DNA of 64,000 nucleotides, from contig OZ242365.1 of the NCBI GenBank assembly GCA_965208905.1, forward strand, positions 2,016,001 to 2,080,000, read 5' to 3'. The position numbers and the translations under genes were made by a program. Source of the DNA: Nitrosopumilaceae archaeon (lineage in GTDB: Archaea > Thermoproteota > Nitrososphaeria > Nitrososphaerales > Nitrosopumilaceae). The stretch's first letter is position 1, and each line of letters opens with the position of its first letter. Below the pieces are notes generated by a model, which was not told the origin of the DNA, ran no database searches, and was given only the letters and a program-made list of their open reading frames with translations. Below are positions 1 to 64,000 of this stretch, piece after piece.

Positions 1-368
1 TTGAGTTCCTCACGCTTTGCTTTGCGTCTAGCAGCCAACTCTTTTCTCTCCTCTTTTGTCAAGAGAAGTTTCATCTCCTTCTCCTGGTCTACTAGTCTGA
101 ATGCATCTTCAAAGTCCAGATCTCTATGTCTAAATTTTATTTTTTTATCGAATGTACCCATGAAATCATTTACAAAATTTTTGCGGAATTCAGTATCCAA
201 TACGTATGGCGTGTCCTTCTTTTTGGCCCACTGGTATACCATCTCTTCTTGTATATCGTTTAATTCCACAGACTTTCCTTTTATTTTAAATTTAATATTT
301 TGACGTACATATGGTGGAGGCAGCAGTATGCCGTTGTGGCGCAGTGTCTTCCACTTTGGAGGATTCAT
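1..368 (-). CDS. DNA topoisomerase IB, eukaryote-like (N-terminal part, runs off window)
   Basis: Manual translation from ATG at 368: MNPPKWKTLRHNGILLPPPY...QEEMVYQWAKKKDTPYVLDTEFRKNFVNDF...EERKELAARRKAKREEL. KW-TL-HNG--PPPY is the topo IB N-terminal core signature. Not in ORF track. Confidence 0.88.
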   Translation of the reverse strand, partial: MNPPKWKTLRHNGILLPPPYVRQNIKFKIKGKSVELNDIQEEMVYQWAKKKDTPYVLDTEFRKNFVNDFMGTFDKKIKFRHRDLDFEDAFRLVDQEKEMKLLLTKEERKELAARRKAKREEL

Positions 369-380
369 GGGTACGCCCTG

Positions 381-1205
381 TTATTGAGGAAATACCTCTC
401 TTTTCATGAACTCTTCAAACTCAGCATCGGTTCTGGAACTTTTAGCATTCATAAACATTTCAGCATCCGCGCCGGCCACATACCGAGGTTGCATCTTCTC
501 CTGATGTAGGGCATCAACTATTATATCTGCAACCACTTTTGGGTCAGTGCCCATCTGTACCATCATCTGCAGACCGGACATTATATGGTCCAGCATCTTT
601 GCATATACTTTATCGTTAGATTGGGTCATCTTCATAGAGTCAAAGAATGATGTCTTTATCACCCCCGGCTCTATTATTGTGGTCTGTATGTTGAACTGAT
701 CCAGCTCATACCTGAGACATTCAGTCAGTCCCTCTAGGGCAAACTTTGTGCTTATATATGCCGGTGAGCAAGGCAGGCCCATGCGTCCGACTACTGAACC
801 TATATTTATAATTCTGCCCGACTTTTGGGCGCGCATATACGGTAAGACCTTCTGTATAATCGATACAACACCAAAGTAGTTGGTGTCAAACTGGCTCCTG
901 AAGTCCGATAGTGAGGTATCCTCGACGGTGCCAAACTGGCCAAAGCCGGCATTATTTACCAGTACATCTATTGTACCTGACTGCTCTATTATTGAACTTA
1001 TGGCAGAAGATATGGAATCCTCATCGGTAACATCTAGTTGAGAGACCAAAATTTTTACCGACTCTTTGCTGGCAACGTTTTTAATTTTGTCATCTTTTGT
1101 AGTATCTCTCATGGTGGCATGTACAGTGTAGCCATCCTTGGCCAGAGCAATGGCTGTGCATAGTCCTATACCAGATGAGCATCCTGTGATCAGTGCAGTC
1201 TTCAT
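381..1205 (-). CDS. Short-chain dehydrogenase/reductase (SDR)
   Basis: TGCSSGIG, NNAG and YxxxK (YISTK) motifs. Confidence 0.93.
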   Translation of the reverse strand: MKTALITGCSSGIGLCTAIALAKDGYTVHATMRDTTKDDKIKNVASKESVKILVSQLDVTDEDSISSAISSIIEQSGTIDVLVNNAGFGQFGTVEDTSLSDFRSQFDTNYFGVVSIIQKVLPYMRAQKSGRIINIGSVVGRMGLPCSPAYISTKFALEGLTECLRYELDQFNIQTTIIEPGVIKTSFFDSMKMTQSNDKVYAKMLDHIMSGLQMMVQMGTDPKVVADIIVDALHQEKMQPRYVAGADAEMFMNAKSSRTDAEFEEFMKREVFPQ

Positions 1206-1252
1206 GAAAAATCAAACAATTGAGCCATATTTATCCCCATGCGCGGCATACA

Positions 1253-3919
1253 TCACATATCATACAGTTGATTGCCAAATCCATCCTCTAGACGACCTCT
1301 ATCGCCATGCATAATACTCTCTAGGACCTTTAGGGCTCCAAGTTTATTGAGCTGTTCGTTGTTAAGGCCACAACGGTACGAATATGTACATTGGGGACAG
1401 CCCGAATCACTCTCACATGGACATTGTCTTAGTATCTGAGCACTTCGCTCTATCACCATCTCTATCTTGTCGTATAATGTTCGGGTAGCACCGTTTCCAC
1501 CAACGGCACCATCATACACAAATATTGCACCTGTACCACCCAGAGATATTCCGCCCATATCTTGCGCAACACCGCCGATTATCATATTACCACCCTCTAT
1601 AATGACATGTTCAACGGCATGACATGCAGATAGACTGTATCTGCCAGATGCATCACTGGAGGGCGATATCTCATCGGAGGTGGATGTATCATGCATGGGT
1701 ACGCAGAACACCAGGCCCTTGGTGATAAAATCGTACGAGTGGGGCGCATCCAAGAGTATTAGTTCTTCCTTGCCAGATCTATCTTTTGTGTAGTATCCAC
1801 TAACAGTCTGGAGTATACTCAGTGTGCAGTGAGCTATCTGTGTATTCCACATGGTTTTGGTATCATGTATCTTTACAATCGTGGGGTTTTTTGTGGAATG
1901 TGGGTGTGTGCTGGGTCGGGACATAGTTGTCGTCTTTAGATGCGCCATCTTTGAGGCGGATACATCTAGATTTATCACCTCATATGGTAGACCACTCATG
2001 TAATATGTAGCGCCGGTATGCAGTTCGTTCAGAGCCATGGGGAGGGCGCGGGTACCTTGAGCCCTACCATCTATTATTATACGTATACTCTCACCCATAC
2101 CACGTATGCTGTACTCTTCAAGTTGGCGGTATATCTTGTCACGCATTGGAATAATGTTTCCGTCACGATTCTGTACCAGTCCCGCATCAGCACATCGCTG
2201 TATGGCCGGATGATGTTCCAGAGGCACGTCACTTATGCGTAGAGGTGCATCAAGAGACATGGCTGCCATATGATACTCTTGTACTATGGGATTTGTGGGA
2301 TCTATATACAGCAGTTCAGCATCCTCAAAGTAGTCTTGGGGATTACGCTCATAGTATGTAGACATGGGATCATTGCCCAGTGCCAGTACAGCATACCCAC
2401 GACGGTCTCGGCGGGCAGCCCGTCCGACTCGCTGTAGCAGTCGATTTACAGGGACCAGTGATGATACTACTCCATCCACTGCACCAATATCAATACCCAG
2501 CTCCAAGGTAGGAGTGCAAGAGATGGCCATCAAGCCTCCGTTCTTGAATCTGTCTTCAATTTTGTGGCGTTCCTGCACTGGTATGCCAGAGCGATGCACA
2601 GATACATCAAGGCCACTCCTTTTGGCATTCAACGAAATCAACTCTGCTCCGCGGTGTGAGTTGCTAAACACAAGTGTTTTGTGTTTTTGTGAGATGAGTT
2701 GTCGAGTCACGTGTAGTATCATATCACGCTTATTTTCATCTGATGCAGACATCATTATGATGTCTATACGGCCCCGTCTTTGATCTGTCTTAATTAGTTC
2801 TACATCACGGTCCAAAAGGGCAGAGCAGAACCGAACTGGTTCATTTATTGTAGCGGATGCAGCCACCATCTGTAACGGATGCATACAGACACGATCAAGT
2901 CTTTTAATCAAGTGGTGAACGTTACTGCCAAATATTCCAGAGTACGTATGAACCTCATCTACCACCAATATACGGACATTATACAACAACTCTGCAAATC
3001 TAGATTGGCGTGGAAGGTGATAGTTTATGACATCAAAGTTCGTTATCAAGATGTGAGGTGGGGATTTTAGTATACGCTCCCGGGTCACATATGGTGTATC
3101 ACCATCAAAGATTGCGACTCTCACTCCCACCGATGCAGCCATGGTCTGTATTTTGGCAAGTTGGTCTTTGGCTAATGCCTTTGTTGGATATACAATCAAG
3201 GCAAACATTGGACTCTTTACCTCGGAGGACATCTGTATAATTGGGATCAAAAACGACTCGGTCTTGCCAGATGCAGTGGGGGCAACCACGACAACATCCT
3301 TCCCGCTTATGATAGCACCATACGACTCTTGTTGAAATTTATACAGATTTGATATGCCATTATTCTCAAGATACTCTGCGAGTTTTGGATTAGTCGTTAG
3401 CTGGTGTGGTGTTTGACCAGGTTCAGGTCCAGAGGAATCAGATACAACATATTGACAGACATAGTATTTTTGTGTAAACAGAAGGTTTCGAGTTATTTTA
3501 TCTGGATTTTTGCCCTTTATCATCGCTACAATATCGGCTTTGGGACGGCATCTGGGCGGGTCTGTTGTAGTAGCCAGCTGTCTCTGTGATACATCAGTGA
3601 TGGTGTTGGGTTTTTGCGTTACAGTGGGCTCTACCGGTGTAGTAGGTGTTGTGGTAGACGATATCTGGGTGGCGGATGTCTTTGTTTGTACGGCTTTGAG
3701 GGGTTTTGCTGTACCAGTGGATTTGTCTCTTTTGTCATGGCCAGTATCTTTTGTGCGTCTATCCATTATGTGTAAGAATTTTAAAAATGCAGTGTTTGGT
3801 TCACCCGCATCATCAGGTATAGCATGCGAAATTCCACAGGCACAAGATATGAAACATCTTCCATGGCTGGACCGCACAACCATGGACGAGCCACATTCGG
3901 GGCAAGCGTATTTGACCAT
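1253..3919 (-). CDS. DEAD/DEAH-box SF2 helicase with C-terminal DUF1998 Zn-binding domain (Hrq1/MrfA-like)
   Basis: APTASGKT, DEVH, SAT, TLELGID, QRVGRAAR; C-terminal CPCESDSGCPQC; N-terminal zinc ribbon and Thr/Pro-rich linker. Confidence 0.9.
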   Translation of the reverse strand: MVKYACPECGSSMVVRSSHGRCFISCACGISHAIPDDAGEPNTAFLKFLHIMDRRTKDTGHDKRDKSTGTAKPLKAVQTKTSATQISSTTTPTTPVEPTVTQKPNTITDVSQRQLATTTDPPRCRPKADIVAMIKGKNPDKITRNLLFTQKYYVCQYVVSDSSGPEPGQTPHQLTTNPKLAEYLENNGISNLYKFQQESYGAIISGKDVVVVAPTASGKTESFLIPIIQMSSEVKSPMFALIVYPTKALAKDQLAKIQTMAASVGVRVAIFDGDTPYVTRERILKSPPHILITNFDVINYHLPRQSRFAELLYNVRILVVDEVHTYSGIFGSNVHHLIKRLDRVCMHPLQMVAASATINEPVRFCSALLDRDVELIKTDQRRGRIDIIMMSASDENKRDMILHVTRQLISQKHKTLVFSNSHRGAELISLNAKRSGLDVSVHRSGIPVQERHKIEDRFKNGGLMAISCTPTLELGIDIGAVDGVVSSLVPVNRLLQRVGRAARRDRRGYAVLALGNDPMSTYYERNPQDYFEDAELLYIDPTNPIVQEYHMAAMSLDAPLRISDVPLEHHPAIQRCADAGLVQNRDGNIIPMRDKIYRQLEEYSIRGMGESIRIIIDGRAQGTRALPMALNELHTGATYYMSGLPYEVINLDVSASKMAHLKTTTMSRPSTHPHSTKNPTIVKIHDTKTMWNTQIAHCTLSILQTVSGYYTKDRSGKEELILLDAPHSYDFITKGLVFCVPMHDTSTSDEISPSSDASGRYSLSACHAVEHVIIEGGNMIIGGVAQDMGGISLGGTGAIFVYDGAVGGNGATRTLYDKIEMVIERSAQILRQCPCESDSGCPQCTYSYRCGLNNEQLNKLGALKVLESIMHGDRGRLEDGFGNQLYDM

Positions 3920-3953
3920 TACAGTATGTTAAGACATGATGCATCTATTTAGA

Positions 3954-4286
3954 TTAGTTGTCATCAGGTTTAGATGGTCCTCCAATCTTGTCTTGTATGG
4001 CTTTTTTAAGATCGATAGTGGAGAGATTTGTATAATCAATATTCAGCGACTCGGCCATGGCTTCAAGTTTTTGACGTTCTGTCTTTACAGGTCCACTCAT
4101 TCGAATAGTAAGGTCGGGGCGTGCCTGCTGTATAATGTCATTTTTGGCCTTCTCTATGTCTGCGGCTACACGGCCCATCTTTTTAGCGGCGGCGGGTAGC
4201 TTGCCGGTGCCCAACAAAAGTACAAGTGCAGCAAAGACAACTATGATCCACTCAGTTCCTATAATGTTAAGATAAATCTGTTCCAA
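3954..4286 (-). CDS. tatA: Twin-arginine translocase TatA/E-like subunit
   Basis: GTEWIIVVFAALVLLLGTGKLP TM helix plus amphipathic helix; start uncertain. Confidence 0.8.
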   Translation of the reverse strand: MEQIYLNIIGTEWIIVVFAALVLLLGTGKLPAAAKKMGRVAADIEKAKNDIIQQARPDLTIRMSGPVKTERQKLEAMAESLNIDYTNLSTIDLKKAIQDKIGGPSKPDDN

Positions 4287-4498
4287 TCAGATACAGATAT
4301 CATTGTTTCAAAATTAAATTTTGCCACAAGTTTAGGAGAATGATATCAAAAAGTAGTCACAGCCAGCCCAATACATAAGAGTTTATGCGTAATCGAATCA
4401 TGATGTATAATACCGTACATATAAATACCACAAACTCTAATCATATGTATGGGTGTAATAGTACACACCATCTATACAACACATGACAGTGTATATCT

Positions 4499-4688
4499 TT
4501 TAGGTGGCTTGCTACATTATGTCCTTAACATCATGCGGTTGTTAGAGGGCCGTAGTGCAGATGCTAGATGGCATCTGTCGGGGGCGCACAAACCGGAACG
4601 CCAGAATTTCGTCGGTGATGAGTCGATGGGCTGTACCGGGGTGGGCGGTGCCGGTCAGCACGGGCCGGGACCACCCAATGCTGCCAAG
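4499..4688 (+). ncRNA. Candidate structured non-coding RNA (multi-branch), family unknown
   Basis: GC-rich island in AT-rich intergenic DNA. Closing stem GGTGGC 4503-4508/GCTGCC 4680-4685; hairpins 4511-4556, CAGATGCT/GGCATCTG 4558-4577, GGGTGG 4639-4644/CCACCC 4671-4676. G-U pairs favour the + strand. Confidence 0.5.
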
Positions 4689-4696
4689 TTGTGCAA

Positions 4697-5398
4697 TTAC
4701 GCATAAACTCTAGATTTGTATGCAACCACCATTACAGCTCCGCCCATCATGCCCTTTTGAATTTGTACAGACTCATACTTTTCTAATAATATCTCTTTGA
4801 GTGAGTTGTTTGTGGGCCATTTTTTGTAGGTATCGTATAAGGCCGCGAACTTTAGGCCCAATCGACCTCCTGCCATCAGTGCCAATACAGGCAATATCAT
4901 TCGAAGATAAAACGAGACGCCAGCACGAATTATAATATTATCGGGTTTGCCTAAATCCACCACTATAAGTCGGCCTCCATCCTTTGTCACACGATGCAGT
5001 TCGCCGACAGCCACACGAAGATTGATGGCATCACGTAACGAGTAACCACACATTACAGCATCAAAGGTCTTGTCACGAAATGGAAGATGCTCAAATATCC
5101 CATTTGTCATGTCAGGAGCAGTATCAAACACATTCAAAGTGTTGCGCAGCATTGGAAGGAGTGGATCATACATCACAATAGATAGATTGTTACACAATTC
5201 CATGGCAGTCTTTGACATATTGCCAAATCCCGAACCAGCATCAAGTATGACATTATTATCACTCACTTCTCCCCGTATGCCATTGCGCCGATACTCCTTA
5301 TCATGGCCCAAAGAGATGTACGCATTTACTTTGTCATATACTGGGATTATATCTCGTAAAATATCAACAACATGGCCCCATCGCTCCTCTAGGCCCAA
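4697..5398 (-). CDS. UbiE/MenG-family class I SAM methyltransferase
   Basis: ILDAGSGFG, LPFRDKTFDAV, YDKVNAYISLG. Confidence 0.85.
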   Translation of the reverse strand: MGLEERWGHVVDILRDIIPVYDKVNAYISLGHDKEYRRNGIRGEVSDNNVILDAGSGFGNMSKTAMELCNNLSIVMYDPLLPMLRNTLNVFDTAPDMTNGIFEHLPFRDKTFDAVMCGYSLRDAINLRVAVGELHRVTKDGGRLIVVDLGKPDNIIIRAGVSFYLRMILPVLALMAGGRLGLKFAALYDTYKKWPTNNSLKEILLEKYESVQIQKGMMGGAVMVVAYKSRVYA

Positions 5399-5404
5399 TC
5401 TGTA

Positions 5405-6127
5405 TCAAGTTCCAGAATTTTTCACATAGGAGCTCAGTTCAGCGTCGGGTATTCTTTCAAACGTCTTTGATTTTGCAGTTATCTTTGCCATCTTGATGTT
5501 GGTCACATTATCCATATCCTTGCGCTTCTGAGTTATTGCAGATATGGTGAGTGCAGCTGCCGCGTCCAGTGTGATATCAAATGTATAGTTCTTCTCCAAA
5601 AACAGGTTGACATCATCAGATCCTGCACCAATGGCCACTGCAGCATATGATACAAATGTTCCACTGGGATCTGTCACGTAGACTGCCTCTTTTTGATCAA
5701 CGCCGGCTATAATGAGAGATACGCCGTTGGGTCTCACTCCCGAATACTGCGTAAACTGGTGAGACTGATCCGCCAAATACTTTGCTATGGAATTTATGCT
5801 GGCTTCCTCATCATACGCCAATCTATTATTCTGCGCAAAGAGGCGTGCATTGTCCACCATTATACGGGCATCAGGAATATAGCCAGCCGCAGCCACGCCT
5901 ATGTGGTTGTCCACCTGGAATATCTTTTGTGTCTTGTCTATGGTCTGTAACGCACGGCTCTTCTCCTCGACGGCCATTACAACACCTTCAGAACTGATCA
6001 GACCTATTGCCAGTGTTCCTCGCTTGACAGTCTCAATGGCATACTCAACCTGATATATACGACCATCCGGCGAATACATGGTAGGTGTCATATCATACCC
6101 ACGTGAAGCCATCATGCTCTTTATCAT
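5405..6127 (-). CDS. psmA: Proteasome subunit alpha
   Basis: GYDMTPTMYSPDGRIYQVEYA signature. Confidence 0.95.
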   Translation of the reverse strand: MIKSMMASRGYDMTPTMYSPDGRIYQVEYAIETVKRGTLAIGLISSEGVVMAVEEKSRALQTIDKTQKIFQVDNHIGVAAAGYIPDARIMVDNARLFAQNNRLAYDEEASINSIAKYLADQSHQFTQYSGVRPNGVSLIIAGVDQKEAVYVTDPSGTFVSYAAVAIGAGSDDVNLFLEKNYTFDITLDAAAALTISAITQKRKDMDNVTNIKMAKITAKSKTFERIPDAELSSYVKNSGT

Positions 6128-6344
6128 TATTGAAGTTAATTTAAGGGTTCATAATCGAGACTTCGCCCACAAGACTGTCTACACTCCAAGACAGTCTGTC
6201 GGGCTCCTGTCGTATAACCATGATAAAATTAGTGTTTAACGCATACTCTTATGATAAATCCTAATGGCATGAAGAATTTCCCACACAAGGAATACTGCCA
6301 TTTCAGCGAGTGAATGATAAGAGGGATACCCACACAACATAGTA

Positions 6345-7103
6345 GTGAAGACTATTACGTATGTAATTTTAATTGGTATGGCCTTTACGGCCATACTGTC
6401 AAACGCCTTGTATGGTCATTACATTTATGGCTCACCGCATGAGCAGGCGCTCTCCAAATATGCAATATACGTACACCTAGATGCTCAGGGACCAAACACA
6501 TCAGCAAACATACTGTACGATGTGACTATATCATGGGATGGTACGCCGATACAGAATGATACTACACAGTACAACAGTAATAGTGTACAAAACATAGGAG
6601 GTCGTCAGGTAGTCTCACTACAACATGGCTTTTCAGACTGTCAGATTGGCTGGAGTCCGCCATTATATCGATATGGTGTAGACTGGTTACGAAGCACCAT
6701 AAACTACATCCAAGGGACGCAGTTGAATCAGGAGCCATATACTCCCATATTCGCAAATATACAGGGTGCTGCGCAGAGTATGGAGTCAAAGAGTCATGTT
6801 CAATTCATTCCCGTATGCACCAATGCAGAGTCAACATCGTTCCGCTACTCTGTATCGACGGATGCGTCATTTGATGTATACTTTGTCCCATCAGAGAGAT
6901 ATCTGGACAGATATATGGAACGCGACGGTACGTTTGATGCATATTCAGGATGCCACGCACTAAATAGACAGAGCCATACCGGGCTGTGTGATAACGTAGG
7001 TCCCAATTCAGGGATAATAATAGCACTCTCAGAGAATCCCAAGCATGTATTGACACGAGTGTTGGTTAGTTTGCACGAGATCACATCCAGCCCAGACGTC
7101 TAA
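6345..7103 (+). CDS. Hypothetical secreted/membrane-anchored protein
   Basis: 252-aa ORF with N-terminal hydrophobic segment. Confidence 0.7.
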   Translation: MKTITYVILIGMAFTAILSNALYGHYIYGSPHEQALSKYAIYVHLDAQGPNTSANILYDVTISWDGTPIQNDTTQYNSNSVQNIGGRQVVSLQHGFSDCQIGWSPPLYRYGVDWLRSTINYIQGTQLNQEPYTPIFANIQGAAQSMESKSHVQFIPVCTNAESTSFRYSVSTDASFDVYFVPSERYLDRYMERDGTFDAYSGCHALNRQSHTGLCDNVGPNSGIIIALSENPKHVLTRVLVSLHEITSSPDV

Positions 7104-8067
7104 AGTATATGGCCATGATGGTTGCAGGTATAATTGAGGCCAACACTATAAGCAGAAAGGCGCTATAGTCGCCAGGTATAATGGCATCCACTCCAGGTAG
7201 GTATACATTCATGCCGTAGAATGTACCAATGACCGTGGCAGGAATTGCCAGGGCAAAAATTATTGTAAGAACAGCCAGTACCTTGTTGGTCTTTTCAGTA
7301 CTGAGCATAAAGTCCGTATCTTTGTATATATCCATGGTCTCTCGAGACTCTTCTAGCGTCTCAAGTACCTTATCAATATGATCTATGACATCATCAAAGT
7401 ATAGCTCCAATGACTTTTCGCTCTCGAATCGTTCAATATCATCAGATATGGAGTTAACCAAGTTTTTCAGTGGTCTTACCATCCTGCGCAATTTGTTGAT
7501 ATCACGACGCAGAAAGGATATTTCGCGCGCTACAGATATGGAATCATTAAACACCTGCTCTTCTAGGTCTTCTAAATTGGCAATTATCTTTCTAGACATG
7601 TGTAAGAGATCATCCACCAAGACATCAACGATATCATGAACCAAAAATCCTGTGGATTTTATACTACGACTTGTCTTTGGATCTTGACATGTCAAAATCA
7701 AGTCGTTGAGTGGTTGCAGATCACCTTGATGTATCGTAACTAGGTAATCAGAACCCACGAACATAGAGAGTTGTCCATAACCCATTCCGTTCTTACCATC
7801 TATTGGCGGAAAGCTTAGTATGACAAAAAAATGATCATCATAACTGTCCAATTTGGGAAGTTCAAATTTGGCTAAGCAGTCTTCCACATTGAGAGAATGA
7901 AAGCCAAACTCAGCAGCTAATGACTCCACATCCTCGCGCTGGGGGTTTAGCACATCAATCCATCGAAGTCCGTCTCCGGGTATGGTTTGAATTTTAGTCG
8001 GCAGATACTCTATTTTTTGATCCTGCCGTCCAGAGAACAGTCTCTTGGGGATAAAACCTCTCCTCAT
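7081..8067 (-). CDS. corA: CorA-family Mg2+/Co2+ transporter
   Basis: YGMN motif after TM1, two C-terminal TM helices, WIDV...PKLDSY. Confidence 0.93.
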   Translation of the reverse strand: MRRGFIPKRLFSGRQDQKIEYLPTKIQTIPGDGLRWIDVLNPQREDVESLAAEFGFHSLNVEDCLAKFELPKLDSYDDHFFVILSFPPIDGKNGMGYGQLSMFVGSDYLVTIHQGDLQPLNDLILTCQDPKTSRSIKSTGFLVHDIVDVLVDDLLHMSRKIIANLEDLEEQVFNDSISVAREISFLRRDINKLRRMVRPLKNLVNSISDDIERFESEKSLELYFDDVIDHIDKVLETLEESRETMDIYKDTDFMLSTEKTNKVLAVLTIIFALAIPATVIGTFYGMNVYLPGVDAIIPGDYSAFLLIVLASIIPATIMAIYFRRLGWM

Positions 8068-8442
8068 TCATATAACATGAATATACATTCATATAATTTT
8101 GGCGAAAAAAGTGGCTGATTCTACTCATCTGTCAGAGTCTGGCTAATGGTTATAAGTGAACAAATCACATGCATGACAGAATCGCATAACAGCGTCCAAT
8201 TAAACCCGACACATAGGCGCACAATCTGAAAAACTAAAATCTCGCCAGTGGTGGACTAGTGGTGAATTTGGGGCGGGCGATACTGGCCGAAGCGGACTAA
8301 GATCGCCTAATATAGCCAAGTTATGTAATGACAGATAAACTCTGTGGCCAGAAATAATACAACTATATCACATACGTCTTTGAGATCAGTATTACAGATA
8401 ATGCCAAGTTGTAATAACAAATGATTTAGACATGGATTAAAT

Positions 8443-9615
8443 CTATACGGTCTGAGGATCTTTTGTCTTAGATATGCGTTGCTCCAACGAGTCAGGCAGT
8501 GGCATCTCTAACAAATCCCCCATCCGTAATCGCTTCAAGCCTGCGGCCACATCTTTGGCCTGTTGTTCGTCACTAGCCAGACCCAGTATAGACATCAAGT
8601 AACCAGCTCCGGTCTTGCCAGACAGTTCTCCAAACACAATAGTACGCCTATTACCCACAACATTAGGCGGAATAGGCTCATATGCTGCCGGATTCCGCAA
8701 TATGGCTGCCAAATGTGTTCCAGCCTTGTGTTTGTATGCGGATGAGCCTACAATAGGTTTGGATTCAGGTATTGGAATCCCGGTATACAACTCTACATGT
8801 TTTGAGAGATCCCGTAGTTGGAATAGTTTAAAACGGTTAGGTGACTTGTAAAGTTTTGATATAACTACAGCAACTTCGGCCAAAGCTGGTATGCCAGTCC
8901 TCTCGCCAATACCATCTATTGTTGTATGTATCTGGGTAGCTCCAGCATCTATACCGGCCATGGCGTTAGCCAGTGCCAGACCCATATCGTTGTGCGTATG
9001 CACATCTAGTGGCGTATCAACAACATCGTGCACCATCCTGACAAAGTTTGCCATCCCCGATGGTCGCATCACACCTACAGTGTCCGGTAGACTAATTCTG
9101 TCCACTCCAACATCCCGTATGGCTTTACACATATCTCGAACAAAGTTAGGATCCGCCCGGGAACCATCTTCTAGAGTGAATCGTATCTTTAAACCATGAG
9201 CCTTTGCATACTCTATGGTCTCTACAGCCCGTCTCATCGCCTCCTCGGGAGTTATGCGTAGTTTATCCTTCAGGTGCACTTCAGATATTCCCAAGTATGC
9301 AGCACACCATGTTGCACCACAATCTATTGACACATCGATATCTTCCTTTAAAGATCTTCCGTGCGCAACTATATCAGCCTGTAGGCCCAACTTTATTATC
9401 GTCTTTGTAGCTTCACGATGATCCGGTGAGACAACCGGCGATATCTCAATTTGATCCACTCCAAAGCTGTCCAGTTCCCAGGCTATCTGAATTCGCTGTT
9501 TGTTTGTGAATGAAACGCCAGGGTGTTGCTCGCCTTCTCGTAGCGTGGTATCCAAGACACGTACGTGCTCAGGTCCATCTCCATTGTATTGTTCAGCGTA
9601 TACGTTGGGATTCAT
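8443..9615 (-). CDS. Homocitrate synthase / LeuA-family (DRE-TIM) protein without regulatory domain
   Basis: DTTLREGEQ, HTHND, GIGERTG, HKAGTH. Confidence 0.85.
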   Translation of the reverse strand: MNPNVYAEQYNGDGPEHVRVLDTTLREGEQHPGVSFTNKQRIQIAWELDSFGVDQIEISPVVSPDHREATKTIIKLGLQADIVAHGRSLKEDIDVSIDCGATWCAAYLGISEVHLKDKLRITPEEAMRRAVETIEYAKAHGLKIRFTLEDGSRADPNFVRDMCKAIRDVGVDRISLPDTVGVMRPSGMANFVRMVHDVVDTPLDVHTHNDMGLALANAMAGIDAGATQIHTTIDGIGERTGIPALAEVAVVISKLYKSPNRFKLFQLRDLSKHVELYTGIPIPESKPIVGSSAYKHKAGTHLAAILRNPAAYEPIPPNVVGNRRTIVFGELSGKTGAGYLMSILGLASDEQQAKDVAAGLKRLRMGDLLEMPLPDSLEQRISKTKDPQTV

Positions 9616-9933
9616 GTATGGAAAAAAATAATTAAACTGTTTATAAACTATGTGGATTTTACTAAACTATTTTGTTCAAAAAATTAACTAAAAAATACTA
9701 AAAAAATTATTTAGTAATAAAAATAATCATTAGACATCCGGAAGATCTGTCATGCGCTCTTGAAACTTTTCTATATACTCACAAGCAGGTTTGTAATGTA
9801 TAGCCATCCAAAGCCTATTGATTTTTTGTCAATTTTAGAGTGGCACCTAAACATAAAATCAGCTGTTTCAATTGGTTTTGGTAGAATCATATAATACATT
9901 ATAGATATGTGTTAAAAGATTTTCAGTGCAGCA

Positions 9934-12909
9934 TCACTCAGATAAAACTGATGGACAGATATTCCTGTATGGACAAAACATACACACACTCTTACTAGGT
10001 TTGGCAGTAAAGTCTTCGGCGATTATACTCTTAGCGGCCTCTTGTACTATCTCAAGGCCGCTTTGTAGTGACTGCTCATCTACCATATAGTCCCGAAATG
10101 TATCTTTTTCCAGATAGTAGAGTGAGACTTTGGTTGGCAATGAACCATACTTATCTTTGATAGCAGCTGCATAGATGTTGGTCTGTGGATGAGTTGTGAT
10201 CTCTTTTTTTGATATTATACTTTTGCCAGTCTTGAAGTCCACCACGATATAATTGCCGTCAGCATCAGTCTCAATCCTGTCTATTCTGCCCGTGTACGTT
10301 ATTTTGTCTATTATAATCTTAAACTTAACTTCGGAGCCAATCAGTGTATTTTTAGAACTGTCATTCCAAGCGACATAACGGTCTATTATATCATCCAATG
10401 TACTATAGACATTCTCAAATGTTGGTCTGTCATGCATGTAACGAACGGCATCCATCTTCTCTTTGACTTTAGTTTTAATCTTGGCGATATTAGGTTCACG
10501 TTTATCTAGTTGATCATTTGCCAGTTGCTCTATGGCGTCATGTATTATACTCCCTTTGGTCAGATGTATGGAGGGTTTTTGGGGTACCTTTAAGATTTCA
10601 CGATACTTGAACTGCAGTGGACATTTTTGATATGGCTCTATAGTAGTGGCAGACAGGGTCAGGTTGTTGCCATAAACTAATCGACCCTTGGGTTGCGGAG
10701 GTAGACCCATCCTGGGCATGTTCACATCTAAAAGCAGGCCAGGATCAAAACCATCATTGGTGCCGTTCTCTCTTAGATGTAACATTTCAGCCATATGTAG
10801 TACATTATGGATGGCCGCCCCCGGACGGGATTCACGTATGGCTTTACACGCATCTTCCTGAATGCGAAATATCTCTGCATCAAGTTCATCTTTGGGTGGC
10901 AGGCTGTTTTGTAGAGTTCCTACATGTTCTATTATATCGATATACGGATTGCTCCGAAAAGAGACATCATCCAAGAATACAGACGGCAGTCTCTCTTTTT
11001 TGGCGTCCTTGGCTTGTTTAGGATACGTCAGGTATAGCATATCTTTTGCCCTAGTCATTGCCACGTACAATAAATGCCGTTGCTCAAGCATGTACGCCTC
11101 TTCTAGGTCCCGTACTCGTCCTTTACCCTTCAATAATTCTTGTGGTATTTCAAATTCATCAGGTTTGTATTTGCCAGGTAGATTATCATCGTACAGGCCA
11201 GTCACAAAGACGACATCAAACTCTTTGCCCTTGCTCTTGTGTATGGTCATGATATTTATCGCATCAGCAGTGTCCACATAGTCATGTTCTCCATCACCCG
11301 TAGAGTCATCAGCAAGATCCAGATACGCTATAAAGTCTGACAGTCCAATGTTATAGTGCTTGGTGTAATCTTCTGCTATATGATATAGTCTATTTAGTAT
11401 GTTCACATTTCTGACAGAGTCCGCTGATTCAGTGTTGGCATTTTTTTTATAAACGTCTGTATACTCGATCATTATTTTGTATAACACCTCCAATACTGTT
11501 GCCGATTTTGCCTCATCTGCCAATCTGTGTAGTCGGGATCCAATCTCTTGAATTTCGGCATCCTGGTCCGAACCCGAATAGTCCTCAAGTATAGAGAATA
11601 CGCCATCGGTGGATTCATCTTTGTTGTAACGAGCTTTTGTATTCAAGGCGCGAATATTATGTTCGTATATGCCATCAATCTTTAGTATGTGGGATATCTC
11701 AAGTCCGGATGTGTGTGGCGAGTTAGCTATTTTGAGTAGAGATATTATTTGGGCAACCAATGTATTGTGTAGTATATTGCCAATACCCGCCAAAGTAGTG
11801 GGAATTCCATTATACCTAAGTGTCTCGGCAAATTTTTGACATTGCAGATTGGTTCTGCACAGTATGGCTATACTTTTGGATGATACGTCTAGCCCTTTGA
11901 TGGTATCTGCAACAAATTGATGCTCGGCCTCCTCGTTGAATGCGGCCACCACCATAACCGGCTCACCCTCGCCTTTTGTTACGTGCATATCTTTGAGTTT
12001 TGTTGCCGCATCTGCCTTCAACAGTTGAGTCGATACAGCAGATATATTATCAGAACATCTGTAGTTTTGAGTCAGCATGACAGAGTTCTGGTTCTTGTAT
12101 CTGTCAGTGAACTCTTCAAATATGCCACCAAAGGCTCCCTGAAAGCCCATTATGGATTGGTCTTCATCGCCTACAACTGTAATGTTGTCAGAGGTAGCAA
12201 GTAGACTTGCCAGCATAAACTGCGCATAGTTATTGTCCTGAAACTCATCAACCAAGACGTATCGAAATTTTTCCCCATAGTATTTCAGCATTTGAGAGTC
12301 TTGTTCTAAATATTTGACTGTCATTACCACCATATCCTCATAATCGATAAGATTCTTCTCTAGTTTGTATTTGTCATAAGCGCGATACACCTTTAGTAGT
12401 TCTTTGAGTTGTGGAGCATCGTTATCTTTGATATGCATCTCCAAGTCTTCATCAGATATCATCTCGCGTTTTGCCAAACGGATGGCATTTAGTATCTTTA
12501 AGCATGTCTTTTGGAGACTTCGGCTCAGATTTATTACGTCTTCATCAATATTCAGGCTCTCTATATTTCGATAACACCAAGCCAATCGGGCCATCTCACC
12601 AAATATTATAGTGTCATCGGATATGCTGGTTGTGATACTATTACTTTTTAGTATCTCCAGGCAGAGAGCATGCATCGTGCCAACCCAAACGTCACCCACA
12701 CCTTTTTCGTGTAGTCGCCGGCGCATCTCATCGGCGGCCTTGTCAGTAAACGTCATGCAGAGTATCGAATCCTGGGAAACACCCTGCTCCACTAGTGCGA
12801 CCACCTTTCCAACTATTACACGTGTCTTTCCAGAGCCCGGGCCGGCCTTTACCTGTAGTGGTCCATACAGATGTGAGACTGCAACTCTTTGGGAATCATC
12901 AAGTTCCAT
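9934..12909 (-). CDS. UvrD/PcrA-type SF1 helicase fused to C-terminal PD-(D/E)XK nuclease with Fe-S cysteines (AdnAB/AddB-like)
   Basis: AGPGSGKT, VDEFQD, GDEDQSI, TIHKSKGKEF, YVAMTRA; C-terminal QKCP...GRIDRI...DFKTG...CMFCPYRNIC. Probable start ATG 12909 (MELDDSQ). Confidence 0.9.
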   Translation of the reverse strand: MELDDSQRVAVSHLYGPLQVKAGPGSGKTRVIVGKVVALVEQGVSQDSILCMTFTDKAADEMRRRLHEKGVGDVWVGTMHALCLEILKSNSITTSISDDTIIFGEMARLAWCYRNIESLNIDEDVINLSRSLQKTCLKILNAIRLAKREMISDEDLEMHIKDNDAPQLKELLKVYRAYDKYKLEKNLIDYEDMVVMTVKYLEQDSQMLKYYGEKFRYVLVDEFQDNNYAQFMLASLLATSDNITVVGDEDQSIMGFQGAFGGIFEEFTDRYKNQNSVMLTQNYRCSDNISAVSTQLLKADAATKLKDMHVTKGEGEPVMVVAAFNEEAEHQFVADTIKGLDVSSKSIAILCRTNLQCQKFAETLRYNGIPTTLAGIGNILHNTLVAQIISLLKIANSPHTSGLEISHILKIDGIYEHNIRALNTKARYNKDESTDGVFSILEDYSGSDQDAEIQEIGSRLHRLADEAKSATVLEVLYKIMIEYTDVYKKNANTESADSVRNVNILNRLYHIAEDYTKHYNIGLSDFIAYLDLADDSTGDGEHDYVDTADAINIMTIHKSKGKEFDVVFVTGLYDDNLPGKYKPDEFEIPQELLKGKGRVRDLEEAYMLEQRHLLYVAMTRAKDMLYLTYPKQAKDAKKERLPSVFLDDVSFRSNPYIDIIEHVGTLQNSLPPKDELDAEIFRIQEDACKAIRESRPGAAIHNVLHMAEMLHLRENGTNDGFDPGLLLDVNMPRMGLPPQPKGRLVYGNNLTLSATTIEPYQKCPLQFKYREILKVPQKPSIHLTKGSIIHDAIEQLANDQLDKREPNIAKIKTKVKEKMDAVRYMHDRPTFENVYSTLDDIIDRYVAWNDSSKNTLIGSEVKFKIIIDKITYTGRIDRIETDADGNYIVVDFKTGKSIISKKEITTHPQTNIYAAAIKDKYGSLPTKVSLYYLEKDTFRDYMVDEQSLQSGLEIVQEAAKSIIAEDFTAKPSKSVCMFCPYRNICPSVLSE

Positions 12910-13036
12910 CACATGGTGCTTAAAAAGACAGCATATTAAACACGTCGATGTGTAGTGTAGTAGCATCAAGAGTGTAGATACTAATTTCTTTACAACCAAT
13001 AGGTTTTTAAGGAAAGTATAATGCGATTAAGGCATA

Positions 13037-13201
13037 ATGAGTAGTAAAAAAAGTGCTCCGCTACCGGCATCAAGCGGCGGCTTGATGAGATTCTTTGAGG
13101 ATGAGACTAAGGGGTTTAAGGTTGATCCGCTCATAGTGGTCTCCATTCCAGTAAGTTTGATTACGGTATCATGGATGATACACATATTCCTGGCGCCCTG
13201 A
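13037..13201 (+). CDS. secG: Preprotein translocase subunit Sec61beta
   Basis: Manual translation MSSKKSAPLPASSGGLMRFFEDETKGFKVDPLIVVSIPVSLITVSWMIHIFLAP; GLMRFFED motif plus one TM. Confidence 0.9.
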   Translation: MSSKKSAPLPASSGGLMRFFEDETKGFKVDPLIVVSIPVSLITVSWMIHIFLAP

Positions 13202-13207
13202 CCTAAG

Positions 13208-14935
13208 ATGCAAACATCAACTGACGATGTATCAAAGCTGCAAGGGCGTTACTCCCTTACTCTGCTGACTCCTTCATCAAGATACTTTTCACTCTGTCTA
13301 TCCATAGGAATGGTAGGAGCGCTGGTAGTCATATCGACAGTATGGTATATGAACCTGCAAGAATATTGGCGCATAGGTGCGGCGATTGGAGTACTGCTGG
13401 TAACACAGTATGTTGACTCTAGATTTATCAAAAACAAAGAGTACTCAAAGGCGCTACACGCCTCGGCATTTGGATGTTGTGTTTGGATGTTATCTTTATT
13501 GATGGGAGTTGTGACATCAGCCATAACTGGAAAGGAGCTACAGTCTTTCTTTGTGGTGATGGGGATGTTGCTATTTGCTAGTTTTCGTATAGGGATATAC
13601 ACCACAGTGCTGGGATGCTCAATTGGTCGCGCGTGGGCCATCTGTCTGATACAGCCTCTGGCCATATTTGCTGTCATGATACCTCCAGACATGTGGGGGG
13701 CAGTATTGTCTGATCCCGCATCTTTAGGGTATGGTATTACATATTTGGGATGTGCCACGGCATGGTCGGTACTCACCGATCGCTCTGGGAGGCCTGACTT
13801 GAAGAGTACACATGTAATGGTGCAGGCATATGTAGCATCGCAGGGTGGTCGACAGCAAGACATAGAGAGCATGATGGAGGAGAGCTCAAACAAGTCAAGC
13901 GTGCGGACTACGCTTCTTCGGTTTGGTGGTACAGATGGGTTTGCGCTTGTATTTCCAGAGATACATCCAGGTCCATATCATCCCGTCGGAGGCAGCAACA
14001 TCACCTACAAAATATACGAAAAGTTAAACTCACGAGCCATGGTCATGCATACGATATCAGATCATGCACTCAATCTACCATCCCAGTTTCAAGTAGACGC
14101 ATACCTAAAGAGTCTTGACAGTATGCAGATACAAAATAGTGGAGACAGGTGCTCAGAGCCTGTTGTGATATACAAAGGCAAGACACGAGTGACAGGTATA
14201 GCTTTTGGGAAGAACCCCGTGTTGTTCATGTCCATGTCGCCATACGGTATGGAAGATTTGCCCAGTATAATCAAGACTGAATCAGACAAGTATGCTCAGG
14301 CGATGGGATTTGGTCATGTCATGTTGGTGGATTGCCATAATGCCATGGGTCCTGTAATACCAGACAAAGAGTTGGAGAATATGTTAGATGCGGCTAGAGA
14401 GTGTCTAGAGCAGTTAGCAAAGAAAGAGCAGTATCCATTTGAGGTGGGCTATAGTAACGCAGATGATACGAAGGTTCAATCTGAAGATATGGGTATGGCA
14501 GGGTTGGGCATGGCATGTATAAGACTTAATGATGCACGGTACTATATCGGATGGGCCGATGCAAACAATATGAATAATGGTACGCGGGAGAGAGTGGTTG
14601 CCGATTTTGCAAAGGCCAAACGCGACCTGTTGGAGGTGTGCACATCTGATACGCACTTTGCACCAGTTAAGGCAAAGAACAGTCAGGGATACTATCAACT
14701 TGGTTTAATGGCCGGTGATGAGAAGGTATCAGGATGGTTTCTGGAGATGGCCAAAAAAACAGATAAGGATGTATCTGCTAAAAAGTTTGACATATTCAGC
14801 AGTGATACTGAACTGTTACTGATGGGCTCAAAGATATTTGAGTCATATTCAAAGGCCATGGACAAGTCCATGAATCTGGTAAAGATATTCATGATTGGAT
14901 GTTCGGCACTGTTCCTGACTACTTTATTGATTTGA
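13208..14935 (+). CDS. DUF2070-family membrane protein
   Basis: N-terminal multi-TM region; HPGP..VGGSN, DCHN and TSDTH motifs; follows sec61beta. Confidence 0.8.
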   Translation: MQTSTDDVSKLQGRYSLTLLTPSSRYFSLCLSIGMVGALVVISTVWYMNLQEYWRIGAAIGVLLVTQYVDSRFIKNKEYSKALHASAFGCCVWMLSLLMGVVTSAITGKELQSFFVVMGMLLFASFRIGIYTTVLGCSIGRAWAICLIQPLAIFAVMIPPDMWGAVLSDPASLGYGITYLGCATAWSVLTDRSGRPDLKSTHVMVQAYVASQGGRQQDIESMMEESSNKSSVRTTLLRFGGTDGFALVFPEIHPGPYHPVGGSNITYKIYEKLNSRAMVMHTISDHALNLPSQFQVDAYLKSLDSMQIQNSGDRCSEPVVIYKGKTRVTGIAFGKNPVLFMSMSPYGMEDLPSIIKTESDKYAQAMGFGHVMLVDCHNAMGPVIPDKELENMLDAARECLEQLAKKEQYPFEVGYSNADDTKVQSEDMGMAGLGMACIRLNDARYYIGWADANNMNNGTRERVVADFAKAKRDLLEVCTSDTHFAPVKAKNSQGYYQLGLMAGDEKVSGWFLEMAKKTDKDVSAKKFDIFSSDTELLLMGSKIFESYSKAMDKSMNLVKIFMIGCSALFLTTLLI

Positions 14936-15536
14936 TGTGTTCTATATTACCAAAGAAGTCTTCTGTGAATGATCTAAACTTCGATATCGGTATTATGGGA
15001 ACATCATGCATGGTAAAGCGTTCTTGATGTATTGTAACTATGACTGGTACGGCAGTCATTTTGTGAAGGGTGGTCCACTGTTCTGCCCGAAGGGTCTGTT
15101 TTGTTGCTACTGTATATGGCACATCTCGCCGCCAATGTTTACAGTCTATCAGTAAGGCAGTGTTCATCTTTATGCCAACAACATCAATCTCTGAGCGTGG
15201 ACTCTTCATCATGAGATTATATTGTACATCAAAACCCTCAGATTCAAGTATACGTCCGGTCAATCCCTCAAAGTCTCGCCAGTCAAGATATGTTGTCACA
15301 TCACGGATGGATATTCCTCTCTGTATGAGAATTATTCCGGCCTCCAATCGGCTACCTGTATTGTATACATAATTACAATCATCGCATACATCTCCGACTC
15401 CCCGCTGATGCCACCACTCCATCATGTTGATGGCAGAGTTTGTGGATACTTTTGTTGTGTCTGCAAACTCTTCGGACGATATCTTGCCCGGTACAATTCC
15501 ACCAAGGCTGGACAGTAAGTTTATGTCGGTTATCAT
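14919..15536 (-). CDS. PD-(D/E)XK restriction-endonuclease-like (Mrr-cat/NERD-like) protein
   Basis: LDWRDFEG...EIDVVG...IDCKHW. Confidence 0.7.
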   Translation of the reverse strand: MITDINLLSSLGGIVPGKISSEEFADTTKVSTNSAINMMEWWHQRGVGDVCDDCNYVYNTGSRLEAGIILIQRGISIRDVTTYLDWRDFEGLTGRILESEGFDVQYNLMMKSPRSEIDVVGIKMNTALLIDCKHWRRDVPYTVATKQTLRAEQWTTLHKMTAVPVIVTIHQERFTMHDVPIIPISKFRSFTEDFFGNIEHIKSIK

Positions 15537-15696
15537 GTGTGTGACAGTATGATTTTGGGTTTTATATCATTGTGGCGTACATCTAGCCAGACTCTACAAA
15601 TACAGGGTATCGCTTTTCCAAAGTCCAACTATCAATTGTACAATTAAAAGTAGTTTAGATCATAATATAACTTAGGAGTACTCACCGCACAAGAAC

Positions 15697-16740
15697 TCTA
15701 TTGTGCGGAAATTAGTTCGCCCTAACTTTAGACTGCCAACCAAAGAATATTTTAGTCTATATAGATCACGCAAACCCATGAGAGTCAATCTGACACAGAA
15801 GCAGATAGATTATATCATTCGACAATGCAGGAAAGGTAGTAGTACATCACACATTGCTACAGAGATGAAGATTAGCCAGAGACGCGTACAACAACTCTGG
15901 GCAATGTATCGTGCAACGGGCAAGATTCCCACACTACAAATGCCAGGCAGACCCAAGATTCCTCCCACCGAGGAGCAAACCAACGTCGTACTAGCAGCAC
16001 ATCGTATAATGCCAGCAGGCGTCACAAGGATCACCAAGTACTTAAATCACAAGGGCATACAAATAAGTGAAAAAACGGTATACACAATCATGAAAGAAAA
16101 CAATATGGTCACTCCATCTGCAGCAAAATCGCGCAGGCGTAAATGGATACGCTATGAGCGCAGATACTCCAATGCGATGTGGCATACGGACTGGCATGCG
16201 ATGAAAGATCCACGTTTTCAAGGCTACCAATTAATCACATATCTTGATGATGCGTCAAGATGTGTGGTTGGAGCCATGATATTCAAGGGGGCCACATCCG
16301 AGAACGCGGTAACAGTCCTGCAAAATAGCATTGTTGAGTTTGGAACCCCGGCCACCATACTCTCCGACAACGGATCGTGCTTTGTGGGTGTGAGAAGAAA
16401 GATTCCTGCAAAATCATGGACCCCCACTATATTTGAGGCAGAGCTGCTTGACCGGGGTATTGAGTTGATCAACACCCGCCCCTACCACCCACAAACAAAC
16501 GGCAAGCTTGAACGGTTCCACCGCACCTTGGAAGAAGAACTATGTCATTTTGGCAGCCTAGCGGAGTTTGTCGCGTACTACAACGAGGTGCGACTGCACT
16601 GGTCTTTAGACATAAACAATGGCGAGACCCCGCTACAGGCATTTCACAACAAAAAAGTACCAGATGATGTCAGGAAGAGTGACTTAGAATGGATGGAGAG
16701 GGACACCGATGACTAGGCGAAATAATTTCGACATAATACA
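15697..16740 (+). mobile_element. IS481-family insertion sequence
   Basis: Imperfect 25-bp TIRs TCTATTGTGCGGAAATTAGTTCGCC (15697-15721) and GGCGAAATAATTTCGACATAATACA (16716-16740); no TSD seen. Confidence 0.85.
15778..16716 (+). CDS. IS481-family transposase (HTH plus rve integrase core)
   Basis: WHTD, YLDDASR, ILSDNG, HPQTNGKLERFHRTL; ATG at 15778 lies inside the TIR boundaries. Confidence 0.9.
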   Translation: MRVNLTQKQIDYIIRQCRKGSSTSHIATEMKISQRRVQQLWAMYRATGKIPTLQMPGRPKIPPTEEQTNVVLAAHRIMPAGVTRITKYLNHKGIQISEKTVYTIMKENNMVTPSAAKSRRRKWIRYERRYSNAMWHTDWHAMKDPRFQGYQLITYLDDASRCVVGAMIFKGATSENAVTVLQNSIVEFGTPATILSDNGSCFVGVRRKIPAKSWTPTIFEAELLDRGIELINTRPYHPQTNGKLERFHRTLEEELCHFGSLAEFVAYYNEVRLHWSLDINNGETPLQAFHNKKVPDDVRKSDLEWMERDTDD

Positions 16741-17222
16741 CCCATTATTGGTAACAAAAACCCTTAATTTATCGTCTAACACATGCATCAGTGTTTTCAC
16801 GCACGATCAACTTCAAAAAGCGAAACATCCACTCTAAGAGATTATGTATATTCGGACAAGACTGCGTCATCCGGTTCCTCTTGCAAGGACTGGTGGCTGT
16901 TCTAAATATGTCAGACCTAGACCACAATCCGGCCCAAGCCGGGAATGGGTAGGCAGTCTAGATGTATTTTGGACTAGTTTTTTACAAAGTCCCACCAGAG
17001 TTGGTCGGATCTTGGTATCTGATGTGTTGTAGGATGGCGTGAGGTGTGCCGTGCTGACGCTGGCAGATATCTTCAAGTACGCGTTGTGGGTGGCCGCGAT
17101 CGACAGCGTGACCATCCTGCGCGTCGCGACTGCCGGCGCGGACTTCCATATCGGCAGGCTTTTGCACCAGAACCCGGAGTTGGTGCGTGGCTTGCGGCGC
17201 GTGGCAAGACCAGACAGACCAG

Positions 17223-17900
17223 CTACAGCTCGAATGATACATGAAAGGTCGTACTTGCGGCAAGATTGTCCGAGTCGTCATACAACAGAATCAGATACTG
17301 GCCGGATGTGTGGTACCCGCCTACATACACACCAAAGAAGTCGTCCACAACCCACATGTCAGCCCACTCCACTACATCCCCAAAGTGATCCAACACAAAC
17401 ATCTCCAACCAACCGTTGTAGGACACCCAGTAAAAGCCGTCTAGGTAGACAAGATCTCCGGGAGAGTATTAGATTTCATCGGCAAATATCACCGCATCAT
17501 CCACGCCCGATATCTCAAATGAGTTGTCCTCCATCCAATCATGCTCATCATAAAGCCACACCGTGTATGTGCCGGCCGGATACAATCCAATGAAAAACTC
17601 CCCTATTACAACTTCGGTGCAAACCAGTATGACATCCGCCACATCGCCGTACTGGTAGGCCAGATAGAGAGACAGTAACTCTTCATGATCTCCTGCATAT
17701 ATCCCGTCGACCAGTATCACTCCCCCCTCCTTATACTGATTAAGATCTGTGAGTGTGGCCCCAATATGGTATTCGTCGGATACATCTTGATCCGGTTGTG
17801 AAATTGCAGGTTCGCCGCCCTGGTGGTCATTCAGGGTGAATTTTTCACCACGTGTAATGTGGTTGTTGGGGTTCTGTAACCCGTCAGTCCCGCATACGGC
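17223..17900 (-). pseudogene. Decayed surface protein with tandem Ig-like beta-sandwich repeats
   Basis: ORFs 17469-18068 and 17223-17426 are in the same frame, separated by one TAA (17469-17471): ...FADEI*YSPGDLVYLDGFYWVSYNG... The two repeats share Y..G..V..DG and G.Y...LYD..D. The 5' end is unclear. Confidence 0.55.
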
Positions 17901-17970
17901 TGCAACAGCGGCCAAATTTAGAACAGACGGTCTGGTGGAACTTATATTCAGCAGATAAGGATGACTGAGT

Positions 17971-18222
17971 GTGAGCGATGCAGTTACGGTAGATGATGAG
18001 GGGCCAAAGATCAAACCCGAACTGATGGAGCCAGAGCAAATATACCACTGCATATACAAAGATGTCATTCTATTATTCTTTGTAGATGAGCAGAAATTTT
18101 TAAACTGTTACGAGATAGCCGAGCCGGTTTTGGTCGAAAAGGTAAAGAATAGTGATACAGTGAACATAGAAGAGATGCTCAAAGAGTATTGCAATGCGCT
18201 GAAAAAAGATGCTCACAAATAG
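17971..18222 (+). CDS. Conserved hypothetical protein
   Basis: 83-aa ORF with protein-like composition (IYHCIYKDVILLFFVDEQKFLNCYEI). Confidence 0.75.
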   Translation: MSDAVTVDDEGPKIKPELMEPEQIYHCIYKDVILLFFVDEQKFLNCYEIAEPVLVEKVKNSDTVNIEEMLKEYCNALKKDAHK

Positions 18223-18581
18223 TGGATTCTTGTGTGTATATGATACTCTTCCTCATATTTGGTTAAAAACCCACAGTGTGGGCACGAAAACATGCCCGGA
18301 TCCGACTTAGAACCACGCTCCAATCTCTTACCGGCAATGGATCTTATGAAGATTTCATTCTGTACAGGAACGACATCAAAGTTATGAATCTCTCCCAGTG
18401 ATTCTAGATATTCACGTATTGCGGTCACCGCCAAATCTTTGTCGATGGGTTCATCATCCACAGGAGAGAGTATAAATTCAGATGTCTTTAGTGTGGGAAT
18501 GGCACCTATCTGATCAGAGACATATACTGCCAGCTCATGCCGTATGGACTTGACATCATCACAGTGTATAGTCAGCATCAT
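18213..18581 (-). CDS. C2H2-type zinc-finger protein
   Basis: C-terminal CPHCGFLTKYEEEYHIHTRIH. Confidence 0.82.
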   Translation of the reverse strand: MMLTIHCDDVKSIRHELAVYVSDQIGAIPTLKTSEFILSPVDDEPIDKDLAVTAIREYLESLGEIHNFDVVPVQNEIFIRSIAGKRLERGSKSDPGMFSCPHCGFLTKYEEEYHIHTRIHYL

Positions 18582-18631
18582 ACTACAATGGTTTACAATC
18601 AGCTAATTAATGCTTGCAAGATTAGATTCGC

Positions 18632-18801
18632 GTGCAAATGCAGGTGTTTTGCGCCTGGATGCGGAGAGGTCTTGTGTCAGATCCCCTGTGAACCATCAAG
18701 CATCTACCGGAGAACGGGATGCTCCATGTACAGTCGTTCTCTGGTGTGACATGTAAGGTGCGCGTCGGGAAATACCCGCGTTTGCACAAGAACCTTGGTT
18801 C
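18632..18801 (+). ncRNA. Candidate structured non-coding RNA, family unknown
   Basis: ~18-bp closing stem 18632-18649/18770-18787; GCGCCT/AGGTGC; GGATGC/GCATCT; ACCGGAGAACG/CGTTCTCTGGT; small hairpin GAACC/GGTTC 18790-18801. G-U pairs favour +. Confidence 0.55.
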
Positions 18802-19026
18802 AGTATACGATTATTTGTTATAGTTTATTCGGTTTTACTATAATAATGACGGGTATTATTGTAGCGCAGTATAACAAGACAATTACAAATTATAGAAAAC
18901 CGCCACATACTATAACAACAAAGACACTCAAGATGCAGAGCTACATATCTGCATGTAACATGTCAAGCCATAAGAACCCAAGATTACCGCCAATAGGTTA
19001 TATTTCACAACCATGACACTTCAATA

Positions 19027-20643
19027 ATGTTTGTTGAGAACTTCCGCCAGGGTGTCACACCCAGAGAGGGCCAAAAGTACATACTAAGCCAGATAGAGTC
19101 CCTGATCAAGTCCGGTCATACCCAGATTATAATATCAGCCCCCACAGGAATAGGTAAGAGTCACGTAGCAAAAGCCATAGCTGACACACTAGGCGAGGCA
19201 TTCATTATAACATCAACAAAACTACTACAAGACCAATACAAGAGCGACTTTATAGAATTAAAGTCTATAAAAGGCAAGTCCAACTTTGAGTGCCGCCAGC
19301 TCATGGAAAAGAGTCACATAGAGGACAAAGCCCGGGCACTTTTGAAGGGTCTGACTTGTGATAAAGGAAGATGTATCATAAAGGAGAATGGTAAAATAGT
19401 ATCAAGTTGCGAGTACAGGGAGCCTCGAGGTGATGGCAAGCAATGTGTATACTATAAACAGAAGGATGCAGGGCTGGCATACAACCAAACTATACTGAAT
19501 TATGCAATGTACTTTTATCTAAAGGCATACCAGTCGGATCTGCCAGGAGTAGATCGAAGGGTCATAATATTTGATGAAGCCCACACCATAGAGAACGAGG
19601 TTGTTCGGTTCATAGGGTATGATGTTTGGGGAAGTTATCTGATGGAGACCGGCCTTGATCAAAAAAATTTTGAGTTGGAGAGTATAGACGGTATGCTAGA
19701 CCTGCTAGAATCCCTACAGGTCGGATACAAAGATATGCTGCAACAAAACTCCAAGCCTAACACTCCAAAAGAGATAATGGCACAAAAACGTATGGAACAG
19801 CGACTTGATGGAATAGTTGCCGCCAGTAGGGAGATACGAACAAACTCTCAGAACTTTATAATGCAGGAGCCCGAGTTTGACAATCAAGGGTCGTTGCGGC
19901 GCGTCTCGGTCGCACCCCTGGACATATCCAGATATACAAAGGAGTTGTTCGACTCAGAGATACAAGTGTACATGTCAGCCACAATAGACAAAAAGAACTT
20001 TTCAAGGATTATGGGCTTTCAGGACTGTGGATTTATCGATGTACCAAAATCCCCGTTTCTGCCACAGAATCGTCGTATTGGATTTAATAACGTGGCCCGT
20101 CTGAGTAGCAGGTCTCCTGAATCTGATGATGTTGCAGTTGCCAAGGTAATAGACTCGATAATGGGTATGCATCCAGACTCCCGTGGGCTCATACTAACAT
20201 CTTCAAAGTATAGATGTCATAGTCTGCAGAAGCGGCTCAGCCCTGGGCAGGCCCGGCGCATACAGCTGGCACACAGCAAAAACGAAGACAACTCCACCAT
20301 AGATGAGGTACTAAAGTATCATTCTGAGATACCCAATGGAGTCTTGTTGTCATCTTCCCTCTGGCAGGGCATTGATCTCAAGGGAGACTTGTCCAGATTC
20401 CAGATTATAGAGAAATGTCCCTACCCATATCTAGGAGATAGACGTGTCAAGGCCAAGACCCGGGCAAATAGAAGTTGGTACATATATCAGACCATAATAA
20501 AATTACTGCAGGGGTTTGGAAGGAGTGTCCGAGATAGTGATGATTATGCCACCACATATGTGATGGACTCATCTGTGCAGTCACTGTTAAATCAGAACAA
20601 AGACATGATACCTGCTGCATACCATGATGTTTTGTTCTCATAG
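19027..20643 (+). CDS. XPD/Rad3/DinG-like Fe-S helicase
   Basis: APTGIGKS, DEAH, SAT, GIDL, QGFGRSVR; Cys cluster. Confidence 0.9.
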   Translation: MFVENFRQGVTPREGQKYILSQIESLIKSGHTQIIISAPTGIGKSHVAKAIADTLGEAFIITSTKLLQDQYKSDFIELKSIKGKSNFECRQLMEKSHIEDKARALLKGLTCDKGRCIIKENGKIVSSCEYREPRGDGKQCVYYKQKDAGLAYNQTILNYAMYFYLKAYQSDLPGVDRRVIIFDEAHTIENEVVRFIGYDVWGSYLMETGLDQKNFELESIDGMLDLLESLQVGYKDMLQQNSKPNTPKEIMAQKRMEQRLDGIVAASREIRTNSQNFIMQEPEFDNQGSLRRVSVAPLDISRYTKELFDSEIQVYMSATIDKKNFSRIMGFQDCGFIDVPKSPFLPQNRRIGFNNVARLSSRSPESDDVAVAKVIDSIMGMHPDSRGLILTSSKYRCHSLQKRLSPGQARRIQLAHSKNEDNSTIDEVLKYHSEIPNGVLLSSSLWQGIDLKGDLSRFQIIEKCPYPYLGDRRVKAKTRANRSWYIYQTIIKLLQGFGRSVRDSDDYATTYVMDSSVQSLLNQNKDMIPAAYHDVLFS

Positions 20644-20842
20644 TGGACGATTTAGTGTTATTATCTGCGCAACACTTGGTTCTAGTTTGCCATTACATAG
20701 TATTTGCATTCGTACCTCAATATAGCGTGATTAATTATGGTAAAAATGCCAATAAAATTGGGCAATTATTGTCCAAGCATATAGGTTTAACGTGATACTC
20801 ACTTTGTGCCTAATATACAAAGATTACTGTCGAGTATTATAA

Positions 20843-21028
20843 TTATAAAGGATAATGTATCTTGCAGAAAAATCCGTTGGTGCCATCAGGCATTGCTCGT
20901 GCAGATACTCTAAATCCATCCTCGGGTCCACGTCCACAGTGTTGGCACTCAGCAGGCCTGACTTTGGTGTATACCACAGGCTTGTACATGTAGAATAGTG
21001 AGGACTTTGGGTCACTACGTTTTCGCAT
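20843..21028 (-). CDS. Small putative Zn-binding protein
   Basis: MRKRSD...CQHCGRG...FCKIH; TATA-like TTTATAAA about 22 nt upstream of ATG 21028. Confidence 0.65.
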   Translation of the reverse strand: MRKRSDPKSSLFYMYKPVVYTKVRPAECQHCGRGPEDGFRVSARAMPDGTNGFFCKIHYPL

Positions 21029-21190
21029 AGTAATACTAGGAGGTAATGCTTTATAAATGTACCGTACCATACATCTTAATACGTATCAATACGCCATTAG
21101 TATGTACTAGATACAATTCTTTTAGTTTAAATTTGGAGTGTGGACTCATCTCCCCATTGACGCGTAGAGGTTGTGAGGCGGAGTAGTCTT

Positions 21191-21985
21191 ATGGACATTA
21201 TAAAGCAGGGGTCTCCGGTCTTGTTTCAGTATAATCAGACCAAAAAGTGGCTCACCACAATATCCGGAGATGATGTACTACATACGCATATAGGCATAAT
21301 ACGGCACGCAGATGCCATAGGAAGAAAGTATGGTTCGCGTATAACAACCAATAAGGAAAAGTACGTCTACGTATTGAAGCCTACAACATACGACTATATC
21401 ATGAAGATACAACATGGTACACAGATAGTATACCCCAAGGATATAGGATACATATTGGCCCGATCAGGCCTGCAGAGCGGTCAGACGGTAGTGGAAATAG
21501 GTACAGGTAGTGGTGCCCTTACAACAGCCCTGGCAGGAGTAGTTAGGCCTCGAGGACGCGTACATACATTTGATGTAGATGACAGATTCATCAAGATTGC
21601 AGAGAAGAATATACGTCGAGCTGGTCTACAAAAGTACATAATACAAGAGAATAGAGACATCCGAGACTCAGACGATGTATCCATACAGGATGCGGATTTG
21701 GCGATTATAGATTTGGGGGATCCTTGGAGTGTAATACCGCAGGTCAGACGCATGCTAAAAGGAAGTGGTTCTGTCTTTGCCGTATGTCCCACTATGAACC
21801 AGTTGGAGAAGCTTGTGGGCACACTGACACAAAATCAGTTTACAGATATAGAGTGCTCTGAGAGGATACTACGTACCATAGAGGCCCGGGAGGGAAAGAC
21901 GCGACACTCATTTCAGGGAATAGGACATACTGCATACTTGTGTTATGCAAGAAAGGCATACTTTGATGATTCTCCAGAAGAGTGA
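21191..21985 (+). CDS. trmI: tRNA (adenine-N1) methyltransferase
   Basis: TQIVYPKDIG, VEIGTGSGALT, DLGDPW, GHTAY. Confidence 0.93.
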   Translation: MDIIKQGSPVLFQYNQTKKWLTTISGDDVLHTHIGIIRHADAIGRKYGSRITTNKEKYVYVLKPTTYDYIMKIQHGTQIVYPKDIGYILARSGLQSGQTVVEIGTGSGALTTALAGVVRPRGRVHTFDVDDRFIKIAEKNIRRAGLQKYIIQENRDIRDSDDVSIQDADLAIIDLGDPWSVIPQVRRMLKGSGSVFAVCPTMNQLEKLVGTLTQNQFTDIECSERILRTIEAREGKTRHSFQGIGHTAYLCYARKAYFDDSPEE

Positions 21986-22059
21986 GTATCCAAGGTGTAT
22001 CAGTCATAGGCATGCAGCACACCTAAAACGCTATAAATCCTTAAGGGTGCACAAGGTAC

Positions 22060-22920
22060 ATGGTGATACAAAACATAACATCAGATATGGTGAGTGGGTT
22101 CATACCGCCTCGTCACATAAACTCCCGTAAAGGACAGAATGGGAAGGTTCTGATTGTAGGCGGGAGTCGCATATACCACGGTGCTCCCATACTAGCATCA
22201 TTGGCTGCCCTAAGAACCGGTATAGACTTGGCATATGCAGCCGTACCAAAAAACATAGTAGATGCAGTACGTGCCGCCTCGTGTGACATAATAGTAATGC
22301 CGTTGGTCGACCAAAAACTCACCCGGGGCGCAGCAATCAAACTATCTAAAACCATACCACTGGGGGTTGATGTGGCGGCAATCGGTATGGGGTTGGAGTT
22401 TACCGAAGGTCTGCCCATATTATTACGACAGTTACGCGACATGAATGTGAGAGTTGTACTAGACGCAGGAGCCCTCAAACCAGATATAGTTGATGAGGTG
22501 CACGATACAGACTGCATACTGACACCGCATGCCGGCGAGTTTTACAGATTATTCAAAGAGACACCACCAGACAACTTGACAGAACGTGCCAAAATGGTAA
22601 GTCAGATGTCAACAAAGTGTGGTGCCACCATACTACTCAAGGGAAGTACAGATGTGATATCAGATGGCACACATACATTATACAATACAGGTAGAGTTCC
22701 AGCAATGACGGCAGGTGGTACCGGAGATGTATTGTGTGGCGTGACGGCAGGCATATTTGCCAAAAACCGTAAAGGTATAGAGGCCGCCAGTACAGCAGCA
22801 TACATAAACAAGCAGGTTGGAATGCTGGCGCAGTACGACTTGGGTTTGCATGTTATAGCATCAGACATGATACAGTATATACCCAAAGTTATGAAGGGCT
22901 TTGATCATACATCTGGGTGA
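22060..22920 (+). CDS. nnrD: ADP-dependent NAD(P)H-hydrate dehydratase
   Basis: KGQNGKVLIVGGS, TPHAGEF, GGTGDVL. Confidence 0.92.
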   Translation: MVIQNITSDMVSGFIPPRHINSRKGQNGKVLIVGGSRIYHGAPILASLAALRTGIDLAYAAVPKNIVDAVRAASCDIIVMPLVDQKLTRGAAIKLSKTIPLGVDVAAIGMGLEFTEGLPILLRQLRDMNVRVVLDAGALKPDIVDEVHDTDCILTPHAGEFYRLFKETPPDNLTERAKMVSQMSTKCGATILLKGSTDVISDGTHTLYNTGRVPAMTAGGTGDVLCGVTAGIFAKNRKGIEAASTAAYINKQVGMLAQYDLGLHVIASDMIQYIPKVMKGFDHTSG

Positions 22921-22949
22921 TCATACTGAATACAATAAACAGATACAGA

Positions 22950-24242
22950 ATGATACAGACTCTGCAAAGTCTGATAAGACAGCCTAGCGTGTCAGCGACC
23001 GGTGAGGGAATAGAAGAGTGTGCCAATCTGGTACATAACACATTACAGGAGAACGGCATAGACTCCAAAATGCTACACATGGAAGGCCATGCTCCCCTCA
23101 TATACGGCGAAATAAACAAGGGTCTCCCAAGAACAGTACTATTCTACAACCACTATGACGTACAACCTGCAGAGCCATTAGATATGTGGGAGCATCCCCC
23201 CTTTGGTGGCAACATACACGACAACAAAGTATATGGGCGGGGCGCCACTGACGACAAGGGGGAGCTGGTAGCACGTATCGAGGCTGTACGTTCCCTGGCC
23301 GAATCAGATGGCTTACAATATAACGTAAAGTTTGCCATTGAGGGTGAGGAAGAGAATGGCAGTAGAGGCATACCATCATACCTAAAGAAATATGGAAAGA
23401 TGCTAAAGTGTGATGGCATAGTGTGGGAGTTTGGTTATGTGGACAACAACGACACTCCAATAGTCGGACTTGGCATGAAAGGCATGCTATACGTTACATT
23501 GAAGGCGCAGGGGCCCAAACGCGACATCCATTCTGGTATGGCGCCAATAATACAGAATCCCATCTGGCGATTGGTGGGAGCACTATCTGTATTGGCTACT
23601 CCGGATGGCCGCATTACAATACCTGACTGGTACAAGCATGCCCAACCCTTCTCTCAAGATGAAATCGATATAATAAACATGATGCCGTTTGATGAGGGTA
23701 CCATCAAGGAGGAGTTTGGAGTGTCGGGGTTTGTTCAGGATGTAAATACAGAGTCCGTCAAGCAAGATTTGACCAAGGTGGCCACATGTAACATAGCCGG
23801 TATAATATCTGGTTATACGGGAGATGGTACAAAGACCATACTGCCGTCTGTGGCTACTGCCAAACTAGATCTGCGTCTTTTGCCCGGTATGGTTCCATCT
23901 GTACAATCACGTATGCTACAAGAGTATCTGCATGTACGTGGATTTGGCGACATATCAATAAGTACAGAGCATGGTCAGCAGGGCATAAGAGCATCGCCAT
24001 CACATACCTTTGTACAGGCAGTCCGCAAGGCAGTGGATGCTGCGTATGGCAGACATATACTAAATGTCATGTATCCAGAGACCGGGCCCATATGGCAGTT
24101 TTCAAATGCACTCAATGCGCCCTGTGTTTTGGTAGGAGGTACCCACATACACTCTCACATGCATTCGCCAAATGAGTTTGCCCGCATAGACTTGCTGGAG
24201 AAGACTGCGAGTACCATGATGCATCTACTAAATTCAGTCTGA
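22950..24242 (+). CDS. M20/M25/M40 metallopeptidase
   Basis: HYDVQP, GRGATDDKG, EGEEENGS, HSPNE. Confidence 0.92.
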   Translation: MIQTLQSLIRQPSVSATGEGIEECANLVHNTLQENGIDSKMLHMEGHAPLIYGEINKGLPRTVLFYNHYDVQPAEPLDMWEHPPFGGNIHDNKVYGRGATDDKGELVARIEAVRSLAESDGLQYNVKFAIEGEEENGSRGIPSYLKKYGKMLKCDGIVWEFGYVDNNDTPIVGLGMKGMLYVTLKAQGPKRDIHSGMAPIIQNPIWRLVGALSVLATPDGRITIPDWYKHAQPFSQDEIDIINMMPFDEGTIKEEFGVSGFVQDVNTESVKQDLTKVATCNIAGIISGYTGDGTKTILPSVATAKLDLRLLPGMVPSVQSRMLQEYLHVRGFGDISISTEHGQQGIRASPSHTFVQAVRKAVDAAYGRHILNVMYPETGPIWQFSNALNAPCVLVGGTHIHSHMHSPNEFARIDLLEKTASTMMHLLNSV

Positions 24243-24248
24243 AAATAT

Positions 24249-24671
24249 CTAATGCAGGAATCTTGGAATCCTACCAACTATATGAGATAGCGATATTCGT
24301 CCAGGGCCCATTACTATCACTAGTAGAGCAGCGGCTAGCAATATTATGTCAAACTCCGTACTAGGTCCTTCCCTACTAGAGAACGCCTGCGCACCCTTTA
24401 TCAAGAATATTGCACCTAGCATGTATATCGATAGTAAGCTTGATGAAATACGTGTCAAAACTCCTATCAGTAACAACACTCCTGGTACCACTTCGCCCAA
24501 AGCTATTGGTATCTGCATCGCTGCTGGCGCACCAAAAGACTCCATAAAGCCGGCAAATCCAGGAGAGAATTTTCCGTAACCGTGAACTATAAAGACAACA
24601 CCGAGTGTGGCTCGAATGCCCATCATCACGACATCCGATAGTATTCCTGAACGTAATTCTGCCGTACCCAT
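24249..24671 (-). CDS. DoxX-family membrane protein
   Basis: RATLGVVFIVHGYGK...GPGRISL. Confidence 0.88.
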   Translation of the reverse strand: MGTAELRSGILSDVVMMGIRATLGVVFIVHGYGKFSPGFAGFMESFGAPAAMQIPIALGEVVPGVLLLIGVLTRISSSLLSIYMLGAIFLIKGAQAFSSREGPSTEFDIILLAAALLVIVMGPGRISLSHIVGRIPRFLH

Positions 24672-24717
24672 AACCCTATACTCTACCTATCTAGTATAAT
24701 TATGTTATCACATATGG

Positions 24718-24787
24718 TCGGCTACCAGCGATCGGGTTCTGTCACCCATAAATGAGAACGGCTACGCGGCTCATCATCTGTAGTCGG
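24718..24787 (+). ncRNA. Candidate small three-way-junction RNA
   Basis: TCGGCTAC/GTAGTCGG closing stem, GGGT/ACCC and ATGAG/CTCAT hairpins. Confidence 0.35.
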
Positions 24788-24791
24788 GGCG

Positions 24792-25739
24792 CTATACTGT
24801 GCTCGGCTCGCCCATCTTGGTCGATTTCTTTGGCTGCACCGGAACTGCCGTGGCGGGCGTCTCGTTGACTATGATGGTGGGTATCTGGTTGTCGGGAGCT
24901 ATCACGAACTTGGTGCCTTCTCTTAGCGCCTCCTCGGTGACGCGCAGTCTCTCCAACATCTGCGCGTTGCCGGTGAAGTGCTCGTCGGCGGCGTCGTTGA
25001 CCAGTTGTATCTCCTTGGCCTTGGCCTCGGCTACGGTGGTTATCGCCTTGGCCTCCCCCTCCGCTATCTTTATTGCGGCGCGCTTCTCGCCGTCTGCCTT
25101 GGTCTCGGCGGCCGTGGCAAAATCCAATGCTGCCTGCTTCTCATTCTCAGCCTTGATGACCATGTTCATGGCATCTTGGACGTCCTCCGGCGGCCGAACC
25201 TCTTTTAGTTCGACCCGGACTATTCCTATCCCCCAGTTCTTGGTCTCCTCGGTCATGCTTTTGTGTATGGCCTTGTTCAGGCCGGCCCTGTTGGAGTTGA
25301 CCTGCTTAAAGTCAGTCCGCCCTATCTCGTTCCGCAGCGTGGTGCGCGCCAGCTCCACCACCTGTCTATAATAGTTGTTCACATTGTAGAGCGCGGCTTT
25401 TAGATCCTCCTCTCTCACCCTCTTCAAAAGATCTGCCTGGGCATCATCGTCGGACTTGCCAACGCGGAAATAGACCTGCGCATCAACTGTACAGTTCAGG
25501 TTGTCCTTGGTTATCACGTCCTGTTTTGTAACGTCAACGAGCTGCTCGGTCACGTTCACCTTGTAGAGTTTTTGGATTGCGGGGAACACGTACGTAATGC
25601 CGTAGCGCCGGAATCCCGAGAAGCGGCCCAGTGTCTCTATGGCACCGACATGCGTCGGCCGAATGACGCGTATGCCTGCTAGGACTACTATCGCCGCGAT
25701 AACGCCGACAACTATAAGTGCTATATCTCCTTCAGTCAC
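24792..25739 (-). CDS. SPFH/Band 7 (stomatin-like, QmcA-type) protein; GC-rich
   Basis: N-terminal TM, QDVITKDN, LARTTLRNEIG, WGIGIVRVELKEV, Ala/Glu coiled coil. Confidence 0.9.
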   Translation of the reverse strand: MTEGDIALIVVGVIAAIVVLAGIRVIRPTHVGAIETLGRFSGFRRYGITYVFPAIQKLYKVNVTEQLVDVTKQDVITKDNLNCTVDAQVYFRVGKSDDDAQADLLKRVREEDLKAALYNVNNYYRQVVELARTTLRNEIGRTDFKQVNSNRAGLNKAIHKSMTEETKNWGIGIVRVELKEVRPPEDVQDAMNMVIKAENEKQAALDFATAAETKADGEKRAAIKIAEGEAKAITTVAEAKAKEIQLVNDAADEHFTGNAQMLERLRVTEEALREGTKFVIAPDNQIPTIIVNETPATAVPVQPKKSTKMGEPSTV

Positions 25740-25782
25740 GCTTTATCAGTAGTTATTGTATAATTTAAGTCTAATTTGGTTG

Positions 25783-25900
25783 GCCCCTCACAAAGGCGGG
25801 TGATGAATCGGACGATTTGTCACTACGATCTTAAACACTCTGCCGGATCGGCAGGTGTGGGACGCAAGAACCATCACCAAGTTTGCTCACCGTTGATGGT
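25783..25900 (+). ncRNA. Candidate structured RNA (consecutive hairpins)
   Basis: GTGATGAATC/GATTTGTCAC 25800-25823, ACAC-CTGCC/GGCAG-GTGT 25835-25858, ACCATCA/TGATGGT 25870-25900. Confidence 0.4.
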
Positions 25901-25966
25901 ATTTTGGCGCACAACAACCAAATTGTATGGCTCATCATGCATCAAGCATAACATTGATCAGTTATT

Positions 25967-27188
25967 CTATCTTGAATTTGTATCTTCCCGCTCATAATAG
26001 CTACGGGTCTGTTGATAATCAGAGTCATCTCGCAGCTGAGCCTCACCTCTATTGGTTTGATATCCGCCAGATGCTGCACTAGTCTGATATCCCACTAAAT
26101 TAGCTGGATCTATGCCCTGTTGACCCTTTGCCTCATTCTTTAGCGTACGATTACTGATTATAAAGAATGCAACACCTCCTACGGCAGCCAAGCCAGCCAT
26201 ACCGTATATTATAACGACTGGAAAGTTCCCAGTAGATGTCGTTGCAAAGTCATCAGGTGCAGTAGGAGTAACTCCTATAATCTCTACCCCCTCTAGCCTA
26301 TCAATAGCCCCAAATCCCAAGGCGTGGAGATTGGCTTGATCTGCTGATTGCACAGCTCGAAGATCAAATGATATTGAGCCTGGTATGTCCGGATGTGTAT
26401 TGCCAGTAACAGAAGCATGCCATTCCGTCTCTATCTGCCTGCCCTCACGAATGCTACTCTCACCCATCGTCCAAGACGAGCGAACTTGGCCTGCCAGCTC
26501 ATCAGATATTCCATACAGATTAGCATCAGCGTTTATTCCAGTCGGGTCGAATAGAAAGTGCCAATTCTCTAGTGGCTGTTCCAGTATAAAGTCTGCGTTT
26601 ATCATTGGCACAGATAGTATATCACCAGCTTCAGTATTTTGAACTAAATCATACAGTACAGGTTCATTCTCCTGTAGCATGTTTAATGGAATATTAACAT
26701 CTACGCCATCAATTACAATAGACTCATCTGTACTGAGTCCGCGCCACCCCATATCTATCAGTGTGCGAACCTGATCCCGTGTAATCACATAATTCGCAAT
26801 GTATCCTTCTAGTTGCACCTTAAAGTCCAATGATGTGTTGACATTGCGCCCTGTCAACTGAAACTTGTACGATACTGTCAGGTCATCAACCGAAGATATT
26901 GCGCCATCATTACGTATACTTTCATTCAGACTGTCTTGCAGATGCTGCACTGCTGGATCATCAAGGTCAGCAAACCCCTCTAGAACCCACGAATTTGTCT
27001 GCATGAACTCAGACAGTGAACTGCCAGCTGGATATTCTATAAATGCGGTTCTCTGATATGTAATCTTAAATGGAGATGAATCTGTGTCAGGGTTCAGTAT
27101 AGCTTCCAACTGCGCCCCCATGGCAGGTGCCATGGTACCACCAACAATAAGTCCCGCCAACAGAATGGTGCAGACATAAAGTTGCATA
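25967..27188 (-). CDS. Hypothetical exported protein with C-terminal membrane anchor
   Basis: Signal peptide from MQLYV (ATG 27188), TM near C-terminus, cytoplasmic tail GYQTNRGEA. Confidence 0.8.
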
Positions 27189-27339
27189 ATTTCATTTATG
27201 GTTATGGGGTAATAAACCTTCAGTGTAATTAGGATTAAAACCACAGTAAATTTCACCTGTACGCAAAATTACGGGGCATGTTGTTGCCATTCTGTTATGG
27301 AAATAGCATATCATGATATGACTTAAATCGCCTTGTATC

Positions 27340-28251
27340 ATGAGTATATACATAATGAAGCAAGATTCCTATGTGCAGGCAGGCAAGGTTGCTGGTGAAG
27401 TACGCGAGATGGTACGAAGTCGGGACTGGACAGGCAAGACCGTATATGACATATGTGAATGGGTCGAAGATCAAATCAGGACCAGAGGTGCAAAGTGCGC
27501 CTTTCCTGTAAACACCAGCATAAATGAGATTGCTGCCCATTATACGGCAGAGCCGGACGATACACTCACAGTAAAGAGTGGAGATGTACTAAAAGTGGAC
27601 CTAGGAGCTCACATAGATGGATACATAGCAGATACTGCCGTGACAATATCGTTTAACGACAAACACGACACTCTAGTACAGACTGCCGAGTTGGCCCTGC
27701 AGAAGGCCATGAGCTTGTGCTCAGCAGGTACCAAAGCCAGCAATATAGGTAAAGCCATAGAACGAGTGATTAAGAGTGCGGGATTCAAACCCATAGCAAA
27801 TCTAAGTGGTCACTCATTGGACAGATATACAATTCATGCCGGCAAGACAATCCCAAACATATGGTCGTTTGGAGGATTTTCGTTGTCAGAGGAATCTGCC
27901 TATGCATGCGAACCCTTCTGTACCTATTCTGATGGCGGGGGCTTTGTCAGAAATGAAAAGACAAAGAATATTTTTGCCCTGGTTAACCGTAAGAGAACAA
28001 AGAATGATGAGGCCGACAGTATGGCTCAATACATATGGGATAACTTTAATTCGCTTCCCTTTGCCCTGCGTTGGCTCACAAAAGAGTTTGGTGACAATGC
28101 CCGACAAACATTAGACTTTCTGGTGAGCAAGAAGGTTGTAAAGGCGTATGCCGTGTTAGTAGAGGTTCATGGTAAGGTGGTTGCGCAGGCAGAACACACG
28201 TTCATACCACAGACGGACGGCCCCCTAATAACCACATATGCGAACAAATAG
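27340..28251 (+). CDS. map: Methionine aminopeptidase type II
   Basis: AAHYT, KVDLGAHIDGYIADTA, LSGHS, CEPF, AQAEHT. Confidence 0.95.
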   Translation: MSIYIMKQDSYVQAGKVAGEVREMVRSRDWTGKTVYDICEWVEDQIRTRGAKCAFPVNTSINEIAAHYTAEPDDTLTVKSGDVLKVDLGAHIDGYIADTAVTISFNDKHDTLVQTAELALQKAMSLCSAGTKASNIGKAIERVIKSAGFKPIANLSGHSLDRYTIHAGKTIPNIWSFGGFSLSEESAYACEPFCTYSDGGGFVRNEKTKNIFALVNRKRTKNDEADSMAQYIWDNFNSLPFALRWLTKEFGDNARQTLDFLVSKKVVKAYAVLVEVHGKVVAQAEHTFIPQTDGPLITTYANK

Positions 28252-28284
28252 ACATACCATCATTACTGCCTAGTGTAATGTACA

Positions 28285-28464
28285 TTATTGCACTATTTCC
28301 TCTTGCCCGAATATACCATATATCACTGCTTTGCCGTCACACTTTGCACAGTCAAATCTCTTGTACACGTAATCACCTGAAACAAACCGCTCTTTGTTGT
28401 CTGTTTCGCAGGAGTCACAACGCGACACAGTATACACTACTGTTATACGCTTCTTTTGAAACAT
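28285..28464 (-). CDS. Small zinc-ribbon protein (59 aa)
   Basis: Manual translation MFQKKRITVVYTVSRCDSCETDNKERFVSGDYVYKRFDCAKCDGKAVIYGIFGQEEIVQ; two CxxC; TAATG overlap with upstream gene. Confidence 0.75.
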   Translation of the reverse strand: MFQKKRITVVYTVSRCDSCETDNKERFVSGDYVYKRFDCAKCDGKAVIYGIFGQEEIVQ

Positions 28465-29579
28465 TATTGCGCAACGCCTCCGGTATTTCCAACACCGATT
28501 ACAAGTACGGTATCATCTTGTGATGTGTTCTCTACTATTGTGTCTTGTATGTGTCTTATAGATACAGGTATGCTCTTGTATATTGTATCGGTCATTAAAG
28601 ATATGGACTCTTTTATGGACTGTTTTATGACAACGCAAAATATTGGAATATTATTCTTGGTGGCTATCTCTTCTATACCAAAGCGCTCCACGCCACTCCC
28701 ACCTATGGCCGCACCAAAACCCCGGTATACAGAACCAGACTCTTCACCCTCCATCTTTAATGCAGCATCCACCATTATTATGACATCTATATCATACTGT
28801 TTTATGATTGACTCAAGAGCCTCATCGGGCTTTCCGGTTACCGGTTCAGGGCCTTTGGGTTTTAAAAGTATCGTACGCCTCCCCTCAATCTCAGACTCGG
28901 CATATATCATCTTATATGATATCGGTTTGTGCGGTATATTACACATCATGTATCCCACAACGGCTGGCCCTATACCGTCCCCCACAGGCTGCCCTTCTGT
29001 AAATGCTGTCATGCCATCGCGCAAAGCTTCTGCCTGCTCCATCACAAAGGGCAGTTCCATCTGTAGTGGCAGTATGAGTGGATAGTTCTTTTGTTTCTTT
29101 GCAGTCAAATATAGATGACTTACAACCTTGTGTATCATCTTTAATGTGGAGCTTATCTCCAACAGTGTCTGCACTCTTGCCCGCTCCACTTCATTGGCCT
29201 GTGACAGTATTGTTTCAATTCTGTTTCTGGTGTACGACTCTTTATTCCATAATACAGCACGAACCTTGGGCACTATTCCGGATGTATCCATATCTTGGGG
29301 AGGTACAACAAAATAATCTATCATGGACTCTATATTCTGTTTTGCGAATGAATCTGCACCTGGTAGTTTATCCACATACGCAAGCGTCTCCTTTATGGAC
29401 TGCACCCCAAAATCATTTAGTTTTTTGATCTCTTTTTTAATCTCATAAGAAGTTATCAGTAACTGAATTCTCTGCCCATAAAATACAAAGAGTATTAGTG
29501 GCAGTACCCACACCAGCATCATAAGTGTGCTGGTGTCATCACCAAAACTCAGAAGCTCATCAAACTCAGTGAGGTTCAT
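28464..29579 (-). CDS. DUF1512-family membrane-anchored protein
   Basis: N-terminal TM; GQPVGDGIGP, DAALKMEGE, GVGNTGGVAQ. Confidence 0.8.
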   Translation of the reverse strand: MNLTEFDELLSFGDDTSTLMMLVWVLPLILFVFYGQRIQLLITSYEIKKEIKKLNDFGVQSIKETLAYVDKLPGADSFAKQNIESMIDYFVVPPQDMDTSGIVPKVRAVLWNKESYTRNRIETILSQANEVERARVQTLLEISSTLKMIHKVVSHLYLTAKKQKNYPLILPLQMELPFVMEQAEALRDGMTAFTEGQPVGDGIGPAVVGYMMCNIPHKPISYKMIYAESEIEGRRTILLKPKGPEPVTGKPDEALESIIKQYDIDVIIMVDAALKMEGEESGSVYRGFGAAIGGSGVERFGIEEIATKNNIPIFCVVIKQSIKESISLMTDTIYKSIPVSIRHIQDTIVENTSQDDTVLVIGVGNTGGVAQ

Positions 29580-29588
29580 TACTACTCC

Positions 29589-30149
29589 TTAGCTGTACAG
29601 CATCAAATCTTTCTCTTCCAGCATGGAGTGCAGGTTGTTCACTGATCTATATACGTCTGGTTCTCTTTTGGCTCCAGTACAGACTAGCTTGCCTGATGAG
29701 AATAACAGTATGACGGTCTTTGGGTCCAACATGCGGTGTATGAGACCTGGAAACTGCTCTGGTTCATACATGCTTCGGGGAAGTGTTCTAGCTGCCTGCT
29801 CCAAATGTATGCGGCCGCCCAAATTTATGGACGCAACAATGTTTTGTACCTCAACTATGGCATCCTGCTTTACCTCTATGCCGCCGGCTCGCAGTCTATC
29901 CACTACAGTCTTGACGGCACGACGGGCCATATCTTCAGACTTGGAGCCTGTACAGACCATCTTGCCGGATGTAAATATCAATGTGGCCGTCTTGGGTGTA
30001 GATAACCGAAAGACCAGACCTGGAAACTGATCCGGGTGATACTCTACATCAGTAAATGTTCGCGTAATCTCGTTGAGATCCATTTTTTGTTCTACAGATG
30101 CCGATGCTACAACATTCTCTATACTGACAACGGGTTTTGTCTGTGGCAA
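29589..30149 (-). CDS. tbp: TATA-box binding protein
   Basis: Duplicated NVVAS...Y.P.QFPGL...LIF.SGK.VCTG. Confidence 0.97.
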   Translation of the reverse strand: MPQTKPVVSIENVVASASVEQKMDLNEITRTFTDVEYHPDQFPGLVFRLSTPKTATLIFTSGKMVCTGSKSEDMARRAVKTVVDRLRAGGIEVKQDAIVEVQNIVASINLGGRIHLEQAARTLPRSMYEPEQFPGLIHRMLDPKTVILLFSSGKLVCTGAKREPDVYRSVNNLHSMLEEKDLMLYS

Positions 30150-30433
30150 TATAGATGATGATTTATATACACTCTATAAATATTGATATAGCAACTGATC
30201 ATATCATCAATACTAAACATCATGACACAAAGGCCGTTCTGATATATACAATGATGCTGTACCGCCCTATAGACTGTCTTGGGTTCCTCTTACACACAAG
30301 TTTGGGTGATGCCACATATTTGAGATGGTCTGTCAGCATGGTTGATCCTCAAGTTATGTGCCATATTGCATGGAGTAGGATTCACATCAAATCATACACA
30401 TCCCTGATGTGTAATCATCGTTTTTATCTGCCA

Positions 30434-31396
30434 CTATGATATTAGCATGGACTGGACGATATTTGATATATCAACAGTGGGTTTGCCATCTTTGGATATC
30501 GATTGGCGGGATGGAGGATTCTCTGGATAGTTGGGTATGTTGGTCTGTATACGCTGTGAAAATGTCGATATTGTTTCATTTTTATAAAATATTCCAGTGG
30601 GTATTTTATCACCCCAGTCTAGTGATCTGATCAGGGCCTGAGACAGCTTCTCATCCATCTCAGACTCACTGGCATAATGTACTACGGGATCGTATCCGGT
30701 ATCTTCAAGCTTGTATATTCTAGAGTGACGTGAGACAGCATCCTCCATGTCAAGGCCCGCATACCAGTCGCGTGTATTGATATCATTATACGTTGGGCAT
30801 GGTTGCAGAACAGCCAAAAACGATGTGCCCTTATGCGCTATGGCCTGCATTATCATGCTTTTTAGGTGTCGTATGTCATACGAGTAGGCGCGTGCCACAA
30901 AGGTGTATCCAGACGTTATGGCCAGACCTATCGGGTTTACATTATAGTTTATGTTGGGTTTGGGCAGCGATTTGGGTTGCTCCCAGAGTTTCAGTGTAGG
31001 AGATGCCTGGCCCTTTGTCAGGCCATAAACACCATTGTCAAACACAATATATGTAAAGTCTATATCACGACGCCCTGCAGCTACAAAATGACCAGCGCCA
31101 ATTCCCAGACCGTCACCATCACCTCCCACGGCTACAACCGTCAAATCTGGATTTGCCACTTTGGCTCCCTGCGCAAAGGGCAGTACACGGCCATGTAACG
31201 TATGAATACCATATGTATTGACAAAATGAACTGTCTTGCCAGAACAACCCACACCAGAAAAGATTGCTGTTCTGTCACGTTCAATACCCATCTCGGCCAG
31301 AGACATCTGTAGTGCGTTCACTATACCAAAGTCGCCACACCCCGGACACCAATCGTTGTGTACATCAGTCTTGTAGTCTGCTACTTTAAGCGCCAT
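30434..31396 (-). CDS. 2-oxoacid:ferredoxin oxidoreductase beta subunit
   Basis: WCPGCGDFG, GDGDGLGIG, YGLTKGQASPT, QPCPTYN. Confidence 0.95.
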   Translation of the reverse strand: MALKVADYKTDVHNDWCPGCGDFGIVNALQMSLAEMGIERDRTAIFSGVGCSGKTVHFVNTYGIHTLHGRVLPFAQGAKVANPDLTVVAVGGDGDGLGIGAGHFVAAGRRDIDFTYIVFDNGVYGLTKGQASPTLKLWEQPKSLPKPNINYNVNPIGLAITSGYTFVARAYSYDIRHLKSMIMQAIAHKGTSFLAVLQPCPTYNDINTRDWYAGLDMEDAVSRHSRIYKLEDTGYDPVVHYASESEMDEKLSQALIRSLDWGDKIPTGIFYKNETISTFSQRIQTNIPNYPENPPSRQSISKDGKPTVDISNIVQSMLIS

Positions 31397-33284
31397 GCAT
31401 CAGTATCCTCCTCTTGGGTGATGTACCATGTATTATGTCTAGTAGTGAGTCACGTATCTCTTCACAGGTCATTGCTCTGCCTGTATACTTTAAGATATAA
31501 TGGTTTATGGGGATGTTCAGGTTCTGCGCAAACAGTTTTCCCATCTGAGCCGTCTGGTTCGACTCTACATCTATTATAACACGGGCCCCATTTAGTAGTC
31601 GCTGGACGCACTCTGTCGGGAACGGGTGTAGCATCTTTATCTGTACAAATCCCACTGTTATGCCTTCTTGCTGCAACATCTCTAGAGCGTCAAGTATGGG
31701 ACCCTTTGTAGAACCCCAAGATATTATAGTATACTCGCCTGTGGCATGAGATACGGCCTGCTCCGCATCTGGCACCTGCTGTAGAATCAAATCCAGTCGG
31801 TCCAGACGTTTATCCATCATCATCTGGCGCACCACTGGATCTTCGGTGATATGACCCACCTCGTCGGACTCATCACCCGTATTCCAAAATATACCATCCT
31901 TTAGGCCCAGATAGGATCTGGGAGATATCCCATCCCCGCCCAATTGAAATCGTTTGTATTCACCCTCAACACCATCTAATAGTTTGCCGCGGTTTATGGT
32001 AACCTTGGATGGATCAAAGGCAGGGCAGGTCATTGTGGTACTGGACAGAAATTTGTCCATCATGTGTATGACAGGAAGCTGATACACATCCGAGTAATTA
32101 AAGCAGGAACACGTATCATAGAACGACTCTTCAATATCGCCAGACGCATACACTATTCGTGGAAACTCACCATGACCAGCAAAGACAGCAAAGAGTAGAT
32201 CATCTTGACCATGCCGGGTAGGCAGGCCTGTGGACGGGCCGCTCCTCTGGTATAATGTCAGTACAACAGGAACCTCGTTTATTCCCGCCCAGCCCAAGGC
32301 CTCGGCCATAAGCGAAAAGCCGGGTCCGGATGTGGATGTGGATGACCGAACGCCAGTAAGAGCTGCGCCGATCATCATCCCGATGGCAGATATCTCGTCT
32401 TCGGTTTGAACTACAACTACCGCATCAGATTGGCCCGTATCGTTCGGCAGTGTGCCATTGGCTTCAAGGTAGACGCTCTCATCAGAAGCAGGTGTGATGG
32501 GATAGTACGATTGGAATCTGCATCCTGCTGCCAGCTTTCCCAGTGACGTTCCCAGGTGTCCCTGTACCAGCATCAGATTGGGCGTCTTCTCTATTGCATG
32601 TAGTGTGAAGGGGGTCGAGGTCATCGTATTAGATGCCACATTATACGAGTGTGTTGCCGCATCTGCGTTCAGATCAGCGATAACCCTCTTTTTGGCAAAG
32701 ACGCCTCTTACTGTATCGATTAAAAGTTCTTTGGGAAGTTGTATCAGTCCTGCTGCCAGCGAGACGCCCATAACGTTATACATGCGTTTCATGACTCGTA
32801 GTTTTGGATTGTTGTGACTCTCTGCCATATCTGCAAGCAGTTCTTTGAATGATACCGGGTAGGCGACTACATCGTTGTCTGCGACTTTACGCAGTACGTC
32901 TTCAACTGTGGGGTGGTCATTGTCCAAGTCGGCGCACATTCGCTTAAAGTAGTACTTGTCCAGCGTACTTACATCTTCAGCCTTTATGTGATTTAGATCC
33001 GAATCATAGATTATAGCTCCACCTTTTGTTATTGTAGAGTAGTGTCGAAATATTGTCTCAGCATCATAAGAGACCATCAGCGACACACCACTGGAGCTGG
33101 ATCGTATCATCTTGTCCGATAGTCTTACGGCAAAGTAGCTATGCTCGCCTTTGATATTTGAGTGAAACTCCCGTTTTCCAAATACAAAGTATCCCGCCTT
33201 TGCGCATATCTGAGAGAATATTACGGCGGCGGACTCTACCCCACTTCCTTGTGGACCGCCTATCAACCATGTAAAGTCAGTCAC
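31386..33284 (-). CDS. 2-oxoacid:ferredoxin oxidoreductase alpha subunit
   Basis: IGGPQGSGV, YPITPAS, EDEISA, TSGPGFSLM, RSGPSTGLPT; probable GTG start 33284 just after the small Cys-rich gene. Confidence 0.93.
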   Translation of the reverse strand: MTDFTWLIGGPQGSGVESAAVIFSQICAKAGYFVFGKREFHSNIKGEHSYFAVRLSDKMIRSSSSGVSLMVSYDAETIFRHYSTITKGGAIIYDSDLNHIKAEDVSTLDKYYFKRMCADLDNDHPTVEDVLRKVADNDVVAYPVSFKELLADMAESHNNPKLRVMKRMYNVMGVSLAAGLIQLPKELLIDTVRGVFAKKRVIADLNADAATHSYNVASNTMTSTPFTLHAIEKTPNLMLVQGHLGTSLGKLAAGCRFQSYYPITPASDESVYLEANGTLPNDTGQSDAVVVVQTEDEISAIGMMIGAALTGVRSSTSTSGPGFSLMAEALGWAGINEVPVVLTLYQRSGPSTGLPTRHGQDDLLFAVFAGHGEFPRIVYASGDIEESFYDTCSCFNYSDVYQLPVIHMMDKFLSSTTMTCPAFDPSKVTINRGKLLDGVEGEYKRFQLGGDGISPRSYLGLKDGIFWNTGDESDEVGHITEDPVVRQMMMDKRLDRLDLILQQVPDAEQAVSHATGEYTIISWGSTKGPILDALEMLQQEGITVGFVQIKMLHPFPTECVQRLLNGARVIIDVESNQTAQMGKLFAQNLNIPINHYILKYTGRAMTCEEIRDSLLDIIHGTSPKRRILMHGA

Positions 33285-33285
33285 A

Positions 33286-33423
33286 CTATCCACCACCGGT
33301 TGCAGAATCAAACAGTGCACATTCACACTTGTCACGCTCTCCACAGTATGGACAGACGCATTCACACTTCTCTATTGAAAGCCCACAATTGATACAAATT
33401 GCAAATGCATCATCATCATCCAT
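33286..33423 (-). CDS. 45-aa Cys-rich miniprotein ending in GGG
   Basis: Manual translation MDDDDAFAICINCGLSIEKCECVCPYCGERDKCECALFDSATGGG (8 Cys); TATA-like TTTATA about 22 nt upstream; abuts OFOR alpha. Confidence 0.75.
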   Translation of the reverse strand: MDDDDAFAICINCGLSIEKCECVCPYCGERDKCECALFDSATGGG

Positions 33424-33468
33424 ATATCATTATGGGCATTACCGTATAAATACGATACATAATTGGGT

Positions 33469-33700
33469 GGGAATTATATACAAAAGTACAGCAGTCTTAA
33501 CCGCCTACTTTTCGTTGGCTTTCACCATTCAGGGTGCGTGTGTTTGGCATGCGCTTTGGAAGCGCGGTCTTGACTACCTGCCAGTCTCCTACAACCGGTG
33601 GTGGCGTGCGGTTGCGTAGGCTTATTCGGTCCCTCAAGTCCGTCCCGGACTTGATGCATAAACGACTTGCCTTTTGGGCGCGTCTTGAGTTTGGTTTTAT
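33469..33700 (-). ncRNA. Putative omega/reRNA scaffold of TnpB cassette 1
   Basis: Hairpins on - strand: TCAAGTCC/GGACTTGA, CCTAC..CAACCG/CGGTTGTAGG, GCGCTT/AAGCGC, TGGT-GAAA-GCCA, terminal hairpin 33481-33514. Confidence 0.55.
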
Positions 33701-34909
33701 GTAATCATAATTGTTGTTATAGTTGTTGTCTGGACTGTACATGATGTTGAATGCGCCGTTATAGTCGGCATGACATACAGTGCCGCAGTTCCGACACTTG
33801 AACTTTCTATCATGGTTCCACCTCTCATGTACAATTTCATTATTGTGCCAAATCTTGAATCCACCGTAGCGTTCGGTGTCCTTACTACAACATGCGCCAC
33901 ACCGTTTGGACGTATTGTAGGGTTTAACCTCTCTGATTTCCGTATTATGCTCAGGGGCTTTCTTTGTACACCAATCACGGACTTCACCGGCCTTACTCTC
34001 TTTTAGTGTGCGGTTCTTGCCTTTGGCGCAGTTGCCCCCCTTGCGGGTAAGATTCACCAAGTTGAGGTTCTCAAATTTTACCAAATCGCAGTCCACGCAC
34101 AGTTCCTTGCAAAAGTGTCTGTACTTATTCAACTGCCAGTTGTATAGCGTTTTGCGCTGCCGTTTCATGCTGTCATTTATCTTATTCCATCTGTTGCTGT
34201 TATGTGTACATCTGTCACGTTCGGACTGGAGTTTTCTAATGTGCTTGCCTATTTCATCATTGTACAATTTAAGAAGGCGTGTAGTACCGTCCGACAGTGC
34301 CACATATGCTGTCAACTTGCCTATGTCAACACCCGCCGTCAACCCTGTTATCTTCCTGTCCGGGATGTACTTTTGTATTGTAAGGTGTAACTCAAACTGG
34401 CGGTGACCGCGCCGTCTATCCGCATCACTCGTTATGTCAACAATCTTGTGTGACACTACGGTTTTGATGTTGGGTAGCCGCCCCTTCGTGATGCTGAACT
34501 GTGTGTCTGACTTGGGAAATGTGACCGTGTTGTGTTTGATTCGCTTTGGTGCACCAAGGAAGAATATCGGATATGTTTTACCGTCTTTGAGATGCGTACA
34601 GTCCTTCATTTCAATACCTGCCAGGATTGCACCGCGAATTAAGTGTAGTGGTGCGCATTCCTTGGGGTCGGTATTATCCCATTCTGCCATCATGCTTTTG
34701 GCAACCGTAACGCATGTCAATGCGCTTCGGGGATACGGACTAGGACTACTGCTGGCAGTGAACTGCACGTTCAAGTTACGACACATAACACCTAGTTCAA
34801 CCCACATACGGCTTTCGGCCTCCAGACTTTCAACATATGAGGTGATTATACTATTTGTCTTTAGGCGGTATTTGCGGGTTCTATAGATTATACTCTTCTT
34901 GGTCTGCAT
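33497..34909 (-). CDS. tnpB: TnpB/Cas12f-like RNA-guided RuvC nuclease (divergent N-terminus)
   Basis: RuvC-I GVDIG, RuvC-II FENLN, TSKRCGAC...FKCRNCG Zn finger, RuvC-III ADYNGAFNI; C-terminal tail overlaps structured RNA. Confidence 0.88.
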   Translation of the reverse strand: MQTKKSIIYRTRKYRLKTNSIITSYVESLEAESRMWVELGVMCRNLNVQFTASSSPSPYPRSALTCVTVAKSMMAEWDNTDPKECAPLHLIRGAILAGIEMKDCTHLKDGKTYPIFFLGAPKRIKHNTVTFPKSDTQFSITKGRLPNIKTVVSHKIVDITSDADRRRGHRQFELHLTIQKYIPDRKITGLTAGVDIGKLTAYVALSDGTTRLLKLYNDEIGKHIRKLQSERDRCTHNSNRWNKINDSMKRQRKTLYNWQLNKYRHFCKELCVDCDLVKFENLNLVNLTRKGGNCAKGKNRTLKESKAGEVRDWCTKKAPEHNTEIREVKPYNTSKRCGACCSKDTERYGGFKIWHNNEIVHERWNHDRKFKCRNCGTVCHADYNGAFNIMYSPDNNYNNNYDYIKPNSRRAQKASRLCIKSGTDLRDRISLRNRTPPPVVGDWQVVKTALPKRMPNTRTLNGESQRKVGG

Positions 34910-34979
34910 ATCACATATTATGATATTTCAGATATAAAGTTACATACCTCATATTTACTATATGATATGTATAGTACAG

Positions 34980-35107
34980 TCCCGACCACATGCCAGTCTG
35001 TCAAATTACGGCGCTGTTATACGGCATGCCAAACACACGCACCCTGAATGGCGAAAACCAACGAAAAATAGGCGGTTAAGCCTACTGTACTTTTGTAAGT
35101 AATTCCC
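34980..35107 (+). ncRNA. Putative second, outward-facing omega-RNA scaffold copy
   Basis: Diverged copy of the tnpB 3' scaffold, preceded by TATA-like TTTACTATAT near 34954-34963. Confidence 0.4.
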
Positions 35108-35156
35108 TAATTTCCCTATGAGAGATTTATTACACATTGTTTGTTTGTAAGTTACA

Positions 35157-35554
35157 TGATATTCAAAAAAAAGGAGATAAAACGACATGTTACCATAAAA
35201 AGAAAGGCCATGGACGGCATCATATCATACTGCAAAATCAATCATCCTAACGAGGCCATACTGATACTCAAGGGCAAATCTAAAAGGGGAGCGATACTAG
35301 TTGAAGATCTGGTCATTCCTCCGTTCAGTCATTCAGGCCCAACATTTGCTGGATTTCCCCACTCTTTCCTGCCTTTTGATTTGAGTTACGTGGGAACCGT
35401 TCATTCACACCCGGGAGGTTCTGCAGAACCGTCTGTCACTGATTTGAATAATTTTTTTGGTCTTGTATCGGTGATAATAAAATGGCCATACAACGACGAA
35501 GATATATTTGCATGGGATAGTAAAGGCGGTTCAATAGAGTTAACCATCGAGTAA
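35157..35554 (+). CDS. JAB/MPN (JAMM) metalloprotease
   Basis: PNEAIL...HSHPGGSAEPSVTD (E-HxH-S-D motif intact). Confidence 0.88.
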
Positions 35555-35559
35555 TGTAA

Positions 35560-35956
35560 TGCGTGCGCATCAACGCCAGCTGTTTAGCTGGCGGCGTGTA
35601 CAGGACCCGATCAGAGGCCGCCCTGGAGCAAATGGGCGGTGGATGTAATGCTGTACTGCTAGTCAAAATAGGGATGGCCAAACACAAAAAGCACCAGATG
35701 GAGAGGGCCGGGTACAACAGCAGGTGAATTGTAGAAATAGTGATATCTTTGCTTCAGAGGCTGCTGAGCGAGGCGCTCCGGGCGGTAAAGCCTGAGTGTA
35801 TAATAATGGAAATTGCTACAAAAATAGCCATGTATAATAAAACCCGGGACGTTATGCGCAAGGCCAGAGGGTGAGGCGTATGTGATACCGCCCCGGGATT
35901 CATATGGCGGCCGGACTGTCCAGATTACGTTAGGTCACAAATTATGAAACGCTGTC
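35560..35956 (+). pseudogene. IS5-family transposase C-terminal relic with right-end TIR
   Basis: RAGYNSR*IVEIVISLLQRLLSEALRAVKPECIIMEIATKIAMYNK aligns with KIGYRRRWVVEGVFSIFKRVFGEHVLALKWENIVHEIQLKVSLYNR of the IS5 at 53545; W->TGA at 35725; TIR-like TTATGAAACGCTGTC 35942-35956. Confidence 0.7.
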
Positions 35957-36018
35957 TGTGCCAATCCCAGATGTAGTTGGAGTGGACCCCGTTCTTTAGA
36001 ACCGATTTTCGCAACATT

Positions 36019-36876
36019 TTATTCACACTTTTTACCTCCTGCATATATGCTATCCCTTGAGTTCTGCCAATATTGTTCGGCGAACTCAGAAGGTGCCAAG
36101 TACTGTATAGAAGAGTGAATTCTGTTATGATTGTAATCTTCAAATGCAGCGAGTATTGTCTCTTTGGCTTCCTGAATGTTCGCAAACTCACGGGGCCAGA
36201 CGTACTCCTTTTTGAGTGTCTTGTGGAAGGATTCGATATGTCCGTTTTGTTCGGGAGTGTTGATGTAGATGTATTCAAGAGTAATTCCCAACGCTGCCAT
36301 TGATGATCTAAATTCCCGACTAGTGTATTGAGTTCCATTATCGACTCTCAAAGTCAATCCCGGTAATGTTGGATTGGAGTCGGCTACGGCATTATTTACG
36401 GCCATGATAGCCTCGTGTCGTGTGGCACGACTCTCCAATACAAATGCCAACCATTGCCTGGTAAAGACGTCGATTACATTAAAACAGTAACCCCATCCGT
36501 CTCTACCGCACCAGATGTATGACATGTCCGATTCCCAGAACTGATTTGGAGCCTTTGGTTTTGGAATCTTTTTATTGGTACGTATTATCTCACGCTTGGT
36601 ACGTGATGGTTTACTCCATCCCAGTGCTTTGAATATACGTTTTATTGCCTTGCGGTTGATGGGACGATTCAACTCTCGTGAGGCTTGGGCAGCCATACGT
36701 CTTGTCCCATATGTCGGTCTTTTAGGTGCAATCTTTTGTACAATCTCTAGTACTTCGGGGTCCGATGACACGTTTCTGGGTGTAGGAGCATAATACCATG
36801 CAGTTTTGGAGACTCCGCAAAGAGCGAGTGACCTATTGAGGCCCAACACGTCATGTATGATACGTGCGGCGTTCAT
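36019..36876 (-). CDS. IS3-family transposase OrfB
   Basis: YGTRRM, WESDMSYI, DNGTQY, PEQNGHIESFHKTLKKE. Confidence 0.92.
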   Translation of the reverse strand: MNAARIIHDVLGLNRSLALCGVSKTAWYYAPTPRNVSSDPEVLEIVQKIAPKRPTYGTRRMAAQASRELNRPINRKAIKRIFKALGWSKPSRTKREIIRTNKKIPKPKAPNQFWESDMSYIWCGRDGWGYCFNVIDVFTRQWLAFVLESRATRHEAIMAVNNAVADSNPTLPGLTLRVDNGTQYTSREFRSSMAALGITLEYIYINTPEQNGHIESFHKTLKKEYVWPREFANIQEAKETILAAFEDYNHNRIHSSIQYLAPSEFAEQYWQNSRDSIYAGGKKCE

Positions 36877-37169
36877 TCTACCTCGCCCTCCAGCGCTTTT
36901 TTTAAAGCATCATTAGCCACGGCATACTCTCCGATGATTCTCTTAAGTGATGTAATCTCCTTTTTGTGCTTCTTGGCCTGTTTGGAAGCGTTAGAACCCT
37001 CAAACGAGCTGCGTCCGCCATCTGGAAACTTTTCTTTCCAATCGTATACGGTTCGTGGGGCCAAGTTGTGTTCGCGGCATATCTCGGCCATACTGGTCCT
37101 GGGATTGAATGTCTGGAGTACTATGTGGATCTTTTCATCTGTACTCAACTTTGATTTTTTATTTGTCAT
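36873..37169 (-). CDS. IS3-family transposase OrfA (HTH)
   Basis: EKIHIVL...ICREHNLAPRTVYDWK; A7G slippery run near end and ATGA overlap with orfB. Confidence 0.88.
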   Translation of the reverse strand: MTNKKSKLSTDEKIHIVLQTFNPRTSMAEICREHNLAPRTVYDWKEKFPDGGRSSFEGSNASKQAKKHKKEITSLKRIIGEYAVANDALKKALEGEVE

Positions 37170-37330
37170 ATGGTGTGTGCCCCCCAATTGCTAAAGTGTG
37201 CATCGACGATCGGTCTTATTCTAGCGGGGTCCGCGCCAGTAGTCGTGCATCAGTAGAGTTACATGCATTTATCGTTTTTACCGTATGGTGCAGCGATACC
37301 TTATAACGGGGGATGTTTTTGGTTTAAAAC

Positions 37331-38671
37331 ATGAGACAAGTTATGAGCATACGTCAAACTTTAGATGATCAAGTCGATGATTTGAAAGGTAGTCTCTGGC
37401 GTGATTTTGTGCATACGCGCTCCCGAACACTACGACTAGTTGCGAATCTAGAGATGGATGACTTTGTGGTTCAGACAGCCACATATATGAGTCCACCAAA
37501 GTGGCACATTGGGCATGTCTCTTGGCTGTATGAGGTCATAATGAGTAGAGTGGACAAAGAGTACCAGTTTTACTCAAAAGAGTTCTCGGAATACTTGAAC
37601 TCATACTACAATCAATTCGGGGAGCCACACCAAAAAGGAAGGCGAGGAACTGTATCAAGACCCACATTAAATCAAATATTAGACTACTATATGGAGATAA
37701 ATAGTAGGGTTCAGACATTCTTGTCTGAATACGATACAGGTGATAAAGACGTAAAAAGCCTCTTTGAAATGGGCCTAAATCATGAATGTCAACACCAAGA
37801 GTTATTGGTGTATGATCTGCAACATCTGCTGGCAGATGTATATGTACCATTAAAGAAGGTAAGTCCTCCCAGAAGGGCGACTGCAACCCCCTCCATGATA
37901 CCTGTAAGGGGCGGCATGTATAGTCTGGGATATGGCGGTGATCAGTTTTGTTACGATATCGAGTTGCCTGAGCACATTACATATATGGATAATTATTCAT
38001 TGGGAAAATTTCCAGTGACCAATGCAGAGTACATGCAGTTTATGAAAGATGGCGGGTACTCGAAGTTTGAGAATTGGTTGTCAGATGGGTGGAAGGTGGT
38101 TCAAGAGAATGGATGGACCTCGCCAATGTATTGGGAAGAGATAGATGACCAATGGTGTATAGTAGACTTTAGGGGGCGGAGACCCATAAACCCCGCCGAA
38201 CCTGTAGTACACGTGAGTTTTTACGAGGCAGATGCATATGCTAGATGGGCCGGAAAGCGCTTGCCTACAGAAGCAGAATGGGAGAAGGCTGCCTGTTACG
38301 ATCCCACAAGTGATACTAAGAGCATATACCCTTGGGGAGATGAGCCTCCAGATTATACAAAGTGTAATCTGTTGGAGTCAAACATTTGGGGGTGCACCGA
38401 GATAGGCAGCTACCCAGAGGGGGTCAGTCCATACGGGTGTGAGCAGATGATTGGTGATGTTTGGGAGTGGACCTCTTCGGAATTTGTTGGATATAGGGGG
38501 TTTAAGTCTACCTTTCGCGAGTATAACGATAAGTGGTTCACTGGTCAAAAGGTGCTACGAGGAGGCTCATACGGTACCCCCTCCATGTCTATAAGGGGGA
38601 GTTACAGGAATTTCTTCAGATTAGATGAGAGATGGATGTTTGCTGGATTTCGTCTAGCCTCAGATATTTGA
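37331..38671 (+). CDS. egtB: Ergothioneine biosynthesis sulfoxide synthase
   Basis: SPPKWHIGH, HECQHQEL, FGE-like domain RLPTEAEWEKAA, GDVWEWT, FAGFRLA. Confidence 0.93.
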   Translation: MRQVMSIRQTLDDQVDDLKGSLWRDFVHTRSRTLRLVANLEMDDFVVQTATYMSPPKWHIGHVSWLYEVIMSRVDKEYQFYSKEFSEYLNSYYNQFGEPHQKGRRGTVSRPTLNQILDYYMEINSRVQTFLSEYDTGDKDVKSLFEMGLNHECQHQELLVYDLQHLLADVYVPLKKVSPPRRATATPSMIPVRGGMYSLGYGGDQFCYDIELPEHITYMDNYSLGKFPVTNAEYMQFMKDGGYSKFENWLSDGWKVVQENGWTSPMYWEEIDDQWCIVDFRGRRPINPAEPVVHVSFYEADAYARWAGKRLPTEAEWEKAACYDPTSDTKSIYPWGDEPPDYTKCNLLESNIWGCTEIGSYPEGVSPYGCEQMIGDVWEWTSSEFVGYRGFKSTFREYNDKWFTGQKVLRGGSYGTPSMSIRGSYRNFFRLDERWMFAGFRLASDI

Positions 38672-38703
38672 TAATATAGTTACATTGAAGTGATATGCAG
38701 CAT

Positions 38704-39708
38704 TTATGTGGACATTAAAGTTACTGAAAATTTTTTGGTAGCATCATGCCAAATCCGTTTAATCTTTAGATTGACACTGTCTGCCATTGTCTGTATATGT
38801 GGTATGGTATATTTTTGTGAGTTTTCAGTATGGATTAACTCGTCTTTTTTTAAATATAATGTGGTATTGGCCCCGGGTATGTCTACACTCTGATCCTTCT
38901 CGGACTTTAGATACATCTCTATTCTTTTTTCACTTTTATTGTATGGGGCGTAGTGTGAAAATTTTGAAACATTAAAATTAGCATTTAATTCACGATTAAG
39001 TCTATGTAATATATTGAGATTAAACCTGGCAGTTACTCCTTGAGTATCGTTGTATGCCGCCTCAAGCGTTGCGACATCTTTGTCCAGGTCCAGACCAAGT
39101 AATAACAGGTCGCCATCTTTCATGGATACTCGTATGGTTCTCAAAAACGAGATGGATTCAGACGCGGACATGTTTCCCAAACTCGAACCTAAAAATATGA
39201 TCAAATTGGGCGAATTAGTCATATGGCGTACTATGGATAGTCCGTGCTCATATGTATCCACAATGCCTGTTATACGCAACTTTGGATAATCATCTAGTAG
39301 GGATCCGGCACCACTCTCCAAGGCATCGGATATGTCAATTGGCACATACTCTGAACCCGCTCCCGCATCTTGCAGTGAATCTAAGACACATCGTGTCTTT
39401 ACAGATGACCCGCTGCCAAGCTCAACCAGACGAAACTGCTCATGTAAATATCTGGATAACTCGTATCGTATGGCGCGCAGAATTGCGGTCTCGGTACGAG
39501 TTTGATAATATTCGGGTAATGAACATATCTCTTCAAATAACTGTGAACCTACATGATCATAAAAGAACATTGGGGGTATGGAGCGAGGCGCATTGCGCAG
39601 TTTTTTTTGCACCGCCTCAGCTAAACTATCTTGCTTAAGGTTGTTTGCTAACCTTGTGTATCTAAAGCGCTCTGATACAATACACTGTAGGTGGTTCAAT
39701 AACACCAA
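38704..39708 (-). CDS. egtD: L-histidine N-alpha-methyltransferase
   Basis: GSQLFEEICSLPEYYQTRTE, ELGSGSSVKT, AYNDTQGVTARFNLN, HTENSQKY. Confidence 0.93.
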   Translation of the reverse strand: MVLLNHLQCIVSERFRYTRLANNLKQDSLAEAVQKKLRNAPRSIPPMFFYDHVGSQLFEEICSLPEYYQTRTETAILRAIRYELSRYLHEQFRLVELGSGSSVKTRCVLDSLQDAGAGSEYVPIDISDALESGAGSLLDDYPKLRITGIVDTYEHGLSIVRHMTNSPNLIIFLGSSLGNMSASESISFLRTIRVSMKDGDLLLLGLDLDKDVATLEAAYNDTQGVTARFNLNILHRLNRELNANFNVSKFSHYAPYNKSEKRIEMYLKSEKDQSVDIPGANTTLYLKKDELIHTENSQKYTIPHIQTMADSVNLKIKRIWHDATKKFSVTLMST

Positions 39709-40109
39709 AACAATATGAGCGCAATAAATCTCTTAAGACATAATTTTGAGCATCTAACGCAGAGACTTCTCTGATAGAGTACAAGAATTTGCATAATGGA
39801 CCTCGTCCCAGAAAAATTATTAAAAAATATCTGTCTGGCCAAACTCAATCTGATGACAGTTACAAGTTTGACTATGTATGAGGTATAACTTTCCGCACTA
39901 TAACCCAGATGGTGACATGTGAGGCATTTTACATTTGAGTACCCATATGCAAGAACCAAAAATATTCGCCAAATGTGATTCTAATTTTTAGGCAGATACA
40001 AATATTATCTGCTAATTTTGATTAATTTTTAAAGTATTTTAGAGATTCTTTGATCTTGCCAAAAAAAATCAACTTAAATAATTATAAACAAAAGATTTCG
40101 AGTTATTTT

Positions 40110-41264
40110 TTACTCGTAATAGTCTGGACCTATGAGAAACGTTACCAAAACCGTCGCAGATAAATCCTCATCAGGCGTAAATATTGGAGTGGCAATTGAG
40201 GCAAATGCATCAAAGAGGTTGGCAGATATGCGTTCTAGTGGGGCTCCAGAACTGGGATCGACCGTAACATCTTCAACTCCAATTATAGTATGCTGCAATG
40301 GTTTCAACGCAAGATATGCTTGATGTTTGGCGTTTAATACCGCAGTCTCTATTAAACTTTCTTGAATCCTAATTTTGGTATCATCAGACACTGTAAATTG
40401 AACAGACTCTACATTGTTAACACCTGCCTGCACAGCCGTATCCAATATGGCAGCAGTCATATTAATTTGGTCGGTATTTACCATTATGATGTTACGTACA
40501 TTATATCCGGCAAAGGTTTGCCTGTGTTGGCCATCAACATCATAGTGGGTGTCATACTCTGGATGGATGGTGATACGTGATGTGGCAATGTCATCAATTG
40601 GTATACCCAAAGATACAACAGAGTTTACTGCCATGTCTAGCAATTCGGAATTCTCGGCTAAAGCTGCACTGGCAGTAGGCCTGACAGTCTCAACTCCCAT
40701 GGTTATTACGACCCTTTCAGGTTCTACACTGGCTGTTGCCGTGCCAGCCACTGTTATTGTACCGGGCGTAGCATGACCTCCCATGAACGGCATGTCGAAC
40801 ATCATCATATCATAACCGCTCATGAACGGCATGTCGAACATCATCATGTGATCTTTCATGAATGACATCATACCATAGCAGTCTTTGTGCTCGTAGTCTC
40901 CATGCTCGTAGTCTCCATGCTCGTAGTCTCCATGCTCGTAGTCTCCATGCTCGTAGTCTCCATGCTCGTAGTCTCCATCGTCGGTGCGGTTGTAGTTATC
41001 ATACGAATAGTCGGACATTCTGTTCTTGTCTTTATACCCGTACTCTCCAAAGTTATGGTGATATTCAAAACAGTCCTTGAACATCTTGTGCATATTATCA
41101 AATTCGTAATCTTCTGACTCTTCATAAGAGTCATGTTTTTTTGTTTCAGAGTAGTTGTAAGAGTCAACATATCCGGGAAATGCCATTGCAGAGCCAGTGG
41201 CTGCACCAAGTAATACGGCAAGTCCAGTTGTCAATAGAAACGTGGTCAAAAGCAAATTATTCAT
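40110..41264 (-). CDS. Secreted SIMPL (DUF541) domain protein with His/Met/acidic repeat N-terminus
   Basis: Signal peptide from ATG 41264; TITVAGTATASVEPE...GVNNVESVQF SIMPL core. Confidence 0.82.
   Translation of the reverse strand: MNNLLLTTFLLTTGLAVLLGAATGSAMAFPGYVDSYNYSETKKHDSYEESEDYEFDNMHKMFKDCFEYHHNFGEYGYKDKNRMSDYSYDNYNRTDDGDYEHGDYEHGDYEHGDYEHGDYEHGDYEHKDCYGMMSFMKDHMMMFDMPFMSGYDMMMFDMPFMGGHATPGTITVAGTATASVEPERVVITMGVETVRPTASAALAENSELLDMAVNSVVSLGIPIDDIATSRITIHPEYDTHYDVDGQHRQTFAGYNVRNIIMVNTDQINMTAAILDTAVQAGVNNVESVQFTVSDDTKIRIQESLIETAVLNAKHQAYLALKPLQHTIIGVEDVTVDPSSGAPLERISANLFDAFASIATPIFTPDEDLSATVLVTFLIGPDYYE
40888..40977. repeat. Perfect 15-bp tandem repeat x6 (TGCTCGTAGTCTCCA; encodes GDYEH x6)
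   Basis: Counted directly; also a duplicated 27-bp CATGAACGGCATGTCGAACATCATCAT at 40782 and 40821 (MMMFDMPFM x2). Confidence 0.95.
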
Positions 41265-41399
41265 TGTATAATTATGTTTCAGGCCGCAATTATATCTTGT
41301 GTGTGTGAACGTTACATGAAAAAATATCATGCCTGTAGATACTCATATGCACTTTTAATACACAGTCTGGCCAAATACTCTAGTTTAATCTGATGGGCG

Positions 41400-42263
41400 C
41401 TATGGATTTGTAGGGATTGTGATAAATGGAGTAGCGCCTTCACCCACCACTAGTGGCAGCTTACCATCCCATGCTTGTGTCTTTAGCCACTCCAAATAGT
41501 TTGGATTTTGCGCCAAAGCATCATTTATAATTCGGATTGCTTCTGCTTCACCGTTAGCTTTTGCAATATTTGCACTGGCCTCACCCTGAGCTTGTTGTTC
41601 TATCTGACGTGCCTCTACCTCTATACGAATTAAGTCATTTTCAGCCTTTAGCGCTTTTTGTTCAGCTTCTACTTTTGCTTCTATGGCAGCTGCAAAGAGG
41701 TTAGAGAATTGAAAGTCGGTTATGGATATGACCTCTGTAATTATGTTAAAGTCGTTAAGACGATTTGTAATTTCACGTTCGATGTCGGACTTTACATCTG
41801 GCCGTTTAGTGATGAGTTCTTCAGCATTATAGTTGGCAGTAACTTGTTTGACTACCTCCTCTACTGCAGGTTGTATTATACGATCCTCATAATCTAGTCC
41901 CACGGATTGATATAGTCTATGTACGCTGTTTGGTGCAGGGTGATAGTTAACAGTCACTGTAGTGGAGACAGTTTGGAGGTCTTTTGATGCAGATGTAGTG
42001 GACTTTACATATTTCAAAGTTCTAATCTCCATCTGTACGACACTATCCGCAAACGGCGTTACAAAATGCAACCCCTCATCTAATGGCGGTACTGTGGTAT
42101 CTACGGCGTTCCAGTGTAACAACACACCTCTATGTCCAGCATCAACTATTTGAACAGCAGAGTAAGCTACAACACCTATGACCAACAAAGCTATGATCCC
42201 AATGGCCACACCGCGTGCAGCTCCACGATTTACAGAGACACCAGGCGATTGATACCGTGACAT
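41400..42263 (-). CDS. Prohibitin-like SPFH protein
   Basis: VDAGHRGV, EGLHF, SKDLQTV, AEELITKR, FAAAIEAKVEAEQ. Confidence 0.92.
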   Translation of the reverse strand: MSRYQSPGVSVNRGAARGVAIGIIALLVIGVVAYSAVQIVDAGHRGVLLHWNAVDTTVPPLDEGLHFVTPFADSVVQMEIRTLKYVKSTTSASKDLQTVSTTVTVNYHPAPNSVHRLYQSVGLDYEDRIIQPAVEEVVKQVTANYNAEELITKRPDVKSDIEREITNRLNDFNIITEVISITDFQFSNLFAAAIEAKVEAEQKALKAENDLIRIEVEARQIEQQAQGEASANIAKANGEAEAIRIINDALAQNPNYLEWLKTQAWDGKLPLVVGEGATPFITIPTNP

Positions 42264-42713
42264 GCAATATATTATACATTACTATTATAAATATGCTTAA
42301 ATTTCAAATCTTCAAAAAGTGCATTATAGATATCAACAAATCGATAAAATTTCAACCAAAAAAGTACACGATTATACAGATCATATAATCTATTGCAAGT
42401 GTTTTTTGAGAATCTGATAATACGACACATATGAATTCACATGGAGCTAAACAGATTGCATCCATAAAATCGAGTGATTATCTCAACCCATCTAAACTGT
42501 ACAGCGCGGACAACTAGAACCGACATATACAAAAAGTTTTGACCAATCTAAAAGTCCATTGTGTGTGATACAATTTCGTACTACCCATACAAGATTGCTA
42601 GAACAGCTGGGCGGACAGACTATCTTACAGATAGTGATGTATAATCATCCAAATCTGTTTGGGAGGAGTCTGGCTTAACCATACCTTTTTAATTCCGCAT
42701 CATACACTAGCGA

Positions 42714-43703
42714 TTGTTGAATAGTCTGGATGATTTTGACAAGGACCTGTTAAACGAGATACAGCAACAATTTCCTTTGGATGTACGCCCGTATCACAAA
42801 CTAGCATCCGTATTAAACGCCAAGCCTGAACTTGTTATGAGTCGCATTAAGGCGCTTAAAGAGTCTGGAATAATACGACAGCTAAGCGCCATATTTGACA
42901 CACGAAAACTAGGATACAAGAGTTCATTGGTAGCCATGGAAGTGGACCCAGACAGACTTGTAGAGGTTGCCGACACCATAAACCGCCACCCCGGTGTCAG
43001 TCACAATTATGAACGAAACCACAAGCTCAACTTATGGTTTACTATAGCCGTCCCCCCAAAACAGAGCATACAGGATGAAGTGAATCGCTTCTCTAAACTA
43101 GAGGGTGTCAAAGCAACACGCATGCTACCCACACTGCGTATGTTCAAGATTGGCGTAAAATTAGATATGAATGAGAAAAAGAAACGAGAGGTAAGACCAT
43201 CTGAGATAAAAAAAGAGATACGACAGGAACCATTTAGAGGTACTGAAGAGGATAAAGTGTTCATCAGAGAGTTACAGAAGGACCTGCCAGTTATCGAACG
43301 ACCATTCTTGGAGATGGCAGAGAATCTTAAAATGTCTGAAGACGATGTATTCTCACAGCTAAAAAATTATGAAGAGATAGGCGTAATGCGGCGCTATGCT
43401 GCCATACTGCGCCATCGTGATGCGGGATTTTTAGCTAACGGCATGATTGTATGGGAGGTACCAGATGAACTTATAGAAGATATAGGAGCGCAATTAGGCT
43501 CATTTCCCCAGGTTAGTCATTGTTATCAGCGTCCCGCATATCCAGATTGGCCATATACAGTATTCTCTATGATACACTGTCGTACACGGGACGAGGCCTC
43601 AGATATAGCAAGAATAATACAGTCTCATATCGGCATAAAACAGTATCGCATACTGTTCAGCGAACGCGAATTTAAAAAGAGTCGCGTAGAATACTTTGTA
43701 TAA
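42714..43703 (+). CDS. Siroheme decarboxylase AhbA-AhbB fusion (NirDL-like, AsnC fold)
   Basis: Two repeats: PGVSHNYER.H.LNLWFT and PQVSHCYQRP...WPYTVFSMIH...EFKK; near heme genes. Confidence 0.85.
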   Translation: MLNSLDDFDKDLLNEIQQQFPLDVRPYHKLASVLNAKPELVMSRIKALKESGIIRQLSAIFDTRKLGYKSSLVAMEVDPDRLVEVADTINRHPGVSHNYERNHKLNLWFTIAVPPKQSIQDEVNRFSKLEGVKATRMLPTLRMFKIGVKLDMNEKKKREVRPSEIKKEIRQEPFRGTEEDKVFIRELQKDLPVIERPFLEMAENLKMSEDDVFSQLKNYEEIGVMRRYAAILRHRDAGFLANGMIVWEVPDELIEDIGAQLGSFPQVSHCYQRPAYPDWPYTVFSMIHCRTRDEASDIARIIQSHIGIKQYRILFSEREFKKSRVEYFV

Positions 43704-43706
43704 CGC

Positions 43707-44699
43707 TCAAGCTATGGATGACTTTAATTTGTATGATGGCCAACTTGAATATATCTGTGATATCTCCGCCATGTCACTCTGCGATAGATATTTACCGTCG
43801 GATATCTCCGAGAACGTCTCGATCTCCGTTGAATCCACGACTGTGGGTAATACGGCGCCCACTGCATTCTGAGACAGTATAAATTTGATGGCCAACTCGG
43901 TTATGTTCCATCCATTTTCATCGGCGATGGGGCGTAACTGTTCTACTTTTTTTAGGGCAGCCATACGCCATTCGATTTTACGATCACGTCGATGATCATT
44001 CTTGGGTATCTTTGTGTCGGCAGTTATTTTACCAGTTAGTATTCCCGACGCATCTGGAACTCGAACTAGAATGCTTGAGCCCCTCTTCTCAGCCTCAGAT
44101 AAAAGTTCATTTCCTGGAGTCTGCTCCAGTATATTGTATACGGTCTGTATGGCACCAACATTTTTGTTCACCATGGCAGCCATTCCTTCATCCAGCCATC
44201 CTATGGCTGGCCCCAATGCAACTTGTAGCGTCTGTATGGTACCATCATGTATGAGTTTACTCAAGTAGTTGAATGGTTCATCACCACATATGTGATTCAT
44301 CTTGGGATTGTGTAATCCATACATCTCTATTCTGTCTGTCCGTAGTCTCTCCAAAGAGGACCTGAGAGCCTTTTTGGTAAACTCCACATCAAACCGTTGT
44401 GGTAACTCTGCATGCCCAATCTGCTCAACGCTGGAAAAATAATATCCGTATTTGGTGGATATTACAACATCATCCCGTACGCCCTCCAGAGCCTCGCCTA
44501 ACAACCTCTCACTCTTTCCTTTCCCATACATGTCGGCCGTCTCAAAGAAGTTTATTCCACAGTCGTATGCTTTTTTAATCATTCTTTTTGCTTCTGACTC
44601 GTCTATCTTTTTACCCCACCAATCCAGAGCAATAGTCCAGGCACCAAACCCTATCTCTGATATCTGTATGTCAGTGTTACCCAATCGCCTATATTTCAT
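43707..44699 (-). CDS. Aldo/keto reductase
   Basis: RRLGNT..ISEIGFG, FFETADMYG.G.SE, SLERLRTD. Confidence 0.92.
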   Translation of the reverse strand: MKYRRLGNTDIQISEIGFGAWTIALDWWGKKIDESEAKRMIKKAYDCGINFFETADMYGKGKSERLLGEALEGVRDDVVISTKYGYYFSSVEQIGHAELPQRFDVEFTKKALRSSLERLRTDRIEMYGLHNPKMNHICGDEPFNYLSKLIHDGTIQTLQVALGPAIGWLDEGMAAMVNKNVGAIQTVYNILEQTPGNELLSEAEKRGSSILVRVPDASGILTGKITADTKIPKNDHRRDRKIEWRMAALKKVEQLRPIADENGWNITELAIKFILSQNAVGAVLPTVVDSTEIETFSEISDGKYLSQSDMAEISQIYSSWPSYKLKSSIA

Positions 44700-45229
44700 G
44701 ATACTATACTCTGAAACCTATCCAGTTGCAGTTTTATTTGTTTATCATTTAGTACGGGCTGGCCACCATCACATGTAGTATCCGAGTCCAGCCAGGATTT
44801 ACACCCAGAGTACTCGCTTAGTATTGGTATGGTTATTGGGTCAATCTTGAACACCTTCAAAAAGACTGCCCTCATTGGCCTTTGAGGTTGCCATGCGTGT
44901 CGGCTCATAATATACTCTCTACTCCAGATATGAAAATCCTCTAATTGTTCTATTGTATCATCCGAGTCGACATCACATTCGTATAGTACCTGGGCATATG
45001 AGGTTATTGTATTCATATCTGGTGGCGGCCTCTTACGTTGCATATGATACAAGAATGGTTTCCTTATGTTTTGTTCAGTCTGATGCTCCCATGTGGGGTA
45101 TAGTAAAAATTTATGGGATTCAAGCAGAAAACCAGAAGCCGTCTCCATTATGCCACCTTTGCGCAGTATGGCCAACTGCTCTCCGGCCTCCAAGGCACCT
45201 ACCACAGTGGACCACTCTTTGAGCATCAT
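44696..45229 (-). CDS. DUF1802-family protein
   Basis: LKEW...LRKGGI...FLLYPTWEHQ...GCKSW. Confidence 0.85.
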   Translation of the reverse strand: MMLKEWSTVVGALEAGEQLAILRKGGIMETASGFLLESHKFLLYPTWEHQTEQNIRKPFLYHMQRKRPPPDMNTITSYAQVLYECDVDSDDTIEQLEDFHIWSREYIMSRHAWQPQRPMRAVFLKVFKIDPITIPILSEYSGCKSWLDSDTTCDGGQPVLNDKQIKLQLDRFQSIVS

Positions 45230-45236
45230 TGTACCA

Positions 45237-45905
45237 TCATCCTAAACTTTCCACCAGGGGAACAATATCCTGTTTAACACATACCATCATGGGTGTGTCT
45301 GACTGTACATATTTAGAGATTGCAGTTGCGCGTAAATCCATGATCAGATCCTGAAAATCAGACAGATCATCTGTCTCGAATGCCAGCATAAAGTCTTGAT
45401 CATCAAGCCCAAATGAGTATGTGGTGTTCAAGATAATGTCTGGATGTCTTCTACTAACTGCTATGTGCTCGTTCATCATGTGTTGTCTTGACTCTGATGG
45501 CAGTAGATACCACTCTCTGGTCTTTGTAAACGGATATACTACAGCATACTTTTTTGGAGTGGCATCAGTCAGAAATGACACTGTAGTGTTTCCACTACTA
45601 TATATCGACTGTCTAGTACAAGAGAGATAGTTTCGGGATGGTTCTATGTACTTCCCAAATACAGTCGAAAATAGTCTTGTGGGGACTTTTTGCAGATCCG
45701 TAACAGATTTTGCACCCACCCACAGTAAAAGATCAGACTCGGCTCTAATTCCCAGTGTGGAGTATGCCCTATACCTGACACCAGAAAGTTTCAATGCTTG
45801 TTCCACTTCTTTGGCCGATTCAGATTTTCCCATGTCGGCTATCCATCTCCATTTGGGATCTACATGATAAAACATAAATCCAAAATAATACCTTTCATCG
45901 GTCAT
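45237..45905 (-). CDS. Chlorite dismutase / coproheme decarboxylase-like protein
   Basis: YPFTKTREWYLL...MMNEH...TYSFGLDDQDF. Confidence 0.88.
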   Translation of the reverse strand: MTDERYYFGFMFYHVDPKWRWIADMGKSESAKEVEQALKLSGVRYRAYSTLGIRAESDLLLWVGAKSVTDLQKVPTRLFSTVFGKYIEPSRNYLSCTRQSIYSSGNTTVSFLTDATPKKYAVVYPFTKTREWYLLPSESRQHMMNEHIAVSRRHPDIILNTTYSFGLDDQDFMLAFETDDLSDFQDLIMDLRATAISKYVQSDTPMMVCVKQDIVPLVESLG

Positions 45906-45942
45906 ACTTTTTAGCAGTCAATTTGGGTGATATATGTGATTA

Positions 45943-46064
45943 TGGCTTTGAGAAACAAGCCGGCCTTTTGTGGCTTGGTATGTTACATGGCCATCTGCCT
46001 GGACAAGATAGATGCCGAACTAGGTGGTACGATCCCACCCTAGATGTCACCATGACAAAGACCA
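45943..46064 (+). ncRNA. Candidate structured RNA (multi-branch)
   Basis: TGGCTTTG/CAAAGACCA closure; CAAGCCG/TGGCTTG; CATGG/CCATG; CATCTG.CT/AG.TAGATG; CTAGGTGG/CCACC.TAG. Confidence 0.45.
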
Positions 46065-46128
46065 GATTCGTAACTGCCAAATTCATATGAAAATCGTGAC
46101 TCTCATAGCATCATTTTGATTTCGCATA

Positions 46129-46428
46129 CTAATTGTCAGTGTGGCGCTCACGTAGAGCATCATACATCTCCAAAAATTGATCCGGATCCGTCTGCCTATA
46201 CATCTTTTCAAGCGTGCGTACCTTCTGCTCTGATATCTTTTCGCCGCGAATAATCTCATGAAACTCACGTATTATCTGTGCAGGCGTCTTGTTGATATCA
46301 TAGCTGCTCAGTATACGATTTACCGAACTTTTGCACATGGCATCATATATGACATAGCGATACAGCAGATATCCGCCCAGACCAGCAGCGGCTGCCAAAA
46401 TTATTGGTATGATGAATGCGGTCGCCAT
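46129..46428 (-). CDS. Hypothetical membrane-anchored protein
   Basis: N-terminal TM, 99 aa. Confidence 0.75.
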   Translation of the reverse strand: MATAFIIPIILAAAAGLGGYLLYRYVIYDAMCKSSVNRILSSYDINKTPAQIIREFHEIIRGEKISEQKVRTLEKMYRQTDPDQFLEMYDALRERHTDN

Positions 46429-46554
46429 TATACACTTGAAAACACTCTCGATATTTCATTGTTGTCTATAATTTGTCGGGAATTATATACCTGGGTAGAC
46501 AAGGCTAGTTCTGGAGGGTACATGTTTATAAAGTATTATGATGTATAAAACTAC

Positions 46555-47892
46555 ATGTATCGATCTTATGGCTTCCGCGTAAACCTGACGCGCTCTCAGG
46601 CGCGTCACATATCCAAAATACGGGACTCACAGCGGTTCGTGTACAACTGGGCCGTGGAGCGGCTGCTTACTAACCCCACACTCACTACATATGACCTCTC
46701 CAGAGAGTTCACCAAGGTGAGGCGTTCCGTATCGTGGCTGCAAACAGTGGAGCGCATATACCAAAATACGGCCATCCATCAGGCCCGCACTGCTGCGGAT
46801 GTCTCGAACAAATACGGCAACGGCGAGCTGAGTTTCCGCGCCAGAAAGCGCGATAATAAAAAGGCAGTATCATGTGATGTACAGCCGCGATTTGTGGACA
46901 ACAGGCACGCGTCATTGCCGGGCCTTGGTGTTGTTGAGTTGCCTGAGGAGCAGCCATATCAATTTCCACACAACTGGCTGTATGGCTCAAGGTCTTTCCA
47001 TTTGGTGCAGGTTACACCAAAGTCGTGGGGGCACGTCAAGTCATGTGACCATATCTATCGGCTGCACATAACATATGACGTACCAGTACCCGAACGGCGC
47101 GCCAAGACCGGTGTTGTTGCCGGCATAGACAGGGGGATAACAAATCCAACGGTTGTCTGTAAGACAGACCACAACACTTCGTGTATAATATCGTATGACA
47201 CGGCAACCGCATTCCGCACGAACCGTACATGGAATGATGGTGTGCGCCGTACCATATCACACCACAACAAGCATTCTCATACAACACACAAGATGAAACG
47301 CAAACGAGAAAAGTACAATCGTGGTAATGCGAATGACCGCGAGTATGCGGAGTGGCTTCTAGCCAAGAAGATATGCGAGGGCGTGGATGTAATATATGTC
47401 GAACAGCTCAACCTTGAGGCCATGAGCAGGCGCGGTGGTAGGCACAAGAAAGGTCTGAACAGGGGAATGAGGTTTATTCGGCATTATGCAATATTGCGAA
47501 AGATCCGCACCATCGCAGAGCGGCTGGGCATCCGTGTAGTAGAGGTAAGTCCAAAGCACACAAGCCAGGAGTGCAGTGTGTGCGGCTACACAAACAAGGA
47601 GAACCGAGACGGGGAGACATTCAAGTGTCTCAAATGTGACCACGTGGCAAACGCCGACGGCAATGCGTCGGTGAATATGATTCAACGGGGGACCGGTATG
47701 AAGGTTCCCGCGGGGGAAGGAATGGCCCTCGAAAGGCGTGAAATGGGCCGGACCCGGAAGCCACCTGTTTGTGCAGTTCCGGACGCCAGACGGCGGCGTG
47801 AGAATCAAGCGTGCAATCGACCCAAAACATCAAGCGTCATGAAGCACCTGGGAATGTACGCGTATGTTACGCGTGCATACCCAGGTATATAA
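46555..47892 (+). CDS. tnpB: TnpB RNA-guided RuvC nuclease
   Basis: IS605-OrfB-like N-terminus (SYGFRV..T..Q...RFVYNWA), GIDRG, VEQLN, TSQECSVCG...FKCLKC, NADGNASVN; TTTATAAA at 46527-46534. Confidence 0.92.
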   Translation: MYRSYGFRVNLTRSQARHISKIRDSQRFVYNWAVERLLTNPTLTTYDLSREFTKVRRSVSWLQTVERIYQNTAIHQARTAADVSNKYGNGELSFRARKRDNKKAVSCDVQPRFVDNRHASLPGLGVVELPEEQPYQFPHNWLYGSRSFHLVQVTPKSWGHVKSCDHIYRLHITYDVPVPERRAKTGVVAGIDRGITNPTVVCKTDHNTSCIISYDTATAFRTNRTWNDGVRRTISHHNKHSHTTHKMKRKREKYNRGNANDREYAEWLLAKKICEGVDVIYVEQLNLEAMSRRGGRHKKGLNRGMRFIRHYAILRKIRTIAERLGIRVVEVSPKHTSQECSVCGYTNKENRDGETFKCLKCDHVANADGNASVNMIQRGTGMKVPAGEGMALERREMGRTRKPPVCAVPDARRRRENQACNRPKTSSVMKHLGMYAYVTRAYPGI

Positions 47893-47897
47893 TTCCC
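47688..47897 (+). ncRNA. Putative omega/reRNA scaffold of TnpB cassette 2
   Basis: GGGACC/GGTTCC, GGCCC/GGGCC and CCGGAA/TTCCGG stems; long terminal hairpin 47846-47886 overlapping the TIR. Confidence 0.6.
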
Positions 47898-48116
47898 AAT
47901 TTGTCTGACTTGACTCTGTCCTACACGCACAAGTCATGGGAAAACGTATTGTACCACCCTAAAAATGAGTTTGTAATGTGTCTTGGTTAATACATTTGAT
48001 AATTTGGCGCTCAAAGCATATGAGCAGCAGAGCGTACAAGATTGTGGCCTGCAGGTATTGGGATTATAGCATTGCAGATACACATGGAAAAACCAAACCT
48101 CTGTATCAATATATAA

Positions 48117-48644
48117 ATGCAAAACAACAAGATTTCATTAATGATTGTAGATTTGCACATAAACTCAAAAAATGTACTGGTGATAGGTGGCGGAGAGCAG
48201 GCAACAAAGCGAATATCCTCCATAATGGATGAGGACTGTGCAATAACTGTAGTGTCGCCAAAATTCTCTACAAGTATAATGGATATGGCAGGGGATGGTA
48301 ACATAACAATACATCAGAGGGAGGCCGATATAGCAACACTACAGGAGATGAACCCGGATATTGTAATTGTCGCCACAGACAATCACACATTGAATAGTGA
48401 TATAATGCGGGTGGCAAAAGAGATGGGAATCATGCGGTATAGTGTCAGCGATCCTCAGTGCAGCGACTATGCGCATCTGGCCATTGTAAAGTTTAGAGAT
48501 TTGGTACAGATAGCTGTATCCACCAACGGCAAGAGCCCGACCATGGCCAAACGTATTAGAAACAACATAAAAGACAACATCTCCGATATAGTAACTTTGG
48601 ATATAATAGATGGCATACGCGCCGGGAGGCTTCATACACATTGA
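48117..48644 (+). CDS. sirC: Precorrin-2 dehydrogenase (siroheme synthesis)
   Basis: VLVIGGG, VATD, IAVSTNGKSP. Confidence 0.88.
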   Translation: MQNNKISLMIVDLHINSKNVLVIGGGEQATKRISSIMDEDCAITVVSPKFSTSIMDMAGDGNITIHQREADIATLQEMNPDIVIVATDNHTLNSDIMRVAKEMGIMRYSVSDPQCSDYAHLAIVKFRDLVQIAVSTNGKSPTMAKRIRNNIKDNISDIVTLDIIDGIRAGRLHTH

Positions 48645-49894
48645 CCCACATACTCAATGCCCGAGTAACATTCCGCACAATGCCCTTGCACATATTGGAG
48701 AGATATATCATCAAAGATCAAATGGCGGCATATACTACATTTCAGAAGTGTGGTGTAGATGAGTGTGTCATTGTACAGACATGCAACAGGGTGGAGCTCT
48801 TCTGTAAATCTTCAGAGTCAGACTACGCAAGGATAACAGAGGCGTGGGCAAAGGTTACGGATCTAAAAGAAGAAGATTTCAAAGATATCCAAACCGCCGA
48901 GGATGCAGCTGCCATGCATCATCTACTCAAACTAACTGTCGGACTAGACTCGATGGTAGTTGGTGAGGAGCAGATATTGGGTCAGATAAAAGAGTCCATA
49001 TCACATGCTCGGACTGCAAAAGCATCAGGAATTCATCTCAATACATTGTTTGACAAGGCTGCACGATTGGGTACACGAATTAGAAACTCTACGGGTATAG
49101 GAAAAGGTGGCGTGTCAGTGGGGTCTGTGGCAGTAAAACTAGCAGAAGAGAGCATTAATAATTTAAAAAATAAAAAGATACTCATAATAGGTACTGGCGA
49201 GGTGGCCACATTAGTGGCAAAGTCGTTGGTACGACGTGGGTATGACTTTTTTGCCGCTAGTCGCACATTACGAAGGGCCACAGCGTTCTGCAACAAGATG
49301 GGCGGAACTCCTGTTGAGTTTCATGGAGTGTTAAAGAACTTTAACATGTATGATGTGTTGTTTGTAGCAACCACAGCACCATTCTTTTTAGTTGCATATG
49401 ATGCTGTGACCAATCTGCCCCACAAGGATGGCGGCATGATGATACTTGATTTGTCAAACCCAAGAGCCGTAGATGAACGCATAGCACACATATCCGGAAT
49501 TAAAATGATGAATCTAGATCAAATCGGCGAGATGGTTGAACGTAACATAAGAGATCGAAATAACAAGATAAAAGACATAGAGAGAGTCATAAGCGAGGAG
49601 GTGCCATCCCTTGAAGCATCGATGCATCGCTTGGAGGCAGAACCACTAGTAAATGAGGCTTTTCGAAACATGGGGGATGTCTGTGATCGTGAACTGGCCC
49701 GGGCCCTACAGATGTTGGGAGAGGCCGATGAGCGTACCACCCGTATAATGTCAGATATGAGCAGGGCCATTCTAGAGGGCGTCGCATCAACCCCCATGAA
49801 CAACATACGCCGAGCATCCGAGCAGGGTGACAAGGAGATGTTAGAGGCAGCATCAAAGATATTCGACTATTCGGGCAGTCCCATATCTGACTGA
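48641..49894 (+). CDS. hemA: Glutamyl-tRNA reductase
   Basis: QTCNRVE, GLDSMVVGEEQILGQ, IGTGEVA, DLSNPR. Confidence 0.95.
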   Translation: MTHILNARVTFRTMPLHILERYIIKDQMAAYTTFQKCGVDECVIVQTCNRVELFCKSSESDYARITEAWAKVTDLKEEDFKDIQTAEDAAAMHHLLKLTVGLDSMVVGEEQILGQIKESISHARTAKASGIHLNTLFDKAARLGTRIRNSTGIGKGGVSVGSVAVKLAEESINNLKNKKILIIGTGEVATLVAKSLVRRGYDFFAASRTLRRATAFCNKMGGTPVEFHGVLKNFNMYDVLFVATTAPFFLVAYDAVTNLPHKDGGMMILDLSNPRAVDERIAHISGIKMMNLDQIGEMVERNIRDRNNKIKDIERVISEEVPSLEASMHRLEAEPLVNEAFRNMGDVCDRELARALQMLGEADERTTRIMSDMSRAILEGVASTPMNNIRRASEQGDKEMLEAASKIFDYSGSPISD

Positions 49895-50035
49895 TACGAT
49901 AATCTGATTACATACAATACTAGGTTTAACACCACCGATGTAGGCTATTATATAGATGGGATGTCTCACGCCAGAGTCTCTAGAATAACCCCTTGAAATG
50001 TCAGGGTTTTATAGACCCAACTTATACAACTACAC

Positions 50036-50962
50036 ATGATACCAATAGGTGATGTCGTTCAAGATATTACAATAGACTCACAGTCGTCTGTCCGAGACGT
50101 TATAAAACAGATGGAGAATGCAGGAGGCTTCGAGTCGGTAAATGTAGTAGATGGTCTAAACATCATGGATTCTATGATTCAAGATAAAGAGTGTCTGCGA
50201 TTTTTATCATTTGTCGGGGCTACAGTATCAACTGGACTGCGAGGAATAATACGCTCCATGATACAGAGAGGGTGGTTTGATGTTGTGATAACTACATGCG
50301 GTGCACTAGACCATGATATAGCAAGGCATTTTGCTGCATACAACCAAGGCTCCTTTACCATGGATGATGCGCAGTTGGTCAAGCAAGACATACATAGATT
50401 AGGCAATGTGCTGGTGCCCATGGACAGTTATGGCCCACTCATAGAGGAGAAGATGCAGTCATTCCTGCAGGACGAGTATGACAAGGGCGTGCGCAAGATG
50501 ACTACGGCAGATGTCTGTCGTATGATTGGCAGAAATACTGGCGAGTCGTCGTTTCTATACTGGGCAGATAAGACAGATACGACAGTAATTGTCCCGGGTA
50601 TAGTGGACGGTTCGGTGGGTAGTCAGTTGTGGATGTTTGCCGAGAGTCACCCTGACTTTCAGTTGGACATAATTGGAGATTCCAAGATACTGTCATCACG
50701 TATATTCAAGGCCAAAAAGTCGGGAGCCCTAATGGTGGGCGGAGGCATATCCAAGCACCACACATTATGGTGGAACCAATATCGGGGCGGACTCGACTAT
50801 GCGTTATATATAACAACGGCCAATGAGTTTGATGGGAGTCTGAGTGGAGCGCATGTGCGTGAAGCCATATCCTGGGGCAAAGTTACAAACAACGCGCGCC
50901 AGGCGACGCTACATGCAGAAGCCACCATAATACTTCCGTTTTTGTATGCGGCACTCATTTAG
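50036..50962 (+). CDS. dys: Deoxyhypusine synthase
   Basis: GGGISKH, DGSLSGA, EAISWGK. Confidence 0.95.
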   Translation: MIPIGDVVQDITIDSQSSVRDVIKQMENAGGFESVNVVDGLNIMDSMIQDKECLRFLSFVGATVSTGLRGIIRSMIQRGWFDVVITTCGALDHDIARHFAAYNQGSFTMDDAQLVKQDIHRLGNVLVPMDSYGPLIEEKMQSFLQDEYDKGVRKMTTADVCRMIGRNTGESSFLYWADKTDTTVIVPGIVDGSVGSQLWMFAESHPDFQLDIIGDSKILSSRIFKAKKSGALMVGGGISKHHTLWWNQYRGGLDYALYITTANEFDGSLSGAHVREAISWGKVTNNARQATLHAEATIILPFLYAALI

Positions 50963-51192
50963 CCGCAGTCTAGTATCTCTAGTGCGCCACCACACTGAAC
51001 ATTATACGTATCTATACGTTCCAGTAATATCTCACATGTTTCAGGGTCTGTATCCAGTAGATACTGCTCAATGTCGTATAATAACGCTTGATGGTCTACC
51101 CAACATGAGGGCATCAGTACAACAACACTAATGGCTATGGTGGCCACCAATGCCAATATTAGTCCCCTATGAACTGGCTTTTTGGATGTCAA
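50959..51192 (-). CDS. Small hypothetical membrane protein
   Basis: TM then ...YNVQCGGALEILDCG. Confidence 0.6.
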   Translation of the reverse strand: MTSKKPVHRGLILALVATIAISVVVLMPSCWVDHQALLYDIEQYLLDTDPETCEILLERIDTYNVQCGGALEILDCG

Positions 51193-51544
51193 TTTCTATA
51201 GTGGATATACTGCGGTTTTTGCCATCTGACGACTCCATGGAGTTGGACGATATACGAACGTCATCTATAGAGTATCCGACGGCATTCAATCTTTTAGATA
51301 TGGTAAGGGCCACATCAACGGCCTGTTTTATCCGGTGACCTCTGGCTTTTAGTGTTACAACAGGTGTTGACTTTATCTGTGTCAGTGTGGCGTTTACATA
51401 GGTCATAATGGGCTTGCCACCCACAAATATGGTGTCGTGTTCTTGTTTTGTATCATCTTCAGAGGCATCTAACTGTATATCCTCATCAGTCTCCACATAG
51501 GACTCAACCACAGTCTCTTCAGTCATCAAGTATCTATTCTGCAA
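51167..51544 (-). CDS. albA: DNA/RNA-binding protein Alba with acidic N-terminal extension
   Basis: IFVGGKPIMTY...LKARG..I..AVDVA...ISTIEI. Confidence 0.88.
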   Translation of the reverse strand: MQNRYLMTEETVVESYVETDEDIQLDASEDDTKQEHDTIFVGGKPIMTYVNATLTQIKSTPVVTLKARGHRIKQAVDVALTISKRLNAVGYSIDDVRISSNSMESSDGKNRSISTIEIDIQKASS

Positions 51545-51852
51545 TGGCTTATTAAATTATGGTGATAAATTCTGTCCTGCAAGTTTGGGTGATGGGTGGT
51601 ACGATACATTATGAATTACTATACATAATGAATGGGGTTGGATATGACCTAATACTGTATTGTATCAGAGAGGAATAGTAGAGCAATAACACGCTCACAC
51701 TGATGCATGTATAATCATGTCGCAATGTGCATTGGAGGGGGTTGAGTATACACCCAACAACACATTCTTTCTTATATATCATGTCCTGTAATCATCATTA
51801 TGATGATATTCTGGGAACATTCTGCTGTATTGACCATCCTTAGGGGTGACTC

Positions 51853-52614
51853 ATGAAGGAGAACGAACCATTTGATGCATCAGATATGATATTGGCTAAA
51901 CCTGGCACAGTTGTGGATTCGGACACTCTACTACGAAATACACAGACCCGCATATGGGCATCATTAAAGAAGGACTATCAATATGCAGGAGTTCCGGATA
52001 ACTCTACTAAATTCCTTCGGCAGAATGTCTTTAAAAAGTTCAATGCAGTGGTGTTGTATGTAGATTTGGTGGGTTCCACAGATATGGTGCTTGGTCTATC
52101 CTTTGAAAAGTTGGCCATCATAATGGAGGCCTTTGCGCAGGAGATGGCAGATACAGTGGTTAAACATGGTGGTTTGGTGTTAAAGTTCATAGGAGATGCT
52201 GTGATAGGTTATTTTGTACACTCGGACAGGGCACACTTTACTGCAGATCATGCTGTAAGGTGCGCAAAGTCTATGCGGTTTGTCATACGTGAAGGAATAA
52301 ACCCCATACTGTCCCAGTATGACTATCCTGAACTACACGTTCGTATAGGTATAGACTATGGTACCAACATAGTGGTCAGATATGGCAGAGATCCCAAACT
52401 GTCACATGTAGATTTGATGGGACGCGCCATGAACATGGCATCAAAGATACAGTCTGTTGCAGATCCAGACCAGATACTGATAGGCGAGGATGTCTATAAC
52501 ATGCTTCATCCAAATTTACAAAATGACTTTAGAATTGTTGTCTGGAAGGATGTAAACTGGAAGTATCGGTCATTGGATACCGGAGACCTCTATCAAGTCT
52601 ATGCGCACAAGTGA
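51853..52614 (+). CDS. Class III adenylate/guanylate cyclase
   Basis: VDLVGST, LKFIGDAV, RIGIDYG, DLMG.AMNMASKI. Confidence 0.9.
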   Translation: MKENEPFDASDMILAKPGTVVDSDTLLRNTQTRIWASLKKDYQYAGVPDNSTKFLRQNVFKKFNAVVLYVDLVGSTDMVLGLSFEKLAIIMEAFAQEMADTVVKHGGLVLKFIGDAVIGYFVHSDRAHFTADHAVRCAKSMRFVIREGINPILSQYDYPELHVRIGIDYGTNIVVRYGRDPKLSHVDLMGRAMNMASKIQSVADPDQILIGEDVYNMLHPNLQNDFRIVVWKDVNWKYRSLDTGDLYQVYAHK

Positions 52615-52770
52615 GCACATACTACTCACAAAATGCAAAATTGGAATCAATACATTCGTTCTGAATTTGATACTGGTTAGATCTTGTGTTAGTAAAATTA
52701 GATTACAAGATAAATACGAGCTACAACTCGTTTAGTAATTAAAAATGAAAAAAAGAAATTATGCTAATAT

Positions 52771-53490
52771 CTAATTACCTTCCCAGTAGTAAGCTGGTAT
52801 GATCGTAATAGGCTCAGTTGTACCTGTTACATCATTAATACATACGGCTGCTATATCGGTTACACTGGTTTCGCCATCTGCATTCACTGGGTCGATTGTA
52901 AAGTATACAATGCTGCCCACTTCCATGTCGGAGTTAAAGCTAATGTTGTCGCCAGAGAGGCTGTGTGTGCCAGCAAAGTAGTATGGAGTATCCTCCATCA
53001 CTACAATTTTACCAGATACACTAACATCGCCAGGCTCTTGGAATGAGATGTCTTTGACCTCAAGTCCTGGGCATTTTGCATCATCCTCCAAGTCATGTAG
53101 GGTCACATAGTGGTTGTGGAATGATGCATCATCTGCATCAACCTGTGCTATGCTATCATAGACACCTGCGTGTGTGGTTGTCACTATTATTGCTTCAAGT
53201 TCTGCACCAGATATGACACCATATCCGAACGCACCGCCGGATCCGTCGGTGGGAACTTCTATACCTGTGTAAATTCGTACCTTCTCAAGTTCAGAGCTGT
53301 CCGTTATTACTGCGGATTTGGCTATGTATGAGGTACTCATCATGGCTTCTTCCATCATGGCCTCACCCATCATGTTTTCACCCATCATCTCTTCCTCAGC
53401 AATGGCGCTAGTTGCACCGTTTATCGCAAGGACACCAAAGGTAGCTGCAAACATTATGCCTAAACTCATGATAAGAACTTTCTTATTCAT
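52771..53490 (-). CDS. Secreted hypothetical protein with Met/Glu-rich N-terminal segment
   Basis: Signal peptide; EEEMMGENMMGEAMMEEAMM; TTHAGVYDS...FHNHYV. Confidence 0.8.
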   Translation of the reverse strand: MNKKVLIMSLGIMFAATFGVLAINGATSAIAEEEMMGENMMGEAMMEEAMMSTSYIAKSAVITDSSELEKVRIYTGIEVPTDGSGGAFGYGVISGAELEAIIVTTTHAGVYDSIAQVDADDASFHNHYVTLHDLEDDAKCPGLEVKDISFQEPGDVSVSGKIVVMEDTPYYFAGTHSLSGDNISFNSDMEVGSIVYFTIDPVNADGETSVTDIAAVCINDVTGTTEPITIIPAYYWEGN

Positions 53491-53491
53491 T

Positions 53492-54716
53492 AACTCTGTG
53501 TCATAATTCTATTCGCATGTAAATCGGACTCTGCTCATGTAGAGTTACACGTTACACTTCGACTCCCGGGCTAACGATTCATCCCGCCATCTGTTGTATA
53601 GAGATACCTTGAGCTGTATCTCATGTACGATATTCTCCCATTTGAGGGCGAGAACATGTTCACCAAACACGCGTTTAAATATAGAAAATACACCCTCCAC
53701 AACCCATCTCCTGCGGTATCCAATCTTGGCCTTCCAGTACACCTGATTCTCCCTCTTCTCTTCTTGGCTTAACAGATCTAGCCGTGTAGCCTTGGTACTG
53801 CCTCCCAGTTGGTCCCTTACAGATATGCCCCATGCAGCGCCAGACCCCCTACTGCGCGGCGTAACATTGATCTTGTGCAGTATGCCTGGAACTACCCCTG
53901 CACGCGCACATGCAGCAATGTTGGCCCTTGAGCCGTACGCGGCATCTCCATATATGATAGTGGGCATCTCTGAACCATCATCTGAACAGTCCGATGTGGT
54001 ATCTGCAAGAGGTGGCATGCCCGATACGAGTAGATTTTTGTATCTGGGCATATCAGATGAGATTTCTTGCTCTCCAGACTGGTACGACATCTCAGATGCG
54101 CAGTCTGCATCAACACTCTGTCCTAACAGTGATTGGAATTTAGTAATATCGCCTACTGACTCGTCTGTAATGGATATGGCGGTTATCTTCATGGTCTGCG
54201 TGTCAACCATCGCGTGCATCTTTACAAAACCACGTTTTACCTTCCACTTTTTGCTCATCCACTCTCCCCTATTGTGTTGCTTGAGCCCTGTTGCATCGAC
54301 TGCCAGTATACGAGAATGTTTTTTGTTTGACACTGTTATCATTTCATTCTGATTTATATTCACATCAAGCATGCCTATCCGCTTGCGTATATGGCTAAAG
54401 GAAGGTGTGTTGGATTCTCCAATCATCTTTCCGATTATGCCCTCAAGTTGCCTGTACCGGACTCCAATCCCGACCCTGAGGGCAGCGGTTAGCATAATCA
54501 ATGTCTCCGAATATTGGTACGGAGCACCCACCTTTCCCTTGTTGGCATGGTTGACCTCACGCTTCCACTCGGGGTTATACTCTATGAACATGTCTGCCCC
54601 ACGCTTGACGTACTTTTCGTTGTCAGTTTTTACCATAAAATAGATGGCTTAATGATGGGAGCTATATGTGTTTTGATCAATGTGGCGGTATTCAAGAATA
54701 GTTATGACACAAAGTT
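53492..54716 (-). mobile_element. IS5-family (IS903-like) insertion sequence
   Basis: TIRs AACTCTGTGTCATAA (from 53492) / TTATGACACAAAGTT (to 54716); (T)TATTCATT(A) duplicated on both sides, 8-10 bp depending on end placement. Confidence 0.88.
53545..54636 (-). CDS. IS5-family DDE transposase
   Basis: YVKRG, GAPYQYS, AVDATG, GDAAY, GYRRRWVVEGVFSIFKRVFG. Confidence 0.92.
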   Translation of the reverse strand: MVKTDNEKYVKRGADMFIEYNPEWKREVNHANKGKVGAPYQYSETLIMLTAALRVGIGVRYRQLEGIIGKMIGESNTPSFSHIRKRIGMLDVNINQNEMITVSNKKHSRILAVDATGLKQHNRGEWMSKKWKVKRGFVKMHAMVDTQTMKITAISITDESVGDITKFQSLLGQSVDADCASEMSYQSGEQEISSDMPRYKNLLVSGMPPLADTTSDCSDDGSEMPTIIYGDAAYGSRANIAACARAGVVPGILHKINVTPRSRGSGAAWGISVRDQLGGSTKATRLDLLSQEEKRENQVYWKAKIGYRRRWVVEGVFSIFKRVFGEHVLALKWENIVHEIQLKVSLYNRWRDESLARESKCNV

Positions 54717-55172
54717 TATTCATTATAGATTAGAAGGCTTGGTGGTTTAATAATTGTTGGTGCGTAATTCCATCTGATCTTGTCTTCGCATGTGTCCCGC
54801 TGTAGTTTCACGGCGGAGCATCTAGATCTGTACGGTCACACGTACGATGCCGTGCCGTAGGATGGTACATCTACACCACGTATCCGGGCTATATCTGAGT
54901 CGGTTCAGCACCTTGATGTTCCAGGTGATGGTCCGGATCTTGTCGAATCGGCGTACCAATACCAGCACATCGGCCTTGTTAAAGAAACCCATCTTTCGTG
55001 TGGTTTGAGCACATAAATTCTTCATTGCATGTATGTCGTATCCCATTACGCGCAACCAGCCTTGGGACCACCTACTATTCCTGTATTTTGTAAATTGTAA
55101 CACTATTTAGTATTCATTTCTAAAACCACTACTGACTCCTTTGGCCATTACCTGAGTACTGTAAAGTTCGCT

Positions 55173-56105
55173 TCATTGGGACTTTGGGTAGTTTGTTATA
55201 ATGAATTCCTGACTATTTTTTTGTGTAAAATATTGTAGAGAACGGTTAAGCTTTATGCTGTATGTGTTATAGTGGCTGGGAAGTTTTAGCGATTCTGGGT
55301 GATTCTGCTCGGATATCATGATCAGATTATTAACACCCACTGTACGCACAAAATCAACAAAATCTGCAGTCTTTGGCACAGAGTTGTAATGCCAGTTGGG
55401 GTTATTCATGTAGGGAGGATCCATGTATAGAAATGCGTCAGATACATTACGATATGACTCGTACATTTCATTTCTTATCTCCATGTTTTGTATAATTTTA
55501 CTTGTATTCATGAATAACTCTCTATCTATATTTGGGCAACGGGAGTTTTTGCGCATAGGCGCGTTGAATTTATTGAGGCGATTAAATCTAATCTTTCCTG
55601 AAAATGCATTCTTTGCTAGATATAGGAATCGTCCGGCCCCTGCAACTCCCGTCTCTAGATTATCTTTTTGACGTATTGTGTAGTAGTATTTTTCAGATGA
55701 TAACTCTCTATGTTTTTCATACTCGTCTAGTAACTCTACTGTATGATCACGTACAGATTTTATAAAGTTGGTAATAACGGGGTTGTTGTCGTTGTATGTT
55801 ACATTTTCAGAGCCAAATTTATAGCAGCAGTATACACTAAATGAACCACCACCACCAAACAGGTCATATATTCTACGTCCAGTTACATCGGGCATTAAAA
55901 CATCAAATATGTCTGCAAAACCAGACTTGTTGCCTATGTATGGTATCAGATGATATCTGTTACGGGTGTTGGTAACTATAAAGTCACTCGTAGTCATATT
56001 TTTGGCATTGTTGCTTTCCAACATGTATTGTCGAGTCTCGGATGCATGATTCATTACTAGAACAGTATACACAAGCACTACATAATTCTGTTTTGGCAAT
56101 GTCAC
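55173..56105 (-). CDS. DNA adenine methyltransferase (Dam/D12 class), no adjacent endonuclease
   Basis: PYIGNKS, DLFGGGGS, RFNRLNKFNAP, DPPY; true start probably 55997-56054. Confidence 0.88.
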   Translation of the reverse strand: MTLPKQNYVVLVYTVLVMNHASETRQYMLESNNAKNMTTSDFIVTNTRNRYHLIPYIGNKSGFADIFDVLMPDVTGRRIYDLFGGGGSFSVYCCYKFGSENVTYNDNNPVITNFIKSVRDHTVELLDEYEKHRELSSEKYYYTIRQKDNLETGVAGAGRFLYLAKNAFSGKIRFNRLNKFNAPMRKNSRCPNIDRELFMNTSKIIQNMEIRNEMYESYRNVSDAFLYMDPPYMNNPNWHYNSVPKTADFVDFVRTVGVNNLIMISEQNHPESLKLPSHYNTYSIKLNRSLQYFTQKNSQEFIITNYPKSQ

Positions 56106-56167
56106 CTATTCAGAGTTTTTATACTGCTAATTTGCGCACATTATCAATAATCATATTATTATGCAAA

Positions 56168-56354
56168 AGTATCGTTGCAAATTCGACTGATGAGATATAA
56201 CATAATATCTTCGTTTTTGAGACGTTGTGTGCTACAAATACAGGTATTGGCGTACTCAAAACAGCCATACCCATGCTTAAGGTGAGATGAAAAATCGTTG
56301 TTCTAAAGATGTAACATGAAGCATAATGCCAACAGTCGGATTTACAACAATGCC
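56168..56354. mobile_element. MITE with IS5/IS903-like ends
   Basis: Imperfect 25-bp TIRs AGTATCGTTGCAAATTCGACTGATG / CAACAGTCGGATTTACAACAATGCC. Confidence 0.65.
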
Positions 56355-56483
56355 CGAATATGCCCAAACAGAAAACATACTATTACAAGATTATTTGAGT
56401 TGGCAAAGGATTGCTGTATATGCTGTCTGGCATCTGCGCAAGGTCGCCTGGATGATTTTTCATTCTGTTACGGACGGGACCCG

Positions 56484-57929
56484 CTACGCATCAGCGTACA
56501 TCGATACTTCCCACGCCGTGGGGGTCTGAGCAAAGGCCGAGTACTCTTTGTGTTTGAGCTCCGAATATTTGTCCAGAAAGTCAGATGTGAAGACATCCCT
56601 GAGGAAACGATTGTCACTCTGCAGCTCATTGAGGGCGCCGCGCAACGAGAGCGGCAGCGACCCTATCCCGTACTCATGCCTCTTCGCAACCGAGAGCTTG
56701 TAGACGTTCTCTTCTACCGGATCTCCGGGATCCATCTTCCTTCTTATACCGTCAAGACCCGCAAGGAGCAGGGCGGCTTCGAGCAGGTAGATGTTGGCGG
56801 TGGGGTCTGGCACGCGGTACTCGATCCTCTTGCTTTTTTGCTGGTTCCGGTAGTACATGGGTACGCGGACGGTGGCAGAACGGTTGCCCATGCCCCAGCA
56901 GATACCGGTCGGCGCTTCAAAGCCCGGTACCAATCGCTTGTACGAGTTGGTGGTTGGGTTGGATATGGCGCACAGAGCCCTGGCATGATCCAGTATTCCA
57001 CCTATGTAGTATCTTCCGGTCTGGCTCAACTGAGCCACCGAGTCTTCGGGGTCGTACATTACATTGTTCTTGTCTGCCCACAGGCTCTGGTGTACGTGCA
57101 TCGCCGAGGCATTGTCACCGTATATGGGCTTTGGCATAAAGGTGGCCACCTTGCCGCTGCGCTTTGCCTTGACCTTGACTACGTTCTTGACCGTTACCAC
57201 GTTGTCTGCCATGGCGATGATCTCGTCATAGGCAAGGTTTATCTCACACTGGCCGGAGGTTGCCACCTCGTGGTGCTCGGCCTCTATCTTTATACCGAAG
57301 TAGCGGTGGAGATCGTCGCAGACATCCTTCCTGAAGGTCTCGAGCGTATCCTTGGGCTGCGATGGATAGTAGCCTTCCTTGAGGTCTATGGCAGTGCTGA
57401 TATTCCCCTTGGCCCACGGCGACTCCTTTGATTCTATGGAGTAGCCGGAACCACCGTACGAGTGGGTGGCGGCATACGGCGACGGATAGACCGTTATGGC
57501 ATCAAAGACAAAGAACTCCACCTCGGGACCCCAGTTTGTATGCGTAATGCCCGTTCCCTCGAGCTTGGCAGTCGCCTTCTTTGCTATCCCGCGCGAATCA
57601 CGGTTGTACCGTGACTTAGCCGCGGTGTTGCCCTCGTAGAGGTCGCAGATGAATCTGGCATTCTTCCTGTGGCCGTTATCGTATCCGGGCGGCAGGATGC
57701 GGAAGGTGTCGGGGTCGGGCTTGAGAATCATATCTGACTTGTTCACTGACTTGAAACCGAGTATTGAGCTGGCATCAAGTTTTTCAAGGCCATGCTTGAA
57801 GCTGTTCTCGTCTACCGCATAGCTTGGCATGCCCATACGCTTCAACTCACCAAATATGTCGACAAACCAAAAATCAAGAAATGTGATACCCTCAACCTGA
57901 ATTTTCTCCAGTACCGCATCCACGTCCAT
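56484..57929 (-). CDS. glnA: Glutamine synthetase type I; GC-rich
   Basis: GPEVEFF, HHEVATSGQCEI, FMPKP, MHVHQS, NSYKRLVPGFEAP, RIEYRVPD; start MDVDAVL at 57929. Confidence 0.95.
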   Translation of the reverse strand: MDVDAVLEKIQVEGITFLDFWFVDIFGELKRMGMPSYAVDENSFKHGLEKLDASSILGFKSVNKSDMILKPDPDTFRILPPGYDNGHRKNARFICDLYEGNTAAKSRYNRDSRGIAKKATAKLEGTGITHTNWGPEVEFFVFDAITVYPSPYAATHSYGGSGYSIESKESPWAKGNISTAIDLKEGYYPSQPKDTLETFRKDVCDDLHRYFGIKIEAEHHEVATSGQCEINLAYDEIIAMADNVVTVKNVVKVKAKRSGKVATFMPKPIYGDNASAMHVHQSLWADKNNVMYDPEDSVAQLSQTGRYYIGGILDHARALCAISNPTTNSYKRLVPGFEAPTGICWGMGNRSATVRVPMYYRNQQKSKRIEYRVPDPTANIYLLEAALLLAGLDGIRRKMDPGDPVEENVYKLSVAKRHEYGIGSLPLSLRGALNELQSDNRFLRDVFTSDFLDKYSELKHKEYSAFAQTPTAWEVSMYADA

Positions 57930-57967
57930 AATGCCGGCGCCAAACGCACCCTTTACTAATGTTACTA

Positions 57968-58096
57968 TCCCCCGGGGCTGTTCAAAAGGTAACCGTTTAA
58001 CCAGCCTGGGAATGGTCCGAGCGACCCTGCCTACGTCGCATGCGGATTTGCCCGGACCGCTGATCAGTTTTGTTATGTGTGCAGCTGCATCGGCGG
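57968..58096 (+). ncRNA. Candidate structured RNA divergent from glnA
   Basis: TCCC..GGGCTG/CAGCCTGGGA; GGTCCG/CGGACC enclosing GCGAC/GTCGC; CCGCTGAT-CAGTT/AGCTG-ATCGGCGG; G-U pairs favour +. Confidence 0.45.
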
Positions 58097-58105
58097 CGCC
58101 ATCAT

Positions 58106-58191
58106 GCATATACTTAATACAAAATGAAAAATTGTTGTTTTACCGCTGTAACATGAAGCATAATACCATCAGTCGGATTTGCAACAACACC
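58106..58191. repeat. Partial (right-half) copy of the MITE at 56168-56354, direct orientation
   Basis: ATGAAAAATTGTTGTT...TGTAACATGAAGCATAATACCATCAGTCGGATTTGCAACAACACC vs 56287-56354. Confidence 0.8.
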
Positions 58192-58236
58192 TCACATACA
58201 AAAGATTAATTTTTAGCATTTTTCAGGTTTCATAAC

Positions 58237-59430
58237 ATGGCAAAGGCAGTACTGGCGTTCTCGGGAGGATTGGATACATCCGTAGTCGTAAAGTACCTTC
58301 AGACCGAACATGGTTTAGACGTTGTTACAGTTACAGTGGATGTGGGACAAGGTGATGATTATGATGCAATACGTACCAAGTCTAAAAGACTGGGGGCCGT
58401 GTCTCACTATACCATAGATGCAAGACAAGAGTTTGTAGAAGGTTACGTCTATCCTGCAATACAGGCCAATGCGCTATACCAAGACAAATACTGTCTGGCG
58501 ACCGCTCTGGCTAGACCATTGATTGCACAGAAGGTAGTTGAGGTGGCTAAAAAGGAGGGTGCAGAGGCGCTGGCACACGGTTGTTCAGGTAAGGGCAATG
58601 ATCAAGTACGTTTTGATTTGGCGTTTATGTCCAGCTCAAATCTACCCATACTGGCACCCATCCGTGACAAAAACCTTGATCGAGAAGCAGAGATAAAGTA
58701 CGCCGAAGAGAGGGGCGTTCAAATAGAGACTGTGGCCAAAAAGTTCAGCATAGACCAGAATCTATGGGGACGCGCCATCGAAGGAGGAGTCTTGGAAGAC
58801 CCGTACGCAGAACCCCCTGATGATGCATTCATCTGGACACGTGTCAACAACCTGTCTGCAGAGCCAACGTACGTAACTATATCATTTGATTCTGGTATAC
58901 CTGTGGCTGTAAACGACACGCCCATGAAACCAGTACAACTAATTACACACTTGAATAAGGTTGCTGGCGAAGCCGGCGTGGGGGTTGTAGATCATATAGA
59001 AGACCGTACGGTAGGCCTCAAGTCCAGAGAGGTATATGAAACACCAGGGGCAACATGTCTTATAGAGGCGCACTCTGATCTGGAGAAGATGGTTCATACA
59101 ATACACCAGAACAGACTAAAACGTGTAATGGATGATGAGTGGGCCAGACTGGCATACCTTGGACTCTGGGATGAGCCCCTCCGTAGAGATGTTGATGCGT
59201 TCATACGGAGAACCCAGAGTGTTGTAACTGGTATAGTACGACTAAAGATGCAGGGTGGCTCTGTACGTGTTGTGGGGCGCAAGTCAAAGTACTCCCTATA
59301 TAATGCAAAGTCGGCCACATATGGTGCTGATTCCACCTTTGATCAGAGACGAGCGGCCGGATTTGTAGAGTTGTGGGGCGCTCAGTCTGCTGAAGCGAAT
59401 AAATTACAAGGGTATACGATAAAAGAATGA
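58237..59430 (+). CDS. argG: Argininosuccinate synthase
   Basis: LAFSGGLDTS, AHGCSGKGNDQVRF, SIDQNLWG, KSREVYE. Confidence 0.96.
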   Translation: MAKAVLAFSGGLDTSVVVKYLQTEHGLDVVTVTVDVGQGDDYDAIRTKSKRLGAVSHYTIDARQEFVEGYVYPAIQANALYQDKYCLATALARPLIAQKVVEVAKKEGAEALAHGCSGKGNDQVRFDLAFMSSSNLPILAPIRDKNLDREAEIKYAEERGVQIETVAKKFSIDQNLWGRAIEGGVLEDPYAEPPDDAFIWTRVNNLSAEPTYVTISFDSGIPVAVNDTPMKPVQLITHLNKVAGEAGVGVVDHIEDRTVGLKSREVYETPGATCLIEAHSDLEKMVHTIHQNRLKRVMDDEWARLAYLGLWDEPLRRDVDAFIRRTQSVVTGIVRLKMQGGSVRVVGRKSKYSLYNAKSATYGADSTFDQRRAAGFVELWGAQSAEANKLQGYTIKE

Positions 59431-59458
59431 TGCCCATAATTGGTGGTGTGTATTAACA

Positions 59459-60307
59459 ATGGTCACAGTAGGTATAGCATATGACCGCCTGCGTCTTGAG
59501 GAGAAGATGTTGGCAAAGGCTGCGCAATCTTTGGGATATGACGCCATATTGTACGATGTAAAACAGGCCAAGACCAGTACTGATGATGACAATATCGATG
59601 TCGGGGATGTCGTCCTAGAGCGATGTGTCAGCTACTATCGGGGCCTACACTTTACATCATATTTGGAGTTCTTAGATATACCCACAATCAACAGGTTCAA
59701 AGTTGCCAGTACGTGCGGAAACAAGATGTTTGTCACATTATTACTAAAGAAGCACAACATACCCACACCCACAACACACTTTGCATACTCTGCTGAGTCT
59801 GTTACATCCATGATGGAGCAGATAGGTTACCCCAAGGTGATAAAGCCAGTGGTGGGTAGCTGGGGACGGGGCATAATACCATTAAGGGATCGTGATGCTG
59901 TTGATGCTGTAATCGAGATACGCAAAGTCACCGATGCACCGCTAGACCGAGTATACTACCTGCAAGACGTCATAGACAGACCTCCTCGGGACATTCGTGT
60001 CATAACTGTGGATGATACGCCCATTGCTGCCATGTATAGAACTTCAGAAGGGTTTCGTACTAATGTCTCAATGGGTGGAGACCCACAACCCTGCAGTCAT
60101 ACCGGTGAGATTGGGGAGTTGGCGGCACGCGCATCCAAAGCCGTTGGCGGCGGCATTCTGGGAGTAGATATGATGGAAGATAAAGACCAGGGTATAACAG
60201 TACATGAGGTGAATAACACAGTAGAGTTCCGAGGCATATCTAGAGTATCTGATACTGATATAGCCAATGAAATGATACAATATGCAGTATCACAACTCAG
60301 GAAATAA
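59459..60307 (+). CDS. lysX: LysW ligase LysX/ArgX (ATP-grasp)
   Basis: RLEEKML, ERCVS, KPVVGSWGR, RDIRV, HEVN.TVEF. Confidence 0.9.
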   Translation: MVTVGIAYDRLRLEEKMLAKAAQSLGYDAILYDVKQAKTSTDDDNIDVGDVVLERCVSYYRGLHFTSYLEFLDIPTINRFKVASTCGNKMFVTLLLKKHNIPTPTTHFAYSAESVTSMMEQIGYPKVIKPVVGSWGRGIIPLRDRDAVDAVIEIRKVTDAPLDRVYYLQDVIDRPPRDIRVITVDDTPIAAMYRTSEGFRTNVSMGGDPQPCSHTGEIGELAARASKAVGGGILGVDMMEDKDQGITVHEVNNTVEFRGISRVSDTDIANEMIQYAVSQLRK

Positions 60308-60333
60308 ATTATAGTAAATATATCACAACAATC

Positions 60334-61380
60334 ATGAGAGTAGGCGTTATTGGCGCATCCGGCTATGTGGGGGGCGAAGTACTTCGACTATTAGTGAATC
60401 ACCCCGATGTGGAGATAACTGCGGTCACATCCAGAAAGCATGCTGGACAGTATCTGCACCGCATACAGCCTAGCCTGAAGGGATTTACGGATTTGACATT
60501 CTCTGAGCTGGATTATGACAAACTCTCTGACAAGTGCGATCTCATAATAACGGCGGTTCCCCATGGCAATGCTACTGAGATAGTAAAGGCATTCTATGAC
60601 AGAGGCATACGAATCATAGATTTGAGTGCGGACTACAGATTACATAACCCCGATGACTACACAAAATGGTACGGTTGGGACCATCCACATCCGGACTATT
60701 TGGAAAAATCAGTCTTTGGAGTTCCTGAACTACACCGGGACAAGATAAAGAATGCCCAACTAGTGTCCTGTCCTGGTTGTATGGCAGTTACATCGACACT
60801 AGCATTAGCGCCTCTAATATCAAACGATATAATAGACACAAAATACATAGTAGTGGACTCTAAGATAGGTTCGTCCGGAGCAGGCGCAGGGGCTGGAACT
60901 GCCCATGCCATGCGCGCCGGAGTAATACGCCCTTACAAGCCAAGTAAGCACCGTCACACCGGTGAGATAGAACAAGAGCTGAGTGCCCTAGCAGGCTCCT
61001 CAATACGCGTATCCATGAGTCCTCATGCTGTGGATGTTGTTCGGGGAATATTATGTACAAACCACACATTTCTAAAGAAGGATGTCACATCCAAGGAGTT
61101 GTGGCGCATATACCGGGAAGCATACAGCAAGGAGAAGTTTGTCCGCTTGATTAGGGACCAACAGGGTCTGTACAAGTTTCCCGACCCCAAGTTTCTGGTG
61201 GGTTCCAACTTTTGTGATATTGGCTTTGATATAGACCCGGACAATAATCGCCTAATAGCAATATCGGCCTCGGACAATCTGATGAAGGGTGCTGCAGGCT
61301 CGGCAGTTCAGAACCTCAACGTAATGCATGGACTTGATGAGATGGTGGGCCTGCGATACACGCCATTGACGCCGGTATGA
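60334..61380 (+). CDS. argC: N-acetyl-gamma-glutamyl-phosphate / LysW-aminoadipate-phosphate reductase (ArgC/LysY)
   Basis: GASGYVG, DLSADYR, PGC, DNLMKGAAG. Confidence 0.93.
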   Translation: MRVGVIGASGYVGGEVLRLLVNHPDVEITAVTSRKHAGQYLHRIQPSLKGFTDLTFSELDYDKLSDKCDLIITAVPHGNATEIVKAFYDRGIRIIDLSADYRLHNPDDYTKWYGWDHPHPDYLEKSVFGVPELHRDKIKNAQLVSCPGCMAVTSTLALAPLISNDIIDTKYIVVDSKIGSSGAGAGAGTAHAMRAGVIRPYKPSKHRHTGEIEQELSALAGSSIRVSMSPHAVDVVRGILCTNHTFLKKDVTSKELWRIYREAYSKEKFVRLIRDQQGLYKFPDPKFLVGSNFCDIGFDIDPDNNRLIAISASDNLMKGAAGSAVQNLNVMHGLDEMVGLRYTPLTPV

Positions 61381-62177
61381 TCACCATTAAAATTGGTGGC
61401 AGTATTGTGGATGGCCTGCATCCAACATTTGTATCTGATATTGCGTCCCTGCGCCAGGATGGCGTAGTGATAGTTCATGGGGGTGGCAAAGAAGTAACCA
61501 AGGTATGCTCTCAGATGGGCATTCAGCCACGATTTGTGACATCGCCTAGCGGCATTCGCAGCAGATATACTGATGCAGATACGATGAGTGTGTTTGCGAT
61601 GGTGATGGCTGGTCGCATAAATCAAGGAATAGTACAAATGTTGCAGAAGAATGGCATCCCTGCCGTGGGACTGGCAGGTGCGGATGCTCGCATACTTGAG
61701 GCCGCAAGAAAGAAGAGACTGTTAATAATAAATGATAAAGGTCGCAAGCAGGCAATAGATGGAGGATACACCGGAAAGATAACATCCGTAAATCATGTAT
61801 TTTTAAAGAGACTACTTGATGATGGATTTATTCCGGTCATATCCCCGATAGCACTTAGCGAGGAGCATGAACCACTAAACGTGGATGGTGATCGAGCCGC
61901 CGCCAATGTGGCCGGAGCCATAAAGTCAGATAGTGTGATATTTGTTACGGACGTAGATGGATTACTCATGGATGATAGTCTGGTACCAAGACTGACACTG
62001 CAGGAAGCCCGGGATGTTCGCTCCAGAGTCGGGCCGGGTATGGAGAAGAAGATACTTGCATCCACTGAAGCTTTGGAGATGGGAGTGAAACATGCCATAA
62101 TCGCGTGCGGTCAGAGGAGCAACCCTATAACTCGGGCCATAATGCAAGAGAATTGTACGGTGATTGATGATGGGTGA
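61377..62177 (+). CDS. argB: [LysW]-aminoadipate/glutamate kinase (LysZ/ArgB)
   Basis: KIGGS, VHGGG, SRYTD, NVDGDRAA, GMEKK. Confidence 0.92.
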   Translation: MITIKIGGSIVDGLHPTFVSDIASLRQDGVVIVHGGGKEVTKVCSQMGIQPRFVTSPSGIRSRYTDADTMSVFAMVMAGRINQGIVQMLQKNGIPAVGLAGADARILEAARKKRLLIINDKGRKQAIDGGYTGKITSVNHVFLKRLLDDGFIPVISPIALSEEHEPLNVDGDRAAANVAGAIKSDSVIFVTDVDGLLMDDSLVPRLTLQEARDVRSRVGPGMEKKILASTEALEMGVKHAIIACGQRSNPITRAIMQENCTVIDDG

Positions 62178-63348
62178 GGATGACTACACAGGAAACCTAT
62201 ACCAAAAGTTTCCTGTAACTGTAAGGCGCGGTCAGGGAGCCGTCATCTGGGATGAGAATGACACTGAATATATAGACATGATGGGAGGTTACGGAGTTGC
62301 AATAGTCGGACACTGCAATGAGCGTGTTGTAAAGGCCATAAAAGAACAAGTAGATAACATAATTACAGTACACAGCTCATTATATAACAAAAGTCGCGAA
62401 AAGTTCCTAGATCTGTTATCGTCTGTAGCTCCTGATGGTCTGTCGGGCATACACCTGAACAACAGTGGTGCCGAATCCATAGAGGCAGCTATAAAGTTTG
62501 CGCGCAAGTTCACATCAAAGAGAGGTGTAGTTGCCATGCGCGGCTCGTATCATGGCAAGTCCATGGGAGCACTATCATTAACATTCAATCCGAAATACCG
62601 AAGACCCTTTGCACCCCTACTGTCTGATGTATCCTTTGCTAAATTTGGCGATACAGAGTCATTGGACGATTCAATAACTGATGACACTGGCATGGTGATA
62701 GTAGAACCCGTACAGGGTGAGAGTGGTATACATGTGGCTCCTGATGGGTTTTTACAGCATATGCGCCGCATATGTGATGAAAGAGATATACTGTTGGTCT
62801 TTGATGAGGTGCAGGCGGGCCTGGGCCGTACCGGTAGGATGTGGGCGGGCTCTCATTGGGATGTGGTTCCAGATATAATGTGTGTGGCAAAGGGTATGGC
62901 CGGAGGCGTTCCCATGGGCGCCACACTAACAAGACCCGACATACTATCATGCATATCAAAGGGGGAGCACTCATCCACATTTGGAGGAAACCCACTGTCT
63001 TGCGCCGCTGGCGAGGCCACATTCAACGCCCTGCTCAAGGATGGTCTTGTGCAGAATGCATCTAGTGTGGGACTACACATACGAGAGTCTTTAAACAGAA
63101 TGCAAAAGAGCCACCCACTGATTCGTGATGTTCGTGGCCTTGGCCTCATGATTGGTGTCGAGTTGCGCTTTGAGGTACGCGACATACTACATGAACTAAT
63201 AAAAGAAGGCGTACTGATGCTGTACTCTGGCCGAAACGTCTTGCGCATGCTGCCTCCTCTGGTACTCACAAAAGAGCAGGCAGATACTGTCTTGTATAAA
63301 CTTGAAAAGGCAATACAAAATGAAGAGAGAAAGAGGGGGTTGATGTAA
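62167..63348 (+). CDS. argD: Acetylornithine / [LysW]-semialdehyde aminotransferase (ArgD/LysJ)
   Basis: NSGAES, EPVQGESG, DEVQAGLGRTG, AKGMAGG, STFGGNP. Confidence 0.92.
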   Translation: MMGEDDYTGNLYQKFPVTVRRGQGAVIWDENDTEYIDMMGGYGVAIVGHCNERVVKAIKEQVDNIITVHSSLYNKSREKFLDLLSSVAPDGLSGIHLNNSGAESIEAAIKFARKFTSKRGVVAMRGSYHGKSMGALSLTFNPKYRRPFAPLLSDVSFAKFGDTESLDDSITDDTGMVIVEPVQGESGIHVAPDGFLQHMRRICDERDILLVFDEVQAGLGRTGRMWAGSHWDVVPDIMCVAKGMAGGVPMGATLTRPDILSCISKGEHSSTFGGNPLSCAAGEATFNALLKDGLVQNASSVGLHIRESLNRMQKSHPLIRDVRGLGLMIGVELRFEVRDILHELIKEGVLMLYSGRNVLRMLPPLVLTKEQADTVLYKLEKAIQNEERKRGLM

Positions 63349-63350
63349 GG

Positions 63351-63767
63351 TTGCCAGACTACAATCCTGACGAGACCGACTGCATAATACTAAACATACT
63401 AGAGGAGAATGGTCGTGAATCATTGGCCAATATTGCCAAAGATGCAGGAATGTCGACTGCGGCAGTTGGCCGGCGAATACGAAAGATGGTGGACTCGGGT
63501 GTAATTCGCAAGTTTACTATAGAACGAAATGAGGCGGGAGCCATAGTACTGGTATCGGTGGATGCCGAGCACGATACTGCCCAAATATCTGAAATGTTGT
63601 CACAGTCATTAGGCATAAAGACAGTATACGAGATAACTGGCCAGTATGATATCGCTTGTATAATACGTGCTGCAGCCATACCTGAGATAAACGATCGTAT
63701 AGATGAGTTGCGCCGAACCCCAGGTGTAGCCGACACCAACACTGTAATAATACTACGTCGTGTCTGA
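63351..63767 (+). CDS. lysM: Lrp/AsnC transcriptional regulator LysM
   Basis: HTH plus YEITGQYDI...TNTVIIL; position after lysJ/argD. Confidence 0.82.
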   Translation: MPDYNPDETDCIILNILEENGRESLANIAKDAGMSTAAVGRRIRKMVDSGVIRKFTIERNEAGAIVLVSVDAEHDTAQISEMLSQSLGIKTVYEITGQYDIACIIRAAAIPEINDRIDELRRTPGVADTNTVIILRRV

Positions 63768-63851
63768 GGCGTATGTCGTCTGCACTATCTGAATTTCACA
63801 TACCTGTAAATTTTGTATGTGATTTTCAGGTTTGATACAATTACAGCATGA

Positions 63852-64000
63852 TTACTTTAATACTTCTCCTGTACCTACTGCCTTGTCAAGTTTTTCAGTG
63901 ATGTGTACTATGTCATTTTTTATCTTTTCATATTCGGGAAAACCTTTTCCTACACCGCTTGCCGGTTTTATCTTTTCAAAACGTGTCATAAATGACTGAA
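63852..64000 (-). CDS. C-terminal end of an unidentified CDS (truncated by window)
   Basis: Open frame ...QSFMTRFEKIKPASGVGKGFPEYEKIKNDIVHITEKLDKAVGTGEVLK*. Confidence 0.45.
   Translation of the reverse strand, partial: QSFMTRFEKIKPASGVGKGFPEYEKIKNDIVHITEKLDKAVGTGEVLK

Follow-up and report, generated by a model that had tools for sequence, protein, structure and literature searches.

A Solo tnpB Gene Between IS1595-Type Inverted Ends in a Nitrosopumilaceae Archaeon: A Probable Non-Autonomous Element With Its Right End Copied Onto Its Left

Introduction

TnpB is the ancestor of Cas12, and it is thought to persist by re-homing IS200/IS605 or IS607 elements after their scarless excision by TnpA. 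The ISNwi1-type members of the IS1595 family have ends reading ggnnatTAT and are flanked by 8-bp direct repeats. In the parts of PMC10691335 and PMC13565253 covered here, TnpB is also tied to prokaryotic DDE transposons, i.e., the IS630 “DDE-6” branch, ISL2 and IS1031, and there are solo TnpBs that carry the ends of transposase-bearing elements, suggesting mobilisation in trans (Altae-Tran et al. 2023, PMC10691335). The IS1341 group is described, in the covered part of PMC3119063, as having large tnpB-only expansions in archaea. In Fanzors, the eukaryotic TnpBs, the TAM includes the 5′ duplication and the scaffold includes the 3′ one (PMC13565253, covered part).

The element described here lies in a window of 64,000 nucleotides (the whole stretch of DNA that was analysed) from the genome of a Nitrosopumilaceae archaeon. 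It is probably a non-autonomous derivative of an IS1595 (DDE) element, mobilised in trans, which has tnpB and the omega-RNA gene as its sole cargo, a left arm that is a by-product or an extended terminal inverted repeat (TIR), and flanks that were exchanged with those of a second copy. In the titles, abstracts and passages covered by the literature search, neither a prokaryotic solo tnpB in IS1595-type ends nor a TAM beside a DDE target duplication was found.

The tnpB Gene and the Inverted Ends

The element (33469..35107, minus strand, 1,639 bp) is a TIR element; in the orientation of tnpB, its left end is at 35107 and its right end at 33469. It is flanked, as a sequence-only reading of this DNA had it, by a Cys-rich ORF/OFOR operon (with POR domains) on one side and by a JAB-domain gene on the other. 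The longest frame in the element is tnpB (33497..34909, minus strand, 470 aa in the ORF list), which enters the right-end arm and has its stop 28 nt from the terminus. The protein has the zinc-ribbon TNB domain PF07282 at residues 309–389 (54.5 bits against a cut-off of 26.3, 1.3e-14), matches the RuvC-like core PF01385 at 23.1 bits, i.e., under the 30.5 cut-off of that family, and finds the solved TnpB 9nzp_A with phmmer at 9.4e-5, with GVDIG aligned to GVDLG and HADYN to NADRN; we take the catalytic residues of the RuvC-like core to be the D/E/D set. The ORF list and Pfam together reveal no DDE_Tnp_IS1595 transposase encoded by the element, and because tnpB is its only long frame, it is a cargo-bearing non-autonomous element rather than an IS1595 insertion sequence proper.

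The two arms (33469..33568 at the right end, 35008..35107 at the left end) are 100 nt long and 86% complementary, and the runner-up inverted pair found by the repeat search within the same 2.6 kb is 26 nt long. The inverted repeat around tnpB is genuine and far above chance. BLAST on the element's own genome recovered the 84-bp end that had been reported as inverted upstream of tnpB (33469-33552 versus 35024-35107; 77/84, i.e., 92%). The same reading is right that this is a tnpB cassette with the omega-RNA encoded at its right end, the left-end arm being an inverted copy of the 3′ 84–100 nt of that RNA gene. The outer 23 nt of the right-end arm are the TIR core GGGAATTATATACAAAAGTACAG, against which the left-end core GGGAATTACTTACAAAAGTACAG has two mismatches. 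At the inner edge of each arm there is a hairpin: GCGCTT-tgg-AAGCGC at 33549-33563 in the right arm and GCTGT-tat-ACGGC at 35013-35027 in the left arm (both as read on the plus strand). Both of the hairpins previously noticed are present; one is offset in register from the other, so they are not related by simple compensatory changes.

The likely promoter box of tnpB, CTTTATATC, is at 34931..34939 on the minus strand, 22 nt upstream of the ATG. In six of the seven left-end regions compared there is a CTTTATAT box 22–30 nt ahead of the ATG; the exception is L028, where neither such a box nor an ATG was located. In its left interior and its tnpB promoter the element is homologous to relatives with short arms. 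An outward-pointing TATA-like box had been suggested near 34954-34963, and the AT-rich TTTACTATAT is indeed there; however, it is not specific to the long arm, because relatives whose left ends are short have a homologous tract.

The Omega-RNA and Its Predicted Guide

The omega-RNA scaffold region, of about 177 nt, is placed at 33469..33645, on the minus strand judging by the orientation of tnpB. The RNA data are assembled contigs of four runs and carry no strand. In one of the four (run X1) a 179-nt contig at depth 18 spans exactly 33467-33645, with no contig on the body of tnpB; run X2 has one contig internal to tnpB. The left arm (35008-35107) has a contig in none of the four runs, where missing cover is no evidence of absence.

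Comparison of six right ends revealed conserved helices in the right-end RNA region, including one hairpin with compensatory changes. The blocks CCCUGAA and UGCCA, which are conserved in the left arm, are predicted to pair with the 5′ segments UUGAGGG and UGGCA, which are not part of the arm and to which nothing at the left end corresponds; these pairs are unproven by covariation because they are invariant in the six sequences. Rfam gave no match in the window at gathering thresholds, and thermodynamic folding was uninformative (z = −0.47 for the right-end RNA of 177 nt, z = +0.33 for the putative left-end RNA of 123 nt). From the known architecture of TnpB and omega-RNA, the flank immediately 3′ of the right end (33449..33468, minus strand, ACCCAATTATGTATCG...) is predicted to encode the guide. 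This flank overlies the promoter of the Cys-rich ORF/OFOR operon.

IS1595-Type Termini, Target Duplications and the Supply of Transposase

The terminal GGGAATTATA(TAC) is common to the element and to three types of IS1595-transposase-bearing element in the same genome (genome positions 1043578-1046414 and 1770047-1772736, and a 2.1-kb pair). These three types carry four intact transposase frames of the IS1595 family, of 320–323 aa (PF12762, 1.1e-40; PF12760, 1.6e-5). The TIR identity between cargo and transposase elements is confined to the first 10–13 nt, beyond which the TIRs differ; those of the element have a 23-nt core and extend to 100 nt. At no more than one mismatch, GGGAATTATATA occurs 92 times in the genome, against about 15 expected. 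Perfect 8-bp target duplications flank 12 of the 20 TnpB elements of this TIR type (two more match at 7/8), and transposase-bearing IS1595 elements have 8-bp duplications too. In none of these 20 TnpB elements was the transposase found.

The genome, a single contig that is 99.57% complete, has 75 matches to the TnpB domain (PF07282), none to Y1 TnpA (PF01797) and none to Resolvase (serine recombinase). Among five further genomes from the genus, 5/5 have IS1595 DDE and 0/5 have Y1 TnpA. For a second class of TIR in the genome (GGTTCCTCCCGC...), a search for the partner transposase found none, the 13 matches to PF13610 above the cut-off having other ends. A TIR-bounded element of 1.5 kb (genome 926302-927837) contains a 154-aa frame without a Pfam match.

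These findings can be brought together in one probable course of events. The element would have retained the inverted termini of the IS1595 family with tnpB and the omega-RNA gene as its only cargo, and IS1595-family transposases encoded elsewhere in the genome would move it in trans, making the 8-bp duplications; such a transposase would take the place of the IS200/IS605 Y1 TnpA, which is absent from the genome. Transcription of the omega-RNA would start within the 3′ end of tnpB and pass via the right-end TIR into the flank, so that the guide would consist of the duplicated 8 bp and the right flank. TnpB would then cut the empty site, in which a TAM-like base or motif stands immediately 5′ of the single 8-bp target. 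The 3′ half of the omega-RNA gene, at the right end, would have been copied, inverted, onto the left end, repeatedly in this clade, and this would be why the inverted ends are 84–100 nt long.

A Second Copy, Empty Sites and a Probable Exchange of Flanks

A second copy (B) at genome 1455264-1456902 is 100% identical to the window copy (A) over 1,639 bp and colinear with it, the identity ending exactly at both TIRs save for two chance bases (TA) common to the right flanks. In a genome of the same genus (G083) both insertion sites are empty, with flanks that are 96–97% identical. The absence of a target duplication at the window copy, which had been remarked upon before, is real: in window coordinates AATTGGGT is on the left and TAATTTCC on the right. 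The TAATTTCC at 35108-35115 (followed by CTAT, to 35119) is one copy of the duplication of site 1, and the same 8-mer adjoins the right end of copy B; the empty site 1 of G083 has a single TAATTTCC, and this 8-mer stands on both sides of the element once the flank exchange is undone. The AATTGGGT at 33461..33468 is the right-end copy of the duplication of the second site, whose partner TATGTGGT borders copy B at its left end. In G083 this empty site has the sequence AATTTGGT, in which the A-left flank runs directly into the B-right flank; G083 also joins the terminal bases of B-left to A-right.

An exchange of flanks between copies A and B by homologous recombination would explain these junctions, and is part of the probable reading given above: the window copy would be without a target duplication because two identical copies swapped flanks. 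With two copies in direct orientation, one reciprocal exchange would leave the chromosome split, and therefore further rearrangements are needed. The duplication at the second site is imperfect (AATTGGGT and TATGTGGT agree at 5/8), and this, together with the extra rearrangements, counts against the account of exchanged flanks. The idea that the right flank of copy B is a decayed TIR belonging to that element was considered and rejected; the flank is the terminus of a different TIR-like sequence, which was the target.

Relatives and the Recurrence of Long Arms

The clade is small (seven lineages in two genomes), which makes statistics on covariation and on the arms weak. In a family-level search, 2 of 201 genomes (G000 among them) match at E ≤ 1e-60; a scan of genome contigs found three loci, all within one record; and metagenome contigs yielded no relative with either the single protein or the three-sequence alignment A2 as the query.

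The left arm is about 95 nt long in L023 and about 50 nt in L028/L030, and four of the seven lineages have TIRs of only about 22–25 nt. Target duplications are 8/8 in L021, L024, L026/L032 and L028/L030, and 7/8 in L023; the relatives with short arms are no less mobile, and their duplications are perfect. In the TnpB tree, A is basal and the long-armed L023 is sister to the short-armed L026/L032 (support 0.907). On these comparisons the long arms are derived and recurrent, occurring in three lineages of the clade that are not monophyletic. In the variable segment, every arm of long or intermediate length agrees with the right end of its own element, a long-armed relative is present in another genome, and other TnpB families in this genome have inverted right-end copies too (134 nt and 73 nt).

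The six right ends do not vary in 42 of the 84 columns of the arm alignment, and of the seven mismatches in the left arm of the element only one lies in such a column (a hand count, for which Fisher p is about 0.1). This avoidance of mismatches could reflect constraint on the left arm, and the recurrence of long arms across TnpB families could reflect selection. Most likely, the left arm is a by-product or an extended TIR and not a second guide-RNA gene.

A TAM-Like Motif on One Side

Immediately 5′ of the duplication, and on the left side only, there are motifs that differ by TnpB family (G, TA or TTG) and look like TAMs. Among the 20 TnpB elements of this TIR type, a G is at position −9 on the left side in 15, as against a mirrored C at +9 on the right side in four, and a G is in the mirrored place at one of three long-arm insertion sites, which is about background. 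Two TnpB families with the same TIR, of the GGTTCC type, differ in their flank motif, TA versus TTG. At the element itself, in the orientation of tnpB, ATAG (the CTAT within 35108..35119) is directly 5′ of the TAATTTCC duplication. A promoter role for the flank motif was considered and rejected, since its position does not fit. Twelve copies of about 1.47 kb are 80–98% identical to their nearest copy and are therefore old; only the identical copies A and B are young, both with a G at −9.

A symmetric DDE transposase alone fails to explain a motif that is restricted to the left side and specific to the TnpB family, and this counts against the reading preferred here. It is a tentative possibility that TAM recognition by TnpB is coupled to DDE-type transposition, either through the choice of site and orientation or through the survival of TAM-adjacent insertions. 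If TnpB with its omega-RNA helps to choose the site and the orientation, Cas12k-guided transposition would have a simple natural precursor here; if only TAM-adjacent insertions survive, it would be because TnpB re-homes them after excision. With such coupling, the copied 3′ module of the omega-RNA could give some elements a second usable end. A left-only motif beside the duplication makes two things testable: the identity of the TAM, and the influence of TnpB on where DDE insertions occur and which of them persist.

Other Explanations for the Long Arms and the Element

It is unlikely, though worth setting out, that the long arms have a different role. The core could be inverted by recombination between the two arms of 100 nt, which would join the 5′ half of the omega-RNA to the other arm and make the other flank the guide; an inward transcript of the left arm could be antisense to the omega-RNA or form a 5′/3′ panhandle in the tnpB mRNA; or longer matched ends could simply transpose better. 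The independent origin of the arms, each matching its own right end, and the preservation of invariant blocks in the left arm of the element speak for a function, and for core inversion in particular there is the precedent of recombination between the TIRs of an insertion sequence (PMC3004938, in the part covered). However, no inverted-core copy was seen, copies A and B being identical and colinear; an inversion would leave the TAM-like motif on the wrong side; and there is no RNA contig on the left arm in the four runs, while short-arm relatives are as mobile.

The proposal of the sequence-only reading, that both ends are transcribed outward to give two guides, is quite improbable. The left arm would yield a shortened omega-RNA with the right-hand flank (TAATTTCCCTATGAG...) as its guide, and TnpB would be programmed from both ends. 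The omega-RNA of ISDra2 can have its 5′ stems trimmed, the blocks GCCAAACACACGCACCCTGAATGG and CCAACGA are unchanged in the 84-nt copy, the left arm could form a small hairpin at the corresponding inner position, and L023 and two other TnpB families have long arms as well; moreover, for a DDE element that lands either way round, a second guide would double the chance of finding a TAM. Against this, the arm is without the 5′ 77 nt, in which its conserved blocks would have their predicted partners, and the left arm of L023, the one other full-length long arm, has two changes in the CCCTGAATGG block, which is invariant in six of six right ends. The AT-rich “TATA” tract is found in short-arm relatives as well, and four of the seven lineages manage with the short TIRs. 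Because the TAM-like base is on the left side only, with the mirrored position at long-arm sites near background, a guide from the left end would usually be without a TAM. Long inverted ends around a tnpB are, by themselves, no evidence for two guides.

An ordinary IS200/IS605 element of the IS1341 type, moved in trans by Y1 TnpA or an IS607 serine recombinase, or moved by TnpB itself, is very unlikely. TnpB was historically annotated as a transposase, and a tnpB with a 3′ omega-RNA is the cargo of that family. The element has TIRs and 8-bp duplications, however, which according to the covered parts of PMC13565253 and PMC3119063 are absent from that family; the genome is devoid of Y1 TnpA and Resolvase matches, as are the other five members of the genus of Y1 TnpA; and the same parts, together with that of PMC10691335, document no integration catalysed by TnpB. 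Lastly, a one-off chimera, in which rearrangement joined the right ends of two sibling elements at this locus, would suit a left arm made of right-end sequence and a window copy without a target duplication, yet is scarcely credible and is refuted by the identical copy B with the same arms, by the arms of L023 and L028/L030 (one long-armed relative being in another genome), by the homology of the left interior and tnpB promoter to those of short-arm relatives, and by the flank exchange, which accounts for the missing duplication through the empty sites of G083.

Comparison With Known Systems

If the element is, as is probable, an IS1595 derivative moved in trans, its closest counterparts are the TnpBs linked to DDE transposons. 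Like these, as they are described in the covered parts of PMC10691335 and PMC13565253, it has symmetric inverted ends rather than asymmetric ends of the IS605 type, a tnpB 3′ end that is less than 250 bp from the end of the transposon, and solo copies of tnpB with the ends of transposase-bearing elements. It differs in that its ends are of the IS1595 type, a family that those parts do not name; in that the transposase was not found within any of the 20 TnpB elements of this TIR type examined; in that its 8-bp duplications have a TAM-like motif just outside; and in that the 3′ half of the omega-RNA recurs at its left end as a long inverted copy.

With the IS1341 group of IS200/IS605 it shares a lone tnpB, an omega-RNA that overlaps the 3′ end of the gene, and, as predicted here, a guide from the right flank. 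That group has no TIRs and no target duplication, has subterminal hairpins and depends on Y1 TnpA, whereas the element has TIRs of 23–100 nt and 8-bp duplications in a genome without TnpA. In that genome, where the TnpB domain has 75 matches and neither kind of TnpA is present, solo TnpBs could spread on borrowed DDE ends.

IS1595 elements that carry passenger genes are similar in their termini (GGGAATTAT...), their 8-bp duplications and the carriage of a passenger; in the IS1595 elements of this genome the passenger is a methyltransferase-HNH gene. Here, by comparison, there is no transposase gene of the element's own, and the passenger is an RNA-guided nuclease, whose guide RNA must read through the TIR.

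Fanzors in DDE transposons are likewise RNA-guided nucleases within a transposon that has TIRs and makes duplications, with the guide taken from the flank. In the present element the TAM-like motif is outside the 8-bp duplication, and the duplication would supply the first 8 nt of the guide. A tnpB in borrowed DDE ends can thus be seen as a prokaryotic parallel to the Fanzors in eukaryotic DDE transposons.

Gene, inverted ends and copies

Element A (window 33469-35107; 1,639 bp, minus strand) has a single long frame, tnpB (33497-34909, minus strand), which encodes 470 amino acids. The product contains the PF07282 zinc-ribbon domain (54.5 bits; cut-off 26.3), matches OrfB_IS605 below threshold and, in a phmmer search, aligns to the solved TnpB 9nzp_A (9.4e-5) through the GVDIG and HADYN motifs. 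The 84-bp inverted ends described in the sequence-only reading are borne out (77 of 84 positions, 92%), and in a repeat search they extend to 100 nt at 86% identity (33469-33568 and 35008-35107), the second-best inverted pair in this region of 2.6 kb being just 26 nt. Both the AT-rich tract and the hairpins that it cited are likewise present in the sequence.

The genome (G000) is a single contig of 2.21 Mb. The suggestion that A is a one-off chimera, i.e., two right ends joined by rearrangement, is not borne out, since a second copy (B, genome 1455264-1456902) is 100% identical to A and the identity ends at both termini. Element A is a mobile element rather than a chance product of this locus. 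A further relative, with 77% identity, is present at 913845-915398. At E <= 1e-60, relatives occur in 2 of 201 genomes of the taxonomic family, only G000 and G083, which belong to the same genus. At window 36019-37187, 900 bp beyond A on the right, is an IS3-type frame pair (HTH_Tnp_1, then rve/rve_3), which has no relation to A's ends.

Termini and transposase

When up to 4 mismatches are allowed, the terminal 23 nt of A, GGGAATTATATACAAAAGTACAG, have 43 matches in the genome, the majority of which flank a 1,466-bp element family that likewise encodes TnpB. The 12-mer GGGAATTATATA, with at most one mismatch, was observed 92 times in the genome, compared with about 15 expected. Termini of the A type are also found on four larger elements, two of 2.7-2.8 kb and two, forming a pair, of 2.1 kb; all have 8-bp target duplications and encode proteins of 320-323 amino acids with a PF12762 IS1595 DDE domain (1.1e-40) and a PF12760 zinc ribbon. 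Both 2.7-2.8-kb IS1595-family elements (G000:C1:1043578-1046414 and 1770047-1772736) have, besides the transposase, a methyltransferase-HNH-like passenger, assigned by eye from the translation. The IS1595 family is characterized by 8-bp repeats and passenger genes, and the ISNwi1 group has ends of the form ggnnatTAT.

Among 20 TnpB elements with A's type of terminal inverted repeat (TIR), 12 have a perfect 8/8 duplication and 2 more have 7/8. The genome has 75 matches to PF07282 (74 above cut-off); profile searches of the same genome found no Y1 TnpA and no Resolvase-type serine recombinase. In other genomes of the genus, IS1595-type DDE genes are present in 5/5 and Y1 TnpA in 0/5. The simplest reading is that tnpB and its RNA gene are cargo between IS1595-type ends, and that they would be moved in trans. 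Two very small elements with GGGAATTA-type ends, of 115 bp (G000:C1:658457-658571) and 45 bp (a palindrome, 882738-882782), are probably miniature derivatives.

Target duplications and flank exchange

The insertion sites of A and B are both empty in G083, where the flanks are 96-97% identical. There, A's left flank is continuous with B's right flank, and the terminal bases of B's left flank are continuous with A's right flank, with one TAATTTCC only; in G000, TAATTTCC adjoins the right end of B and the left end of A. Because the empty sites join the flanks in this way, copies A and B have swapped flanks through recombination. When the exchange is undone, site 1 has a perfect 8-bp duplication. 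Site 2, by contrast, has an imperfect duplication, despite the 100% identity between A and B: AATTGGGT versus TATGTGGT, with AATTTGGT in G083 (window 33461-33468; G000:C1:1456903-1456910). As one exchange alone between direct copies would divide the chromosome, further rearrangements must have occurred.

The target at site 1, read in G083 (locus L036, ~1480-1540) and in the flank of B (G000:C1:1455230-1455263), consists of the outermost 8 bp of a different TIR-like sequence, GGAAATTACATACC...AAGTTCACAGAACT. Therefore, the element inserted precisely at the extreme end of another element.

A flank motif resembling a TAM

The base directly 5' of the left-side duplication in tnpB orientation (position -9) is strongly biased. 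In the elements with GGGAATTA-type TIRs, it is G in 15/20 (binomial 1e-6); 12/20 have A at -12 and 11/20 have T at -11. On the right, 4/20 have C at the mirrored position. G is found at -9 in all eight members of A's clade and in 4/4 further left ends of another genome (G018), one with a 7-bp duplication, and in 0/3 elements of the 1,420-bp family. The window's other tnpB cassette, of 1,420 bp (46478-47897), encodes a TnpB of 447 aa (PF07282 at 1.2e-17; PF01385 and HTH_OrfB above cut-offs); its TIR is GGGAATTATATACCTGGGTAG and its 8-bp duplication (AATTTGTC) is perfect. In contrast to other families, its left flank is CTAT, without G at -9.

A second TIR class, GGTTCCTCCCGCAAAGTCGGGTG (59 matches, 8-bp duplications), presumably resembles IS6-family ends and bounds two further TnpB families (examples at G000:C1:60267-61884 and 239554-241169; a solo end at window 16873). 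A partner transposase for this class was looked for in G000 and not found. In the first family, TA occupies -10/-9 in 13/14 left ends versus 2/17 rows classed as right ends; in the second, TTG occurs in 5/9 rows and G at -9 in 6/9, one additional TTG row having been misassigned by the sorting rule. As two TnpB families with one TIR have different motifs, the motif tracks TnpB and not the element ends. At an empty site, it would sit exactly where a TAM is required for a guide consisting of the duplicated 8 bp and the right flank. The motif may act either during insertion or via later survival.

The right-end RNA and the long left arm

Six right ends of A's clade have conserved blocks and helices in common, and compensatory changes occur in one hairpin, at the arm's inner edge. 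RNAalifold predicts that the 3' blocks CCCUGAA and UGCCA pair with the 5' segments UUGAGGG and UGGCA, these pairs being invariant in the six. In one of four runs (X1, a sponge metatranscriptome), a 179-nt contig at depth 18 spans exactly 33467-33645; this run has zero contigs on the tnpB body, and the adjacent OFOR gene is at depth 18.6. This assembled contig, which carries neither strand nor true ends, fits an abundant omega-RNA of ~177 nt finishing at the element boundary.

Long inverted ends are confirmed in copies other than A. Among the seven lineages of the clade, two have left arms of 95-100 nt (A/B and L023), one has ~50 nt of right-end sequence at its left end (L028/L030), and four have a left TIR of only ~22-25 nt (L021, L024, L025 and L026/L032). 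The G083 relatives L025, L026/L032 and L028/L030 are truncated or interrupted by insertions of ~1-2 kb. In the TnpB tree, for which the rows of three interrupted copies were pieced together from tblastn segments, A is basal and L023 is sister to a short-armed element (support 0.907). Over the variable segment, each arm matches the right end of the same element and not the right end of the other element with a long arm. Thus, the tree and the arms indicate that copying of right-end sequence to the left end took place at least two or three times. In G000, two other TnpB families also have inverted right-end copies at the left end, of 134 nt (~92%) and ~73 nt (G000:C1 around 376983-378293 and 402508-403851), the former overlapping the 3' end of its tnpB frame. 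Such arms could plausibly have arisen if the common TIR seeded template switching or conversion.

That the left arm of A gives a second guide RNA, as the sequence-only reading proposed, is not supported and is considered very unlikely. Although long arms arise recurrently, and only one of the seven mismatches of A's arm falls within the 42 columns invariant in right ends (hand count), the arm is without the 5' 77 nt that holds the predicted pairing partners, and the arm of L023 has 2 changes in a block invariant across 6/6 right ends. Furthermore, the proposed outward TATA falls in a tract common to short-armed relatives, and the TAM-like flank motif is confined to the left side.

Comparison with known systems

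The dual-guide arrangement is unsupported, yet the element as found is of real interest. A 2026 review (PMC13565253) lists ISL2, IS630 and IS1031 and describes associations of TnpB with DDE transposons as rare in prokaryotes. IS1595 is unnamed in the available portions of that review and of Altae-Tran et al. 2023 (PMC10691335), and a full-text search, with supplements outside its scope, found no paper on an association of IS1595 with TnpB. The same portions of Altae-Tran et al. describe TnpBs that are associated with DDE transposases (IS630) and have symmetric ends, and also solo TnpBs having the ends of transposase-bearing elements.

What the first reader, a model, noticed from the sequence alone, without database searches (positions are those of the whole stretch)
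33469..47897. Two dissimilar TnpBs share the same 13-bp terminus GGGAATTATATAC
Seen: the 470-aa and 445-aa proteins show no evident similarity outside the RuvC/Zn motifs and have different RNA scaffolds. Yet three of four ends begin GGGAATTATATAC and the fourth GGGAATTACTTAC. None of the transposases in this window (IS481, IS3, IS5) has these ends. Inference: repeated capture, or old diversification, of tnpB under one trans-acting transposase. That points to a family-level system rather than an accident.
Basis: partly seen in the sequence, partly recalled or inferred. Interest (0 to 1): 0.8.

Follow-up and report, generated by a model that had tools for sequence, protein, structure and literature searches.

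The report
TnpB genes riding IS1595-type transposons
Two unrelated-looking TnpB (RNA-guided nuclease) genes in this sponge-associated ammonia-oxidising archaeon each sit inside a small transposon whose ends match those of an IS1595-family transposase encoded elsewhere in the genome, so they are probably moved by a different transposase from the one that usually moves TnpB.

Summary
Window 33469-35107 and 46478-47897 are TnpB-only elements of 1639 and 1420 bp that end in GGGAATTA(T/C)(A/T)TAC. The proteins are 25% identical, over the RuvC/zinc half only.

Four intact IS1595-family DDE transposase genes sit in elements with the same termini and 8-bp target duplications. The genome has 74 TnpB reading frames and no Y1 or serine TnpA.

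Element 2 is a true insertion. A sister genome has the empty site with one copy of AATTTGTC. Element 1 lacks a duplication because it sits at a rearrangement breakpoint.

The same 13-mer flanks at least four deep TnpB lineages, IS1595 transposases and small TnpB-less elements in 8 of 9 other genomes of the genus and in one other genus. In one relative, TnpB plus IS1595 transposase moved as one unit. An AU test rejects a single origin of the IS1595-ended TnpBs.

An unplanned result: in three lineages, including element 1's, the base just 5' of the left duplication is G in 39 of 42 copies, on that side only. This looks like a TAM.

DDE-linked TnpBs with inverted ends, moved in trans, are in print (Altae-Tran 2023). 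I did not find IS1595 named as the partner.

The parts
33469..35107 (-). Element 1: 1639-bp non-autonomous TnpB element with IS1595-type ends. It has no intact target duplication.
   Evidence: Ends. A 100%-alike twin lies at C1:1455264-1456902. In sister genome G005 its two flanks map about 545 kb apart. Its upstream flank GGAAATTA equals the twin's downstream flank.
33497..34909 (-). tnpB, 470 aa (P0001, family c6). The RuvC D/E/D positions align with those of P0002.
   Evidence: The stop codon and last 23 codons lie inside the right inverted-repeat arm.
33469..33568 (.). Right-end (tnpB-3'-proximal) inverted-repeat arm of element 1. Its terminal 13 nt are GGGAATTATATAC.
   Evidence: 100 nt, 86% complementary.
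35008..35107 (.). Left-end inverted-repeat arm of element 1. Its terminal 13 nt are GGGAATTACTTAC.
33469..33708 (-). Putative omegaRNA scaffold of element 1. It overlaps the tnpB 3' end and runs to the element end. This is inferred.
   Evidence: Folds at -67.9 kcal/mol, z = -2.1. Assigned by analogy with element 2. Not tested by covariation.
46478..47897 (+). Element 2: 1420-bp non-autonomous TnpB element with IS1595-type ends.
   Evidence: A 100%-alike copy lies at C1:352058-353477 and a 92%-alike copy at 553922-555339. G005 has the empty site.
46555..47892 (+). tnpB, 445 aa (P0002, family c4). D192, E283 and D368 are invariant among four relatives, and RuvC-III reads NADGN.
   Evidence: The TAA stop at 47890-47892 lies inside the right repeat.
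46478..46497 (.). Left 20-nt terminal inverted repeat of element 2.
47878..47897 (.). Right 20-nt terminal inverted repeat of element 2.
46470..46477 (.). Left copy of the 8-bp target-site duplication AATTTGTC.
   Evidence: G005 has a single copy.
47898..47905 (.). Right copy of the 8-bp target-site duplication AATTTGTC. It would also be the first bases of the predicted guide (inferred).
47680..47897 (+). Putative omegaRNA scaffold of element 2.
   Evidence: The last 220 nt or so are 70-88% identical to nine relatives, against 57-73% over the rest of the reading frame. RNAalifold gives -68.3 kcal/mol with 59 pairs, 4 of them with compensatory changes, and leaves the terminal 12 nt unpaired.

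Best explanation
Both loci are non-autonomous transposons. Each carries a tnpB gene, and probably its overlapping guide RNA, between the terminal inverted repeats of an IS1595-family (ISNwi1-like) insertion sequence. They have no transposase of their own. They are moved by the zinc-ribbon DDE transposase of autonomous IS1595 copies elsewhere in the chromosome. That transposase recognises the shared terminal GGGAATTATA(TAC) and makes 8-bp target duplications.

In this lineage several distantly related TnpB modules have come to lie between these ends. No IS200/IS605 or IS607 TnpA is found in this genome.

Inferred part: the guide RNA ends at the right repeat, so its guide is the duplicated 8 bp plus the right flank. 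The unoccupied site (TAM + 8 bp + right flank) would then be the nuclease's target. This gives the element a way to be restored or to home after loss. For the lineage that includes element 1, the TAM would end in G.
For: SHOWN
(1) Identical ends on autonomous elements. C1:1043578-1046414 and C1:1770047-1772736 carry 319-320-aa proteins with DDE_Tnp_IS1595 at 139.6 and 138.2 bits, plus a zinc ribbon at 25.2 and 24.8 bits, just under its 25.4-bit cut-off. Two further copies have ends GGGAATTATAGTG and identical 316-aa transposases.
(2) 8-bp duplications. In G000, family c0 has 11 of 15 complete copies perfect, and c4 has 3 of 5. Of 20 repeat pairs fetched from five relatives, 17 are perfect. Of 11 complete c4-like pairs in named Nitrosopumilaceae MAGs, 10 are perfect.
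(3) Empty site. The flanks of element 2 overlap by exactly the 8 bp AATTTGTC in G005.
(4) Physical linkage. In G001 a c4-like tnpB (57% identical) and an IS1595 transposase lie between one outer pair of ends flanked by CCGGTATC, while the inner IS1595 unit has no duplication of its own.
(5) No alternative transposase. Y1_Tnp is over cut-off in 0 of 41 genomes, and Resolvase gives 0 hits in G000, which is 99.6% complete in one contig.
(6) Co-occurrence. The 13-mer, IS1595 transposases and TnpB expansions are found together in the genus and in G015. The 13-mer and the transposase are missing from the other 30 genomes sampled, apart from one 13-mer hit in G038.

INFERRED
(7) Guide RNA. The 3' part of the element is conserved beyond what the protein needs and is structured. 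The tnpB stop lies 5 or 28 bp from the end.
(8) TAM. In tnpB orientation, the base 5' of the left duplication is G in 39 of 42 copies: c0-like 18 of 21, c6-like 7 of 7, G015 lineage 14 of 14. The mirrored position on the right is C in only 4 of 20. Elements without TnpB show G on 5 of 18 sides.
Against: No transposition or nuclease assay exists. Recognition of the 13-mer by the transposase is inferred from shared ends and duplications.

Element 1 has no target duplication. This is explained by rearrangement but not proven for that copy.

The c4 family, to which element 2 belongs, shows no flank motif (G in 5 of 18), so the TAM reading does not cover it.

The metatranscriptome evidence is only assembled contigs at 90-99% likeness that stop at or within 2 nt of the right end. 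They cannot show an RNA 3' end, and they may come from DNA in the library.

Compensatory changes are few: 4 of 59 pairs.

G002 has TnpBs with these ends but no IS1595 hit at E<=1e-20; it is fragmented into 160 contigs.
Confidence: 0.85

Rival explanations
1. Nesting, not capture. Ordinary IS1341-type (IS200/IS605) TnpB elements once inserted into IS1595-derived miniature elements, so the inverted repeats belong to a host element and have nothing to do with TnpB.
For: Nested insertions do occur here. One example is a small element with its own duplication GAATAAGT inside a c6-like element in G005. Another is a tnpB split by an inserted reading frame (L052).
Against: The tnpB stop codon and the conserved structured 3' region run into the terminal repeat itself, so there is no room for an inner IS605 right end. 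The same geometry, with the stop 5 to 28 bp from the end, recurs in every copy of c0, c4 and c6. No Y1 transposase was found in 41 genomes.
Confidence: 0.04
2. The shared 13-mer is kept because the nuclease or its RNA needs it as the 3' end of the scaffold, not because a transposase binds it. The elements would then be moved by something else or not at all.
For: The 13-mer would be the last part of the RNA before the guide in all three families.
Against: The same 13-mer, inverted, forms the far end of each element. It also forms both ends of elements that carry no tnpB: the IS1595 transposase elements, those with a methylase passenger, and small elements. Copies lie at many sites with different 8-bp duplications, and an empty site exists.
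Confidence: 0.04
3. The G before the left duplication reflects target choice by the transposase, not a TAM.
For: The duplications are AT-rich in elements with and without TnpB, so the transposase does have target preferences.
Against: The G is on one side only, defined by tnpB orientation, although the terminal 24 nt of the two ends of c0 are nearly identical. It is absent from c4 elements with the same termini (5 of 18) and from TnpB-less elements (5 of 18 sides). Other TnpB families with other ends show other one-sided motifs: TA in 10 of 10 for c1, and TT in 6 of 7 for c3.
Confidence: 0.3
4. One old capture followed by diversification. A single ancestral TnpB entered IS1595 ends and all present lineages descend from it.
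For: All IS1595-ended TnpBs fall in the larger of the two halves of the tree. The label needs only 2 changes, against a shuffled mean of 11.6.
Against: Family c6 is sister (100*) to c2 and c8, which have other ends. An AU test rejects holding the 24 IS1595-ended rows together (lnL 59 lower, p 1e-7). The group was defined by end type beforehand, but the test was run after the tree was seen. c0 and c6 share a 22-nt end although their proteins are only 29% identical.
Confidence: 0.3

Closest known systems
DDE-transposase-associated TnpB branches (DDE-1 to DDE-6) of Altae-Tran et al. 2023, PNAS (PMC10691335; passages read). The review PMC13565253 names the partners as ISL2, IS630 and IS1031 (passages read).
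   Same: TnpB lies between inverted terminal repeats. The tnpB 3' end is within 250 bp of the element end. Solo TnpBs have ends like those of transposase-bearing copies, which suggests movement in trans.
   Different: The partner here is an IS1595-family transposase. 'IS1595' occurs 0 times in the main text of the PNAS paper. In the review I searched for the DDE partners, not for that word, and it names only ISL2, IS630 and IS1031. Supplements could not be seen. Here the 8-bp duplication is of variable sequence, so it cannot itself be the TAM. Several deep TnpB lineages share one 13-nt terminus. The host is an archaeal sponge symbiont with no Y1 or serine TnpA.
IS1595 family, ISNwi1 group with passenger genes (ISfinder classification; the end consensus ggnnatTAT, the 8-bp duplication and the size range are recalled, not from a call).
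   Same: A zinc-ribbon plus DDE_Tnp_IS1595 transposase of 316-320 aa, ends GGGAATTAT, 8-bp duplications, and copies with passenger genes (here an N6/N4 methylase-HNH).
   Different: The window elements carry no transposase. TnpB as cargo of this family was not found in the papers searched.
IS200/IS605 group IS1341 (TnpB-only elements) and ISDra2-type TnpB-omegaRNA
   Same: The same protein family. The RNA scaffold probably overlaps the 3' end of the gene, with the guide in the flank and a short conserved motif 5' of the site.
   Different: IS605 elements have no inverted repeats and no duplications, and they depend on Y1 TnpA (review passage). Here both repeats and duplications are present, and Y1 is not found.
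Fanzor in eukaryotic DDE transposons
   Same: A TnpB homologue carried as cargo in diverse cut-and-paste transposons with inverted repeats and duplications.
   Different: In Fanzors the 5' duplication (TA, TTAA) is read as part of the TAM and the 3' copy lies in the scaffold (review passage). Here the conserved base lies outside a variable 8-bp duplication.

Membership tests
IS1595 family (non-autonomous derivative) | Terminal inverted repeats identical to those of a copy that encodes a DDE_Tnp_IS1595 transposase | tested here: met
   13 of 13 terminal nt are shared with C1:1770047-1772736 and with the right end of C1:1043578-1046414. 10 nt are shared with C1:675271-677401.
IS1595 family (non-autonomous derivative) | 8-bp target-site duplication | tested here: met
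   Element 2 has AATTTGTC on both sides, and G005 has a single copy. Element 1 does not meet this (2-3 of 8 match), which is explained by rearrangement.
IS1595 family (non-autonomous derivative) | Encodes its own IS1595 transposase | tested here: not met
   tnpB is the only long reading frame with a family assignment in each window element (other listed frames overlap it and were not scanned), and there is no PF12762 hit in the window. The elements are therefore non-autonomous.
IS200/IS605 (IS1341 group) | TnpB protein (OrfB_IS605 plus zinc-ribbon TNB domain) | tested here: met
   OrfB_IS605 is below cut-off for P0001 (23.1 against 30.5 bits) and above it for P0002.
IS200/IS605 (IS1341 group) | No terminal inverted repeats and no target duplication | tested here: not met
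   Repeats of 20 and 100 nt and 8-bp duplications are present.
IS200/IS605 (IS1341 group) | A Y1 (HUH) TnpA available in the genome | tested here: not met
   PF01797 gives 0 hits in G000 and is over cut-off in 0 of 41 genomes.
IS607 | Serine recombinase TnpA | tested here: not met
   PF00239 gives 0 hits in G000. Not searched in relatives.
OMEGA (TnpB-omegaRNA nuclease) | Intact RuvC D-E-D triad | tested here: met
   D192, E283 and D368 are invariant in alignment A1. The P0001 counterparts align. The assignment of motifs to RuvC-I, II and III is from my knowledge of the family.
OMEGA (TnpB-omegaRNA nuclease) | Structured RNA overlapping the tnpB 3' end, with the guide from the flank | tested here: inconclusive
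   Conservation and a consensus fold support it. There is no Rfam match. RNA contigs are uninformative on ends.
OMEGA (TnpB-omegaRNA nuclease) | A TAM next to the target | tested here: inconclusive
   A one-sided G in 39 of 42 copies for the c0, c6 and G015 lineages. No motif for c4.
DDE-associated TnpB branches (Altae-Tran 2023) | Placement within branches DDE-1 to DDE-6 of the published tree | not testable with these tools
   The reference sequences and Additional Files 10-11 are in supplements, which are closed.

The most novel reading that the evidence does not exclude
In these archaea TnpB has switched from single-strand (Y1) transposons to cut-and-paste DDE transposons with random 8-bp duplications, and it has kept its selfish function by a new geometry. 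The guide is read from the duplication plus the right flank, and the TAM lies just outside the left duplication. Only insertions that happen to land next to a TAM (ending in G for the c0, c6 and G015 lineages; TA or TTG for families with other ends) can cut their own empty site and be restored. This would explain why nearly all surviving copies carry the one-sided motif. It would be the first prokaryotic case where survival after insertion, rather than the transposase's target choice, couples the TAM to the element.
Probability: 0.4. Interest if true: 0.85.

Novelty: new variant of a known kind. Interest (0 to 1): 0.68.

Why it matters
TnpB is the ancestor of Cas12, and it is thought to pay its way by re-installing IS605/IS607 elements after scarless excision. 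A 2026 review of the OMEGA system (PMC13565253) treats DDE partners in prokaryotes as rare and asks whether the system helps such transposons at all.

This genome gives a natural test bed. It has 74 TnpB reading frames, and most of those examined (every family but c2) lie between matching terminal motifs, many with 8-bp duplications. Four or more deep lineages share one IS1595 terminus, and no Y1 or serine TnpA is found. A one-sided flank signal can be tested directly as a TAM.

The system parallels the way Fanzors ride eukaryotic DDE transposons. It also offers compact archaeal TnpBs with predictable guide positions. Finally, it shows these elements sitting at a breakpoint of genome rearrangement in a sponge symbiont.

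Tried and rejected
Rfam scan of window 33000-48500 at E<=1 gave only a chance miRNA hit.

Sequencing runs: the stretch is held by sponge and marine metagenomes. Two sponge metatranscriptomes, X18 and X20, were laid together with two DNA runs. RNA contigs cover parts of tnpB and its 3' region at 90-99% likeness. One continues into the variant right end and stops 2 nt beyond it. Contigs cannot show RNA ends or strand, and DNA carry-over is possible, so this says nothing firm about expression. No joint skipping the element (an empty allele) was seen in X5 or X6. Contigs there bridge the left junction, so the insertion is present in those samples.

Empty-site search for a c0 copy (L044) in five relatives: G005 lacks the element but also about 96 and 65 bp of the flanks, so it is not a clean empty site.

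Metagenome scan with a c0 alignment gave only 6 weak hits (34-40% identity over 50-76 aa) and no new copies.

The idea that the GGTTCC-type ends belong to an IS6-like transposase rested on my recall of the IS26 repeat. The 13 PF13610 hits over cut-off (of 14) do not carry these ends. The TnpB-less GGTTCC element C1:926302-927837 has no Pfam match in five reading frames. That transposase remains unidentified.

The second AU test, on the GGTTCC group, did not finish in time.

No broad phylogeny with Cas12f, Fanzor or reference TnpBs was built. I used no outside reference sequences, and the search of protein representatives and the search for homologous proteins were not run. The nearest solved structures are Cas12f/Cas14 and TnpB entries, matched over the RuvC/TNB part only.

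A casposase partner was considered. No search for Cas1 was made, and the IS1595 result made it unnecessary.

Papers. Searches for TnpB + IS1595 (9 papers, listing only, none on this topic), TnpB + Thaumarchaeota (1 irrelevant), ISNwi1 (2 irrelevant), TnpB + IS630 + IS1031 + ISL2, TnpB + DDE transposase + TAM + TSD, TnpB + inverted repeats + duplication + archaea, and sponge + Thaumarchaeota + transposase + IS605 found no description of IS1595-ended TnpB elements. Supplements of PMC10691335 (Additional Files 10-11) may list the DDE partners and could not be read.

Full report
WHAT IS THERE

Window 33469-35107 (element 1) and 46478-47897 (element 2) each hold one long reading frame on the scale of the whole element. 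Both proteins are TnpB: Cas12f1-like_TNB at 54.5 and 64.2 bits, plus OrfB_IS605. They are 25% identical over 226 residues, and the match covers the RuvC/zinc-ribbon half only.

The repeats are longer than noted. Element 1 has 100-nt arms that are 86% complementary, and element 2 has a perfect 20-nt repeat. In both elements the tnpB stop codon lies inside the right repeat, 28 and 5 bp from the element end.

IS IT MORE THAN CHANCE?

Within the window alone the count at up to 2 mismatches is not significant: 5 against 2.18 expected, and 7 of 100 shuffles reach 5. The window lies in a single-contig genome of 2.21 Mb. There the 13-mer occurs 77 times at up to 1 mismatch, against once for the reversed control. 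It occurs 40 times exactly, against 0.

THE TRANSPOSASE

A Pfam search of the genome found four strong DDE_Tnp_IS1595 hits, all outside the window.
- Two lie in elements of 2837 and 2690 bp that start and end with the same 13-mer. Each carries a DNA methylase-HNH passenger, split into two reading frames in the 2690-bp copy.
- Two lie in identical-transposase copies of 2131 bp with ends GGGAATTATAGTG and perfect 8-bp duplications.

The proteins have the IS1595 zinc ribbon (25.2 bits against a cut-off of 25.4) and the DDE domain (139.6 bits). The genome gives no Y1 transposase hit and no serine recombinase hit. It nevertheless holds 74 TnpB reading frames in about nine families.

MOBILITY

Three TnpB families carry the IS1595-type ends in every copy: c0 (16 copies), c4 (8 copies, including element 2) and c6 (3 copies, including element 1). 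The stop codon lies 5, 5 or 14, and 28 bp from the right end respectively, except one c6 copy with about 13 bp.

Perfect 8-bp duplications flank:
- 11 of 15 complete c0 copies and 3 of 5 complete c4 copies;
- 17 of 20 repeat pairs fetched from five related genomes;
- 10 of 11 complete c4-like pairs in public Nitrosopumilaceae MAGs.

For element 2, sister genome G005 has the unoccupied site. The two flanks, 98% and 94% identical, overlap by exactly AATTTGTC.

Element 1 has no duplication. In G005 its flanks lie about 545 kb apart. Its upstream 8 bp equal the downstream 8 bp of its twin at C1:1455264-1456902. It therefore marks a rearrangement between copies.

LINKAGE OF TnpB AND TRANSPOSASE

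In G001 a c4-like tnpB and an IS1595 transposase gene lie between one outer pair of ends flanked by CCGGTATC. The inner IS1595 unit has matching ends of its own but no duplication. The 2562-bp composite therefore moved as a unit. In G006 a TnpB element abuts an IS1595 copy with 6 bp between them.

DISTRIBUTION

The exact 13-mer is present in 8 of 9 other genomes of the genus and in one other genus (G015) of the 24 family genomes sampled. Among the 16 genomes sampled from other families of the order it appears once.

IS1595 transposases at E<=1e-20 occur in 8 of 9 other genomes of the genus (not the same eight that hold the 13-mer) plus G015, and in 0 of the 30 others. TnpB counts of 7-51 occur in eight of the nine other genomes of the genus and in G015. 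G004 has IS1595 but no TnpB, and G002 has TnpBs and the 13-mer but no IS1595 hit. Six genomes outside that set have 1-7 TnpBs. Y1 transposase is over cut-off in 0 of 41 genomes.

G015 carries a further lineage of large TnpBs (450-728 aa, most over 540). The same ends and duplications were confirmed for 12 of the 14 copies fetched. c6-like copies in G005 (77-81% identical) also have them. Record titles place genus members in Nitrosopumilaceae/Thaumarchaeota. The runs that hold the stretch are mostly sponge metagenomes.

CAPTURE OR DIVERSIFICATION?

I built a 38-row tree of TnpBs from this genome and its relatives. The rows were chosen as 1-4 full-length members per family plus 15 from relatives; truncated copies were left out. 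The IS1595-ended proteins fall in four deep lineages. c6 is sister to c2 and c8, which have other ends (100*).

The end-type label needs 2 changes. A tree that holds the 24 IS1595-ended rows together is rejected (p-AU 1e-7). The group was defined by end type beforehand, but the test was run after I had seen the tree. c0 and c6 share 22 nt of end sequence although their proteins are 29% identical.

At least one exchange of ends or modules therefore happened. The tree has no outgroup, so direction and number are open.

A GUIDE RNA?

The last 220 nt or so of c4 elements are 70-88% identical to relatives, against 57-73% across the rest of the gene. The consensus fold has 59 pairs, 4 of them with compensatory changes, and leaves the terminal 12 nt of the repeat unpaired. 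Single-sequence folds have z-scores of -2.1 and -2.4.

This fits an omegaRNA that ends at the right repeat and reads its guide from the flank. It is not shown directly.

A ONE-SIDED FLANK SIGNAL

I oriented every element by tnpB and looked at the base just 5' of the left duplication.
- c0-like copies: G in 18 of 21.
- c6-like copies: G in 7 of 7, including element 1.
- G015-lineage copies: G in 14 of 14. Eight of the 42 were fetched afterwards as a replication, and all 8 carry G.
- The 3 exceptions: two have disrupted duplications and one has a perfect one.
- Mirror position on the right: C in 4 of 20.
- c4-like copies: G in 5 of 18.
- Elements with the same ends but no TnpB: G on 5 of 18 sides.

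Families with other ends show other one-sided motifs: TA in 10 of 10 for c1, and TT in 6 of 7 for c3. The two ends of c0 are nearly identical over 24 nt, so a transposase bound to the ends has nothing obvious to orient by. The tnpB-RNA module does.

The simplest reading is a TAM. The empty site (TAM, 8 bp, right flank) would match a guide that starts at the duplication. Why nearly all copies lie next to it is inferred: copies that can cut their own empty site are restored or spread, and the others are lost.

WHAT IS KNOWN

Altae-Tran et al. 2023 (passages read) describe six DDE-associated TnpB branches with inverted repeats and tnpB near an end, and solo TnpBs with the same ends that are probably moved in trans. 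A 2026 review (passages read) names ISL2, IS630 and IS1031 as partners. It calls such associations rare in prokaryotes and explains that in Fanzors the 5' duplication is read as part of the TAM.

'IS1595' is not in the main text of the PNAS paper, and the review names only ISL2, IS630 and IS1031 as partners. Seven literature searches found no description of it. Supplements were closed.

VERDICT

The kind (TnpB carried by DDE transposons) is known. The following appear new:
- the IS1595 partner;
- the sharing of one terminus by several deep TnpB lineages;
- the absence of any detectable Y1 or serine TnpA in this genome;
- the flank signal outside a variable duplication.

Noticed in passing
G000:C1, e.g. 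239554-241169 and 1677879-1679392; 15-mer hits (up to 3 mismatches) also at about window 14216 and 16873: A second end type, GGTTCCTCCCGCAA(A/G)G, flanks two unrelated TnpB families: c1 (15 copies) and c3 (10 copies). Perfect 8-bp duplications flank 7 of 10 and 4 of 7 complete copies. One-sided 5' motifs are TA (10 of 10) and TT (6 of 7). The transposase for these ends was not identified.
   Followed up: partly
window 4377-4712 (C1:2020377-2020712), and C1:63119-64595, 1561190-1562635: A third end type, TAGAGTTTATGCGTAAT, flanks TnpB families c5 and c8 and a 336-bp TnpB-less element inside the window. A fourth type, GGGTGTGTCCCACAGG, flanks family c7. Family c2 (12 copies) has long inverted repeats of yet other sequence.
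   Followed up: partly
G000:C1:924780-927837 (L054): A c3 TnpB element and a 1536-bp TnpB-less element with the same GGTTCC ends lie 8 bp apart. Together they are flanked by the 8-bp TTAAACTC, as if they moved as a composite or were rearranged.
   Followed up: partly
window 33469-35107 compared with G005:C1:626440-627308 and 81801-82664: Element 1 marks a synteny breakpoint between two genomes of the genus. These elements appear to act as substrates for chromosome rearrangement.
   Followed up: partly
G000:C1:1043578-1046414 and 1770047-1772736 (L045, L046): Autonomous IS1595 copies carry an N6/N4 DNA methylase fused to an HNH nuclease as passenger. In the second copy it is split into two reading frames.
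   Followed up: partly
G000 c0 copies, e.g. C1:34570-34582: A conserved internal GGGAATTACAAAC lies 398 bp from the right end, inside tnpB and facing the right repeat, in most c0 copies. It might serve as an alternative left end for a small RNA-only derivative. None of the small elements checked matches that segment.
   Followed up: partly
G000:C1:2089312-2089952: A 641-bp internal-deletion derivative of a c0 element: 533 bp of the left part joined to 123 bp of the right part. It still has G before the left duplication.
   Followed up: yes
G004 (same genus): This genome has three IS1595 transposase hits but no TnpB hit and no exact 13-mer. It would be a natural control lineage.
   Followed up: no
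c4-like elements in G009/OZ220738 (L029-L043): Target duplications of c4-like elements are often GC-rich (for example GCGCCAGA and ACGGCGGC). Those of c0, c6 and TnpB-less elements are AT-rich. This is unexplained.
   Followed up: no

What the first reader, a model, noticed from the sequence alone, without database searches (positions are those of the whole stretch)
46470..47905. TnpB carried in a DDE-type cassette: perfect TIRs, 8-bp TSD, no TnpA
Seen: a tnpB with intact D-E-D RuvC residues is bounded by a perfect 20-bp TIR (GGGAATTATATACCTGGGTA) and flanked by an 8-bp duplication (AATTTGTC). The stop codon and the last omega-RNA hairpin lie inside the right TIR. Known: canonical tnpB hosts (IS200/IS605 Y1, IS607 serine, IS1341) lack TIRs and make no TSD. 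GGGAATTAT with an 8-bp DR fits my recollection of IS1595-family ISNwi1-group ends (ggnnatTAT), a group known for passenger-carrying non-autonomous cassettes. Inference: an RNA-guided nuclease has been captured by a DDE system, a prokaryotic parallel to Fanzor capture by eukaryotic DDE transposons. The guide would start with the TSD (AATTTGTCTGACTTGACT...) and would match fully, next to its native upstream flank (..GTCTAT), only at the empty allele. That would suit homing or restoration.
Basis: partly seen in the sequence, partly recalled or inferred. Interest (0 to 1): 0.9.

Follow-up and report, generated by a model that had tools for sequence, protein, structure and literature searches.

The report
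TnpB cassette moved by IS1595 transposase
A gene for an RNA-guided DNA cutter (TnpB) sits inside a small cut-and-paste style cassette whose ends match those of separate IS1595-family jumping genes in the same archaeal genome, which makes the open question of what TnpB does for such transposons directly testable.

Summary
Window 46478-47897 is a 1420-bp element with perfect 20-bp inverted ends and an 8-bp duplication (AATTTGTC). It holds one gene, an intact tnpB. A congeneric genome (G005) carries the empty site with a single AATTTGTC, so the boundaries are exact.

The complete 2.2-Mb genome has 75 TnpB zinc-ribbon matches, no Y1 TnpA and no serine recombinase. It also has four intact IS1595-family DDE transposase elements that share the terminal 10-13 bases and make 8-bp duplications. 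Homologous tnpB cassettes with the same ends and different duplications occur in five other species of the genus, and a second family occurs in another genus.

The last ~220 nt are over-conserved, as expected of an omega-RNA scaffold. The guide and homing idea is untested. This family shows no TAM-like motif beside the duplication. Instead, 20 of 23 insertions lie 10-11 bp from a TATA-box-like block on the tnpB-upstream side.

DDE-linked TnpB with inverted ends was published in 2023 (PMC10691335). IS1595 is not named in the texts I read. Verdict: a new variant of a known kind.

The parts
46470..46477 (.). Left copy of the 8-bp target-site duplication (AATTTGTC)
   Evidence: It is present once in the empty site of G005.
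46478..46497 (+). Left terminal inverted repeat, 20 bp
   Evidence: The first 13 nt equal those of autonomous IS1595-type elements f and e(L); 10 nt equal those of d.
46525..46532 (+). Putative archaeal TATA box of tnpB (TTTATAAA), starting 30 nt before the ATG. Inferred.
   Evidence: Sequence. In 1028 long ORFs of this genome TTTATA peaks at -30 from the ATG. The block is kept in subfamily a2.
46555..47892 (+). tnpB, 445 aa, with intact RuvC D192/E283/D368 and a CxxC...CxxC zinc finger
   Evidence: 28 of 30 related loci keep an ORF of 438 aa or more.
47678..47897 (+). Over-conserved 3' region, a candidate omega-RNA scaffold, overlapping the last ~70 codons of tnpB and the right inverted repeat
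   Evidence: Majority fraction is 0.86-0.89 here against 0.63-0.82 elsewhere. Third codon positions are conserved at 0.83 against 0.66. The consensus fold has 42 pairs, 3 of them with compensatory changes. The single-sequence fold has z = -2.65. No Rfam family matches.
47846..47886 (+). Terminal hairpin whose 3' arm runs 9 nt into the right inverted repeat
   Evidence: I2. The base of this stem is kept with changes on both sides in 4 of 25 sequences (pair 185/224).
47878..47897 (-). Right terminal inverted repeat, 20 bp; contains the tnpB stop codon
   Evidence: All 30 related loci end in ...ATA(A/G)TTCCC followed by unrelated flanks.
47898..47905 (.). Right copy of the 8-bp target-site duplication
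47898..47917 (+). Predicted guide region, if the omega-RNA reads out of the right end as in IS605 TnpB. Inference only.
   Evidence: By analogy with IS200/IS605 TnpB (established knowledge; PMC8612924 seen only in a search listing). No RNA end was mapped. In Fanzor1 the duplication belongs to the scaffold and the guide lies beyond it (PMC10711439, passages).
46452..46458 (.). Host TATA-box-like A/T block at -18..-12 from the duplication; probably the promoter of the divergent gene 46129-46428
   Evidence: At least 6 of 7 A/T at this register in 20 of 23 family insertions, against 1 of 23 on the mirrored side. A promoter weight matrix fits the leftward orientation better in 16 of 23 (p = 0.006). 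The ATG of the leftward ORF lies 41 nt from the duplication.
46129..46428 (-). Neighbouring host gene, 99 aa, no Pfam family, conserved in the genus; not part of the element
   Evidence: DNA matches to this stretch occur in G005 and in G001, G002, G003, G004, G007 and G008.

Best explanation
The element is a non-autonomous, DDE-type (IS1595 family, ISNwi1-like) transposon cassette. Its cargo is an active-looking tnpB gene plus the RNA scaffold encoded at the gene's 3' end.

Mobility: it has no transposase of its own. IS1595-family transposases encoded elsewhere in the genome, on elements with the same terminal bases, bind the inverted ends, cut, and insert the cassette with staggered cuts 8 bp apart. 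This makes the 8-bp duplication.
- Shown: the insertion geometry, multiple copies, and the candidate partner elements.
- Inferred: which transposase does the work.

Expression: tnpB is probably transcribed from its own TATA box 30 nt upstream as a leaderless mRNA (inferred).

Guide: the conserved last ~220 nt, which include the right inverted repeat, would form the omega-RNA scaffold. Transcription running out of the right end would add a guide made of the duplicated 8 bp plus the right flank. Such a guide matches fully only where the left flank, a single copy of the 8 bp and the right flank are contiguous, that is at an empty or precisely excised site. TnpB could then cut that site and let recombination copy the cassette back in (retention or homing). 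This last step is inference, at about 35-40%.

Insertions of this family are found at a fixed distance from a promoter TATA box, with tnpB pointing away from it. This suggests promoter-linked target choice or strong selection on the site.
For: Geometry:
- Perfect 20-bp inverted ends and an 8-bp duplication.
- An empty site with one copy of the 8 bp in G005, with flanks 94-98% identical.

Mobility:
- A second copy is 100% identical over 1420 bp at another locus, a third is 92% identical, and four copies of a subfamily are 88-89% identical, each of these four with its own 8-bp duplication.

Family of ends:
- GGGAATTATA occurs 34 times on the plus strand and 34 on the minus strand, against 2 and 0 for the reversed control.
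- 27 end pairs have 8-bp duplications with at most 1 mismatch, all different.

Partners:
- Elements of 2131 bp (two copies), 2837 bp and 2690 bp have these ends and encode DDE_Tnp_IS1595 plus Zn_ribbon_IS1595 proteins (E about 1e-40).
- NCBIfam transpos_IS1595 scores 176 bits against a cut-off of 75.
- The terminal 13 of 13 nt are shared with two of them.

No alternative transposase:
- Y1_Tnp: 0 matches in the own genome (99.6% complete, one contig) and 0 of 41 relatives over the cut-off.
- Resolvase: 0 matches in the own genome.

Co-occurrence:
- Transposase homologues occur in 9 of 9 other genomes of the genus and in G015.
- All 11 genomes with 7 or more TnpB matches have a hit to this transposase, though the G028 hit is weak.

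Conservation of the architecture:
- tnpB homologues at about 65-71% nucleotide identity in G001, G002, G006, G007 and G009 carry GGGAATTAT-type ends and distinct 8-bp duplications.

TnpB integrity and RNA region: for the protein; for the RNA region.
Against: - No autonomous element in this genome has the whole 20-bp end. Identity beyond base 13 is poor: 15-20 of 30.
- In G009 the family has identical recent copies, but the closest homologue of this transposase there is 50% identical and holds a stop codon. The abundant 30%-identical IS1595 group has different ends.
- G004 has the transposase but no TnpB.
- For the guide and homing step:
  - No TAM-like motif lies next to the duplication in 23 insertion sites of this family.
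  - No RNA end was mapped.
  - Only 3 of 42 predicted pairs show compensatory change.
  - A cut-and-paste DDE excision already leaves a break, so the benefit of TnpB is less obvious (argument in PMC13565253, section 6.2 read).
Confidence: 0.8

Rival explanations
1. The cassette is moved by a DDE-type transposase other than the IS1595-family proteins found here. Candidates are an enzyme now lost from this genome or one acting from another replicon. On this view the shared terminal bases reflect only distant common ancestry of ends.
For: Only 10-13 terminal bases are shared with the autonomous elements. G009 lacks an intact close homologue of the transposase. A second TIR family around tnpB (ends starting GGTTCC) has 17 pairs with 8-bp duplications and no transposase identified.
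Against: The 8-bp duplication and GG-starting inverted ends are the family marks of IS1595 (PMC8101967, passages). The transposase co-occurs with the cassettes in 9 of 9 other genomes of the genus and in G015. The other DDE families seen are an rve-type and an IS240-type gene inside the 11.66-kb copy. The ends of the 11.66-kb copy itself are a1-type; the ends of its nested rve and IS240 elements were not examined.
Confidence: 0.1
2. It is an ordinary IS200/IS605-type (IS1341 group) tnpB-only element moved by a Y1 TnpA. On this view the inverted ends and the flanking repeat are coincidental.
For: TnpB is classically carried by IS200/IS605 and IS607 elements. Another genus of the family (G213) has ~1.49-kb tnpB elements without a clear duplication.
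Against: The empty site shows a true 8-bp duplication. At least 21 tnpB cassettes with these ends have different 8-bp duplications. No Y1_Tnp was found in the own genome, none over the cut-off in 41 relatives, and no Resolvase in the own genome. IS200/IS605 elements have no inverted ends and make no duplications (PMC4810608 and PMC13565253, passages).
Confidence: 0.02
3. The cassette is mobile as described, but TnpB does not serve homing. It may be a passenger kept for another role, such as cutting competing DNA or acting on the nearby promoter, or kept only because the RNA and end sequences overlap its reading frame.
For: There is no TAM-like motif beside the duplication in this family. Insertions sit at a fixed register from a TATA-box-like block. 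DDE excision already leaves a break (PMC13565253).
Against: Catalytic and zinc-finger residues are invariant, and 28 of 30 loci keep full-length ORFs over 55-93% protein identity. That argues for selection on an active nuclease. Two sister families show strand-asymmetric motifs directly beside the duplication, as a TAM would: G at -1 in 15 of 15 copies and T at -2 in 13 of 13.
Confidence: 0.2

Closest known systems
DDE-transposase-associated TnpB branches (DDE-1 to DDE-6) of Altae-Tran et al. 2023, PNAS (PMC10691335; section 9 read whole, other passages by search)
   Same: tnpB sits inside a transposon with inverted terminal repeats. The tnpB 3' end lies within 250 bp of the transposon end. 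Solo tnpB is flanked by ends like those of transposase-bearing elements, which suggests mobilisation in trans.
   Different: The main text names only IS630 for these branches. A 2026 review (PMC13565253) lists ISL2, IS630 and IS1031. IS1595 does not occur in the main text of either. Here tnpB and the transposase were not found in one element in the four transposase elements examined in G000.
IS1595 family insertion sequences, ISNwi1 group, including passenger-carrying forms
   Same: 8-bp duplications, inverted ends starting GG, and transposases with Zn_ribbon_IS1595 plus DDE_Tnp_IS1595 (family features from PMC8101967). Two partner elements here carry a DNA methylase-HNH passenger.
   Different: The window element has no transposase; its only gene is tnpB. 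The group assignment (end consensus ggnnatTAT) rests on recall and was not checked against ISfinder.
IS1341-group tnpB-only elements of IS200/IS605
   Same: About 1.4 kb, a single tnpB gene, many copies per archaeal genome, and a conserved RNA-like 3' end overlapping the gene.
   Different: Those lack inverted ends and duplications and insert next to a fixed 4-5 nt motif (PMC3627910, PMC4810608, passages). This one has both marks of DDE insertion and no Y1 or serine TnpA in the genome.
Fanzor1 in eukaryotic DDE transposons
   Same: A TnpB-type nuclease in non-autonomous cassettes with inverted ends and duplications, with the RNA scaffold overlapping the inverted end (PMC10711439, passages). 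IS1595 is the prokaryotic kin of the eukaryotic Merlin superfamily (PMC8101967).
   Different: This is a prokaryotic TnpB of ordinary size. The duplication here is 8 bp and variable, so it cannot serve as a fixed TAM or scaffold part as reported for Fanzor1. The words 'Merlin' and 'IS1595' do not occur in the main text of PMC3627910.

Membership tests
IS1595 family (as a non-autonomous derivative) | 8-bp target-site duplication | tested here: met
   Empty site. Feature as stated in PMC8101967.
IS1595 family (as a non-autonomous derivative) | Terminal inverted repeats that begin GG and are shared with elements encoding the family's transposase | tested here: met
   Perfect 20-bp ends. The first 13 nt are identical to elements e(L) and f, and 10 nt to d. 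The match does not extend over the whole 20 bp.
IS1595 family (as a non-autonomous derivative) | Encodes a DDE_Tnp_IS1595 transposase with an N-terminal zinc ribbon | tested here: not met
   There is no such gene in 46478-47897. It is present on partner elements elsewhere. The window element is therefore at most a non-autonomous relative, not an IS in its own right.
IS1595 family, ISNwi1 group | End consensus of the group (recalled as ggnnatTAT) and transposase clustering with ISNwi1 | not testable with these tools
   ISfinder is not on hand. The search for 'ISNwi1' gave 2 papers, seen as listing only; neither title nor abstract start concerns IS1595 ends.
IS1595 family (as a non-autonomous derivative) | Mobilised by an IS1595 transposase | not testable with these tools
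   Only co-occurrence is available: 9 of 9 genus genomes plus G015.
IS200/IS605 (IS1341 group) | No inverted ends, no duplication, insertion next to a fixed 4-5 nt motif | tested here: not met
IS200/IS605 (IS1341 group) | A Y1 (HUH) TnpA available in the genome | tested here: not met
   0 matches to PF01797 in the own genome. 0 of 41 relatives over the cut-off. The control search matched PF01797 in 6 of 14 named control genomes.
IS607 | Serine recombinase TnpA | tested here: not met
   0 matches to PF00239 in the own genome. The control search matched PF00239 in 12 of 14 named control genomes.
TnpB RNA-guided nucleases | Family profile match with RuvC D-E-D and the zinc finger | tested here: met
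TnpB RNA-guided nucleases | Omega-RNA encoded at the 3' end and reading into the flank | tested here: inconclusive
   The 3' ~220 nt are over-conserved and a fold is predicted. There are few compensatory pairs, no Rfam hit, and no RNA ends from contigs.
DDE-associated TnpB branches (PMC10691335) | Phylogenetic placement in one of branches DDE-1 to DDE-6 | not testable with these tools

The most novel reading that the evidence does not exclude
In this archaeal lineage TnpB has moved wholesale from Y1/serine hosts to DDE transposons that make 8-bp duplications. The nuclease then uses a guide built from the duplicated 8 bp plus the right flank, so that it recognises only empty or excised sites. 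The footprint of this would be the strand-asymmetric, family-specific motifs seen only on the tnpB-upstream side of insertions: G at -1 in family b/c and T at -2 in the GGTTCC-ended family. These would be TAMs that decide which random DDE insertions persist. The window's own family has instead coupled insertion to promoter TATA boxes.
Probability: 0.3. Interest if true: 0.85.

Novelty: new variant of a known kind. Interest (0 to 1): 0.62.

Why it matters
Why a cut-and-paste DDE transposon should keep TnpB is an open question. A 2026 review (PMC13565253, section 6.2) calls the association rare in prokaryotes and hard to explain.

This is a natural system that can address it:
- A clean empty site is available.
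- The genome is complete and has 75 TnpB zinc-ribbon matches. At least 36 lie in cassettes with inverted ends and 8-bp duplications.
- No Y1 or serine transposase is present.
- Candidate partner transposases are identified.
- Several tnpB families share one type of end but have different insertion-site signatures.

That allows direct tests of three things: guide origin when the flank is a variable duplication, TAM-dependent retention, and promoter-linked targeting. The compact TnpBs with defined RNA ends may also be of use as editing tools.

Tried and rejected
- Rfam search of 46300-48100 at E up to 1 gave only a chance miRNA match outside the element.
- TAM search for the window's family: positions -12..-1 and the 8 duplicated bases of 23 sites show no motif next to the duplication.
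- Dating the TATA orientation by distance to the nearest ORFs was noisy. Spurious ORFs arise in G+C-rich relatives, and only 6 of 23 sites had a leftward start at 35-43 nt. I replaced this with a promoter matrix.
- Flanks of autonomous elements, to tell transposase preference from cargo-linked bias: 7 elements had duplications (5 in G000, counted once each, plus L074 and L077), which is too few to decide.
- RNA evidence: contigs of four RNA libraries of one study cover parts of tnpB. One 387-nt contig of the a2 subfamily runs through the right end and stops 2 nt beyond it. Contigs cannot give RNA ends, and DNA may be present in the libraries, so this is no evidence for or against a guide. Bins 46422-46543 and 47886-48100 had no cover, which proves nothing.
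- The search for related loci in genome contigs found only 2 loci, both in one Nitrosopumilaceae MAG. The metagenome-contig scan with alignment A2 found none.
- A phylum-wide search found the family at E up to 1e-40 in 4 of 401 genomes. The distant cousins in G213 have no clear duplication.
- The 30%-identical IS1595 group has other ends and was rejected as the partner.
- Not used: the search for homologous proteins, the search of protein representatives, structure prediction, fold search, complex prediction, the protein-atlas search.
- Literature searches for prior description:
  - TnpB + IS1595: 9 papers. None of the 9 titles or abstract starts in the listing describes TnpB in an IS1595-type element; the papers were not opened.
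  - TnpB + terminal inverted repeats + target site duplication + archaea.
  - TnpB + DDE transposase + IS630 + Cas12 + classification.
  - ISNwi1.
  - TnpB, Thaumarchaeota, transposase, insertion sequence.
  - TnpB, DDE, TIRs, TSD, TAM.
  - ISPna2 or ISNha5.
  - Supplements of PMC10691335 and PMC6563490 may list IS1595-linked TnpB. I could not see them.
Full report
**The thing itself.**
- Window 46478-47897 (1420 bp) is bounded by two 20-nt arms that are 100% complementary. It is flanked on both sides by AATTTGTC.
- The 20-mer occurs nowhere else in the window with up to 3 mismatches. None of 100 shuffles gave two matches.
- The only long ORF (46555-47892, 445 aa) is a TnpB. It matches Pfam HTH_OrfB_IS605, OrfB_IS605 and Cas12f1-like_TNB, and NCBIfam guided_TnpB at 124 bits against a cut-off of 100. 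It stays far below the cut-offs of the IS200_TnpB and IS607_TnpB models.
- Alignment to Cas12f (7l48) places D192 and D368 on the RuvC aspartates. E283 sits in a V-E-x-L-N motif two columns from where HMMER put it (the Cas12f residue numbers are recalled).
- D192, E283, D368 and the four zinc-finger cysteines are invariant in 14 family members that are 55-93% identical.
- The stop codon lies inside the right arm. The last hairpin (47846-47886) overlaps the right arm by 9 nt.
- The element sits in a spacer between a conserved 99-aa gene on the minus strand (no Pfam match) and a sirohaem-synthase-like gene followed by glutamyl-tRNA reductase.

**Empty site.**
- In G005, a genome of the same genus, the left flank aligns up to the last base of the left AATTTGTC. 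The right flank aligns from the first base of the right AATTTGTC.
- The two alignments overlap by exactly these 8 bases (G005:C1:98047-98054; flanks 94-98% identical).
- So the element was inserted, or is absent, precisely at the inverted ends, and 8 bp of target are duplicated.
It excludes an IS605-type insertion, which makes no duplication (PMC4810608 and PMC13565253, passages).

**The genome around it.**
- The window lies in a single-contig genome of 2.21 Mb, 99.6% complete.
- The first 10 nt of the end occur 34 times on each strand, against 2 and 0 for the reversed string. 27 pairs of facing ends carry 8-bp flanking repeats with at most one mismatch, and all 27 repeats differ.
- The tnpB cassettes with these ends fall into these groups:
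  - Family a1 is the window's family. It has three 1420-bp copies, one of them 100% identical at another locus and one 92% identical. It also has an 11.66-kb copy whose tnpB is split by about 10 kb of nested DNA holding an rve-type and an IS240-type transposase gene and an Eco57I-like methylase.
  - Subfamily a2 has four copies at 88-89% identity with imperfect ends and duplications TCAGCGTA, AGCCTTGC, AAGGATCC and AGGTTCAG.
  - Families b and c have 17 copies of about 1.47 kb carrying a different TnpB of 451 aa.
  - There are also elements of 1639 and 1554 bp.
- Four further elements with the same terminal bases encode proteins with DDE_Tnp_IS1595 and Zn_ribbon_IS1595 domains (E about 1e-40). 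NCBIfam transpos_IS1595 scores 176 bits against a cut-off of 75.
  - Two are identical 2131-bp copies.
  - One is 2837 bp and one 2690 bp. Both of these also carry an N6/N4 DNA methylase with an HNH domain, split in the latter.
- Short elements of 45-450 bp with the same ends also exist.
- The genome has 75 matches to the TnpB zinc-ribbon domain. It has none to Y1_Tnp and none to Resolvase, and both searches matched in the named control genomes.
- Two other kinds of inverted ends also surround tnpB genes with 8-bp duplications. One starts GGTTCC, with 17 pairs, 13 of them holding tnpB. The other starts TGGGCTG, with 2 pairs.
- In all, at least 36 of the 75 tnpB matches lie in cassettes with inverted ends and an 8-bp duplication: 17 + 4 + 13 + 2.

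**Which transposase.**
- The window's ends share the first 13 nt with elements f and e(L), and 10 nt with d. Beyond that, identity over 30 nt is only 15-20.
- So the partner is plausible but not shown.
- Co-occurrence supports it:
  - Homologues of the 315-aa transposase are found in 13 of 41 genomes searched. Eleven are clear: the own genome, all 9 other genomes of the genus, and G015 of another genus. Two are weak hits, in G028 and G035.
  - TnpB zinc-ribbon matches (E up to 1e-5) occur in 16 of 41 genomes. The eleven genomes with seven or more matches are those with a hit to this transposase, G028 only weakly.
- There are exceptions:
  - G004 has the transposase but no TnpB.
  - G017, G027, G029 and G032 have 1-3 TnpB matches without it.
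  - In G009 the closest transposase homologue is 50% identical with a stop codon.
  - A 30%-identical IS1595 group there and in G005 and G006 has different ends.
- Y1_Tnp was over the cut-off in 0 of 41 genomes.

**Conservation of the architecture.**
- tnpB homologues of the window's family at about 65-71% nucleotide identity in G009, G007, G002, G006 and G001 all end in ...ATA(A/G)TTCCC (30 of 30 loci).
- Where both ends were found, they carry GGGAATTAT-type inverted ends with their own 8-bp duplications.
- G015, in another genus, has cassettes of about 1.85 kb with family-b-type ends and 8-bp duplications.
- The link between tnpB and these ends is therefore old and maintained. It is not a single nested insertion.
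- In a sample of 401 genomes of the phylum, the window's TnpB family was found at E up to 1e-40 in 4. Three are in this genus. The fourth, G213, has distant relatives whose elements show no clear duplication.
- The two nearest public loci bear the title of a Nitrosopumilaceae MAG.

**The RNA part.**
- Across 22 distinct full-length family members, the last ~220 nt (47678-47897) have a majority fraction of 0.86-0.89, against 0.63-0.82 elsewhere.
- Third codon positions of the last 75 codons are conserved at 0.83, against 0.66 in the first 370 codons.
- So something other than the protein is constrained there.
- An alignment of 25 distinct right ends (83% mean identity) gives a consensus fold of 42 pairs. 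Three of them show changes on both sides. Pair 22/31 is CG in 15 sequences and GC in 10. Pair 185/224, at the base of the terminal hairpin, is CG in 20 and UA in 4.
- The window's own sequence folds with z = -2.65.
- This fits an omega-RNA scaffold that runs to the very end of the right inverted repeat. The covariation is thin and no known family matches.
- 28 of 30 loci keep a tnpB ORF of 438 aa or more.
- tnpB has TTTATAAA starting 30 nt before its ATG, where TTTATA peaks upstream of this genome's long ORFs. It probably has its own promoter.

**Guide, TAM and the insertion sites.**
- If the RNA reads out of the right end as in IS605 TnpB, the guide is the right copy of the duplication plus the flank. 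In an empty site the TAM would then be the last bases of the left flank.
- For the window's family this is not borne out. 23 insertion sites show no motif at -5..-1 or in the duplication.
- Instead they show a T-A-T-A-W-A-A-R-G block at -18..-10 on the tnpB-upstream side only. At least 6 of 7 bases at -18..-12 are A/T in 20 of 23 sites, against 1 of 23 at the mirrored place on the right.
- This genome's promoters have a sharply placed C-TTAAATA-C box about 29 nt before the ATG. A matrix built from 409 of them fits the block better in the leftward orientation in 16 of 23 sites (Wilcoxon p = 0.006).
- In the window, the ATG of the conserved leftward gene lies 41 nt from the duplication.
- So this family is found about 10 bp upstream of the TATA box of a gene that is transcribed away from it.
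- The sister families behave differently.
  - Families b and c have G directly before the left duplication copy in 15 of 17 copies in this genome. The two exceptions have non-matching duplications. In 8 of 9 further copies from G006 and G015 the G is also present. The mirrored base is G in 4 of 17. Their duplications are A/T-only, TATA-like 8-mers.
  - The GGTTCC-ended family has T at -2 in 13 of 13 copies and C as the first duplicated base in 10 of 13.
- These strand-asymmetric, family-specific motifs next to the duplication are what TAM-dependent retention would leave. They could equally reflect promoter-linked target choice.
- Families a and b share the terminal 13 bases but not the site signature. 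That argues against a simple preference of one shared transposase. The few autonomous elements with duplications do not settle it.

**RNA libraries.** Contigs from four RNA libraries of one study (labelled sponge metagenome) cover parts of tnpB, mostly from sister copies. They cannot define RNA ends.

**What is known.**
- That TnpB-only elements lack inverted ends and duplications is the standard description (PMC3627910, passage).
- Altae-Tran et al. 2023 (PMC10691335, section 9 read whole) report six DDE-associated TnpB branches, all with inverted terminal repeats. They also report solo TnpB with ends nearly identical to those of transposase-bearing loci. Their main text names IS630.
- A 2026 review (PMC13565253, section 6.2 read whole) lists ISL2, IS630 and IS1031, calls the association rare, and discusses why DDE transposons should gain little.
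- IS1595 occurs in the main text of neither paper.
- A search for TnpB together with IS1595 gave nine papers. None of the nine titles or abstract starts in the listing describes such an element; the papers were not opened.
- The survey of thaumarchaeal mobile elements does not contain the word IS1595 in its main text (PMC6563490).
- For Fanzor1, the inverted end and the duplication form part of the RNA scaffold and the guide lies beyond them (PMC10711439, passages). With a variable 8-bp duplication that solution is not available here.
- IS1595 family marks are taken from PMC8101967 (passages): 8-bp duplication, zinc-ribbon plus DDE_Tnp_IS1595, and kinship with eukaryotic Merlin, whose ends start GG.
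- Supplements were closed and may hold an IS1595 case.

**Verdict.**
- The structural inference is well supported at about 0.8: a tnpB-carrying non-autonomous cassette of an IS1595-type DDE system. About 0.9 of that is for DDE-type insertion as such.
- The homing-by-duplication-guide idea remains an inference at about 0.35-0.4. It gains no support from this family's insertion sites and suggestive support from two sister families.
- This is a new variant of a published kind. Its value is as a clean, multi-family natural system.

Noticed in passing
window 46452-46458; loci L044-L071 (left flanks): Insertions of the window's tnpB family lie at a fixed register from a TATA-box-like block, on the tnpB-upstream side only: at least 6 of 7 A/T at -18..-12 in 20 of 23 sites, against 1 of 23 mirrored. 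The block fits the promoter of a gene transcribed away from the element (16 of 23, p = 0.006).
   Followed up: partly
G000:C1 family b/c copies (e.g. L016, L024, L025); L096, L098, L100, L102-L108: A second tnpB family with the same terminal 13 bases has G directly before the left duplication copy in 15 of 17 copies, plus 8 of 9 copies in two other genomes. The mirrored position shows no such bias. The duplications are A/T-only 8-mers. This is either a candidate TAM or insertion into TATA boxes.
   Followed up: partly
G000:C1, e.g. 239554-241169, 872692-874309, 1677879-1679392: A third set of tnpB cassettes (1.51-1.62 kb, TnpB 470-570 aa) has unrelated inverted ends starting GGTTCC (38 plus-strand and 37 minus-strand sites). 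It has 17 pairs with 8-bp duplications, T at -2 in 13 of 13 and C as the first duplicated base in 10 of 13. No transposase with these ends was identified.
   Followed up: partly
G000:C1:250605-252075 and 2209813-2211265: Two tnpB cassettes have yet another inverted end (starting TGGGCTG) and 8-bp duplications. Several further tnpB groups have inverted ends whose duplications I did not resolve.
   Followed up: no
L023 (G000:C1:1098872-1110533): An a1-type cassette with an intact 8-bp duplication (TTGGCACA). Its tnpB is split by about 10 kb of nested DNA holding an rve-type transposase, an IS240/SWIM-type DDE protein and a 983-aa Eco57I-like methylase.
   Followed up: partly
L019 253-1617 and L020 1187-2645: Two IS1595-type elements carry a DNA methylase fused to an HNH nuclease domain as passenger. 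It is intact in L019 (454 aa) and split into two frames in L020.
   Followed up: no
L017 201-1345 (G000:C1:675271-676415): The 2131-bp transposase element has about 1.1 kb without any ORF of 100 aa or more beside the transposase gene. Its content is unexplained.
   Followed up: no
G000:C1:882738-882782, 658457-658571, 341419-341790, 759618-760047, 177091-177540: Miniature elements of 45-450 bp with the same terminal bases and 8-bp duplications.
   Followed up: no
G004; G009: G004 has 16 matches to the IS1595 transposase but no TnpB match. G009 has 30 TnpB matches and identical recent cassette copies, but its closest homologue of that transposase is 50% identical with a stop codon.
   Followed up: no
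L119-L122 (G213): In another genus, distant relatives of this TnpB sit in ~1.49-kb elements with imperfect inverted ends starting TATAG, a short conserved base pattern before the left end, and no clear duplication. That looks more like the classical IS1341 type.
   Followed up: no
window 47700-47870 (TnpB residues 385-438): The C-terminal tail of TnpB beyond the zinc-ribbon domain is almost invariant at the protein level in 14 members. This is probably because the RNA scaffold is encoded in the same bases.
   Followed up: partly
window 43707-50962: The host neighbourhood holds haem-related genes: a chlorite-dismutase-family protein, a sirohaem-synthase-like NAD-binding protein and glutamyl-tRNA reductase. 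It also holds a DUF1802 protein.
   Followed up: no
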